From contig NC_087245.1 in NCBI RefSeq assembly GCF_037042905.1, positions 22,880,001-22,944,000 on the forward strand: a stretch of DNA of 64,000 bases, written 5' to 3'. The notes below the pieces were generated by a model that saw only the letters and a list, made by a program, of their open reading frames with translations, was not told the origin of the DNA and made no database searches. The position numbers were made by a program, and so were the translations under genes. Position 1 is the stretch's first letter, and each line of letters starts with the position of its first letter. Origin of the DNA: Lytechinus pictus. Taxonomy: Eukaryota. This document shows positions 1 to 64,000 of this stretch, in pieces.

Positions 1-3000
1 AGGACCAGTGGAAAAGAATGAGGCTCAATGCCAAGAAAGAACATTCCAATTTCAGTAAGGAATCAAGAAAGACTGGCGGAGGTCCACCTCCACCTGAGCC
101 CAGTCACTTCAGCATGATTGTGAAGGAGCTATGCCCAATGGATTTTCAGCAATTCAGAAATCCATTTGACGATGACAACGAAATCGCAGCCGAATACTTG
201 GCATTTGGATCGCTCAGTTCCATGGCAACAGGTCGTGCCACTGAGTAAGTCCATTTTATGGTTAAAATCAACATTTTCTAGGAATACATGTATAATCAGC
301 TCAAACAAAATGAATATTTTATAAATATGAAATGCTATTTGTAATTTTCAAACGACAAGATTGGGTAAAATTAAACTTCAAACTTTGGGCAAATCACGAT
401 CGTCTGCTCATCCTCACTCGTCCGAGTTCAGTCCCATCCATTGCAATCCATGTTATGAATTTTAAGACCAACGCTAGCGAACGAGCTGGCCGCCCGGAAC
501 TTGGGGATGCCACCGACTCAGCTTGTCGAACGTAGACGATCACCGCCAAATGAGGGTTTTTAGTCCCGGGTTCGGTAATCTAATCAATTGGCAAATTTCC
601 TTACAATATCATAGAATTTCATTTTAGTTGCTAGTATGAAGAATATTCTCAATTAACTACTTACATTGGCAGTGTAGAATGTCGCTCTTGTAAAATATGA
701 AGCCTACATTATTTAAAGTAAATTAGCAGCCAGTCGGCCAAAGGCAAAGCCAAGGCAAAGTTTTAAATCCAAGTTCAACAATTAATTTGCATACATATCC
801 ATTGCGCAGAATCCAAACGTTGTGTTCGGATCAGAGCGTCATGTTTGTTATAAACTTGAAGTAAAATGAGAAAATCAAAAGTAGATATGAACTTATCACG
901 AAAGCCTATTATACCGGGCTATTATAATGTCCATCAAAATTAAGAGAGAGAACGAGAGAGAGAGTAAAAATAACCAAAAAGGAAAAAACACTACCTAAGT
1001 CTTAATGAAAGTTATTAACGTCAATTCAACTCCATGGCATTACTGAAAATAAATCAGGAGGAACGTCTGAACATTACCCATTGTTGAGAGGCTGAAGTGA
1101 TGAAAGGTAATATGAATCATCAATAATTTCCTGGGGGGGGGGGGATCAACGTTGGTAAACGGTGACCGAGTAAAAGTGATTTCATATCCTTAGCTGATTA
1201 TGATTCAAGTGTGTACTTTTAAAACGAATTTATTATAAGTGTTTAAATGCTCACTCTTTTTAATTCCCCCTAAAACAGCTTCATGAATTTTATTCCATGG
1301 AAGGAAAAAAAGAGATCAATTATTTGAATTTATTCCCAGTAGCTTATGTAGACTTTTGGGGGGGGGGGGGGGATTTTGAAATGTTTAATTTTCAAAGGAA
1401 AATAGGGTACATCCTGTGGGTGAAATTGAACCCCTGAAATGGAAGGACCCCAAAAAATATTTGAAAGGATTTTTTTCCCAGCTCGAACATAAAAAAAATT
1501 GGCGAGGGGGGTGGACTTTGAAATATTTAGTTTTCAAAGGAAATGGGGTACGTCCTGTGAGGAAATTGAACCCCCTGAATTTTGCGGAAGGACCCAACAA
1601 AATATTACAAAGAAGGATTTTTTCCCAGCTCGAGTATAAAAAAAAATTGCGAGGGGGGGTGGTCTTTGGGGGATTTTGAAATGTTTAATTTTCAAAGGAA
1701 AATGGGGTATGTCCTGTGGGTGAAATTGAACCCCCTGAAATTTTGCGGAAGGACCCCAAAAATATTACAAAGAAGGATTTTGTCCCAGCTCGAAAATAAA
1801 AAAAAAATTGCATAGGGCTACAGGCCTGGATGTATTTAATTAATATTTTAGATATATATAAATATTGATACAATTTTGAAATGTGTAGGTGTTCCATTGG
1901 TTAATTGCATTCAATGCGATCACAAATATACGCAGAAATTAATCCCGGTGACAAGACACTGTTACATACAATTTTTCGTAAAAAACTACTTGTATGCAAG
2001 GGAGCGTATCGAGCAAGCTTTTGCATTTTCGAAAGCAAGGATTTTGTGCAAATTTTTATTGAATTTTGTCAAAATTCTTAGTAAAACTTTACCCCGTTTT
2101 CAAAAGGGAGGGGGTGACTGTCCCCGCTGCCACTGGCGTAAATCCGTGTTGATGGGTGGGGGGGATGACTGAAATATTTTGGCATTTTTTTGCAATCATG
2201 TTTTTAGATATGCAAGGAATTGTCATTGATATGTCCACAGTGGCGTACCGTGGGTCACGGCATTGGGGGGGGGGGGGGGCACCAGCAAAATTTTTGAATG
2301 ACTGAGTGAGTGACCTAATAGAGACATTTTAAGGACATTGTCATTAAACGGATATGTATCTCACTCATCAAATAATGCGAGCGCGAAGCGCGAGCTGAAA
2401 TTTTTTTATATTCACACCTAAAAAGGGACATTATAATCAAATTTGTGTAATCATGATAGGTACCTGTCTCGCTTAACAATGCGAGTGCGAAGCGCGAGCT
2501 GAAAATTTTTGATATTCAGATCAGAAGAAGGGACATTTTAAGGACTGATTTTAGGAATTCATGAAGAGTAGACATATCTCACCAATCCATGAAAAATGCG
2601 AACGTAATCACGGACAGGAAATGTTTCATATATACGAAGACCTTAACATGGGGCAATCACTTTTGAGTCATGAAAAAAAAGCATATGTCACTACATAAAA
2701 CAATGATAACTCAAGTGCTAGGAAATATATTTGGTTTATATTGACTTGAAAACGGGATGTTTTGGTACAACAGGATTATATATCTCGTTAAAAAGACAAT
2801 GCGAGCACCAGGAACAATTGAGACGTAGGCCCTGGGCAAATTATGTTTCATAAAGTTATGATAAAAATGTTTCTTATGTAATGTAACTTAACATAATTAT
2901 AATATAATATAACATTATAATGAATAATATTTTCTTCTTTCCCACTACGTTTCTCTTCCTTTCTCCCTCTTTTCTCATTTTCCCCCTTTCCCCGTTTTTT

Positions 3001-6000
3001 TTTTTGGTCAGCCGATGGGGGGGATGTGCCCCCCATGTCCCCCGTAGTTACGCCACTGTATGTCCATATGGCAAATACCCCTCCAATATTATTATCTTTT
3101 TTACCCCATGATGGTTTAATGGTTTATTAGAGATTACATTAAAAAAAAATTGACATTCCATCTTAATCCCTTCCCAAAGACCCCAACATTGATGAATTTG
3201 AGGTATTTCGTTTGGAAATGGTGAACTGGCTCTTTATTTGCATTTTATTATTCAATAATATTATTTTATTTGTTAAGCGGTATTTTTGGAAGAATTTTCA
3301 CCAATAAAACAATTATCTTTTGTGATTTTTTTTCATTTCTTTCGTAAAAAGTGGGGGGGATGTTTGTACAGGCCATCCCCCCCTCCTCGAAAAGTGGGGG
3401 GATATATCCCCCCCATCCCCCCCGGGATTTACGCCAGTGCCCGCTGCATATGGCCATGATTGCGATTTAAGTGGATTTTTTTTGCAAGAGATAGTCATTT
3501 AAATTCTCATATTCACGCATAAAAAAACGTTAGATACCAATTATCAGTGGTCCAATATTTGATTTTGGAGATTATCTACTAATATTTTTATGCTTTGACA
3601 ATCCTAAAAAAATTAAAAGGCCACCCCCCATCTCAAATGAAAAAAGTATATTAATAAAGGTTATTAAAAGCATGAATGAAATGAAATAAATATTTTTAAA
3701 TGTACAAGTTTTTATCAAGGGCAGCATCAATTTATTTTTATACATTTTAAATTAAAGCGGATCGGCCCTGTGGCAATGTAGCTACATGTATATGACTTTT
3801 GATGGGAAATATCATAAAAAAATAATAATGCAATGGATACTAACGTATATCTTTCTTTTTCCCCCATAAATAGTATCGAGGATCAATTCCAAAGACCTCA
3901 GTTGGATTCTGACACTGTGGAGCACACCAGGTAATTTTATCTTTATATTTTTCTTTAAAATCTTTGAAGGGCACATGAAAAAAAGGGAACTCACCAAGAA
4001 GAGGTGTATTTGTCAATACCAGTACCATTTTTGTACACCACTCCTAAAAAGAATTGAAAAATTATTGAAATAAATATAACACATACACACTCTCACACAA
4101 CACTGTACACACTTGCAAATGAAAGAATAATATAATTCATATATACATAAACATAAAATGATAAGTACTAATAACAAGTGAACCCAATTTCTTGTTGTAT
4201 CATTTTTTAGAATCTCTAAATTTATCACTTTTCCAAATGCATTTCATTTATATTGAACGATTAATAGGGAAGGTGGGAACTGGGAAATCAAAGAAAATGA
4301 AATATTTATTCTTACCAAAGTCAGTTTCATGTCAGGTATAAGGTCAAACTTCAAAGTACAATTATAAATATTGTGAAGAAAATTTGGCAATCTACAATTT
4401 TCATTCAGAATTTTTCTCTCAGCTGATGTTTAGAATTTTTTCTCTTTATACTCGGCACAACATCTAACAAAACATCTTCAACAAGAATATTCCTTGAACA
4501 AAGGTATTGAAGCATTCATTTCATGTTTATTCAATGGGAAACTGAAATACATGTGCACATTGACAACATTATATTAATATGAATTCATTTATTTTCTAAT
4601 TGCAACAGATTGTTGGCAATCCTTGCAAGTAAATTCAATTTCTGAGATGAATTATTCCTTTAATTTGAAATAAATACATTCATGCATAAATAAATTTTCA
4701 TGTGACTATTAAAGAAAACATTACATTTCATTGACATTTTCTTTCTCCCCAAATAGAGCAATTTCACCATCAGAAGCAGAATCTCATGATTCAACCCTAG
4801 ACCCAAGTGTTTCTACAATCATCAATATCCCAATTTCAAGGTACGCCTATTTATGAATTCTCAATATTTATCTTTATGTATGAAGATTTAAAAGTAAAAA
4901 AAACATGCAAACTTCTCCAACTGAATAGTTGGATCATCAATTTCAATAATTTTGATGCACATACATATTTTTTTTAAATCAGGAAATATTTGCATAAATA
5001 AATGATACCTACATTATTATTTTGATAGAATGGTGTGCGACAGCTTTTATTTTTAGAGTAAAATTACTCTATAATGAAATCTTTTCATTTAAAAAAATTG
5101 AAATTAATAGGACACCTTCATCAGGCTCAACTTCTCAAGGAAGTCAGATCGGAAATGGTGTGACGCAACTCACGCAAGGCCCTCTTTCAAGGTATTTTAA
5201 ATCACTAACACTGAGATTTCTCAAACTGTTGCTCTGATAAAGAAATGAACAAACATATTACTTTCATAGAATTATTTTTTTTCAGCAGGGTCATCACTTT
5301 CAATGACCAATTTCATGTACATGTTGCATATAAATTAGTATGTAGAATATAGTAGATTTTAACAATATTCAGTGATTCTGATATATGAATTAGGAACACT
5401 GACTGTATCTACAGTCATCAATTTACCCATTTCAAGGTATTCATGAATTCTCAATATTTATCTTTATGTATGAAAATTTAGAAGTGAAAAAAACACATGT
5501 TAACTGCTCCAACTGAATAGTTGGATCATCATTTTCAATAATATTTATGCAGGTGCACATACATACTTTCTCATGAAATATTTGAATAAATAGCAGATAC
5601 TTAAATACAATTTTGATAAAACGATGTGCAAGAGCTTTTATTTGCAGAGTCAAATTATTCTATAATGAAATATATTTCATTCCAAAACTTAAAATTAATA
5701 GGACTTCTTCATCATGCTCAACTTCACAAGGAAGTCAGATCAGATCTGGTGTGACGCAAATCACGCAAGGCCCCCTTTCAAGGTATTTTAAATCACTAAC
5801 ACTAAGATTTCTCAAACTGTTGCTCTGGTAAAGAAATGAATAAACATATTACTGTCATAGAATTAACTTTTTTCAGCAGGGTCATCATTTTCAATACACC
5901 AATTTCATGTACATATTGCATATAAATTAGTATGTATAATACAGTAGACTTTAACAATATTCTTCCAGTTCAACATATGATTCTGAAATATTAAGTCAAA

Positions 6001-6407
6001 TAAAATTCATTCAAGTTCATATATACATTTCATGTATATACATGTATACATATATACATACATTTCATTCCTTTTACAGCCAAAGATGATGTTTTTCTTT
6101 TAGTAAACAAGAGGTACATTTCTTAATATGCATTTTGATGTTCTCTCCTAGTCATGAAGAAAGAACTCCAAAGCCGCAGTCTCGCGGATTAAAGAGGGGA
6201 TGTACAAGTAATTCCCACCACAACACCGGGCCCAAAACGTCAACCAGCTCAAGTGAAGAAAGACTTGTTGAATTGGCGGAAGAAGAACACCAAATACGCC
6301 TTGAATACATGAGAATCGAGCATGAATTTAACATGGAAATCCTCAAAGTCAAGAAGAAAACAGAAGAAGCTAAGCTCAAGGCAGCTCTTTCTTCCTGTGA
6401 GGATTAA
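1..6407 (+). CDS. Harbinger Myb/SANT-like DNA-binding protein (MSANTD/NAIF1-like), 5'-partial; exons <1-244, 4757-4840, 5111-5191, 5702-5782, 6152-6407
   Basis: DQWKRMRLNAKKEHSNFSKESRKTGGGPPP matches the end of a Myb/SANT-like domain plus KTGGG motif. All introns are GT-AG and phase 2 and join in frame. Ser/Thr-rich linker exons, C-terminal coiled coil (EEEHQIRLEYMRIEHEFNMEILKVKKK), AATAAA at ~6856 and ~6897. Confidence 0.8.
1368..1810. repeat. Tandem repeat, three copies of a ~140-160 bp unit
   Basis: TTTGAAAT..TTTTCAAAGGAAA..GAAATTGAACCCC..GAAGGACCC..CCCAGCTCGA recurs from ~1371, ~1512 and ~1671. Confidence 0.9.
2131..3439. mobile_element. hAT-like MITE (outer)
   Basis: TIR CACTGGCGTAAATCC; perfect 8-bp TSD CCCGCTGC at 2123-2130 and 3440-3447. 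Confidence 0.85.
2238..3058. mobile_element. hAT-like MITE nested in 2131-3439
   Basis: TIR CAGTGGCGTA; perfect 8-bp TSD TATGTCCA at 2230-2237 and 3059-3066. Confidence 0.85.
4810..5960 (+). repeat. Tandem duplication (~590-bp period) of an exon-intron unit in the Myb-like gene
   Basis: 4810-5390 aligns with 5405-5960; the duplicated 81-nt exons start at 5111 and 5702. Confidence 0.9.
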
Positions 6408-7043
6408 ATCCTCCTTACTGCCTTATTTCATCTCTGATTTTGATGAACTTTGAAGTGTTTTCATTCGTTTATGTTTCTTCATATTTCTTCAGAACATTTA
6501 GTTTACTAGGTGGACTTGTCCCTTACATTGGCATTAATTACAAATTCCATATATCCTTCTTATTTCACTTTGATGTTGGTACATTTAATTACTTCAGATC
6601 TCAACCTGTAAGAGGTAGTTCTGCCCTTTGACACGAATGGCAGTAACTGTAACAGTATCTTTTAATGCTCCTTATCTTGTCTTTTAGAAAGTTCAAGTAT
6701 TTTAGATACAAGTTCTTTCATCATAATTTTCATTAACAAAAATTCTTTATCAGAGAGCATGTTCCAATCACCCATGCCATCTCTTGTAAAAAGACATATA
6801 TTTTTATGAGTACATATATATATATATAAATATATTTATTAGACCACCAATGTCAATAAAGTTGAAGAAATATCTATTATGCAGAAGATAAACGTCAATA
6901 AAGTGGAATTCAGACACTGTTAATGATCTTGTTGCTCTCAATTTATTTCTTTGCCATTGTGTCTATGTACCTTCTGCACATGAACGTTCAATAATTTTAT
7001 ATTTCCTAACTCCTAAGACTAGACTAAAAGTTCCATATCACAG

Positions 7044-8192
7044 GAGAAAAATGCAAGAACTGATGGCTTCCACAATTATTATTACTTTGAATTGTACGAT
7101 GAAGAAGTGACAGTAAATTACATCATCAACATGCTTGAAGATATTTTTGAGAGGAACACACAAAAAATATACTACAGGTAATGACAGCTCTACGATTGAC
7201 ACTATGATGAGGCATCAATATCACAGCTATAAGAGTAATAAAAAACGGTAGAAAACTAATGCAAGGAGGATGAAACAATCCTGACGTTTCAAACATTGAA
7301 AGAAGAAATTAATACAGGTCAACAGACAATTTTACAAGTACTGCAGCTAACCAGGCATACAAGGTGCATTGATGAGATATGTGTACATACAGAATCATGG
7401 TAGGAATAGCCAAATAACTTCTTGACAAGAACAACAGGATACCGCTCTTTGTGTAGGATGTTTGTTTCCCAGTGTAGCATACAACTGTATTTGCATTCTG
7501 AATTACATTCCAAATAGGAAAATGTCAAAACTAGAATGCCCTCCATATTAATCAAAATATATTCATTATTCTGATTATGTATTATATATTCTTTTCCAGC
7601 TTTCACTTTTTTTATTCCTTGTCTTGTGAACTAGCCATTATATAATAAATATACAAATTACCCATCATGCAGAGGGGGAAAAAATCAATATTTTTGCAGG
7701 GCTACTTTGGGGACAAGCCAGAATGTTAACTTTTGTATTACATGTACAGTTAACAATGGACCCTATGATATTTTTCGGGGGCTTTTCTTGTTTAGTTTAA
7801 CAGTGCTTTTTTTGCAGTTAATTAAGGGGCATATTCATCCGTAGCCCTTGTGTATTCTTTTCCCTGCTTACATCCTGATATTCTGTAATCCAAGCAGTTA
7901 AATTTCTCACCCATAAACATAGATTATTAGTTATCAAGGAAAAGGGGATGGGCATATAACCTTTTAAATATATTAATGCTTCTGGTAATAACTTTTCATG
8001 ATGGAGGCACCCTCCCCCCTCAAACAAAGGCCCAAACTTTCGGAATGTAATTCAGATGTAAATGTAGCTGCATGAAAACCTTGCTTGCTGGAAAAATAAC
8101 AAGTACCTTGGCAGCTTCATGATTTCCAAATATCCTCTGCAGCTACTGAATGAACGGTTGGAGGCAGAGCAGATAGTCCCGAGTGGCTACTT
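7044..8192 (+). pseudogene. Inverted, decayed copy of Harbinger transposase exons 2, 3 and 4
   Basis: Plus-strand fragments FELYDEE, YIINMLEDIFERNT, LQVMTALR, DEASISQ, RVIK, ARRMKQ, YCS*PGIQGA (7086-7440) and LAGKITS, HD, ERLEA, ADSPEWLL (8084-8192) are collinear with the minus-strand transposase. Many indels and stops. Confidence 0.85.
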
Positions 8193-8413
8193 TACTTTAA
8201 TGTAAGGCATGTCTGTGATATTTTCTTTGTGTTAATTCTGATGACAAAAAAAAAAAAAAAGAATTTGCACAAATGTGGGAGTGTTTTAATGTACCAAATT
8301 AAGCAATATTTAATAAGGAAAAAGCCTGAAATTTGCACTATAGAATTCAGGATAGTTAAGTTTCAGATTTCAAACATTTTCGTTCGGATCAAATTCACTG
8401 CCCTTCCCATGAT

Positions 8414-8746
8414 AAGTCGAACGCCTCTGGCAGTCTCGCCTGCATTACGCGAATCAATATAGCAGCAGTGATGACTTAGAAAACTATTAAATATACTCAC
8501 AATAGAAAACATGATCATTGACCCAAAATGACCTTTTTTTTACCTTGATCATATGACCTAAGACTTGTGCATAACAATAAGTGATCTTTGATTCCTCTCA
8601 TGTCTGTTTCATGAACTACATCCAAAAACTTTCATAGTTATGACATTACCAAAAATTAACCTCGGTTAAGATTTCATTGTTGACGCCGCCGTTGTCAGAA
8701 AAGCAGCGCTTTTAGTCCCGCTGTGCTACGCAGGTGAGACAAAAAT
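8414..8746. mobile_element. Non-autonomous Helentron/DINE-like (HINE-type) repeat; 5' part recurs at ~20658-20790
   Basis: Subterminal inverted pair GTCTCGCCTGC / GCAGGTGAGAC with an A-rich end; second copy begins AACAAGTGGAACGCCTCTGGCAGTCTCGCC. The class is inferred from structure only. Confidence 0.55.
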
Positions 8747-8781
8747 TACCTTCTATATGTATATACATACACAGACATGCC

Positions 8782-11700
8782 TTAACGATTAAAGTGATCC
8801 TCAATTATCTGCTCTCTCCTGAGCCTTCCTACGACAACGTCGTGGAGGCCAGGAGGAAGGTGGACAAGTGGAGGCATTTCCTCAGGCTCAGGTCCTGGAA
8901 TATCTGGCTCGCGCCGGTCAAGAGAGATATTCCACAGGACCGAGCAAGACACTATGATTGCAAATGTAGTGTCCACCTTCACGCGGAGATAATTGAGGCA
9001 AGGGAACCTCCTCTTCAAACGACCAAAGGTCCGCTCAATAATACAACGCCCTCTTTTGTGGGCAGCATTATAGCGTACCTGTGGCCGTCCCTGAGGATTC
9101 AGGAGAGGGGTCATGAGATAGGGAAGACATGGGTACCTGAAATGGAAATGGAAAAAAATACATGTAAGTCTCTTACTATTAAATTTATGTAGGGAATTGG
9201 ACGCACTAATTAATAATTTCCTAAGCGATTTATTTCAAAGCAATACAGTAGAAATTTGAAAAATTATGATCCATTTCTTATTCTTGCCACAGCCGTTTGC
9301 ACAAATACAAAGTAATAAGAGAACCAAATCTGAAGTTGAAACTTTATAAATTCAATCCAAAATGGACAAATTAATTCTACTTTATACTAATGAATTAATG
9401 ATAAAATTATTGTACTTTCTAAGTAAACCATATTAATATCTCACCCCCCTCCCCTTCCATCAAAGAAATCTATGCTGATGAAGTGGGTTCTTTTATTTTG
9501 TGAAATAATGGATCCCTCTTTTGTTTTCATTAAGAAAAAATAAAATGTAATTATTGAATTTGAATTACAAGAATAATAAATTGGGGGTGCCACATTTTGG
9601 GTGCATGTGACATCTCAATAATAAAGTTTAATTAATTCAGATTATCCTTTAATAGTCATTATAACAATTTAACTAGATATTTTGGTGTAGGTTCCTTTAA
9701 GAAAGGGATACACTTAATGACCAATGTACATACCCACTATCTCCAAGAAGCCACTCAGCACCATCTGCCCTTGCCTCCAGCTGTTCCTTCAGTGAGCTCT
9801 CATTGAAAATCCGGGAATCATGGGTGCTGCCAGGCCACCTTGCCACAATACTTGTTATTTTCCCAGCAAGATCACAAACTACCTATTAAATTTGAAAAAG
9901 TAGACATACATGAATCACACATTTACATGTACATTGCATTTCAAGCTTGGCAGGTAATTTAACTGCACTTACTTTCCTGATTATTGCAACATTCTTCCAA
10001 ATGTGTTATTTGACTCAACTGCCTGCAGTTAGTGCAGCAATCTCCCAACATATGAATTTGAATGACCCTTGGCAAATTATATTCAGTCTCCTTGCACTTA
10101 TATTCATTAATTGATATGTAAAATCTTAACATAGAACAAACATTTAAATTACCCTTTCATAATAATTGATAATGCAAGAAGTTAATAGTTTAATAAATTC
10201 CATTTTTGTATATCCTAGTTGCAATATGCAAATGAAGGGTATGGATAGATGACATTTATAATTATCTATATAAGAATTGCAGTCTTGTGTTGATGCATGT
10301 ATATGGCCTAAATCAGGGATTCTCAAATGGTGGCACGCACGCCACTTGTGGCGCCCAGAGCCTTGCGGAGTGGCGCGTGGGAGCCAGTACAAAAAAAAAA
10401 GAAAATAAAAGTTCGATCTACTATTAACCTGGAATTGAGGTTTAATAATTTTATAACAAAGGGAATACAAAAACTTGACTGTATTTGAAATTTAAATGCG
10501 TATTAATTTCCTTGGATTTTGTGTAATCTAGCATTCGATATCCCTATTATGGAAGATCAATCGGATGGTGTTCTTTTTTTATATTCATTTTATTTTTGAT
10601 GTATTCACTTAAATTTTGTAGTATGTTGGCATTTTTATATCTTCTGTTAATTTAGAACCCTTCTTAGCCATTATTGAAGGCTTCATATTTTAAGCACTTC
10701 AGGTAGCTCTGCATCCTCGTCCCCCTCCCACCACCACAATATTTAGCTCATTCACGTGTTGGACAGTGGAGCAGTCCAGATTTTCGGAGCTTCAAAAAAA
10801 GTAATCGTGCACAGCTGGCCAAAATAATATCACATTATTCATATTCACATAATTCCATAACTATTTGGTTGAAAATTAATTTGATTTTCCCAATTTCGGA
10901 TGGGAATTAAAAATTACAAATTTACTTACCTGAACATTGACCGAATATCTGTTCTTCCTGTTCAAGAAGTACATGGCTTGTTCGCCACCAGGACTCTGGA
11001 TGTAGACATGAGTCCCATCAATTGCACCAATGACCCCTGGAAATCTGCAGTAGTCGTAAAATTGCTGCTGGGTCGTTTCAACTTCTTCTCTCGTTGCAGG
11101 AAAGGTCATGAATTGCCTCTTCCTCCTTGCAATAGCTTCAGACACATCTTTGATCACTCTACTGACAGATGACTGTGATACTGTTGCCTCATCACCATGC
11201 ATCCTCTGGAAAGATCCTATGTTAGAAAGAAAAATGAGATCAAATCGACATTCATAAAACAAACTAAATGAAACTACTCTAGAAATAGTTAATGTCAACA
11301 GCAATAATAATAATACTAATCCTTATATTGACTTTAAGCTTAATCACAGTTTGAGCAATTGAATAGCCCTATTTAAAAGTTATTTAAAATCTGAGAACTA
11401 AATAGCACAAAAGAATAGATTGAGGGATCGAAATTCAATTAAGGACATTCATCACTTAAAGTGAAGCCCATGTCATTACGACCAAACTTCACATATTTAC
11501 CTTAATTAAATATAATTACAAGATAAGTGTAAGCCTCTGTAAAGCCTCATGATTTCACATCTGGTCAGAATGCACTTTCTGTCAATTTCAAATCAATGGA
11601 AGATTTATTAGCATTTAAAATATACATAGCAAAGCAATCTTTATTTGCTCAGAAAAGATACATTTTTTGGTGCTATTAATATTAAGGGTACATCAATTAC

Positions 11701-12697
11701 TCACCAACGGCATAAAATCGTAGAACTGTCAAAACCTGTAGACTGACTGGTAGAGGATTGTTCCTCTCCGTGTTCCTCGTCAAGTCTGCTTCAAGCATGT
11801 CGATGATGTAGATGACGCTCTCCTTGGAAAAACGATATCGTATCCGGAATGCTTCTTCATCGTACAATTCAAAAGGGTCCTTCAGGTCCCGGGGACCTCT
11901 TTGTGGCCTCCCTTCTGGATTCTGTGTACATATAGGGGACAGTTGCATGTTTTAGCAATATCTTTAAATTTGTTCAAATAATGTAAATATATGAGTTCAT
12001 AGATCTAGTTTGCCAATGAATTCCAAACTTGGACCAGAATAGATCACTCAGGGTATCGGGAGTCTTAAAGAAAATTACTTGCAGGTGAGACAAAAACAAA
12101 ATAGTGAGTGAGGGACATCTCGACTGTCTCATGTCACTGAGTTGTGCATATCACTATTTGTGAAAAATAAGCGAAACTTTAAAAGGACATACTGTAGCTT
12201 ACTTAATCTTATTTTACATCCAATTTTGATGAATTTTAAGCATTATGCTAATTTGATTTTTCTCCATTTATTCAAATCAACATTTTTCTGGGGTGGACTT
12301 GACCTTTATTTAATGTTCATTTATAAAAAAATAATAATTGTCTCCACATCTTTTCATTGCAACCAAGGGATGCAATGGTTTGATAGGATCAGGATTGTTA
12401 ACACTAACTGCCCTTCACATGGTTAAAAAATCGTAATTTGAATTATTCCAGTGAAAAACAAGGCTAATGACGAATATTTAGCACGTGTGAAACCAAACTA
12501 GAACATGATTAGAATCATGAACGCTAATAACAATTACAATAGCAATCATTACAATGAATCAAGATTCACATGTGAAAAGGCCCTTGGTAGTACAGAACAC
12601 AAATCTAATTTGACCAATGAAATAAAACCTCTTTTGACTTGTATATTCATACCTCTCTCAATCTTCGGATACGACGAACGTGATGAAGATAGGCCAT
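8782..12697 (-). CDS. HARBI1-like: Harbinger (HARBI1-like) DDE transposase, apparently intact, 350 aa; exons 12697-12653, 11921-11705, 11216-10930, 9882-9734, 9136-8782
   Basis: Exons join in frame (phases 0,1,0,2; 1053 nt including stop). Motifs RYRFSKE, LRFYAVGSFQ, GAIDGTH, NRKNRYSVNVQVVCD, WPGSTHDSRIF, LLGDSGYP, RYNAAHKRGRCIIERTFGRLKRRFPCL; D-D-E triad present. Confidence 0.92.
10314..10817. mobile_element. Degenerate hAT (Charlie-like) MITE in transposase intron
   Basis: Starts CAGGGATTCTCAAA and ends GCACAGCTG; flanks GCCTAAAT / GCCAAAAT form an 8-bp TSD with one mismatch. Confidence 0.5.
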
Positions 12698-12816
12698 ATT
12701 TACGATGTTTGCAACTCTGTGACACAATAGAAAATTGATACTGTATTAATTCATGCAAGACGATAGGCATAAATAAAAACAATTTATATAAAGCATCTCA
12801 TCATTCATGCAAAAAA

Positions 12817-13369
12817 CCCGGGGGGGCCAGTTCCATTCACGAGTGGATACCATGCGCGACCATGGGGTCTCGAAAAGCACCCTAAACACGTAATTTCCAT
12901 ATTCTGAAAATGCACCCCTTAACAAGTATTGGCGTGTGAAACCCTACCCTTAACAAGTATTGGAAACAAAACGATACTCTTGGCAAATATTCCCTGAAAC
13001 GAACCCCTAAACAAGTACAGGAATGTTTTATTGTTACGGGTCTTTCGGTCGTCGGCTTTACCTATTTTGGTTTAGTACGACCCCATCTTCTACATCTCGC
13101 GAAAATTGGACTCTAAACACGAAGTGTTGGGGCAAAAAGGACATCCTTTATAAAACATTTTAATTTTGTTTTATCATCCCCGCAAATTCGACCCTAAACA
13201 CGTAATTGTCCTATAGCGAAATAGATACCCTTTTTTCATTATTTTTGTGTTTTTGACACCCTTATCACGTTACGTACGTAACGTGCCCTATCGTGAAAAG
13301 GACATCCTTTTTACGTGTTTTTTTGGTCGCGCATGGTATCCACCCGTCAATGTAAGTGGCCCCCCCGGG
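12817..13369. mobile_element. MITE with CCCGGGGGGGCCA TIRs
   Basis: ~45-bp imperfect TIR (CCCGGGGGGGCCA...GTGGATACCATGCGCGACC); flanked by (G)CAAAAAA on both sides. Confidence 0.85.
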
Positions 13370-13769
13370 CAAAAAAAATAAAAAAAACAAGACAGCTAAC
13401 ATTAATCATTGTCAAGGAAAAATGTAAAATGTATTAAGATCCCAATCCCCATAATAATAGGTTATGATCACAGTGACATAACCCCCCCCCCCCCGGGTGA
13501 CCAGACGTCCCGTCCCGACATACCCTTCCCGGGACGCCTATTTGTCCCGTATTTCAGAATATTGAAAAAAGTATAATTAATACATAGAAATGTGAAGAAT
13601 ATTCATCAAATAACCAACAGATGACAAAGCAGACGTAACATTAAAATTGATAACTGTTAACTTGCAAGTTCTACGGTGATTTTCTTGCTACCCAATACAT
13701 TGATAACGAACTGGCCTCCTGCCTGTGTGTGGCAGGCTATTAATATAGCTAGGCATGTTGGATCGGAGA

Positions 13770-14290
13770 AGATTTTTCGTTAAAATGATTGGATTTTTTG
13801 TTTGCTTTAAGTTTGAACTTTTTCCTCTTTTTTTTCATTTTTCTTTCTTTTCTATCCTTCCTGCTTGCCTTTTTTCTCAATCTAACTTCATTTCCAATCT
13901 TTCCTATTTATGTTCATTTGTCTTTCCTTCTTTCTCTTACTTTCCTTCTTTTTTAAAGTTCCTTGTTTTTATTTCCTTCCTTCTTTCTTTCCTCAAACTT
14001 TTCTTTGCTTTCTTCTCCACCTTTCTCCCCTTTTTCTTTTTGTTCTTTCTCTCCTTCCATTATTGTTTTTCTTTCATTTTCTTATCTCTTCATTCTTTCC
14101 TCCCTCGCTTTAATTCATCCATCCTTTTTCATTCTTTATTTTATTTTACCCTTCCAATTCTTTTCCCTTTAATTTCTTTCCTCCCCTCCTGATTTTTTCT
14201 TTCTTTCAGTTTCTTTCAAAGAATGAAAGAAACATTTTTCTTTCCTTCATTGTTTAATTCGTTCTTCCTCCTTTTTTCCCATACTTTCAT
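13770..14290. repeat. CT-rich low-complexity tract
   Basis: Nearly pure pyrimidine sequence; the overlapping Phe/Ser/Leu ORFs are artefacts. Confidence 0.9.
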
Positions 14291-14362
14291 TTTGCAAAAT
14301 GTGCATAAATTAACATATTTAATGAGTAAAAAAATTTGTGTAGAAGTTTAGAATCCCCCACC

Positions 14363-14524
14363 AGTATCGTTTTGTTTCCAATACTTGTTAAGGGTAGGAT
14401 TTCACACGCCAATACTTGTTAAGGGGTGCATTTTCAGAATATGGAAATTACGTGTTTAGGGTGCTTTTCGAGACCCCATGGTCGCGCATGGTATCCACTC
14501 GTCAATGGAAGTGGCCCCCCCGGG
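14363..14524 (-). mobile_element. One-ended copy of the CCCGGG MITE, inverted relative to 12817-12978
   Basis: Near-identical reverse complement of 12817-12978; flanked by the direct repeat CCCCCACC at 14355-14362 and 14525-14532. Confidence 0.85.
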
Positions 14525-15549
14525 CCCCCACCTAGTGCTATGATATAGCAAACAGAACTGAAATCGGACTTGAAATGACGAAGTCGAAGAAGCTTTTTTT
14601 CTTTTTTAATTGTGGACGGATGACAGGATCTCAGGGGGGAGGGTCAAAAGTTTCAATTTCGCCCGTCCTCTATGCTACGGCTACGCACACGATTATCCTA
14701 CTAACTAGATTTTATTATTATTTAGCCTAAGTTAGTAAGTAATTTGTTAGGACAGTTCGGGCCAGGGGCAGGAGGACCACTCAGTTACGTTAGCCTAGGG
14801 CTAGGCTATAAACTTAACTAAGGCTTAACGTTAGAAGAGCTCAGTCAGACTCACCCAAAAAGGCAAAGCCCAAACTAACTTAAGGGTTCATTACATGCCG
14901 CCGCGCACAGAAAAATCAACCATTAGTAACTTAGTCGTGTTGTGCACACCAGAAGTGAGATCCCAGCACGCGCGACCCACTAGTTAGAAATCCACTGCCA
15001 AACGCGGTTCATGGGCATGGTGCGAGGTTACTAACCTCGCAATACGTGTGTGTGAGTAAGGCTCTCTCAGTCTCACTCAGTCTCACTCAGTCAGACTCAG
15101 TTGATATAGATTATAGCTCGCTTCAGTACAGCCTCATAACATAAGATAGTCATAAGTCATAATCATATTCAGGATATTCATATCATTCATATCATAGGCT
15201 AAAATAATGCCATGGCATGGAATGCAAATCATCATATTCCAAGGTTTCTTTATTTAATTCGTTTGAAATTCGCTTTGTCCACGTTACATTGAGATCTAAT
15301 CAATGTCCACCCTTGTGCGAGGCGAGATCGCGATGATTGAAGGATCGGGCGAAACTCGTGTATAACTTCCAACACAAAAGTGAACAAATGGGACTAGCAT
15401 TAAAACACTGCTGCGATAACGTAAAAAACAACAATGTCATGGTCTTTTCGAATGACAATTTATTGATTTAAAATAAATACGAGGTATGCATATAATGTTA
15501 ATACGAAATTGAATGAAAATAGGCATCGGAAATATAACGATATACTTAC

Positions 15550-15650
15550 GATTTGTGCTTGAACTTGGCCACTATCACACACGATACGGCGGATTTGGAC
15601 TGAATCGTCTGCAAATTTGTCTTCAAAATTTCGGCGCCAAGATGGACAAG
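15550..15650 (-). promoter_or_regulatory. Putative non-coding leader exon and promoter region of the transposase
   Basis: Minus-strand GTAAGT donor after 15550, 300 bp inside the TIR; similar sequence and donor at 23200 in Element 2; acceptor available at 12716. Confidence 0.5.
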
Positions 15651-15850
15651 TCGATTTTGCGCACGCGCGTTTAGGAATTAAACCACCCCTATGAGCAGTC
15701 TAAATTAAAACCAAATTATGACGTAGTTAAACCCCCCGGCGGTTTAAACTTCTTTTGTGAATAGCAAAATCGAGACCGTGGTCTAAATTTAAACCTTAGA
15801 GGGGGTTTAAACCTCGACCATGGTTTAAACTTCTTTTGTGAATTCGGGCC

Positions 15851-18800
15851 TTTGAGTACACCGATTTTATCAGCTCTTCTGATTGTGATAGGAAAAGGAC
15901 ACTCTGTAACACGGTAGGTGGTATTCCGATAGCTTTGGTTTAGTTTAACCTGGGCCCCGTCTTACAAAGAGTTGCGATTGATCCGATCAATCACAAATAA
16001 GGACAGCCAGCAACGTCAACATCTAAAATGCACGTTTGTTCAAAATATTTTCTAGATATGATGTATATTCATTGTTTTCTTGAAAATTCACAATGCTTCT
16101 CTTTCTTTATAAAAGACATTGGCCCGAATTCACAAAGGAGGTTTAAACCCCGAGGGGGTTTAAACCCCCTCCTAGGTTTTTTAGTCCACGGTTTAAACCC
16201 CGAGGGGGTTTAAACCCCCTCTCTGTTTCACCAACGATGGTTTCTTTAGTCCATGGTTTAAAATTAAACCATGGTTTAAACCATGGTTTTATTTTAAACC
16301 ACGGTTCTGAGCATGCTCAGTAGAGCATATGTTGTCTGCTACGGTCCTTGTTGACGATGGCAAACGGGGTTCGAAAATCCAAAGTATGGGGTTTAAACTA
16401 CCGATTTTCGCTATCTTAATCGATTATATGAAATGAAATTACATTAAAAACTTATTCATTGTTGGATGAGTCGAATTGTATTGTACATCCACTATTTTTA
16501 GATATATCACAAAATGCAAGAAATTGAAAATTTGTCTCAACCACTGCGGTCGTCTGCGCGTCGACGATAATCTCATTTAAGTCCCATCCATAGACATCGA
16601 TGTCAAGTTTTTAATCATTGAATACATTTAATTCGGCTGAAAATGAAATGACAACAACCAGATGTAATATCAAGATTACCCGATGAAACTTGAAGTATGA
16701 ATATAATTACTTCATCAGTTTAAAAAATAAGTAGTATCTTATCAGATAACTTCCTCATAATACTTACATTTTGGTGGTAAGCGGCATTTAATACGAAAAT
16801 CAGCTGTTGATTTTGCATGTCTACGATCTCGATCGCTGAGCTGAGAGTTAACAACGCGCATGCCCGTACAGTCGTCCGGCAACCAATCTAAAGGCATGGA
16901 TCTTCTTATGCTTTTTCAGTATAAAAACAACAATCATAACAAAGATTGTCGATCAGCTATTTTTACGTCATAATCAAACTTGCGAAACAATCTTTGAATC
17001 TAGTTCCATCGTCAAAAATATAATATTTCAATTCAAATGTAAATTCTAGAAAGAACACGTCCCCAAATTTACCCATAATTCTTTTCTGAAGTAAACTTTA
17101 TCCTCCAATTTGTTTATGTTCCTTTCCTAAACTTGAGACCGCCCTGATTTATTCCCTAAATCTTGACTTTATTTTTTTAATGGTAATCAAAAGTGCATCC
17201 CATAAGTCTAGCACGCATAGAAATAAATATTTGTGGATCACTGAAACATGGGCGGAAATCCCTACTTAAAATAGTTTAGGTCTTTTTTGGGAAGATAACC
17301 TTTTTTTGGGATGGGGTAGTTGTAGAATTATTTGATTTAATTCCCAAAATATTTTAAAGGTTTAGCATATATATTTCCTAAATAATTTTTATTAAAATAA
17401 ATAATTTGAATTTCTATTTCTCATTTCAATTCAAAAATTGTTTCAATAGTTAAACAATATTGAAGTGAAAATAAATTGATGAAGTGTTCTTTCACGTTCT
17501 CATAATCTTTCTCTTGTTCCCGCTCATTTTCTTTCTTTCTCTCAAACACATACACCATCCTACTACCTTTTTCTCTCTGTCGCCCCCTCCTCCCCCTTGC
17601 TCTTTTGGAAATACATGTTTTTAAATGGAAATATAGGCATTACAAATTGGCATTCTAACTAAAATAAAAGTTATTGAGCTCTTGGTCACAACCATTCTTA
17701 ACCAACTCTTCCCCCCACACATTTCTCTATAAAATCTATCTTACATCGAAGCAGTTTAAATATTTGAAAGTTATCTATTTTTTTATTTCAATATTTCAAG
17801 GTGGTGTACATAGAGAAATCATGAAAATTGCAATATTCAATCATAAAATTATTTCCTGTTTTAATGATTGTACAACAGAATACCTTGGCATAAATTTATA
17901 ATGGAAATATTTTCAAATGTCAAATTCATTAGAGTGTATATTCTATAGGCATATAATATTCTCAGTACATGTAATGTATTAATCCAATAAACAATAATGC
18001 TTCTCCCCCCCCCCAAAAAAAAAAAAACATTGCAGGTCATGTACAGATCAAGTTCCAATAACACCTAGCAAAGCCAGTGCATCTACTATGACTTCACTCC
18101 CTTCACGCCTTTTTTTGTAACTGTGTTGACATTAATAAAAAAAAAGATTTTATTTTTTAAATTGATTTTTTAAAATTAATTTGTAATTCTCCAATGAATT
18201 CATTTTCATACATACCAAATTATGTTAATAAGTTTGTTCAGATCAATTATGCATTTCTTTAAAAATCTATATAAATATCAAGTATTCCACATAATTAAAC
18301 AGTCATCTTTCTTATTTCCCTCAACCATGAAATACGGCAACTTCAAATCCAGCACTGCCTCAAGTTACACCACCCAATCAACCAAATGCATGTACTCCGA
18401 TTTCATTTCCCCATTCTAGGTGAATATTTCTGACAATATATCTGACATCCTCCCCCCATAAAATATATATATATATAAAAGGGGGTACTTATCACAAATC
18501 ATAAAAGTGCAGAATACAATTTTCCTACTAGTGAAAATCCTTTTAAGCAAGCACTATAAAATTGCATTCTTAATCCTTATTGCAATACATAATTATAAAT
18601 AAAACTACTCTTGCGTATAAGAAATTTAAATAAAACCTAATCAAACATCCTGTCTCCCCAACTTCAAATCCATCATTGACTGAAGACATATCTGAATAAA
18701 TCAACCGTATAAAGAACATTTATCTTTTAAATATTTTATGAAACAAAAATACATTTAATAACCTATTGAAATAAAGATTTCTTAAATTAAGAACTGCATC

Positions 18801-21800
18801 CTCACAAAATGAAAGGTCATTCTTTCTTCTTTTTTATGCTTGTTGCAATTAATACACAAATAATGATTGCAAATATGAAAACTCCATGTCCAGTTTAAGC
18901 TAATTTTGAATAAAAGCTATCTCACAAAGTGGACCTCTCAAAAAAAAAAAATCCCAAATCATAATATAATTACATGATCAAGAGTATTCATCACTTTCCT
19001 TGAAACAAAATAATAAAACCCTCCCAACTGAGATGAATGAGACACATTGTTGAAATTTATAAACCAGCATAAGAACAGAAGTTCATCTATTTTTTTCACC
19101 ACGAGGACAAATTCTACAAATTCATTTCTGTCCGAGTTATCAAGGAAACGTTCCCAGACTGATGGACCTTCTTCAAAATCACATTCCTCTTCAAGGTAAT
19201 TTAGTACCATTAAAATTACAATGCCTTTTTTTCCATTAACCCTTTCTGCCAGAATATCTCTTTGACCAGACTCATAAATCAGATGTAGTTGAAATAGATG
19301 TTAAATACTTTAACAAATTAAACATGATCCCCAAATCAAGTACATGTACATTTAATTACAAGATCATGTTAATTGGATGCACAATACACTGGTACACACA
19401 AAATAATCTGAATATACTACAGATATGTAGTACGATATTTAGAGGTGAAGAGGGATTTATATAACTGAACTGGGAGGGTGAATAATTTGAAGTATGAAAA
19501 GGGCTTCAATATATGTATGTTACCAGATTCAAGCGATTCAATGAACTGTGCACTGAATATTGTATGCTTCTGAAAAGAAAGCATTGCATTATTTTCTGTT
19601 TTTAAAGAAATTTTATAATTACCGGGTAAGTCTTTAATGTTTTCCAAAATTCAATTTATGGTTCTGAGAACAATCAGAGAACTCCCCAATGTCATTGGTG
19701 TCAGAAGCTGAACCAATCAAGTAGAGAGTTACTAGTACGTTAAACAACACATCTTTGACAACGTGATTTATAGTATGTTTCTTACAAACTGCACTGTTAC
19801 TATATGTTATGTACTGGTACTTCAATATTGAATTTTAACCCTGCAGCAATACTACAAACCTTCCTTCTTCTGCAAAATGGAATTTGAATTACCCATCTCA
19901 AGGAAAAAAGGATCATCTGTCAGAAGTGTTTGAGCTGGTAGAAGTGCATGCCGTTAGAATTGAAGTTCAATGGAAGAAGCATGATCTCGACTTTAAAGAG
20001 TACAAGATGAGAGTGAAAGAACACAATATGAGATTGAAAGAGCACGATATGAGCTTGAAGGAGCATGAACTATGAATTGACGTTTTGAATAAAGAAAGAG
20101 AGGTTGCTGAAGCTAAGCTGCTGGAATCACAGGGTTATACCAATCAATTTATTAACAAATAAAGAAGTAAAGTATTCTTCATAAATTTGAATGAACTCTG
20201 CTTTTCTATGTTCTTAATACTTTTGCCATTGTTATAGGCATTCCTCTCCACATGAATTTGGAATGGGGTATATAGGAAGCATATGGCCCAATCCCCCTCC
20301 CCCCCCCCCTGGGCTCTTGATGTAGACATGTGTCCCATCAATTGCACCTTTCACTCCTGGAAATCTAACAATACTGGTAGAACTGTGGCTGAGTTGCTTC
20401 AACTTCTTCTCTTGTCAAAGGAATTGTATAGCTTCCGACACATCTTTGATGATCCGACACATTGATGACTGCGATATTGCTGCCTCATCATCATGCATCT
20501 TTTGAAATGATCCTGTAAAATCAAACAAACCATATGGTTGATGGGTGAGGTGATTGTTTCGAGGTAATTTTAAAACATTTCATTGAAGCACATATAGATT
20601 TTAAACAATGAATATCCATCTTGTACAAATATCAGACAATTTTCTCCAATTTATTTTAACAAGTGGAACGCCTCTGGCAGTCTCGCCATCATTATGCGAT
20701 TCAATATAGCAGCAGTGCTGACTTCAAAAACAACTATTGAATAATTTTTTTTGCCCAATGCTTTTATGACTTTTTACCTTGAAGTTTTGCACATCTTTTG
20801 ATTAAAAGTTAAAAAAATAATTGGGTTGTACAGTACCCGAACAACGTACCATTAATTTTTAATTTCAGCCAAGCTGACACTAGTGAATTATATTTGTGAC
20901 ATAAATTGAGGAAACAGAATTGAAATTAATAGAGAAATTACATAGAAGAAGCATTTTTTGGGATTTATGAATAAATTTTGCATAAATTAACAAATAATAT
21001 TCTAGTCAAAATTTCAAGTCTGTGTGGAAATTTGGGGACCCTTATCATGTAGCTCTACCAGATGGATGAAAAAAAAATCAAAATTGGTCAACAAATACAG
21101 AAGCATTTTTTGTGATTATGAATTTCGCATAAATTAGCATGAATAAATTTTGCATAAATTAGCATAAATAATTTTCTACTCAAAATTTCAAAAATTTTGT
21201 GTACAAATTTGGTGAACCTCATGAAGCTCTACCATGGGTTAATGGCAACATTTATAACTCTAACCTGACATAACAGTTGTAACAGCAGAGCCTCACTCCT
21301 GCTGTGGTACTTTTGGAATTTTTAAAGTATGCAATTCATAGGTACTTGACTGTTTGCTTAAATGATACATTTGTTTATGTGCTACCTCTCTGATTTCTAG
21401 ATATTGTCATTAACTTTATCTGGAGTCCTAAAATTAATAGAAACAACCTCAGTCAAATAGATTTAACAGTGCCAAGAAACATTCAATAATTGTTTATGAA
21501 AAATTCAATTACTCACCCACTGCATAAAAACGGAGAGTTGTCAACGCCTGCAAATAAACAGGAAGTGGATCATTCTTCTGTGTGTCCCTCTTCAATTCAA
21601 CTTCCAGCATATTGATGACGTACATGTCGGTTTCTTTTGACAGTCGATACCGATCTCGAAGTGGCCCATCCTCGTAAGATTCTGATGGATTTTTAGCATC
21701 AAGTAGCCCACGTCTTGGCAAAGGTAGCTGTATGCAGAAGAGTTGAATATTATTTTAAATTCTTTTATTTTGTGATCTTTATAATCGTTCCAAATCCAAA

Positions 21801-24800
21801 CTGGACATGAGCATGTAGATTTGATCTACCAACATAATTACTGCAATCTTAATTTTCTTCCCGAGATTAACAAAAACTACATTCGAGTTGTTATTTCATT
21901 TCTTCAGTCTGAAGATTTCATTTTCGTTGTCTCATCAAATCATTTCAATAACACTTTTGAACAAATTAAAACAATGTAAATCAAATTAATCATACCTCTT
22001 AGTAATTCAAGGTTGTGAAGATGGAGATAATCCATGGATATAGATCTACGGTTCCTCTGATGTCGATGTAATTCTGTGAAACAATGGTCAAAGTTTTAAA
22101 CAAACGTAAATTTTTCATATATAAAAAAAACAGTCATTGGTTTATCACTTAATACAGGAGCCTGTTGCAGACAGAGTTGCAATCAATCGTAACTCTTAAA
22201 ATCATGCGCAACAGCGCGTATTTGTGACTTGCGATTGATTTATTGGCTTGCGTTTAAACGCAACTCGTTCATAGTGAACATGGTGAATAATAAAAAAAAC
22301 AAAAATATTGTAATAATTTGTGCGAATATACCTTTCACAATTAATGGGTTTTTTTAAAAAAAAATTGGGGGGGGGCTATATTTTCTCCATTTGAATTTTG
22401 CAAGTGAAAAGATTTTAGACCAAAATCTGAGAAATTCCTACAGCCTCAAAAATTGGCCTGTGCCGAAAGGAAAGGTAGGTCTAGAAATAGACCAAAAGCT
22501 TCATTTCAGTCTCTGTATTTTGGTTGTTCCGCTGAACTGCGTTGGCTCCACTTTTTTTTTTTTTTTGTGAGTACCCCTCTGGCTTGGAACCATCTCCCAC
22601 CTGACATGCCTGACACAGTGAACAGCACATCACTAGAGGTGTTCAAGTCAAAGATCGAAAAGAGCTACCTACGATACGACTAAATATCACCGTGCCCTCT
22701 CTCACCCGCTGCATTCATACCAATTGGTCCAGCAGTGTACACATCCAGATCCAGAATTTTGAAATGCAATTTAGCCAGGCAAATTGAAAACAAAATTCTT
22801 TCTCTCTAAAATGCACCAAATAGTACAAAATTATATTGATCTAGGGTTATATTTTCATCTTGACATTTACAAATGAAGATATAGAAGGCACCATAATATA
22901 ATATCCTTGTGAAGCTCTTAAAAACAAATATTAAGCCCGGCCCGCGGCTGAGCTGCGCACCTTCAAATTCGTTCAACAACCACAGCGTCAAAATATCCGA
23001 ACACTTAAATGCACCGATGGGACTGTGGCAATACACACGCGACGATAAAGTGCATCGTCTGGACTTGTCAATACCAAAACCTCGTTCGCAATCATGAAAA
23101 ACAACACTATCAATTTCATAAAACTACATAAAACGAATCAATATATTCCAGAGAAGTACAGCGGGAATTTATTTTACGAATTCAAAGAAGAATACTTACG
23201 AATTTCTGATCAAGAAGACCACTTGACACATCCCAGACGGCAAAGAAAATTCTCTTCACTTCGCGGATTTTTCAGAAACTTCCCAAGTGCGCATGCTCGT
23301 AAAGATAAACCATGGTTTAATTTTTTTAAACCACATCTCGGAGCTGACTAAAAAATATGACGTTTCATGACGTTTTATGACGCATTTAAACCCCCTCGGG
23401 GTTTAAACCTCCTTTGTGAAACGCAAATGAAAAACCCAGCTCGGGGTTTAAACCAGGAGGGGGTTTAAACCACCAAAAACCAGGAGCTAGGTTTTTTGTG
23501 AATTCGGGCCAATGTGTTACTTTCCCATATAGAAAAAATTATGTTATGAATGGATTTCCATAGAGTTATGATTGATTGGGTCAATCGTAACTCTTTGTAA
23601 GACGGGGCACTGGTTTAACTTGGACGTCATTTTTATGGGTGCCAGTTGTAAACTTATTCGCCATGTGAAAACTATTCGTTTCCTGGTGCAAAAAATATCA
23701 ATTTTTTAAACGAGTCTAAAAACGAGAGTTATACGAAAGTACAAAAAAAACATATTGAATTTTCATTAATTAATTGGTTATTAAATTGTCACGAATATGG
23801 AAAAAACATATAGAGCCAGCATTCAATAGAAATGTGGTATATAATTCTTGTTTAAACTAAGGTTAAACCTAGGTTTAATTATCAGGGGCGGTATTCTGAG
23901 GTCATTTTATCTTTAAAATATTTTATTTTATCTCTTAAAATGAAATTGGTATTCTGAGATGACATTTTATCTCTCAGATAAAATTTTGAATTTTATCTTG
24001 CATATAAATTTTATCTTGCGTATCTACAGATGACACGCAACAGAGGAGTGCCTGCGTAGACATACCCATCGCGTATCTGGCCATGCAACGCGGATGATGT
24101 GCTCGCGCCCATGTTACTTTGAAGAAAAAATAAAATAAACTTAAAAGAGGGTAGGGGCTGTTTTATCTCTGCGACGTTGCTTTTATCATTATTTCTTGGT
24201 GAATTAACTACAAATGTTGACATGAAAATTAAGAAAAATTATATATTTATTGAGAATAATACCTTAATGTTATTCCTGTACAATCAGGAAGTATTTCATA
24301 AAACTTTTCTTGACTAATATTGTCTTTGAAATGATGCTTGAAAAGATGTGATATAGACTTCGAAAAAAGATGAGAGTATTGTCATTTTTTTAAAAGAAAT
24401 CTCTGTAAAGACGCGCAAGCGTATTTTGCAAGCGTATTTGAAGTCAATAAATTGACGCAATATCACTCCTTTGCCACACCTCAGCTCCTGGCGGAATGGA
24501 TTTTCATTGGTTGAGTGATATGAGAGAGCTATAAAAGCGCATTTTTAATTGGATATTGATTAAAAAATAGGTGTGTCTTACAGAGATAAAATGAAGATAA
24601 AATTGTTCTCAGAATACTAATTCGGAGAGATTTTAAGGGTATTTTATCTCACTGATTTTAACGGAGATGAATTATCTGAGATAAAATGGATCTCAGAATA
24701 CCACCCCAGAATATTATACCTGTGAGTTTATACGGAAGATTAATTACATTTTCATATTTATAACGAAGAAGGAACAGCAGCAGCAGCAACAACAACAACA

Positions 24801-27800
24801 ACGACTTCACAAGTGCGAGTGAATTTAAATCGTACGTTAGATCACATCTAATTTACGAATAGCTTTATGAAGGGCCTATCTCACAAAGAAGTGTGATTGA
24901 TCCGATCAATCTCAATATGGTATGCCAACAACACCATCATCCTGAATGGATATGCACCTTTTCAGATCATGTCCTCTGAAAATGACAGCTACTCATGTAT
25001 TGTCATTTTATAAAGCCCATTTTCGTCTTAGCAAGGCAGATCTACTTTCTTCACAACACAACAATTTCTCCTTTGGAAAGAGTGGGAGGGGGGATGAGAG
25101 GGGGAACATTTTCTTCACATTTATGAAAAATGAATAACCTTTTATTACCAACTGTAACACAGGGATACTGAAATTATTAATAATGTCACCCTTCATGAAT
25201 GATGGAATAATAGGTATATATGCAATACTAAAAAAAAATCATATAAAGAATGATTTTGGTTGAACTTGAACATCATCTGTTTTTCAATCTTTGTTGTATT
25301 ATGCAGTCGTTCTATATCTGCAGCAGATAACGCAAGGGTTGGTGCCTATGCCATTACGTCAGCAATAGCTAGTCTCATATCAAAGCTGTCGGATTTTTCA
25401 TCCGATGATATCTATGACTTCCCTGATCAGTATAAAGTCATCTTGATAATCAACGGAATAGGTAAGTCTTACTTATGCGCAGTCGAGAGTTTATCATTAT
25501 TTCTTTTCTCTCTTTTTTTAAAAATCAAACTTTACACTTTCAATTTATTTTATATCCTATTATTCTTATTTTTTCCATTTCGATGAAATAGATGAATTAA
25601 AAAGAAAAGTCCTAAACAATTTCCGTGCCCCTTTACACCATTTATTCTTTTTTTCCGGTGAACTGCAAAAGCTCAGACATCCTTTCATAAAGATGTGTTA
25701 TGATAACAAATGGACAATTACTATTGCTATAACAAATTACCTATCACTCAATCAGATTGAAGGATTCAGTACAGTATTATTTAAAATTTGCTATTAAAAC
25801 AAGTTGTGTCCTTGACATTCTTTCTTTCAGGTGCCCTTTGGTTACTAACCAGTGTTTACCACACCCTACGACCACGCCCAAAGATCATCCCGTTCTATGT
25901 TCCCTATGTTATCTTCTACTTCCTTTGGTTTCTGGCCGAGCCCATCTTTCTACTCGTCGCCTTCTATCCATTACCTCAACTAGACACGTAAGTTGATACA
26001 AACAACTATTTTCATTGTATTGTTCTATATATCCTACATAGATTAAATAGGTAATTCAACGCAAGTAACAGGACTTTGCATGCTCAGCGCATAGATTTTG
26101 GTAATAAATTATTAAAAGTAGGATATAAAACAAATATATCAGGCGTTTCATTCGAAAGCATAGTGGGAATTATTAATCCTCGGTTGGACTGGCAAAACTA
26201 CTATATTTCCCTCGGGGCTTCGCCCCTCGGGGAAAAATAGTAATTGCCAGACCAACCTCAGATAAATAATTCCACTATACTTTCTCAAAGCCTGATATAT
26301 TTGTTTATTGTAAAAATGAAATCACAATAGAAGAAACAGAATATAACGCACACGTATGTTTATAGAATTGGTATCATGCATCAGTAATTTCTGACGCAAA
26401 TACAATATATGCATGGCAAATTTACCATATGGATGGCTAGCAATGCGTCGGAATTCCTTATGCAAAGTTGTAAAATATTGATTTTTCGCCAAAAAATCTA
26501 TTCTATAAAACAAATGATACACATGTTTGTTCCTGCATTGGTAGGACTAATAGGCATGCAGTAACTATGGAAGCTAATCTAAACCCACTCGGCTGCGCCT
26601 CATGTGTTTAACAGTTTTCCATAGTTACCTTATGCTAACAAAACCTTCCGATGCACTCACACCAGTGCATCATTAATGTGAATGGATCTAAACTTGAAAT
26701 ATCAGAAATGAGTCATTAGATTCTTATAAAGTTTTCACCAATTATCTGCGTAAAAAGTAAATCAAATCCCCTAAATTTAATGTTGAGATACAGAAAAAAA
26801 ATATCACGATCAAATCGATCGCTTTGTGCCCTCGTATCATTAACCCCCCCCCCATTATTTTTTAAGCATTTCTGCAAGCTTACAAATAAATTCTACATGC
26901 GGCATTGAAATCTATGATTATCGTCATTCGTTGATGTAGGGCTTTTTAAAACACAAGCATTTTGCAAAGTGAAAACTTTTACAGCAATCCCTACGTCTTT
27001 TTTCTCCTTTAACTGTGGTGCTATTACTTCACCCTTCATTTTCCATCTGCATAAACTTTTCGATAGACCTAACACCAAGAATGGTGTTTACTGGACCCTC
27101 AGCGTCCTGGGTCATGGTGCTTTCTTTCTTGTGATCAGACCAAGAGGACTAGAGAAACGTTTCCCCTTCAGCATGCCTGCCAATAAGGTTTGTTAAGGGG
27201 TTTAAGTGGCGGTGAGAAAGGGAGGGGGAGGGGTGGTCTTTTAAGCATCAAGAATTTCCTTGAAAACAGTTGCAGACATTGAATTCGTTCTTTTGTTAAT
27301 GAAAATACGAATTAAAGAAGCACATACCAATGGTTTCGCGTCTTTCAAGGAATTTGGTAATCAGTACTTACTACATGTACATTATTGAACATGATTATGA
27401 GTGCTACGAAACAATTCCGTAAGAAAAATTAAATTGTATCAATCAAACAGTTTGCTCCATTCGTACTAATTGTTGATGTTATTTCTCTTATCTCTTCGCT
27501 ATTATTAACATTTCAAACTTTTTTTGGTGACTTGATTTCTCAATCCCCCTTTTATTTCCTGACTTCTACTTCAGGTTCACATGGAAACGCAAAGCGAAGT
27601 TGATGACACGGGGAAAGAAACGGAGGAGGTGATTTTTGTTTCTTATATTTAGATGGTTTACTCTTTCCCCTCATACACTGTCACATCGAAACTCTGCTGT
27701 AATGTCTTATACTTCATGTATTTTCTCTAAAAAGATGCAGTAGTTGGCTAAGCCATCTGCGACTTTGGAGTAATGATTTTTCTGATAAATCGTCAAATGT

Positions 27801-28311
27801 ATTATCATTATTTTGATCGCTATCATGTTATTATTTTCAAATTGCCATCATCATTGTCTTTGGAGCGTTGTGGTCTGCTGGTTCTGACCCTCGCCTTTGA
27901 AACAGAAGATCGGCGGTACGAATCCCAGTCATGGCAAAATTTCCTTCAGCAAGAAATTGATCCACATTGTGCTGCACTGCGGCGAATGGGTCCAAGTTAG
28001 TAGGAGTAATTCCCATGCACCAAGTGCGTTTAGCAGCTGGAGCTAAGCAGAAGTTGTATCGAGGACCATTGGGTCAATGCAATATATTATCATAATTATT
28101 ATTTTGATAGTCATCATTATCATCATCATAATCATGATCATGATCGTCATCACCGCCGCCACCACCACCACCACCGCAATAATAGTGATCCTCACCTTTC
28201 ATTTTAAATGTTTTATTATAAAGTTTAATGTTTCTAATACTTATTCGTATATTTTTCTCACCTTTTTCCCTTTATTTCCAATTTTATTTACAGGAAGCGG
28301 ACACCAAGTAA
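15851..28311 (+). CDS. TMEM145: TMEM145-like (GPR180/TMEM145 family) membrane protein, 3' part; exons 15851(truncated)-15913, 25307-25461, 25831-25987, 27067-27187, 27575-27628, 28294-28311
   Basis: Spliced peptide LLIVIGKGHSVTR|RSIS...PFYVPYVIFYFLWFLAEP...LGHGAFFLVIRPRGLEKRFPF resembles recalled TMEM145 motifs (LILLGKGFTVTR, PFYVPF..YTLWF, HGVFLIMTRP...FPY). Intron phases 2,1,2,0,0 are consistent. The first visible exon is cut by Element 1, so this copy may be disrupted. Confidence 0.8.
18036..20162 (+). pseudogene. Element 2 Myb-like partner remnant; candidate exons 18036-18116, ~18337-18419, 19106-19195, 19847-20162
   Basis: Phase-2 Ser/Thr/Pro-rich exons, two ending TCTAG|GT or TCAAG|GT as in Element 1. 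Last exon is a coiled coil ending EVAEAKL with an in-frame TGA at 20073. No Myb-domain exon was recognised. Confidence 0.65.
20225..22035 (-). pseudogene. Element 2 transposase pseudogene; exons 22035-21996, 21727-21517, 20512-~20225
   Basis: MDYLHLHNLELLR; RDRYRLSKE...LRFYAVG; SFQKMHDDEAAISQ...GAIDGTHVYIKSPG. Exon positions match Element 1, but there are frameshifts, and exon 4 plus most of exon 5 (second D and the E) are missing. Confidence 0.88.
22575..22755 (+). mobile_element. 3' end of a CR1-group LINE
   Basis: WNHLPPD...SLEVFKSKI C-terminal motif, short 3' UTR and ATCCAG-repeat tail. Confidence 0.65.
23886..24706. mobile_element. Harbinger-type MITE with TTTTATCT subterminal repeats
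   Basis: TIR GGG(C/T)GGTATTCTGAG..CATTTTATCT; CAG TSD at 23883-23885 and 24707-24709. Confidence 0.88.
26134..26301. repeat. Palindromic hairpin MITE
   Basis: Arms ATATATCAGGC / GCCTGATATAT with central CCCTCGGGGCTTCGCCCCTCGGGG. Confidence 0.7.
27862..28190 (+). mobile_element. tRNA-derived SINE with ATC/ACC simple-repeat tail
   Basis: A-box-like TGGTCTGCTGG and B-box-like GGTACGAATCC, followed by a SINE body and microsatellite. Confidence 0.65.
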
Positions 28312-29386
28312 ACAGTGCTTGCTGATTTTATCGATAGAAGATAAAAATGATATTTTACATCACTATAATTATGAAATTATTAACATAACGGTACATTCCT
28401 CTTGAACGCTCTCCAGAATGTGACATTACACGCGTGACATTACATTATATGATATATAGGGACATGTTTCGTTTCATTTCCGTATGGAAATATTAACTTG
28501 AAAATAAATAGTGATGAGATTCACTAAAGTCAGCTTTACTTTAAGGAACCTGCAGACATTACAAGCTTTGCTTTTTATGCAGGTTCCTTCATATTTCACT
28601 TTATTTACTGTCATTATCTTTTGTATTTTGTATGTAATCGAAATTTCTTGTATTATGTTATTATCTTGCTATCTTGTGAAGTATATAATAATATTTCTTG
28701 GCCTAATTTAAATGTTTAACGAATAACGTAAACTATATATTTTAACTAGTGTTAACAAAAGCACTTGACTGCATGGCCCTTCCCGTCGCCACGAATTCTA
28801 AGTTAAAAAAATGAGAATGATTGAAAAGTTATATATGTATGATACTGTTCACTTTCGGTTTTTGATAGGAAAAAATAGTTATAATGTCATTACTAATTTG
28901 ATTAAAAGCCCTCAATCATTGATATTGGCCTACTCTCGAAAGTTGCCGATTAATTAGGTTTAAGTTGTTGCTATTTGCAACTCCAACCCTTCTGTTCCTC
29001 AAATTACGTTGGCATGACATTAATCTTAGGTGATAGGAAATAAAGAAACGAGTACCTTGACGATTAAAATAAAAACAAATATTGACCTAGTTGGCTCAGA
29101 TTCAAGATCTTCAAGTACACTCATGAGACTTTCTCAAAGTATGCACCTATCACATGTATCATGCTTATGGTGGTGTGTTTTTGTAAATGACTCTACTGTC
29201 TTTGTCAGATAACGGTCAATGTTGCTCATGCGGGGAAAGTCTTTTTACATTTTACGTTGATAATTTCATGAATAGCTTGTTTACAGCGTTTTACGTCTTG
29301 CTTATTTATAGAGAAACATTCTTCAGACATGACGCTAGAGTTGTACCTTACCTCTCAGTAGACTTGTGTTGTGTGATTGCAACAAT

Positions 29387-31573
29387 ATGATAGAACAAAT
29401 CTCCCTTGTCGTGATGCATGCACTGTTTGTATCAAGTGTCCTTGGCACTTCAAACGATGCTCATCTTAACACACAGCACAATCATCTTCAACATGGAGAT
29501 GATATGGAAGCGGACACAGTACCAAACCTAACAAGTAGCTGTAAACTTCCACCCTCCCTAAATCACCAGGGCGAAGCCATTGAACTCTCGCGGTTACTCA
29601 GAGAAAGCGTTTTAATTTATTTCCACCTCCACATCGATGGCATAGCCAAGCTTTACGAAAGTCGCACTGATATTGACCCGTCAACGTTCATATTATCCAT
29701 GAAAGGAAAGGGTTATTACTTGTTGACTCTGCCCTATGACTTTGTATACCTGTCCTTAGGCACACTGAGCTCAGGTGTCCATGACATGGACGTGGACGTT
29801 CATCTACCATCTGAACATTGCTTCAGGGAACAACCAGATGAAGGCAAACATATGTTACTGGTTGCCTACCTCTCAAGTTTGGCAGAAGCTGCCATGTCAC
29901 TGCTAGACAATGTTTACCATGTTTACCAGAGGGAAGAGTATAAGATCTGCTTTGAGATGAAACCAATACGTTCTGATCTCTCCGATGCTAGGAGCATGGA
30001 CACCATCTATCAATGCTTTCTGAATGGCACGACCGAGTATGTCGAAAAGGCTTGGTGGATAGCTGTCTTGAGGTTCATTGGATTTCTAGTCACGGCCTTC
30101 TCCCCCCTCATCTTTGTAAACTTTACAAGAAAATGTCCACCGTTGAGGATCAATGATGAGACGTTCGTGGAAACCAGAACGGACATACCGCTTGGTGTTC
30201 ACAATTTACTATTCCATTCATGGAGCGACAGAAAATATCTTGTTGCGTTGCGAACCCTATTTTACGTTGTGTTGTTGACTATATTACCACACAGTCGATG
30301 GATCCTTTACTCACTTTTGGAGGGAAAGGCTTTTATCCGTCGCTTGAACTGCACATTCTTTCATGACTTCTCTTCCATGGAGACCATACTTATTGTGTCG
30401 TTCGTACTGGTTATGGTCCTATGCGGTTGGATATCCACAGTGGCATTTATGATGCTGTCTTCCGAAGATCTCGCACCCGGAATCCGTCATTCTTTTGTCA
30501 CATTTGTCAGATCATTTTGGACTATTCCAAGGACCAAATCGACCATCCTGCATCAGTTTGGCCCTTTAGAGCTTCCACCTTTCATAGAACATCCTGGATC
30601 TGCCTTACATGAGTTCTGTTGCTATGTTCTAGGTCGCTTCCAGACGGTGTTCTACCCCCCTCTTTGGTCTTCGTTCTTCGCCCACAACGGGTGGCAATCA
30701 CTGTGCTGGATTGTCCCATTCATTGTATCATTGTTATTTTACTCAGTTCCTTTCTTATACGTGCCTTATCAACCCCTGGTAGAATTTAATGATCAAAGGA
30801 ATACTAGTATTAAAATCATGAATGCAGACGGGACAAAAAAGGCAAATGACTGGCCTTTCCCATTCGACTGCCTTTATAGCTATTCCCCTCTGATCAAGAA
30901 CCTGTTCCTGTTGTTGATATGCTTTTCCGTGATGGTTTTCACAAACATATCCTCAAGTTTATTCATCATTTACCTGATGGAGATTGCAGCATTCACTACA
31001 ATAGGTCTCCTGATAAACTACACCACTATGCAGGGAGCATTTTATGCAGCTACCATATTCATTGCGTTCATACTGAAAATATTCCTACGATTCTATGATA
31101 GATATAAAGCCCGTCTGCGTGTGTTCATCGACATAGCCTTGTCAGTCGATAAAATACCGAACTCTCAAATACAAGATGAGGATAAAACACCCTTTGTAAA
31201 ATGGGAACTGTTCCTGCGGTACATCACAATATACAAACCCGTTTACGTTGAGGTTGCAAAAGTTACAGCTCTGATCATTTTTCTGTCAGTGTTTGCGATG
31301 TTTGTCTTTCACCATATGGTGGTTACAATGGAAATTGCAGATGTCCCGAGTGTAGCAAATGCCATAGGTGTACTTATCCTCTCAAGGATCTTACCCACCT
31401 TGAACGTGTTTACGTCTGAAGAAAGTCAACTTACGGAAAAGGAGGAAATAAGATCGGAGATCAAACAATTTTTCTTGAAATATAAGGAGACAACAGGAGA
31501 GCGTCTCGTGTTTTTATTGAAATCAAATACCTCATCCACGTCAGGATCTGAAAGTGAACTGGGAGGCTACTGA
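29387..31573 (+). CDS. Uncharacterised ~728-aa single-exon multi-pass membrane protein with signal peptide and Cys-containing ectodomain
   Basis: 2.2-kb uninterrupted ORF in AT-rich DNA; ATG at 29387 after a possible acceptor at 29358; hydrophobic N-terminus, N-glycosylation sequons, roughly ten hydrophobic segments by eye. Confidence 0.85.
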   Translation: MIEQISLVVMHALFVSSVLGTSNDAHLNTQHNHLQHGDDMEADTVPNLTSSCKLPPSLNHQGEAIELSRLLRESVLIYFHLHIDGIAKLYESRTDIDPSTFILSMKGKGYYLLTLPYDFVYLSLGTLSSGVHDMDVDVHLPSEHCFREQPDEGKHMLLVAYLSSLAEAAMSLLDNVYHVYQREEYKICFEMKPIRSDLSDARSMDTIYQCFLNGTTEYVEKAWWIAVLRFIGFLVTAFSPLIFVNFTRKCPPLRINDETFVETRTDIPLGVHNLLFHSWSDRKYLVALRTLFYVVLLTILPHSRWILYSLLEGKAFIRRLNCTFFHDFSSMETILIVSFVLVMVLCGWISTVAFMMLSSEDLAPGIRHSFVTFVRSFWTIPRTKSTILHQFGPLELPPFIEHPGSALHEFCCYVLGRFQTVFYPPLWSSFFAHNGWQSLCWIVPFIVSLLFYSVPFLYVPYQPLVEFNDQRNTSIKIMNADGTKKANDWPFPFDCLYSYSPLIKNLFLLLICFSVMVFTNISSSLFIIYLMEIAAFTTIGLLINYTTMQGAFYAATIFIAFILKIFLRFYDRYKARLRVFIDIALSVDKIPNSQIQDEDKTPFVKWELFLRYITIYKPVYVEVAKVTALIIFLSVFAMFVFHHMVVTMEIADVPSVANAIGVLILSRILPTLNVFTSEESQLTEKEEIRSEIKQFFLKYKETTGERLVFLLKSNTSSTSGSESELGGY

Positions 31574-31617
31574 ACATGCTGAAAGGGATATTGAAGGCTT
31601 TCACTATTCATCATTAA

Positions 31618-32177
31618 AGGTCAAGTCTACCCCAGAAAATTGTTTATTTCAATCATTTTTTTTCAATCAATAGAGAAAAATCAAACAAGCATAACGTTAT
31701 TACATTTTAAATTTTCGCTTATTTTTTACAAAACAGTTTTATGCAAACCTCAGTGACATGCAAATGAGAGAGTCAGTGGTATCCCTCAGTCATTACTTCT
31801 TTTGATTTATGTTGTATGAATTATACAATATTTCTATTTTTACAAATTTGACAAGAAGGACCAAGTTCACTGAACCATAACATTAAAACAATGGTAGTAC
31901 CACATGTTTAGGGAGGAATAAAACTTTATTTCACATGACAATGGGGGGAGAAAATTAGAATATTTCATATAATAAAATACAAAAGAAATAGTGAGTGGGT
32001 GATGTCATCAGTCCCCTCATTGTACACTGACTATTTTGTGAAATTTAGCGAAACATTAAGGTGTCATGTCTTTATTATTCGGAACACGTGTTTGATGAAT
32101 TTTTAGTGTTATGCTTGTTAGATTTTTCTCTTGTTATCCAAATTTTTTTTTTTTTTTGGGTGGACTTCAGTAGCCTT
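31618..32177. mobile_element. TTAA-flanked MITE (Kolobok/piggyBac-type); same family as 45479-46036 and partial ~12065-12310
   Basis: TTAA|AGGTCAAGTCTACCCCAG ... GGGTGGACTT; shared internal sequence with the other copies. Confidence 0.75.
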
Positions 32178-34029
32178 TAGTGCAAGATAATTTTCTTCTT
32201 TGTAAGGACTCCATTCTAAGGCTTAGTAATCTTTGGAGTCAGAAAAGGACAGTTGACATCGACATGATTTTGTTAACGGTATCACTATGATTGTGTAAAA
32301 AGGTTCAGTCTCTCTTTTTTTTAATTATTATTAATGACATGCTTTTTGCTCAAGTATTGATTCGAAACTTTTTGAAGGATATATTCGGATATAATTATAG
32401 TCGAAGACCTATCAATCAATTAAATCGCACTCAAACCAATTTACTTTCATTTTTACCTATCTTGTTTTTCCTTTAAAAGAACTGTTAATTATTATCATCA
32501 AAAGATGAAATGAAGTTGACCACTTTCATTAATACACGCGCGTGCGTACCCTCACACTCACCCTAACACCCACTCATCCACACACACACCCATATACCTG
32601 TACACATAATGTAGGCCCACATATTGCCTCATTTCCAATCTTTAGTTAAAACCATTCTTTGATAATCATACGCAGACGATTACGCAAGTAAAACACATTG
32701 TTAGGTTAGAAACCTGACACTAACTAAGCTTATGATTATTTATGAAAATAGGAAAGTGTTGACAGGCAACAATTCTAACATGCGTATAAATATCTGTTTT
32801 TCATATGATTTAAACCAGTTTTTACATTTGAACCTTTACACCTCTTCCTCGTGAAATGGATCGAAGACCAAAATACCAGATAGTTTCTTTAAATATTTCG
32901 TTTTTTTTTTTTCAGACCAGAATATCAAAGAATAAAGCAACTACAAACAAAAAAGGTCGGCTAGCGCTTCGATACCATACGCCCTTTCTTGGACATGCAT
33001 GATATCCACATATGACATATCAATGGAAGTGTCCCCTGGGCATGCTGGGTCTCAAGCCTGATTCTATACAACGCAAATTGGCGATTGATTGCTACTTGCA
33101 GTCGTTCGGAATCAGTTGCAAATTTGACGTTGATTTGCAATCAATTACCATTCGGCTTCCTTCCAACACCTCATAAGAAATCGTTTCAGAAACGCTAACA
33201 GACACACACACACCTGTAATTATAACACAAACAAAGAAAGAAAAAAACAACAAATCAAGCAAGCAGGCGATCAATCAATCAAGTAAACAAATATAAGGAA
33301 CAATGTCACATTCGCTCTATCTTTGGCTCTCTACGTCGCTATATGCCTCTCTGTGTCTGTCTCGTTCTACAATAATTGTTGGTAAAGTCTACAAACATAG
33401 TCCATACAGGCGTAGTAAGGTGAAATCATGGTAAAGTGTAAGGCCCATTCAATATGATCGGGTGTGATGACGGGCATGAAGGGTTTCTATTTGACAAAAT
33501 GGATGGATGAATAAATAATAATTTATTATCAAAATCAAAATCTATATGGATTGAAGCATTTCATGAAAAAGCATTCTGTAAAATATAAATTTTACAAACA
33601 CGTGTAAGTATTCAAATATTTGTTAATCATTAAAACATGCTCACTGACTCAGTTTGTATTTTAGTTACAAACGATGGTATAGAATCGTTGAAATATATAT
33701 TAATCTGCATTAGTTAAGGTAAATAGCTTCTTTAATTTAGTATTAGATATCTAGAAAGCTTAAAACATTCGCTTTCAAAATCAAGGGAAAGCAAAAGCGA
33801 AGTTTCAGAGGAACGTAGTTGTAGTTGATGTTGTATTAGGCACGCCGGTTAGTTTATACAGATTATTACCACATACTACATCAAAAAATATGACCGACTA
33901 AAGAAATTATTTTGTGATACATACACGGATAATTCATGTCTGTGTGCGGTCGTCCCCCCCCCTTATTCTGATTGACACATTTACATTAAAAAAAAAAATG
34001 TTCCATCCTCGGTATGGATTCAGAATACG

Positions 34030-34199
34030 GGGGACCGTTTCATGAAAATTGTCAGCACTGACAAATTGTCTTTCTCCGACAGTTACCATAGTAACAGTCA
34101 GAGGCTAGTGCCTCTCAGCCAATCAAAACCAAGGATTTCACAAAAGCTGTCAGCACTGACAATTTAGTCAGTGCTGACAACTTTCATGAAACACCACCC
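34030..34199. mobile_element. Small Harbinger-like MITE
   Basis: Inverted ends GTTTCATGAAA.TTGTCAGCACTGAC / GTCAGTGCTGACAA.TTTCATGAAAC. Confidence 0.75.
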
Positions 34200-35303
34200 A
34201 GGTGCCGTTTCGAATGGCTATGGCGTATTGCTTTAATATTCAAGAGATGGGGGAAAGGCGAATGGTTGGTTGGGGTAACAATTATTTTGCAATTCAAGTC
34301 CATGTTTCCATGTTAGTCAGTTTTTCCATGTAGACATTCTTCTTCAATTATTTTTTGAAAACAAATTCATACAAAATCAATTCGTCATTACAAATATATA
34401 CAACGCATGTTTAGGCTATATAAGAAAGGCGCAATTCCCTAAAAGCAAAAAGTTTGTGGCGAGTACGCCCGTGGACAATTGTTCACTTCTCCGTAGATGT
34501 TGCTATGTATTTAAAGGTTTGAAACTCCATGGTTAAATCAATATTCAAATCGGCAAAAAAAAAAAAATCAAATCGATGTTCGAGTATCAAAGATTTCGGA
34601 TCCTCATGCATGGATGGGGGTGAAGGATAGAGCGTAGGGCTATATGATCATTAAAGTCTTTCTCTCGTTACTAATCATATACATGTTCGTGGTTAGTAAT
34701 ACAAAAAAAAACAGAAGGTGATTATTGTGATGGGGATGGTCTTAAACTGGTAATTGCATACATCATTGATGTGCTTGTATTAACAGTTCTTAGTGCATGC
34801 GATGCGAAGGATGTTCAAAACTTAATTCCATCCGAAGCTATGAGTATAATCAATTAAGTTTTTATATCGGAATTACGATAAAAAAATCAGGCGCACATCC
34901 AGGGGTGCACAAGGGGCAAGAGTCTCCTTCCTTTTTGAGGACTTTCTTTAGATGTTGCTACAATGTTTTTGCCCCCTTTTTGGGAAGACCTGGATCAGCC
35001 CCTAATTAGAATTCAGTATTCTATCGATTCTAAAAGTTGATAAGTTACACCGACAGGATATTGACTTTGTCGTCACACGAAGCTGAGAAGTATTATTAGA
35101 TAACCACTTTCTTTCAATTTCTATTATTAACTGTTTGTTCGTTCCTTGATTAATTCAGTGATTACAAACGCAAGTTTCGTGAAAGAAAAAGCCCACTGCA
35201 ATTCCATGCCGGAAAGCCTGACGATTTCAACGATAAGATACCTTGAAAGCACTGGTAGTGATGGAATACATTTATTGTCCTCACTCACGAATGGTGATGA
35301 ATA

Positions 35304-38300
35304 TCATTTTCTCCTAGCGGCTCTGTCATAGAAAGATAAAAGCAAACAAGCATTCAGTTGACTAAAAATTCAATAAAAACTGATGGACTGACTCCAAGAG
35401 TTTATTGGACTCGAGTTTATTGGAACAGTCCTGACAAATTTATAAAAATACCTTATTGTTATTTACCGAATATGAATGTTTTTAGGGCTCGTTTTTACTC
35501 TACGTAATATTCTACATTGTGGTATTGGCCATGGCATTGTTTTTCGAATTCGCATATGTTACAATCAGTAGCATCTAAAAAAAAAGACTGCACTGACTTT
35601 ATGAACATAGAGTTAAATTCGATTTCGAATAACCGACATTATACTAGTAATTATCTCCATCAGTTGGGAATTTAGTATATTCCTCAATTTCGTGGTCAGC
35701 CTGCTTTATAAGGGAGTTTCCCGAACCTTTAGAAGAGGTATGTACCCCCTTTCAAACACTTCCTTAATTCTCATTGATTTTTGTTGTTGTTTTTTTTACC
35801 TTCTGATCTGCGGAAGTCCAGCATTAGGTGGAGGAGGTTCGCCATCGTCATCATCTGATAAACATTCTTCCACCAGCTATATTTAAAAGAAAAAGAATAA
35901 TAGTAAAAACAACCCACAACCGGTTACAACCATTCACTCGACTCGTCTATGCATGAATTACATAAATCAGACAATATTAAAGGGATGGTCCGGGCTGAAA
36001 ATATTCATATCTAAATAAATAGAGTAAAATTTACAGAGCAAAATGCTGAAAATCTCATCAAAATCGGATGACAAATAACGAAGTTGTTGAATTTTAGAGT
36101 TTATCAATATTTTGTGAAAACAGTTATATATATATGCACATCGTCATGAATATTCATTAGGTGGGCTGATGTCATATCCCCACTTTCCTTTTTCTAATGT
36201 TATTACATGAAGTCATAATTGTTTCATTTTTCATACATGTGTAAATGATGTGTCTCCATTATGATGAAATAAGTTGTGGCAATAAATAACTAATGCACTT
36301 AATCAGTTGTCAATCCAACTGTTTTAGTTCTTGGTAAATTTTTTTTGAATCAACCTAATTTCATACAATTAAAAAACAAAAGAACAAGTGGGGATATGAC
36401 ATCATCAGCCCACCTAATAAATATTCACGAAGACATGCCAAGAACTGTTTCACCGGAATAATGCAAATATTCAAAACTCAATAACTTCGTTATTTGTTAA
36501 CCGATTTTGATCAAATTTTCAGCATTTTGCTCTGTGAATTTTACTCTATTTATTGGGATATAAATATATCCAGCCTGGACCACCCCTTTAATCAGGTTCA
36601 CTGTGGGACCATAAACTTGAGGCTGATGACTCATGGGTGGTCATTATATAGGGTCAAAATTAATGAAATTCGTAAAGAATTCTTATTCCAACAACACTCT
36701 AAAAATTATTGGGTAAAAATGCTCCATTAGGGTAATCATGTGTCCAACCAACATTGGACATTTGGGCATTTTTATTTATCCAGTGTGATGAATTGTTTGA
36801 CCATTCTAAAGTAATTGCCGCTTATTTTTCAACCTTACTGGACAATATGCTCCCCGCATTGTGTAAAATACTGCCCCATATTGGTTGGACACATAATTAC
36901 CCTCGTTCTGGCTAAAATTTCACCCAATATTTTTTTTACGTGAACAAGTAACCATCTTTTTTTTAAAATCTGTTTTACACTTATGATACTAGAAATTGAT
37001 TCCATATTTTCTTAATTGGTCGATGATTGTTGTTTTCATCACTTCATTATTTTTAGTTTAAACAATTATTCTATACAAAATTTTACGAAATTTGAATGGA
37101 AATTAGTAAAAAAAATTGATTTCTGAAAAAAAACAACAGCGTATGGAAAAAGTTAATAGAGTGTCTGTTTTGTAATGGAGGTACTAGTCGTGAATGCTGT
37201 TGAATGTTGATTATGTTTCACTCGTCGTAAGTGATCTGACCATGCGCAGAACGATGTTCATTATAACCTTCCATCCTCTTTCGCTTCCATATATTTAGTG
37301 AACGTGATCAAAAGAAACCGAACATGGTAGATACCTCTTTGTTGAGCAAGAACATTCCTCGCAAATGAATATAGCCTTCATCATAAATTTTTCTCTTTAC
37401 CAATTGAACAAGGTTAGCCACTCTTTGTAATTCATTTTTCGTTTTGTAGACCTCTAATCCAAATATATGCGTCTCATTCAAATTGAATATACCACAAAAG
37501 ATGGCCATGTACAGTACGTGCTCTGGGAAGCGTTTTATCGTCACTGGTTTTCACTGATACACTTGCTCTCAGTCACTTGCACATAAATGTTTTATAAAAA
37601 AAAATGTGAGTGGAAAATAAACGAATCCCTTAATCAAATAGTAGTTTTATGATAATTTTATAGAGGAAAGTGTGGAAAGTTTGGCTGTTACTGCCGTGAA
37701 TGGCTTACATTTTTTCTGACCGTTGGTGATCAATTTACTGAAGCATTTCAACAGCTTTAAGTTACCTTGGCAACGGGGAAGATCAATCAACAAAATAGCA
37801 TGATGATCAAGACACAAATATTGATTCTTTATTTTTCAAAATTATATTTTATTATCTACTCTCATCAAACAAGTTTGAACGTAGTAAAGTTGAATTCATC
37901 ATCATGAATTCAAAACGTATCAAATTAAATAACACCGTATCAAATTAATTTATGGAAGCAAATATAGATATCAGAACCATATTTAAGAAATCTAACCCCC
38001 CAAAAAGGGAAGATATTGAATAAGCATGAGGATGAAAAACTTACTATTTCATGATTTTCTTTACTGCACATGACATTTGAACTTCCCACGGCAGCCACAA
38101 ATGAAATAAGAATCTGGATGAGTGCGATGACGGCTAGGATAACTGCAATTGCCATATTCAAACCCTGGAAGACAAACAGAGAAACGAGTTACTCAGTTTC
38201 ATTATTAAAAAAAAAGAGTATGGCATTGCTTATAGGCCAATATTTTGTAAAAATGCAATTCATGGTCTAAGTTTGTGCTGAATTCAGCATTTTAATAGTT

Positions 38301-41300
38301 ACACATTGTTAATTGGCCTGCTGCGTGTTTATATTCACATTGTATTGTACCTTTACTGGTATTCTAAATGAATTCAATCAACCTTGTCGAACGTCGGAAA
38401 GTTTAATGTTTTCGAGAGGTTCTTGTTAATGGTTAAATGGTTTTCTTAATGATTAAATGGATTGAACATCTATATTTGACATAATTGAGCCACATTTGGC
38501 TAGCTCTACTTAAAGCACTTATTTAGAACATGGTTTAAATCACACCAGAGTATAGAGTAAGGAAATTTAACTTTAAACTTAATTACATGTCAAGAACACC
38601 CCAACAGCAAGCTGTAAAATTTTGCGTATACTTTAAAAAAACTGTGATGTGCTTAACATGCCTGCACTGTTAAAAAACCCTGATTTTACAGAAAAAAGAA
38701 AATTTTGCAGAAAGCAAAAACAGAATCATTCTGTAAATTCATAAAACATGAATTTTCTGCAATTTCACAGAACAGGTCTGTTTAAAAAGGGGAAAAGGAT
38801 GTTTTATTTAATGAAATTTAAAAGGTTCCATACACCAAATACCAATTTCCTGTAGGTGTTCTCGAGACTCTACTGCAGGAACTTCTTGTATTTTAAGGAT
38901 AAATTTTCTAACAGTGTGGTATGAAGGAATCGATGATGTCACACACTCACAGACACGTTAATCAATTAGAATAATAGTTAAGAAGCAAGTATTCGGACAA
39001 ATGGTTTCATTATGCACCAAGCAACAGATCATTTTAAATGATATTATTAAAACAAACAATTATCTATAACTGCTACTCACATAATTATCATTGCAATCCA
39101 CCGTGTTCGCCGCAGTGGAGTCATTGGATGTCGACATTTCATTGGACAGAGAACATTTATTTCGAAGTTCTTTGGATGCATTGATCTCCAGACCAAACAT
39201 CATACAGGATGTAATACAAGCGAAGATTGATACCAGCATGTAGATATAGACCTGAAATAGTAAAATGTAACGAGTAATGAGTATCAGACAGTTGGCTTTA
39301 GATTAAAGGTCGCGTCATATCAGTATGAGACATGCAGCTTTCGAACGCAATTACTCTGACGCGTCAATTTGTCAAAATATCGTTACGCGTTTGCGCAGAA
39401 TTTTTCTTTCGCTCCATCTGGCGAATGTTTTTTTGGCCAAATAAATGTGCCTCTAAAATTTTAAGGAACATAACAGTAAGCATTAAGATTTATCAGTAGT
39501 CAATCTAGTCATCACTCATTTATCTTTTTAGTCTATATTTGAAATATTCAAAAAATCTTTAAAATTTCACATCGAATTAGCCAAAGTTATTAGCCTGTTT
39601 CCCGCGTTTGGTCGCCCAGATATTATATTACATTTATACATGTATATATATTTTTAAAAATCTTTATTATTATAAATCAAGAATCACAATATCTGAAATA
39701 GATTGGAAAAAGTTAATACCTGAACTCTCTTTCCTCGGGAGAAACATAAGACAGCGCTCGTGACATTTGGTTACATTTAATAATTTGTTCATTATTATTT
39801 TTTTTACGATAAATAACTTAAAAGTATACAGGCCTTTATATTTAGTTTCTCAATCCCATCGAACATTGGAGCTGGACTGACGCAATCGCGTTGAAAATTA
39901 AATCCATTATCGTATTTTACACAAGAGTGCAAAATTGAGATCTCTATTTCACGTCCAGTTACTTGGTAAGGTCACCACATCCGACTTCCTTGTATGAAAG
40001 GTGTATTGATTAGTATGTCAAACGGGATAGAGTATGGTTGAAATTATGATACGGGCTGCTGGATCTAAACCTCAAGCGTATATTTACTTATCGGAGGCTG
40101 GCAAAATATGGGGATGCTATTTCTGCATACATCTTTCTTTGTTATGAATAAGTAGTCATGGATTGTCCCTCTTGGACAGTGTGTTCAGCATTCCTAAAAG
40201 TCAGGCTTGGAGAGGAGGGGGAGGGGGCATGCCCCTGGGAAGCGTGGGTGCTTTGTGTATTATTCTCCATAGGCAGCACCCCCTGGTTTTCTGGAAGATG
40301 TGTAAAAATGTAACCAAAATGACCATATTTTTGTGGTGAAACCGTTTTTTTCTCTCTTTTCAAATTTCTCGGGACCAATTTGACCTCCATTTTGTAGCGA
40401 AACCCTTTTTTTTGCTTTTCAAATTTACATCATCACCCAAAGTCAAGTTCCGAGGGCCCGGGGGGGGGGGTGAGGCAGCTTGCGGGCGTCGGCCCCACAA
40501 ACCCTCCCTTTTCCACTTGTCAAAAAGTTTTGTAATATGGAAAAATAATGTTCTCCGTGAGCGGCATTATTATTATTTTTTTTGGGGGGGGGGGGGGGTT
40601 AAAAAGGTGCACCCTCTGGTAAAACCTGAATTCGCCCCTGCAAATAATACAATTTGAATGGATGGAGCAAATGGACGAGTTTCGGACGGGGAGATTGCTA
40701 GTCACCCCTTATCCCCTGTTTTTATCCGGGAAATATAAGTTTAACTTACCACATAAGTTCCTTTACGATGTGACCATGTCCCAAATATCCCGCTTAGGAT
40801 GCACAACTGCATGGAAAAGAGATGATATTGACATTTTAGACTATGCTTACATTCTCAAATAAGATGTACAATCTTATTTGAACAGGAGTCCCTTTGAATA
40901 TAATTGTGGCTCTAAAAAAAATACACTCGATACACTGATACAATTACAACCCAAGATGATCATAATAATTTATACAGGTCATAGAATGATGAATATGAAA
41001 TTTAATTTGCCTGATAAAGCCCACAAATTTTTAAGGAATGGATTGGGAATGAAATAAACCTGGTCTAACGGTAGAAATCCGCATACACTATGCCAAACTG
41101 TATAAGTATCACTCAAAATTAAGTAAAAATAGTTTAGTACATTTGTCATAAACAATAAATGATCCTACCCAACGTTGATTCTTGCTCTTTTCTCAACGCT
41201 GCTAGATGGAGTCAAACCAAAGCAAAATAAAACAAAGTAAAACAAAACAAAAAGCGGATAAACTCACCCCTATCGACGGCCAAACAAATAGTACATTCCC

Positions 41301-43278
41301 GAGATCAGCATACTCCTCGCGAAAATGGAATTGTAGGGCACCGAGTGTAACAGCTTCTAAAGACAGTACCAACTGCAAGATGCCTGTGGTCAATCCTATA
41401 CGAGAATTGAATTTATCTAGCTTTCCGTAGTCCACTCGCTGACGGACGCCAAGTCCTATCCGAAATTTACGTTTCTTTTTCTTCTTCTTGGGGCTGAGGA
41501 TAAGAAATGAATACTGACTAAGTGAATAACTTGAACACGGTCAAGTGGATTTTGTTTAAAACCTAGATGTATTTTTTTTATCATGAAAATAAGCGCGGTG
41601 ATAAAAAAGACAATATTCCTGAAAAGAATGGGAGAGGACTTGCTCGGGAGAGGGAGATGGGACCATATTATACACAAATCTTTAAATAAAATCCCCCCTG
41701 AAGTTACCCACATGAACACGTTCTTTGTCCATTTTCAATTTCTAGTGTATCTATAATATAGTAAACTTAAAATGGATAACAATTCGTATTGAATAACTTG
41801 ACAGTAAAAAAAAAAAACACGCCATCAGATAGATGTATCGATAAAGGCTTGGCCCCATTGCACTTACGGATGCAGAGAGGATGGATGTAAAACGGACAAG
41901 AATCTTGCCATCCGTTGGAAAACGTTATATCCGTTGTTTACTCTTTACATACGTGTTTCATACGCTATACATCCGTCCACTGTGATTTCATTGTTCGCCC
42001 ATTTTGTCCGTTGTCTGGAGCGGATGAAAACGGATGCAGCCACCCCGAAATTTTGCTTGTCCGCTATATCCGTTATGACTACGTTTTGTGTCCGTCGGCC
42101 AGTGGGACCAGGCCTTTATAAGAAAATTTATATTTACAAGTATGCCCGAGCTCCACCTTGTCTTTATTCAATGTTCAATTAACAAAGCAATTATAATCCA
42201 CTTCTTCTCGTGTGTGTCTAAATACGTCATTGGTTACGTAGCAGCAGACAACTTGTCTTGTATTTCACTATACGAAATCTACATTAAACATTTAGGCATA
42301 TAAATATTTAATCCTTTAAACCTCTTTTTGTCTGGCGCTGTTTTCTGATCCACTCTTGTTGAAGTTTTCTTCGTCGGTGATGCCTGCGGTTTTGGTTTAA
42401 GTTGAGTCTTCTTTCCTTCCGTTTGCGATTTGACTTCACTGTTAGGAGCGAGTCCATTCTTGCCATTTTGCTGGTCAGTTACTAGGTACCTAGTAATAAT
42501 ATTATTGCATAAGGAAACATTAAAGCAATAATTCACGCGAAGGAATTGCAATTAATCACCATGCTTCCCTCGTATCCGGCAAAACCACAATTCAATCATT
42601 TGTCGCCGATGAAAATTATAATTTCTAGCGAATTGTAATGCATTGACCATGAATGCCTTGGATACATCCAAATGTTGTCGGCTATCTGAAATAATGCAAA
42701 CAAATTGCGATACAGTCACACCAACTAAACCGACTCCAAAACGACCAATGTGATGTTATGTACTAAATAACGTGACAGTTTTTATCGGTCTACATTTGAT
42801 TTCGATGAGACTGTATAATATAACAGATACATGGTAATATCAATAAAATTTAATATTGGGAAAAGTTTGAAATAGATTAATTTTGATTACGCTGAAATCA
42901 AGTGAATTACAAAATATGGAAGCTGATGTTGTGTGCCTGTATTCTATTGTCTATTTTACCCAAATTTAGCAAAACATGGCCGACTTTGATGTCATTGAAA
43001 CCACAATATAGTATTTTCTTCAATATTCTGACCGAAAAGAGAATCTTTTAAGCACGGTCTGAAATTAAAATGCAGGAAGTTTGCAAAGAGGATTTGGATC
43101 TTTCTAAATAAATAATGCGAAGGTGAATGTTGGCTATTTAGACCTAAAAACGAGATATTCTTAGCCTTTTTTGTAATCATGAACATATGCGGATCTGACT
43201 TAAAAGTTCATACGAACGCGAAGCGCGACCTGAAAGGGGGGGGGGGTTCAAGGAATATTTGTGGGAATTCGACTAATC

Positions 43279-43310
<32 letters not shown>

Positions 43311-46300
43311 CCTAGGTCGGCGTCGGCACCTTTTTGTAAATATGAACAGGATGCCTATCTCGCTAAAATAATTATAATAACTTCGAATCGGTAGCAAAAT
43401 AATTTACGCGTGTTAATTTGAAAACCAAATACTTTAAGGCCCATATTTTTTCCTACTGAGCAGATTAATATCACATTTACCAGGCGATGCGAGTGAGAAG
43501 CACGAGCGAAATTTTTATATAATAACCTGAAAGTTTGTATATTTTTCAACTATTCCCATCCCTTATTACATTCAGTCTCCTTCCTCTTATCTTCCTTCAT
43601 CTTTTCTCTCTTTTTTCATTTTTTCGTCTTTATTTTCCCCCTTTTAGAGCGCCGTCTATGTACACCCGTTTACAAAGGTATAAAATAATCAATAGATATC
43701 AAGTGCAGTTTCCATTGTCATATCAATTAAAATAATATTCGCATATTGAAATTCTGAATAGTGGGCATGCATATTGTTGCCCCGTATACATGTAGCATGC
43801 TCAGTATTTATTAAATCATACATTTTTCCTCTTAGAATGGTGAGTAGTCTTCTTTGTAATACCCAGGTAAATTTGACTTGACATTGATAAAGATTTTACA
43901 AGAGAGTAATCTCTCACCTCACACCTCTCGAGCTCTAAATTGTATCATTTTCATTTTCGAAGCCAGATAGATTTTTATGGAAAGCATGTTATGAGATTTC
44001 CATTCTTTGTGACCTCGTCCCTAAAATCAACAAAGCCTCAGGTATATATTATAGGGGTCGTCGAAAGCAGCATCTCAAGACTGAAGTAATATCGGATCCT
44101 TTCTATGAAAGTTCTTCGGCTATAATCATTTTCAAATATACCGCACAGTTGACCTCTGTATCTATAATCATGTAATCAAAGGTTGTTGCAAGAGGTTTAT
44201 GAAATAAGTGAATGCAGTCTTAAGAGTGGTACACTGTTAGAACATTTTTACTTTAATCAATCTTACGTGCATTTGTGTAAAATTACAGACAATTGGTATT
44301 TGGTGTATGTAACCTTACAAATTTATTGTAATAAAAATGTTTTCCCCCTTCTTAAAAGAGACCTGTTCTGTAAATTGTAGAAAATATTTCCTGTTATGAC
44401 AATTTACAGTATGATTTGGTTATTTCTTTCTGTAAAATCTTTTTTTTCTAACAGTGTACTGATTTCCCCCAAAATGAGTTGCCAGGCTCTTATACAGTGC
44501 GTATCAAATAAAAGTTTACACTTTGAAAAAGCCCTTGGAATAAAAAAATATACAAGATGTGGGTAATTTTTTCACATGTAATCTTGGGTTTGGGTCTCAT
44601 CTATCCAATGAAAGTAAAAATTTTGACAGAATGTTACACTTGAGTGAGCAATGTCCATTTTTGTAAAGCTCGCAGAAATCTGTTTGCGCAGAAATGCTCG
44701 TTTTCACGCTGTGTCAAGGGGAAAGGGCGAAATCAAACGTACCCTGCGAAACATTTCTCATACATTTCCCTTGCACTTTTAGTCAATTGAAATAAAAAGG
44801 ATACATTCAAGCATTTTGTAACAATTTTGCCACCCAAATTGAAATTTCAACACTTAGTAAGCACAACAATTACCCTTTTTGTGACAGCTGGATCTGAGGA
44901 CATAACTGAATCAAACGTGTATATCAGACATCTCCAGCATTTTTCACTCAGTTTTTATCATTTAAATTGGTTTACATTTCATTTTTCATTTTATACTTGT
45001 TTCTCCACACTTTTCCCAAGCTAGACAATGATTAACAAAATGAAAATCAAGCCTAAGCTATTTCATGTAAATCACAGCTCAGTGTAAAGCAAATATCGTC
45101 ACGATGGTCGCGGTGTGTGGGGTGGGGCGCAGTGCACTCTTCGAAGTGTTTTGGGCAAGGAAACAAGTTTAAAAATGTAAAAGATATCTTCAAATCAATT
45201 GTACTAGCTAAATTCCATGTGTTCTTCATGATTAAGATCTACTTTTATTCGCATATCTATTTCAAAGTTATGCGCAAATCCTTTTTCACTAACTTTTCAA
45301 AAGTAAGTGGTGCTCACTCAAGCGGAATTTTTTTTCGACAGTTATATCGTCATTTGCTTAAATGGATCAGTACCAATGTTAAAATGTGGAAAAATATTCA
45401 GGATAATTTTACAGGATTTTCTTTAAGTGTAAACTTTCTTTTGATACGCACTGTATTTCGATCACCAGTTTCAATTAAAGGTCACGTTCACCCCAGAAAA
45501 ATGATGATTTGAATAAATAGAGAAATATCAAGCTAGCAACGTTATGACATTTTAGGGTTTCGCTTATTTTTCACATAACAGTTATATGCACACCTCAGTG
45601 ACATGCAAATGAGACAGTCGAGGATGTCCAACACTCGCGATTTCTTTTGTATTTTATTGTTTGATATTTCATTTTTTTTTTTCAGATTTGACAATAAGGA
45701 CCAACTTGACTGAACCACATTTAGTAATAAAACAATGCTAATTCAACATGTTCAGGGAGGAATTAATCTTTGATCCACTTTACAATTAGGAGAAAATTAG
45801 AATATTTCATATTTAATATGATAAAATGCAAATGAAATAGTGAGTGGATGACGTCATCGGTCTCCTTATTTCCATACCGACCAGGATGTGCATATATCTG
45901 TTTTGTGAAATTAAGCGAAACTTTCAAATGTCCTAACTCTCTCATTTTACATCCGATTTTGATGAAATTTTCAAGGTTAAGCTTGGATTTTTCTCTTTTT
46001 ATTCAAATAAACGTATGGTTGGGGTGAAATTGCCCTTTAAACAGTAGTCTAAAATAATGTATGATTTGAATATGGGTAGCCAGAAGACCATTAACATCCA
46101 CATTTTTCTCATCTGACAAAATCAAGAAAGCCTCAGGTATGGGCTTGAAAACAGCATCTGAGGATATTAGATCCTCGTCAGATCTGATAACTTTCCTTGA
46201 TTTTAACTGGATGAGAAGCATATTTTTAATGTATCTATCAGATTAAGAATAATATGTCGGATAAAACATCCGACAATGTTTTTAATAAAAATCCCCGGAT

Positions 46301-46903
46301 AATGTTATACGGAAAGTATCATAAACTATCTGGAACTGATAACTAAAGTAGATTTCTTCCCCGCTATTTCTAAAGTAAAAGAGCTCAGCAAGCATTATAG
46401 GAAAACCATACATGGCTTACCATTTTATAATTTAAATACATCATGGCATAGATTAAACTGCAAATAAGTATTATCAGCAAAATTATAACGTCACCAAGTT
46501 GTATTAAAAGCTGCAATATCGATTTCAGTGGGAATCTGAATTCTGCAATAAGGTTTTAAGATCGATATCTGAAATGCATTACAAATGCCTGAAAATAAAC
46601 TAAAAAGGATCGTTAAAATAAATCAAACAGTAAAGATTACACGAAAACAAACCAACGTTGAGTGGACAAGTAACAACCACTTATACACGCAGTAATGACG
46701 AAATGGAATAATCACCTCTGGTGGTTATTTGTTGATTTGGCGCCACCGATTGCCATGTTGCATTTTCCTTTCGATGGAGAAGTTTTGGCGCTTTGGCTCA
46801 CCTCTGCTTTGCTAACTCCATTGCGTGATTGGTGTAGTCCGCCATTGATATGCCCATCCGTCGCTGCTTTACCGTGGATGTTATTTGCATTATGCGTATC
46901 CAT
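35304..46903 (-). CDS. MS4A/CD20-like four-transmembrane protein, ~341 aa; exons 46903-46716, 42489-42322, 41493-41268, 40806-40750, 39251-39081, 38164-38045, 35876-35800, 35322-35304
   Basis: All GT-AG joins in frame (1026 nt). TM1 TGILQLVLSLEAVTLG, W..IG|LCILSGIFG TM2, TM3 VYIYMLVSIFACITSC, two Cys in the second loop, TM4 LAVIALIQILISFVAA..C. The one-TM-per-exon layout is typical of MS4A. Terminal exons are less certain. Confidence 0.75.
35981..36587. mobile_element. Long-TIR palindromic MITE with TTAA TSD (Kolobok-type)
   Basis: TTAA|AGGGATGGTCCGGGCTG ... CAGCCTGGACCACCCCT|TTAA; arms inverted over more than 200 bp. Confidence 0.85.
38665..38916. mobile_element. CACTGT-ended MITE (EnSpm-like); relatives at 44232-44456 and ~36695-36942
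   Basis: CACTGTTA...TAACAGTG ends with 2-bp duplications (TG here, TA at 44232). Confidence 0.7.
41845..42115. mobile_element. Harbinger-like MITE with TWA flanks
   Basis: TAA|AGGCTTGGCCCCATTG ... CAGTGGGACCAGGCCT|TTA; internal ACGGAT/ATCCGT motifs. Confidence 0.7.
44495..45453. mobile_element. Tc1/mariner-type non-autonomous element
   Basis: TA|CAGTGCGTATCAAA.AAAAGTTTACACTT ... AAGTGTAAACTTT.TTTTGATACGCACTG|TA. Confidence 0.88.
45479..46036. mobile_element. TTAA-flanked MITE (Kolobok/piggyBac-type)
   Basis: TTAA|AGGTCACGTTCACCCC ... GGGGTGAAATTGCCCT|TTAA. Confidence 0.8.
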
Positions 46904-47818
46904 GGTGACATGAATCCGACTGGAAAAAAGTGGTAGTAGATGAACAGAAATTAATATATTGATGAATTTGGTGCACCCCTTTCCCTCTCCACCCTCTCTC
47001 TCTCCCTTTCCCCTTTCTCTTTATATCCCTCCCCTTTTCTTTCTCTCTCTTTCTCTCCCCCTCTCTCTCTCTCATCCACTTCTCCTTTCCTGTGTCAACT
47101 CAATTCATTATTGCCTGTCAAACGCGGGGTAATGAATCGCAAAATAAACAATGGATTAATAAATAGCACACTGCCTATCACATCGACAACAGACACGAAA
47201 TGCACTTCGCCAAATTAACATCAGACTTGCAAGTGCGTTGATATACCCGTAGCAACAGGTTAATTATCATCGGGTCACATCAAGGTACGTAATTAAGACC
47301 TATTCACAAAACTGTAACAACGAACAAAAAGCACAGCAGGCCGACTGAATAAAGAATTGCTTCATTATCACACTAAAAGTTAACTTACCACCCAGGGGGG
47401 GGGGGGGGGGGGGGGGGGCTTGGGGCGTCTGCTCCCTGATATTTTTCAATAAAGAAAACAAAGTAGAAGAGGAGACCATCGAGGAAAAAAGGAGGGAGAG
47501 TATACTGTGAGGTGAGCCGTGTAACTCTACATACCCCTGTTAGTTTTCAACCAATTTTTAAAACCATTTCTACCTTTTTAGTGATACATTCTTAAATCAT
47601 AGGTTTGTGCGTGTGTATGGGTGTGTGTATGATTTTGCTCATAATCGGAATGTTACTGTCCGACAATTGGTGTAACATGAATCACGTGATCATTTTTATT
47701 TAGCCCATCACGTACAAGGCAGTGTTGTGCTTTTCGCTGATCTCACTCAGTCTGAAAGCTTCACATAATGTATGTAGGCCTATAGGGTTAAACGAAAGTT
47801 GTCATCATCAGCTTATCA

Positions 47819-47950
47819 GGGTCCCGTAACACGAAGGTTAGTGATTAATCGTACGCTCGATCTTCGCGATTGATTGTATATTTTAGTCAATGGAATCAAT
47901 CGTAGAAAAACGTTCTACGATCATTGCTTATCTTTGTGTTACGGAGCCCT
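47819..47950. mobile_element. Small Harbinger-like MITE
   Basis: GGGTCCCGTAACACGAAG ... CTTTGTGTTACGGAGCCC with CAG/CTG flanks. Confidence 0.7.
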
Positions 47951-50074
47951 GAAGTATGCGCAAATTGAGAGTATACTGTTCTGTGCTATTTCTGGTAAAA
48001 GTGCGTTGTACTCTATACTATCGAAGATGAAAGTTAAGTTCCCTGCACTGTTTAGGCCCTACTATCTTGTTCTCCTTCTCTTAGCCTGAAATTAGTCATA
48101 TGATTTAAATGAAAAATAAACTTTCTCTCTTTTCTATAAGATTATATTTTTTATTTTTTTTTATATCAAATAATCTACTGTTTTAAGGAATGATGTCAAA
48201 TCCTATGCCATATCATAATCATGAGTGTAGAGGCTATCTTTCCTCAGCTCCGATTCGGGAGGATATCTACATCCAAATTGCCTCGGAAACGATACCTGCA
48301 CTTTCATAAAATGGAATCAATTAATCGTTCATCTTGCTTTATCGATCCTAAATTCGATTATACTAATTCATCTGCGAATGAAATAATGTACAGGCTCAAT
48401 TGAACTCCTTCTACTCTGATTCGTCAGACGATTTTGTGTGTTTTCCATTTGTCGAACTGCTAAATACCTTGTATACGCTTTATCTTGAGTCGTCTGCGCG
48501 AGATTCTCTTCTCGCAATAGTTGTGCTTACACATAAGGTCCTACTTGATTTATTTGCTTTTCATTAAAGATGCTTTGGCAAATATAATTACGAGTCCATT
48601 AGCAATTATCTGTCGGACACTGTTCCTCTGATAAACGCAAGGGCAATATCATTTTGAATGCGAAAAGATCCTACAGTGCCTAAAATCGTCAAGTTTGAAG
48701 TGCAGAAACGCAAATTAACATCTTAATCAATGTACTTAAGAATTCGTGAAAGCAAGAGAACGGGTATGACTATAGGCAACCAATGTCTATCACCTACATT
48801 AATTCTGAGTTGTCATATTTTAATGGCGTTTTTCTTTCTGTTTCCATCGTTTCTTATATATCGTTACCAGAGGCCACAGAGCCATTTTAGTGCTAACGCC
48901 TGGGGATAATGGCCAATGGTTGTTAGTTGCAAAATGCAAAACGTGAATATTTCATAAGCGAGTAAACTAGCGTTTTAAACTAAAAATAGACGCCTCTTCA
49001 CAAGAGGAATATAAAGAGGAACAGTTAAGTTAATATACATGTAGATACCAACATCAATACAATAACACAATAACCGGGCTGGATAATAGCAGTTGTGCAA
49101 TTAGAGCCAAACTTGGGAAGAAGAAAATGTGCAACACCAACGTGACCACTTAGGCATATTGGCTGACTTGAAACAATGGCTCCCCAGTAAACATGTAGTC
49201 AGAATAGAAAAAGTAATAAGTGTAAAGATAAAGATCTACTCTTGTAGAATGTTGGATATTGATTCAATTTACCATTTTCGAAATTATTTTCTTCGATCTT
49301 TGATGTAAAGAGATGTTATCTTGATTAGAGATACAAATATATTTCATCCCAAAGTCCAATTAAAAAGGTAAATACAATTTGACGTATGCTGACAGTTAAA
49401 TCAGTTAGGAAAGGGGTTGACTTAATTAGTGAGAACTATTTGGGCAACCGCACTTTCATTATTTTCGAGTTTTGAGGGAAACGCTCAGCGATCTTTTGTT
49501 TAATAAAACGATTTCTTTTATAACAATCCTAGTCGTATAGTGTGAATCTATACGACCGGTCTTGCAAAGAGTGTTTTCACTGGACAATCATTTAACCTTA
49601 AGATAGTACAAACAAGGCAGTTTGTCATGTGAATGTCATGAGCTGTCCATCCACAGCTCTTCATTCACGGTATAACACACCTACATACCTTACAGCTGTA
49701 ATACAATTAGCAGTACGGCGCAGAAAATATCTGTGTCCTTTTTCATAAATTTGTTATCATTTTACATATATCCCTCAAGAAATGAAGTCAAAATTGTATT
49801 TGACGTGTACGACATTTATTACAAAAGTGAAATACATATTTTCTAACGATTGTCTCCATCGTATCATTTTGCATCCTTCTCCAGTGATTTGATTTATTCC
49901 TATACCACATATCGGCATCCTTCTTCATGATTTGTTTTTTTTTGTTTTTTTCGGGTTTCTTACATATTTCTCCGTCACTGCTATCAATGTCTAGGCTTAT
50001 GCAAGACTTTAATCTGACAACGAATCCCTTCAACCTCTCTTTCTATCTGTATCTCGCTTCCTCTGTCGTAATGG

Positions 50075-50180
50075 AGGTACCGTAGTCGAGTTGTCTAAGG
50101 CACCTGACTATAAACCCGAGGTTCAACCCCTCGACACGGTACATTGGGCAGGGAAATAAGTCTATATTATGCGCTACTCT
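50075..50180 (+). mobile_element. Degenerate tRNA-derived SINE head
   Basis: GTAGTCGAGTTGTCTAAGGC A-box-like and GGTTCAACCCC B-box-like motifs without a complete cloverleaf. Confidence 0.5.
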
Positions 50181-51686
50181 GTTATACACTCAATACTTTC
50201 AGCAGTAGTGGTACCAACCTTTGCAAGCATTTACAGAAGAAGTAAAATGCTCTTCTGTGTTATGTGTTCCGATAAGGGATGCCCTACAGATGAGGTAGGA
50301 GGCGACTACCCCTTTGATGATTATCAATATTACCTGAACTGAGGTAACTGAGGTATGATTGAGCAATAGCATATCAACAAGAAAATATATATACCTCACT
50401 TTACAGGAATGTATAGTCTGCATTAAGTTAATACAACCCTTTCTTTAAGGTTTGTAGTATATAATGTAGTTCGAACGTCTATTTCAGAAGATGTCTAACT
50501 GACTTACAATCAATTGATGATCAACATTGTGAAAGTATCGAGTCGGCAAAACACGGTATCCTTGGTTGCTATTAGATAATGAAAGAACACGAACTGACAG
50601 GCAATATCAATATCAACAAGTAATTGCTGCATGGTTGACTAGATTTGATTCCATTATTGAAGAGTGCAATCATTCTAATGGAAGTGCTGAGTACTGTACA
50701 TTTAGGGCCCTGGGTTTTTTTTTGGCTGGGGGTGCTGAAATAATTTTGACAAGCAAAAAAAAAGATCTTCACTACGAAATGAAGGTCTTTTTGGTCTCAG
50801 GAAATTTGACAAGTAAAAAAAAGTTTGTCAAAACATAAAGTTCGTTTTGGTCTCAGGAAATTGGACAAGCAAACAAAATGTCATATTTTGACACACCTAC
50901 CAGAATTCCAGGGGGTGCTGCCTATGGAAAATTATACACGTAGCACCTCCTGGGAAAATCTTCGGAGTGCTTCAGCACCCCTAACGTCCCCGCTTCCCAG
51001 GGCCATGACTACATTAAATATTCATGATATATGCCGACCTTAACTCCACAATGATGACTATTTTCATCAAGCTGGAATTATTGATAATGTTTCCAATAAA
51101 AATCCAAGGTAACATGTTTGTCATGCAAGTAATGACAAACAGAAAATGAAGAAAAAAAATGGCAAACATGGCCACAATGGCATTGAGAAAAAAAGGTAGG
51201 TTCAATTGTCACTTCATTTGAAAAAGGATTCGTGTATTAACTCTGGGCGTTCTAGCATTTCGTGAGACGCACTTACTCTTATACAAATCGACTCTGCAGT
51301 GAACATGTTAAAGCTCACTTCGATAAACAGATGTTTTTTTTCAGTCTGAGTGTTTTTACTTTATTTTTATTCTTCTTTATACTTTGGAAAAAAAAGGATA
51401 ATTGCATTAGTTTCCCCATTCTCAAAGTGGGGAAAAATGTCCTGTTTCTTGTCAAGCATTCACCAATAAAATGTTCTATCATAATGCGACTATGACATCA
51501 GCCATCTAAAGTACCAAGACGAATAGATTACGTATTATTGCAATCTCCTTTTCGGTTTATCTCTCGAGTCAGCAAGTTAGACTTTTAAATAATGCAATGT
51601 AATATCAATACAACTTTTAAAGACAAATAGTTTCATCGTTGGATCAGGGGTCATTATTTCCCAAAGAGATTAAGATATAGTGAGAC

Positions 51687-52367
51687 GGACTCTGATGGAA
51701 AGATCACAGAGTTTCACAGAGTGTCCACAGCAAGTTCACAGTGTGCTCACAGTGAGTTCACAAAATGTTCAGTGTGTCTACAAAGTGTCCACAGTGTTTA
51801 TAGTGTTTTCACAGAATGTTTATAGTGTTCCACAGCGTGTTCACGGAATGTTCACAGTGTATTCACAGTGTGTCCAAGTAACTCCTGCACGGAAGTGTGC
51901 AATCATTTTAATGGCAGCGCCAAGTGTTACATTAAATATTCATGAGTTATGCCGACCTTAACTCCACAATGATGATTATTTTCATCAAACTGGAATTTTT
52001 TTTCCCATAGAGATTAAGAAATAGTGTGTAGGACCCTGATGGAAAGGTCACAGAGTCACAAAAGCGTCCACTGCATGTTGACATTATATCCACAGTGTTT
52101 TCAGTGTCCACCATGTGTCCACAATGTGAGGATATGTGTCCCAGTGTGTTCACAATGAGTAACACAGAGTGTAACTGCGTATTCACAGTTTGTTCACAGT
52201 GGGTCAAAAGTGTGTTCGCACAGTGGGCTATCTATAGAGGTGATTCATAATGTTAATATACTAAAATTTAGCTTTGTAAAATATTTTCGCATTGTGTTCC
52301 ACATTGTGAACATAGTGTGAATACATTATGGACACACTTTGGAACATTCTGCTTTCCATCAATGACC
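51687..52367. repeat. Two related elements with internal ~11-bp CACAGTGTGTT-type tandem units (51687-51880 partial; 52031-52367 with inverted ends)
   Basis: Both start GGAC.CTGATGGAAAG.TCACAGAGT; the second ends CTTTCCATCAATGACC. Confidence 0.7.
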
Positions 52368-52891
52368 ACAGTTTTATCTTAAAAAAATATCTGTATGATG
52401 AAATACTAGTAGTTTTCGGCACAAAAAAAAATCTGACTTCAATATTAATAAAACTTATACAATAATGTCTTCACATCTTACGTAGATCGAATATCGTAAC
52501 CAGGTGGACGATGATTTTGCATTAATGATATTAATGACAATAATAATAATATTGATGATGATAATGAAGACGGTAGCAATGACGATGATAATGGTGACGA
52601 TGATGATGGTGGTGGTGGTGATACTGATGTTAAGAATAGAATTGATGATGATTATAACCAAATCCTAATGAAATTAACTAAGCGTTACTATACATACTCG
52701 TATGGAGTGCTTAAGTGCTTTGCATGTAGCCATCCCATCACACCGTCATTTTAATGAAATATTTCAATGCCAGGTCCCCATTTACTGTAATTGGATAGAG
52801 TGAAGCACAAACGCTCTTGTTAAATGGTACCAGTTTCCCTAAAAAATCGTATGGGTATAAAGCTCTAATTCAATTTTTTTGGGATTTTTTG

Positions 52892-52930
<39 letters not shown>

Positions 52931-55900
52931 GTTTCTGTCTATAAATATTCATTTATTTCATACTACAACATAAGGAGCCATGCAGATGCATGTACATAAT
53001 ATAATGCCTTGCGATAGGGCATAAGTTCCGTGCCGGGAATCGAACCCCGGACTTTCATGCGTGACCTCAGTTGCGATATTTGAATTTGAATACCACACGA
53101 ATAACAATGAGTACACGACATTTGTTTGTTAGTCAATTGATAAATGTGCAGGCCAGTACACTGAATTTCCTTCCATTAGAAATGACAATTTGCTTGCGAT
53201 GAGATTTGATGGAAAGATTAGCTATCCTATCCAATAAGCCGAAGCAATCATGGCAATCCCGCAATATTCGTTCCTCCAATCAATCGTGCAGGCCTACAGG
53301 TCATTGTACGTTTATTGACAACGTATAGTTGAAACCATAGAGCTATTACAGAATATCTCCATGGTTGAAACAATGATCATAATAATTCCAACCACTGTAT
53401 TCATTTATACCCACCGTCAGAAAATTATTAGGAAGGTCAGCTATAATGATAAAAGCAGGTTTTGATAAGGGCCTATGCAGAAGGTTACCGACCACGATAA
53501 TCATAATAGGGAGATAATATTCTTCTAAAATAGATCTCTATGAGATAATTTTTACAAATTTATTCTTAGTACATGCAAATTCGCCTTGGATTGAATTCGT
53601 TATTCTACTATAGAAAAATAATATAATTGGTTTTAAAACAGTGTACATAGAGAGACACTCACGATCATGGAAACAAATAGTTATGTCTCGATAAAGTACA
53701 TCAGAGAATAAAGAATTGATTTGGATTTCACTGTTTCATCTCTTTAACTGAGATACGAATAAGGAATAAAGTAAAACAAAAATATGATCAAGGATAATAT
53801 TAATCATGTTTGCATAGTAACACCTACTTAATTTGTTGGGTTTTAGGTTGGAAAATATATCGTTTTTTATTTGAATTTGTAATGAATCTATTTTGTGGTG
53901 CAATATACATTTACAGGATTCTTGTCAAAATGTCTGATTTTGGTGTGTTTTTTATAGACTAGCTTATAAACCATCGATGACGCCATCATACACGGGTTAA
54001 AAATAAAATATGTTAATCCAATACACAAATGAACGGATAGAACAAAGAAACAATGGTTGTTGTCCATGTTTCATATTGCAATGCACACACACCACAAAAT
54101 AACGGGCAAGTTTTGTTACAATGCTTCACTGAAAAAAATATTTAATTAGACATTCCAAGCCTCATGTATTGATTTGACCATAAAGAAATATAGCTTAATA
54201 TTACACAGAAATGAGGACTATAGCTTTATCATCAAGAGTAACAAGGGTATGATAGTGTATAGTGGACACAACTATCATTCACGCATTTTTCCCCCTATAT
54301 TGATGCTCTATCGGAACATAATGTAGAGTATAGCTGTTGATTCGGTATACGGTTCTCCTCTTAAGCAAATCTTCATTGAATAAAAACATATTAATTAAAG
54401 GAAGGTTACGAATAAATCGCTTCTTCATAGATAGGAATGAACAAACACACTGAACAAAAGTCATACAATTCTTACCTCTCCAACGATGTGCGACCCGAAA
54501 TCAATTGATGTAATAACAGTGCAGTATTTTAACACATTTGGAATGAAACCGCTTCTGTATTTGAAGTAGGAGAATAAAATGATTAATTAATAATATCTCG
54601 AAGCAGGTTAAGACAACATTAAACTTGATAGTCTCATTTTTATTCGAAATGTCAGGCAATGATTCTTATGTCTGTACCGCTCGAAACTTCTGCAACACGT
54701 TCACGCTGCTAACCCTTATCCGGACAATGCCGACAGCTCACTTGGCATTGGAAATGCATTAAATCTATGTATACGGACATCTGATATCCATGGTACGATG
54801 GTAAGGGGTATACAATGCCCCTCAGAGCTTGAGTGATGTTTATTAGTCTAATGCTATAATGATTGTGACAGAGTTTCGATGCAGGATCTGGAACGATTGA
54901 TGCTGGGTGGATGCGTGGCGCCTTCTTCTTTGTGCTTATTGATGTACCAGGAGGCTCCCACCTTTTTCCGGTTGAATGGCACATCAGCAGTCAGTTTGAT
55001 CCTAATTAAATTCACGTTTTCCTACGATCTCTCCTCCTTAACCCTCTCAGTATTTCCAATCCAATTTTCTGTATCCAACTATACATATAATTCGTCTCCT
55101 TATAACTCCAATTGAGTCCATTAACTTTATTTGGTGTATTCTCCATTCCTTGGGTTTAATTCTTTTCTAGTTCTTCGAGTTCAAATGGCACGATATCTGC
55201 ACTTTAAACCTTAAAGCGTAAAAATTTGCCTGCCAATTTTTGTAAAGATAAAATGTAAAAGTATAATTAATTTAATCATAATTAATGAATAAATAATAAA
55301 TAATTAACAAACAGTTAATAAATAAAATAGGTATAATTATTCCTTTGCATGATTCCTATCAGCATATTAGATAGGCCTTCTTAAGGTCAGAGAAGAAGGT
55401 ATACCTACAGATATATGATGTGATATAAAATCAGAATTTGATTTAGGACGCTTTAAAATAAACATTTCATCATATATAAATTCTTTAATGGCGGACTTAC
55501 TTAATCCTCGTAAGTATTCTTACCATTATTTTTTATTCATAGCCATAGCAATATCCGCTTTCCCGTTTTCTGCATTTCCATGTCCCCCACCTCTTATTTA
55601 CGCGTTGAATTGAATTTTCTCCAATTTGCGTGGTTAATGGAAGCCAGTTAGTGGAAGTAGCTTTCCAGAATTCCTTGTTTTCTTCAAGCTGGCTTTTCTG
55701 TTTAGCAAACAGAGTACATACACAATGACAGTAAATATATGGGCAAGGACGCAAAGAGTTTACAAGTATTATGTTTCGCCTTGGTGATAGAAAATGTATT
55801 TTATGTCAAAGGAATATATATTATCCAAATGCCAACAGGAACCAGATTGTCTCCGTACAAATCCTATCGGAATTACAGAATTCACGACATCTTAAGCATG

Positions 55901-57099
55901 CTTCTAGTCATATGGAATGGCGATATGCCCGACAGACCGTTGAAGACACTGATTGAATGTTACACCAAACTATTTCAATTTTAGAAAATGCACACTTTTT
56001 TTATACCTCAAATCCCCTGAAGAACATTTTGTGATGTGATATTAATGAGTTTCACGACTCCAGTCAATTCGAATTAAAGTAACTGCTCACGTTAGCTCTG
56101 CACATTAGTGGACAGTTTTCTTTAGCGATGGGCGTAGATAAAGAAATAATGGAAAATTGAATGATTCGCTCTTAGCAACCATATTATAGAAGCCGAAATT
56201 TCCCGTATTGCAAGGCGTATACTGCATGCATACAAGCTAACGAGAGTGATGATGCAAAAACTCTCTTTCACAGTGCATTGGTTTTTTATAAAGAAAATAT
56301 AAACATTAATGCTTCTGTTGTAGCATATATCAATTTATCTGGGGCCCAATAGTACAAATCCGAGAGACTGATTGTAAAAAACAAATCTTTACGAGTGATC
56401 GCACGTAATCATCAATGAAACCAACTCTAAAAAATCAATCTTATCATCAATCGTAGTTCCCGGTTGTTTACATGAGTTCTCTCCAGAGCTTATTATGATT
56501 CTAATTTGTACGCCTGCATGAATCTTGGGTTCCTTTCACTCTGTCAGGAGGATTTCTCTTTGACATTAAAAAACATCTTGTCTCATCATTGAAAAATCGA
56601 ATCGATCTTGACAAGTAGTAGAGTATCTCAAAAAAGTCAAGCTTCTTCTTCGATGATGCATATTGAATTTATCAAAGATGTAAAATATGAAGAGGAAAAT
56701 ACGAATTTTACTTAAACATTAAAAACCCCTTTTAAAGCTTATGTATATTATTTTCTGGAATTACAGAAAGTTAAACTTATTTCAAATTTTTGTATGGGAG
56801 TGTTTAATTTATTTGCTCATTTCTTCTACATATAATCCCTTAAACATTACTTTTCTAATTTAAACATAACGATCAGGAACACGTATAGCACAACGACCCC
56901 ACTTTAACACATACCAAACCCCAGACACTCTGCCACTCTTCCCCAAAACACACAGTCACATCTACACCACCACACAAAACCATCCCGCACACACATAATC
57001 GTTCTTCAAAATGTTTTATTAGATGTAGAATTCAAAATAGATTTTAAATATTTACATCAACAACAAAAAGAAATTAAGTGAGACACATATGAATATAGG

Positions 57100-58096
57100 A
57101 ATTGATGGGAACGATATAGCAGTCACAGCGAACTTGTATCAGAAACAAAAACAAGGATACGTTTTGAATGAGGACTATACGAACCAGTAAATACACAGAG
57201 AGGTGTTAGACATGGCTGTGTATTATCTCCATCCCCTTTTCAACGCCTACACAGATTTCATCTTTAGAGATTCGGATAATATGCCAGGTTTAAGAATAGG
57301 CGGAATTAGAGTAAATAACCTTCGCTATGCAGATGGCACAGTCCTTTTGGCTGAATGCAAAGTAGATCTACAGTCACTTCTAAGGAATATCAAAGATAAC
57401 AGTGAACAGTTCGACCTGAAAATAAACATCAAGAAGACAACAATATATCAAGAAAAACTGAAATACCGAAAGCAGATATTATGACAGAGGGGAAGATGGT
57501 AGAACAAGTCAACAGTTTTATATACTTGGGTCAGCAAATTACAGAGGATGGCAAATGTGAACAAAAAATTAGAAGAAGGATCTGCCTTGCAAAGAACTCT
57601 TTATCGAAACTCAGCAAGCTTCTCACCAACCGGAATATAAGCTGTAACACACGATTACGCATCAACAAATGCTAATGCGTGGTCCATCTTCATGTACAGC
57701 AGTGAGACAAGGACATTAAACTCATGTATGGAAAAGAAAATAGAGGCCTTTGAAATGTGGTCCTATCTCAAAATGTGCCGGATATCATGGAAAGAAAGGA
57801 ATTCAAATGATGATGTCCTGAAACTAATGGACCTCACACGGAAAGAACTATTGATGTATAAAGGAACACAAACTCTCATACTATGGCCATACCAGAAGAC
57901 ACAAATCTTTGTCAAAGAAAGGCATGGAGGGAAAAATTGAAGGCAGAAGAGGGAGGGGACGTAAAAGGAAAAGCTGGTTTGGAAATATTGAAGAGATGAC
58001 AGGCAGAAGATAAATACTTGCTGTGAGATAATACTGGACAGAAAGATGGAAAACCATGACATAAAACCTCTTTAAAGAGGAGGAATGTTGCATCAC
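57100..58096 (+). mobile_element. RTE-clade LINE reverse transcriptase fragment (decayed)
   Basis: RGVRHGCVLSP, NNLRYADGTVLLAE, VEQVNSFIYLGQ, IEAFEMW..KMCRISWKER.SN, with frameshifts and stops. Confidence 0.88.
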
Positions 58097-58589
58097 GAAT
58101 TGTCAACCCTGCACAATTGTCGCCTAATTTAGACGACAATTTGTGGAGAAGGGGACACCAGAAATTGTCCCCCTTTTTACTAAACTTACTTGTCTCCATG
58201 AACACACACACACACAAAACAAAAACAAACAAAATAGGTCATGTATAATTCGTAAGAATCAGTGTATATTTATCTTGGTGTGCGTGTGTGTTAATTAACA
58301 ACACTTTGAGTGAAACTGATGGTGGTATCTCACGTTTGAGACGGATTTTGGACTACTTTTAAACGGTTTTGAGACGATTTTGAAACTTGTCGCAGAGACG
58401 TCTTCTGAGGCCCGACGACGTTTCATTAGTCTGGGGAATCTCAAAACCGTCTCAAAATAGTCCGAAATCCGTCTCAGAGACGTCTGCAATACTTGTTTCC
58501 GTCACGAATAAGATATTTTTCGTATCCAATATTTTTACTGTCGCGAAGACGTCTTTGAGACGGGCCCCTGTGGCTAGCCCCCGTGGAAT

Positions 58590-59370
58590 TTTCGGTGAAT
58601 TGCCATTTGGTCTAAACCCACTTTGACTATGTCCTTTTCGTCTAATGCCCACTTCGTTTACCGTCCATTTGATCTGTCACCACTTGTTCGTTCTCAGTAA
58701 CAAACTGGTAATAGACTAAATATTCATTTGGGCATTACATGAAAATGCAATTAGACCAATTGGTCATTGGACCAAATGAGAATTAGACCAAGTATATATT
58801 AGACAAATTGCAAAATAGACCAAATTATTAGTAGACCAAATGGGTTAAGCCCAAACGGAGAATTAGTCCAACTGTTATTAGACCAAGTGGATAAAAAACG
58901 AATTTCCCACGGGCTCTGCTGCTGTTCTCTATATTAGCTTCTCCCAAAGGTAAATTACCAGTTGGTCTAAACCCGATTGACTTATGGCCGTTTAGCCTCA
59001 TCCTATACATGGTCTAATTCCGTTTCGTCTTCAACCAGTTTACATTTTGGACTAATCGTCATTTTGCCTATTTACCATTCCGTCTAATTTCCATTTGGTC
59101 TACTTTCTATTTGGTGTAATATCTAATTGGTCTAACACCACTTGGTCAATTCATGTAACAGACTGGAAATATTTATTTGGGATTTAGACGAAAATGCAAT
59201 TAGACTAGACCATTTGGCTATTCGACGATTCGTCAATTATACCGCGTGATCATGGAACCAAGCAAGAATTCGATCAATTCCTACATTTCAGACCAAGTGG
59301 AAGTTAGACCAAACTGGAGCAAATGGGTTTAGCTCATCAGAGAGTTTGACCAACTGCTATACTGCTAGAC
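58590..59370. repeat. Repeat built from TTAGACCA / TGGTCTAA short units in alternating orientation blocks
   Basis: Dense recurrence of the motif; two similar TGGTCTAA-then-TTAGACCA modules from ~58590 and ~58950. Confidence 0.65.
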
Positions 59371-59957
59371 CGAGTGGATATAGCTCCCCCCAAAAAAAAT
59401 ACACACGTAAAAACACACACACGCACCCGCCCCTACCAACACAACACTCACCTCTAACACAACGCACACAACCTTACCACAAACAACGACACACACCAGG
59501 ACGCACATACACTACACACCAGACGGGTGATTGAAGGGGAACACTTTCAGTTTTAGGGGGGCAAAATCCCGAAGGGGCACAATATTTTTGACAGCGTAAG
59601 ATACCGAAGCGATCGAGCGGGAGAGGGTGTGGGACCCCCCATGGTAAGGACTTTCTGTAAAAATGGAGTATAAAAGTTGCGTTTCTAAGAGCATTCAAAA
59701 ATAAATTTCTTGAGAATTAAACATAGAATTCACTACGAAAGACTATACTCATAATTTATGAGAACCTATGAAATCTACGCGCAAAACAATCGCTTCGGAA
59801 TGTGGTTTTCATGTCTGATCAATTAAATTACGTATTACGCTTATATTGACTCAAATTACCAGAAATTACATTTTACATGCAATATCCTTTCAGAAACATT
59901 ATTTTATTTATGTACATTTACATACACGGACGACGCGAGAGAGCACAATCATCATAA

Positions 59958-61320
59958 GGACTATCACTTGGTTCAAATCATATTTATTTGATCGACAACA
60001 AGTGACACAATTCAAAGGAGCCAAATCGCACCCTTCAATCGTCAAATTAGGCGTGCCACAAGGGTCAATTCGAGGTCCCCTTTTATTTTCAATATATGTT
60101 AATAGTTTACCTGAATGTATTCATGAAGGTATCATAGATATGTACGCTGACGACACGACACTTACCGTCAGTGCGAATGATGCGACAGTTTTGGAAGAAA
60201 AAATAACTGTTGCATTAAACAAGGTCATGGCATGGATTAAAGATAATCAGCTCGTCCTCAACACTGAAAAAACTTGTGTCATGATAATAGGTTCTCGTGC
60301 TAATCTCAGGAAAATAGATTCTTTCACGATTTCGTTAAACGGTGATTTGATAAATAGAGTTCAATTCACCAAATGCTTAGGAGTTTTGATAGATGAAGAA
60401 CTGAAATGGTCAAAACAAATTGAAAATGTATGTAAACTTACTCAGAAAAGTATTGGCATAATAAAGAGAGCCAAAAGTTCTTTGCCTGTGCAGTCCTTGA
60501 AGTTGCTTTATAACAGTTTAGTGTTGCCAAGATTTGATTACTGTTCTGCTATATGGTCGAATAGATTTCAATCCCATACAATTAAGCTGCAAAAAATTCA
60601 GAAGAGGGCTGCAAGAATAATATTGAACAAGACATACGACACACCGTCGGCTGATTTGTTCGCAAGTCTTAAATGGATGACACTAGACAAACGATTTGAA
60701 CTCAGTCGCGTTTTGATGATATATAAATGTGTTCATAATTTAGCATCTTCTTACCGCAGGTAAACTTAACCAATCCAAATGATGTACATGAACATCATAC
60801 CAGACAGAGAGACAGTGGATATTTACGCGTGCGCTAGTTTCGCACTGATTGTTATAAGTGTAGTCCAATTGTTTCTTCAATATTTGAATGGAATAAGCTT
60901 GATAATTCAATTAGAACAGCTCCTTCTGTCATTTCATTTAAGAGAATGTTTAAAAGAAATTGTAATTTATAAATAACTTGCGGAACATCCACTGTTGTGC
61001 GTATTTTGTGTTAGCATGACCTTGATGATTTGGTGTATATCATCAGTATTTTCAAGATGTCGTTCTTAGTTAATTTGATTTATTGATATTTGATTATATG
61101 TCAAACGAGTGTCCGTCTGCGTTTTGTTTGCTGCTAAGTTTGTTAATGTTTCGTTTTACATTCAAAACCTAATGTGAATTTTAATGCCGTAACATTCTGT
61201 ACATACGTTATGCATTTTGTAAATATGTTTATTGTTATTCAGGGCCCCATGGAAGACCACTACTTATTGGTGAATGGGCTACCCTGTCAAAATATCAGAA
61301 ATAAATAAATAAATAAATAA
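59958..61320 (+). mobile_element. 5'-truncated CR1/L2-group LINE: RT C-terminal half, 3' UTR and (AAAT)n tail
   Basis: WFKSYL.DRQQ, GVPQGSI.GPLLF, MYADDTTL, KCLGVLIDEELKW, LQKIQKRAARII; frameshift near 60760; tail at ~61298-61320. Confidence 0.92.
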
Positions 61321-61875
61321 GTTTCAAGTAATTCCTGTCAGAACAAGGAGTGTATTAAGCAGAAGAAGCGTAACAACAGAAACAAAAGAAATTCTAATGA
61401 ATGTCTTTTCAAATTCAAAATGTCATACTGTTCTGACGTGGCAGACGTCGATAAGCACTTAAATCCCCATTGTATGCAAATAATTTCTGACATCAGCATT
61501 GGAGATAGTCCCTGATAATATATACATGGGCAATACGTTTCATATTTTGTAACTGGAGGAAAAAGAAATATGACAAGCTTAATTATCTAACAATTTAAAA
61601 CTTTTCTGAAAATCATTAAAGTTTAAACATTACTCTATTTATGTGTTTCCTTTTGCATGTTTTGTATGGCTTGGAAGCACTTTTGGATGACTCCTTCAAA
61701 ATCTTCTTTTTTCTTTACATATTTTCTGGGGAAAATGTGACCATAACTAGGAAATGATGAATATCAAATTCCAGGAAATATTCATTTGTAAATAATCATG
61801 AACTGATTAACAAACTACCGCAGTTCATAATGTACATTATGTAACATTATTTAGAAGCAAACAATTACATTCCAA

Positions 61876-62317
61876 TAGCGGATGTGGTTGACGGTACACC
61901 ATGTGGAATTTTCGAAAAAGTGGATAGAGGAAGAAGTGACATTGATAGGGGAGGAAGTGGACGGTTGATAGTCGAGTAATTTTTTGTTTAAATGAGCGTA
62001 GTCCTGAAAAAGATAGTAAACCAGAAAAGGTTGAAGAGTTGAAGAGGCTTGAGTAGTTGATAGATGAGTACTCCTGCTCTGCACTCCATTCGCCGACTCA
62101 AGCTAGCATCTTCTCATTTATCCAATAATCCAACTACTCAAGCCTCTTTAACTCTTTAACCTTTTCTGGTTAACAGTCATTTTCAGAACTACACACATTT
62201 TCAAGAAATATTACTCTAGGACCTATTCTCAATCTTCCAATTTCTCGCCTATCAATTTTACTTCTTCCTCTATCCATTTAGACTCCACTTGGTGTATACC
62301 GTAAACCACATCCGCTA
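61876..62317. mobile_element. Palindromic MITE with TAG termini (Academ-like)
   Basis: TAGCGGATGTGGTT ... AACCACATCCGCTA; ~185-bp imperfect inverted arms. Confidence 0.7.
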
Positions 62318-63146
62318 CACACCACCATGCAAGCCCTCAAACATCATCTAATTATATTCCAGTGTGTTTCTCAAGAATTTGTAGAAGTGTAACACATCTA
62401 TTTGTACTCGACTACATACCAGGAAGGGCAAAATAATGAAAATATCAGTATTAGTACGGCTAATATTAAGCCATACGCTACAATATTATTTGTCCAGGCT
62501 TGCAACATGGAGATAAATGATTATATAAGGCTATAAAATTATTGTATCATACTGATATCTTGTTTTCATTTCGTAATTATCAAAACATAAGAATATATAT
62601 GGGTGAGCTCATTCTACTCTGTACTCAAATACAATCACTCTTCTAAAATGTGTAATGCACACATCGTTTGTCAAAACCACTTGCTTCCCCTCAACGTCCT
62701 CCAAGATCCAAAAGATTCCATCCAGATGATATATAAAACGAAAAAATGAAAGAAAATGAAAAGCCCACTTATAGAAAAAATACAAATTATCGGACAAACT
62801 TTGAATGTCATGATAATTTCCAATGTTCACTGTCATGACTGTGCTCAACTACTTAGTCCTTTTTAAGATGAGCAAATGTGTTCTTTCTCTTGCTATCTCC
62901 ACTACTAATGAACTCATTGACTAGTTCACACATGTCAGCTTTGTCTGCCTTGTCCTTATACAAGGATAAGATCAGAAGAGAGTTCAACCTTCGCTGCATG
63001 CATTGGTGAACCACTTTCAATTTGCCATTCGGTTTTAGTCTGAAATGTATTCATTAAAAGGTTAAACGACTTATCACACTGTAATAAGATGGAAAAGGGA
63101 CTTATCAAAGGTATGTTTTACAGAGGGACAAGTTCGTCAAAAGACA

Positions 63147-64000
63147 TGAATTTGAATTTATTACCAAATATCACTGTCAGGTACAATTACAAGGAATAGT
63201 ACATCACATATAAACAAAACATTTGGTAATTGGAGCTAACATAATAGCAAGATGCTAATTGAGGTTAGCCCCAAATAATGTCATTATCATAGTTTAAACA
63301 ATTAATTTAACTAAATCTTAATATTGTACATCAAATTCAGTACTAATTCTACTTATTACTGTTGCAGAAAATTTCGATCCTTTTCAGTGAACATATTTAC
63401 ACTATTTACAAGAAAAAAAAATCTTAATTATTCACAAAATCTTTATATAGAATTATTTGTTTTCAGGCAGTATTTTACCATACCAAATTGATTATAATCT
63501 TCCAGTAGCATTAATTTTAACGATTTGCTAAATATCTTACGACTGGGGGTGTTTCTAATATTACTTGGCAGATGATTCCATAAAGTAGGACCAGAAAATG
63601 AAATTGATTGTTTTCGCAAATTGGTAATATTTTTGTCAAGATTAACATTTCGCTTTTCTTTATTTCTTGTATTGTAAGGATGGTCTATAAATGAAAAATG
63701 ATAAATAAAACTATGCGGCAACCGATTATTAATTAAATCGTGCATAAATACTCCTATCAAATATTGGTATTGTTTGAAAATATCGAGAATATTTAGATCA
63801 TAAAATAAAGGAGCAGAGTGATATGTATGATGGTTGAACGTCATTATTCTAGATATTCGTTTTTGAAGTAATAATATAGGGTCCAGGGTTGTTTTGCACG
63901 TCCCACCCCCTACTTCCAGACCATACGTTATATGTGGTAAAATAAACGAGTTGTATAACATAACTAAGATTCTCTTTGTTACATAATTCCTCAATCTATA
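63147..64000 (-). mobile_element. CR1/L2-group (Crack-like) LINE 3' fragment, continues beyond the window
   Basis: LYNSFILPHITYG.EV.G, LQKRISRIM, HSAPLF..LNIL, SISFSGPTLWNHLP; 3' UTR stem-loop and AAATTC-repeat tail. Confidence 0.88.

Follow-up and report, generated by a model that had tools for sequence, protein, structure and literature searches.

Within what its genes and right terminal repeat mark as a large Harbinger-type element of Lytechinus pictus, the intact transposase gene is adjoined by an inverted copy of itself, which runs from position 7086 (perhaps 7044) to 8260 and lies tail-to-tail with the gene. Our best explanation, to which we would give about an even chance, is that this copy is an old retrocopy of the neighboring transposase mRNA that was inserted in cis and in inverted orientation, has no function, and has been decaying ever since. 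Read-through transcription would make the copy pair with the message; however, the copy most probably dates from an old accident and is not a working brake. All positions refer to the window, the whole 64,000-nt stretch of contig NC_087245.1 that was analyzed (G+C ~35%), and the features are collected in Table 1.

Table 1. Features of the host element, the inverted transposase copy and the neighboring sister element
Feature	Position	Strand	Remarks
Myb/SANT-like partner gene	1..6408	+	5' part precedes window; stop at 6408
Myb coding pieces	3-245, 3874-3931, 4755-4841, 5097-5195 / 5694-5786 (tandem-duplicated exon), 6150-6408	+	323-aa protein P0001 mapped there
Predicted Myb transcript end, two AATAAA	6855, 6897 (6855..6902)	+	left of copy
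Uncertain 5' fringe of copy	7044..7085	+	equal fit of spliced exon 1/2 and of intron 1/exon 2
Copy part A: exons 2 and 3, start of exon 4 (12 nt)	7086..7468	+	exon 2/3 junction inside deletion
Insert, 615 nt, imperfect inverted repeats at ends	7469..8083		core 7478-7514 / 8039-8074, 81%
Copy part B: most of exon 4	8084..8192	+	
Copy of stop-codon region and first UTR bases	8194..8221	+	reached after ~350 coding nt deleted
Copy of predicted 3' UTR end, 6-nt spacer and A15	8226..8260	+	A15 = 8246-8260
Predicted poly(A) signals of transposase mRNA, two ATTAAA	8309-8314, 8285-8290	-	U-rich run about 25 nt later
Repeat-derived insert in transposase 3' UTR	8414..8746		right end inferred; 8414-8493 matches 20661-20743 at 86%
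Transposase gene, intact, five exons	12697-12653, 11921-11705, 11216-10930, 9882-9734, 9136-8782	-	350-aa open frame; GT-AG introns
Right terminal inverted repeat and sub-terminal region	15716..15850	-	72% over 139 nt to 23375-23510
Element 2, decayed sister Harbinger	16121..23510		outgroup; layout as in host element
Element 2 transposase exons	about 21720-21516 and 20514-20315	-	
Element 2 Myb C-terminus	19869-20156	+	

The right-hand part of the host element would occupy positions 1-15850, and the element, which holds many inserts, exceeds 15.8 kb in length. Its left end precedes the window; the 16-mer at its right end (15835-15850) is identical to both ends of element 2. The transposase gene, on the minus strand, is convergent with a Myb gene on the plus strand. 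Read from the 350-aa translation, acidic residues of the transposase lie in the motifs IDGTH, HDSR, GDSGY and IERTF, which we take to be those of the DDE_Tnp_4 / IS5-type family. The Myb protein matches PF13873/PF13837, with PF13873 recurring in all 5 other matches; two single Myb exons searched alone in Pfam gave no Myb match, because the Myb domain begins before the window. Its nearest named relatives are from Strongylocentrotus purpuratus (68% identity) and carry three gene ids, as for a dispersed family. The host element thus has the Myb partner gene expected of PIF/Harbinger elements, a superfamily described in PMC13668399 as combining a transposase and a Myb/MADF partner inside terminal inverted repeats.

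Several other properties of the host element were seen. Its introns and UTRs hold several inserts, yet the Myb and transposase frames are both open, and the Myb protein is the sole member of its 90% cluster; the element is possibly a long-resident or domesticated copy. The Myb gene contains a tandem duplication of ~591 nt (4848-5370 and 5438-5962, 78-94%) with an open exon in both copies, and in the S. purpuratus relatives the matching region consists of repeated Ser/Thr-rich units, with isoforms that differ by one unit. A young element of 1.7 kb, whose terminal repeats are 167 nt long (97%), lies at 12817-14524, inserted 120 nt ahead of the start codon of the transposase, and has an extra internal copy of its own end at 13324-13370. 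This insertion may disturb the transposase promoter or 5' UTR. An 83-nt repeat module (8414-8493 / 20661-20743, 86%) is common to the host element and element 2. In a metagenome scan, the terminal-repeat pattern retrieved 0 stretches, and the Myb alignment retrieved 2 relatives among 224 pattern matches. These are 37-38% identical, and their contigs, 1.5 and 4.4 kb in length, hold short inverted repeats only; they are too short and too distant to test the design.

Homology of the inverted copy covers exons 2-4, the region of the stop codon and the final 14 nt of the predicted 3' UTR, and the copy then ends in a run of 15 adenines (A15). Over exons 2-4, 371 of 476 aligned columns are identical (78%), with about 20 indels, and exons 2, 3 and 4 and the stop region each outscore 200/200 composition shuffles. 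At 8194-8217, the match to the stop codon and first UTR bases scores 39, compared to a maximum of 29 in 3000 random stretches. An initial annotation of this DNA had described a plus-strand relic of exons 2-3 and 4 at 7044-8192, heavily deleted but retaining short near-perfect blocks. The homology it reported is real and lies far beyond chance (200 shuffles for each part), and its three blocks were found exactly as given: 7086-7107 is the reverse complement of 11852-11873 (22/22), while 7119-7140 versus 11789-11810 and 8084-8105 versus 9849-9870 agree at 21/22 each. However, what it presented as a few islands is an alignment of 476 columns at 78%, and its boundaries need revision. On the right, the copy passes 8192 to include the stop region, the 3' mirror and A15. 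In the middle, 7469-8083 is an insert and does not belong to the copy. On the left, homology at 7044-7085 is insecure: this fringe scores 55.5 against spliced exon 1/2 and 53.0 against intron 1/exon 2, and without the adjoining block the values are 30.5 and 33.5, to be compared with a mean of 28 and a 95th percentile of 37.5 for random upstream sequence. Exon 1 and the 5' UTR, sought in 6950-8260, were not found.

Whether the copy was templated by spliced RNA or by genomic DNA hinges on the introns. The limits of the 7469-8083 insert were set by aligning its two ends to each other, and only 2/2000 random pairs scored as high as these inverted repeats. The insert is likely an old MITE; no second copy of it was found within the window. 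With the 615 nt removed, a gap-free match (42/58) spans the spliced exon 3/4 junction. The 12 nt beyond that junction, poorly conserved as they are, carry the evidence for it: they agree with exon 4 at 7/12 (P = 0.028, or P = 0.004 for a run of 6 nt), versus 4/12 with intron 3 (P = 0.43). We also considered that 7469-8083 might itself be a decayed intron 3 and rejected this, as its ends are inverted repeats of each other and its match to intron 3 is at background (P = 0.31). The 34 nt at the right end of the insert do resemble the end of intron 3 (76%, E = 0.013); the shuffle P value is 0.28, and these nucleotides are the insert's repeat arm.

Against the mRNA, the deletion at the exon 2/3 junction amounts to 24 nt, versus 512 nt against the gene, and 24 nt falls inside the range of the other internal deletions of the copy (1-30 nt). 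Element 2 has intron 2, and hence the absence of this intron from the copy is derived. There is no room in the copy for introns 2 or 4, the position of the latter falling inside a large deletion. Matches to introns 2 and 4 reached P = 0.02 and 0.047 versus other window DNA and P = 0.11 and 0.29 versus shuffles; tested in register, none of the introns outscored its shuffles. Of the four splice junctions, one (3/4) is directly joined and none is contradicted, 2/3 and 4/5 being inside deletions and 1/2 being ambiguous. Exon-only matching, the 3/4 join, the lack of room for introns 2 or 4 and the A-run where copy and gene meet are most simply read as a sign that the copy probably originated as a processed copy of the mRNA, placed at the gene's own 3' end. 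It bears two marks of a processed pseudogene, an exon join at one junction and a poly(A) run past the predicted mRNA 3' end. One caveat here is that large deletions did occur in the copy (~350 coding nt, ~150 UTR nt), and hence introns could have vanished in the same way.

The 3' end of the copy is informative as to how it came to lie where it does. Nucleotides 8226-8239 mirror 8260-8273 at 12/14 (P = 0.0006 in 30,000 random 14-mers, for a 14-mer picked post hoc), and A15 is among 8 A/T runs of at least 12 in the 64 kb. This mirroring of the UTR end, together with A15, places the copy and the gene tail-to-tail with a mirror center near 8250, roughly 25 nt beyond the closer minus-strand ATTAAA. 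A15 is likely a poly(A) tail, although, having survived 20% decay, it may instead be a U-rich element of the live gene. The best candidate for a target-site duplication is 6717-6737, which agrees at 15/21 (P about 0.02, post hoc) with the target-site sequence expected from the 8240-8274 junction; 300 nt separate it from detectable homology.

Use of ATTAAA as a poly(A) signal is predicted from established 3'-end rules, and the most likely signals, those at 8285 and 8309, would end the transposase mRNA about 50 nt short of the copy. The copy is thus located between the predicted poly(A) sites of the Myb and transposase genes. The initial annotation had pointed to ATTAAA variants near 8285-8315, which are present at 8309 and 8285 (with another at 8196), and to minus-strand AATAAA at 7611 and 6942, both of which exist, as does a further one at 6835. 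Its suggestion that the transposase 3' UTR could include the antisense blocks fares less well, as the predicted ATTAAA sites would end the mRNA before the copy; RNA that reads through these sites would nevertheless pair.

To trace the origin of the copy, we compared it with the live gene and element 2, used as outgroup, over the 281 columns common to all three. The copy shares its state with the live gene at 37 columns versus 13 with element 2 (p = 0.0009), and changes unique to the copy number 40 (14/11/15 by codon position), compared to 13 unique to the live gene (p = 0.0003). Mismatches between copy and live gene are spread evenly over codon positions (18/22/27%; heterogeneity p = 0.18), whereas those between element 2 and the live gene are concentrated at third positions (18/16/46%; p = 4e-9). 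By these comparisons, the copy derives from the host element's own lineage. The grouping and the flat codon pattern show that, after branching off, it underwent the decay of non-coding DNA, with the transposase remaining under selection. The same two grounds led us to reject a diverged sister family as donor.

How might a message come to be written, reversed, behind its own gene? If the DNA were nicked or broken shortly beyond the poly(A) signal, a T-ending 3' end would be freed on the coding strand, and this end could pair with the poly(A) tail of a transposase mRNA. Extension by a reverse transcriptase, either a LINE enzyme or a polymerase of DNA repair, would then write T15 and antisense mRNA directly behind the gene. 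On the minus strand, this predicts the UTR end, a T-run and, after it, antisense mRNA that begins at the message's 3' end, which is the order seen. Later, the copy would have gained its deletions, the MITE-like insert and about 18% substitutions of its own, while selection kept the transposase open; it may have been tolerated because the predicted poly(A) sites of the convergent genes enclose it and would leave it outside both mature mRNAs. Target-primed reverse transcription by a LINE enzyme (PMC5408686) and RNA-templated break repair (PMC12065846 and PMC11390984) are possible routes.

A purely DNA-level origin must also be weighed. A break near 8250 followed by snap-back or template switching could have produced a fold-back duplication, now neutral, whose unstable palindrome then lost its introns and much other sequence through deletions. 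A mirror center with a loop of ~20 nt suits snap-back, large deletions did occur in the copy, and there is the weak collinear match between the end of the spacer and the end of intron 3. But this scheme needs introns 2, 3 and 4 all to have been lost and exons 3 and 4 to have been joined exactly; the ends of the intron 2 deletion would lie 11 and 13 nt from the splice sites; and A15 at the junction goes unexplained, except as a prior U-rich element. We therefore consider it rather unlikely. The initial annotation's alternative of a neutral relic fits better than a brake, but its account of that relic as a plain duplication or nested insertion gives way to a likely processed mRNA copy.

The other proposal of the initial annotation was a cis-encoded fold-back brake. 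In general form, and whatever the origin of the copy, read-through or alternative polyadenylation at 7611/6942 would yield a fold-back RNA that is diced, edited or retained, which would limit the output of transposase, with perfect helices of ~22 bp maintained by selection as the remainder decays. The pairing geometry is suitable, and the copy stems from the element's own lineage. When the spliced mRNA with read-through to 7040 was folded in silico, 427 of 1053 coding bases paired with the copy, in unbroken helices of 23, 22 and 24 bp (the next longest is 16). Computed duplex energies are 38-45% of that of a perfect duplex and far beyond those of shuffles. Both single block mismatches form G-U pairs, on minus-strand RNA only. 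Overall, 85% of columns are paired in minus-strand RNA versus 81% in plus-strand RNA, because G-to-A and T-to-C changes give G-U pairs on the former. Such G-U-tolerated transitions outnumber the opposite ones 35:15 (p = 0.013-0.068 over five alignment settings, post hoc), or 13:4 when polarized (p = 0.051). Element 2 has no overall G-U bias (28:26), although its G-to-A excess alone is similar. Deamination of a transcribed non-template strand would give the same direction of bias, which may thus show read-through but not selection. Also consistent with a brake are the predicted proximal poly(A) signals, which are of the weaker ATTAAA type, and the long residence of the copy beside a selected, open transposase.

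The block statistics are less favorable. By permutation, the longest exact run has P = 0.15 and the three near-perfect 21-mers P = 0.05-0.06. Neutral simulation at the observed 22% divergence gave P = 0.20 for the longest run and P = 0.11 for three blocks, with ranges over four settings of 0.08-0.31 and 0.016-0.25, respectively. With G-U pairs allowed, P values are 0.082, 0.048 and 0.14 at thresholds of 20, 21 and 22 bp, so that three helices of at least 21 bp constitute the most favorable case. Two such 22-mers occur in element 2 as well, and it plays no mirror role. The blocks are A+T-richer than the remainder (GC 0.32-0.41 vs 0.46), and G and C have changed at 29-31% of sites, A at only 11%. 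The ~22-nt block size is at most borderline unusual compared to chance.

No pre-miRNA-like structure was detected either. A hairpin around blocks 1-2 was rejected (7050-7180, z = 0.61 on the minus strand and −0.87 on the plus strand), and none was found at 8040-8160 (z = −1.88 on the minus strand, where 11/200 shuffles were as good, and 0.37 on the plus strand). In amphioxus, another invertebrate deuterostome, a small-RNA survey reported no siRNA class (PMC6396948); small-RNA class data for sea urchins were not found in the literature searched. Decay that is even over codons, three times faster than that of the live gene and accompanied by about 20 indels argues against maintenance of the copy, as do blocks close to chance expectation (P = 0.11). 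A working brake is therefore improbable. More doubtful still is the fullest form of the idea, in which the mRNA was retrocopied onto its own 3' end and retained throughout the family as a brake switchable by poly(A)-site choice, with selection for Dicer-sized helices (22-24 bp).

Least probable of all is a nested insertion, in which a second family copy or a dispersed retrocopy landed reversed between the genes and lost its ends: Harbinger-type elements do nest in this window (element 2 lies inside the 15942-15996 / 23566-23620 TIR pair) and the inter-gene gap is the one harmless landing place, but no terminal repeat, promoter or Myb remnant was found flanking the copy, and its end lies within 20 nt of the live gene's predicted 3' end, which would be rare for random landing.

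Element 2 has matching 16-nt ends, a transposase that is truncated and frameshifted with a premature stop in exon 3, and a remnant of the Myb C-terminus. A deletion fuses its exon 3 almost directly to the Myb end, and hence it is uninformative on whether the inverted copy is ancestral. The inverted-repeat pair that flanks it is 87% identical, and element 2 appears to be nested within another TIR element directly beside the host element. Further inverted-repeat pairs at 35976-36592, 61918-62279, 38764-44374 and 40247-50947 are probably MITEs and larger TIR elements.

Among the closest known analogs is Mu killer of maize (PMC3440606), in which part of the transposase gene of a DNA transposon is likewise duplicated in inverted orientation, with a proposed fold-back RNA and siRNAs. 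Mu killer, however, is an element in its own right that has undergone deletion; it contains one terminal repeat twice, its inverted duplication measures ~1300 bp, and its silencing operates in trans. The same source favors short antisense transcripts over a long hairpin. The copy described here is, by contrast, inside an element with an open transposase, 78% identical to its parent, seemingly intron-less, and known from DNA alone. The 'Ac killers' p1-ww-id1 and id4 (bioRxiv 10.1101/2020.01.07.897926) are also inverted transposon duplications; they give dsRNA and 21-24-nt siRNAs, one being transcribed from the element's own promoter. They arose at the DNA level via alternative transposition, have arms of 1.8-3.9 kb of 5' terminal sequence, and are recent and experimentally active, whereas the present copy is 3'-anchored, old and decayed. 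Thus, of the hallmarks of killer loci, it has the inverted transposase duplication, while long near-perfect arms are absent (78% identity, ~20 indels, longest helix 24 bp).

On the RNA side, the Ppp4r1 retrocopy of mouse oocytes and psiPPM1K (PMC5408686) are likewise intron-less, 5'-truncated and able to pair with the parent mRNA. They are remote from the parent and work in trans or self-fold, whereas the present copy has a DNA-transposon gene as its parent and adjoins the 3' end of that gene in reverse. RNA-templated double-strand-break repair, in which a locus is mended with a local transcript of its own as the template, could produce a cis copy, and the accessible text of the two papers cited above for it contains no description of an inverted, A-tailed copy appended to a gene. 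For PIF/Harbinger elements, the available text of PMC13668399 does not describe an internal inverted transposase copy ('antisense' occurs 0 times, 'hairpin' once). Full-text literature searches, which covered mainly non-subscription papers, turned up no DNA transposon, Harbinger or other, that carries its own transposase as a processed copy in inverted orientation.

The inverted copy is most likely a single-locus curiosity. If the proposed origin holds, it is a genomic fossil of an mRNA copied back, reversed, onto its own locus, and it illustrates how a single step can create a hairpin directed at a gene; in the sources considered here, gene-directed hairpins have so far been seen mainly as DNA rearrangements (the Mu and Ac killers) or dispersed retrocopies. 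Decay has affected about a fifth of the mirror, yet the transposase has remained open, which shows that such a mirror need not kill the transposase. Were the brake real, this locus would make it possible to test whether a transposon restrains itself by its choice of poly(A) site, and in the fullest form of the idea, an animal would harbor an autonomous element that limits its own activity throughout the family.
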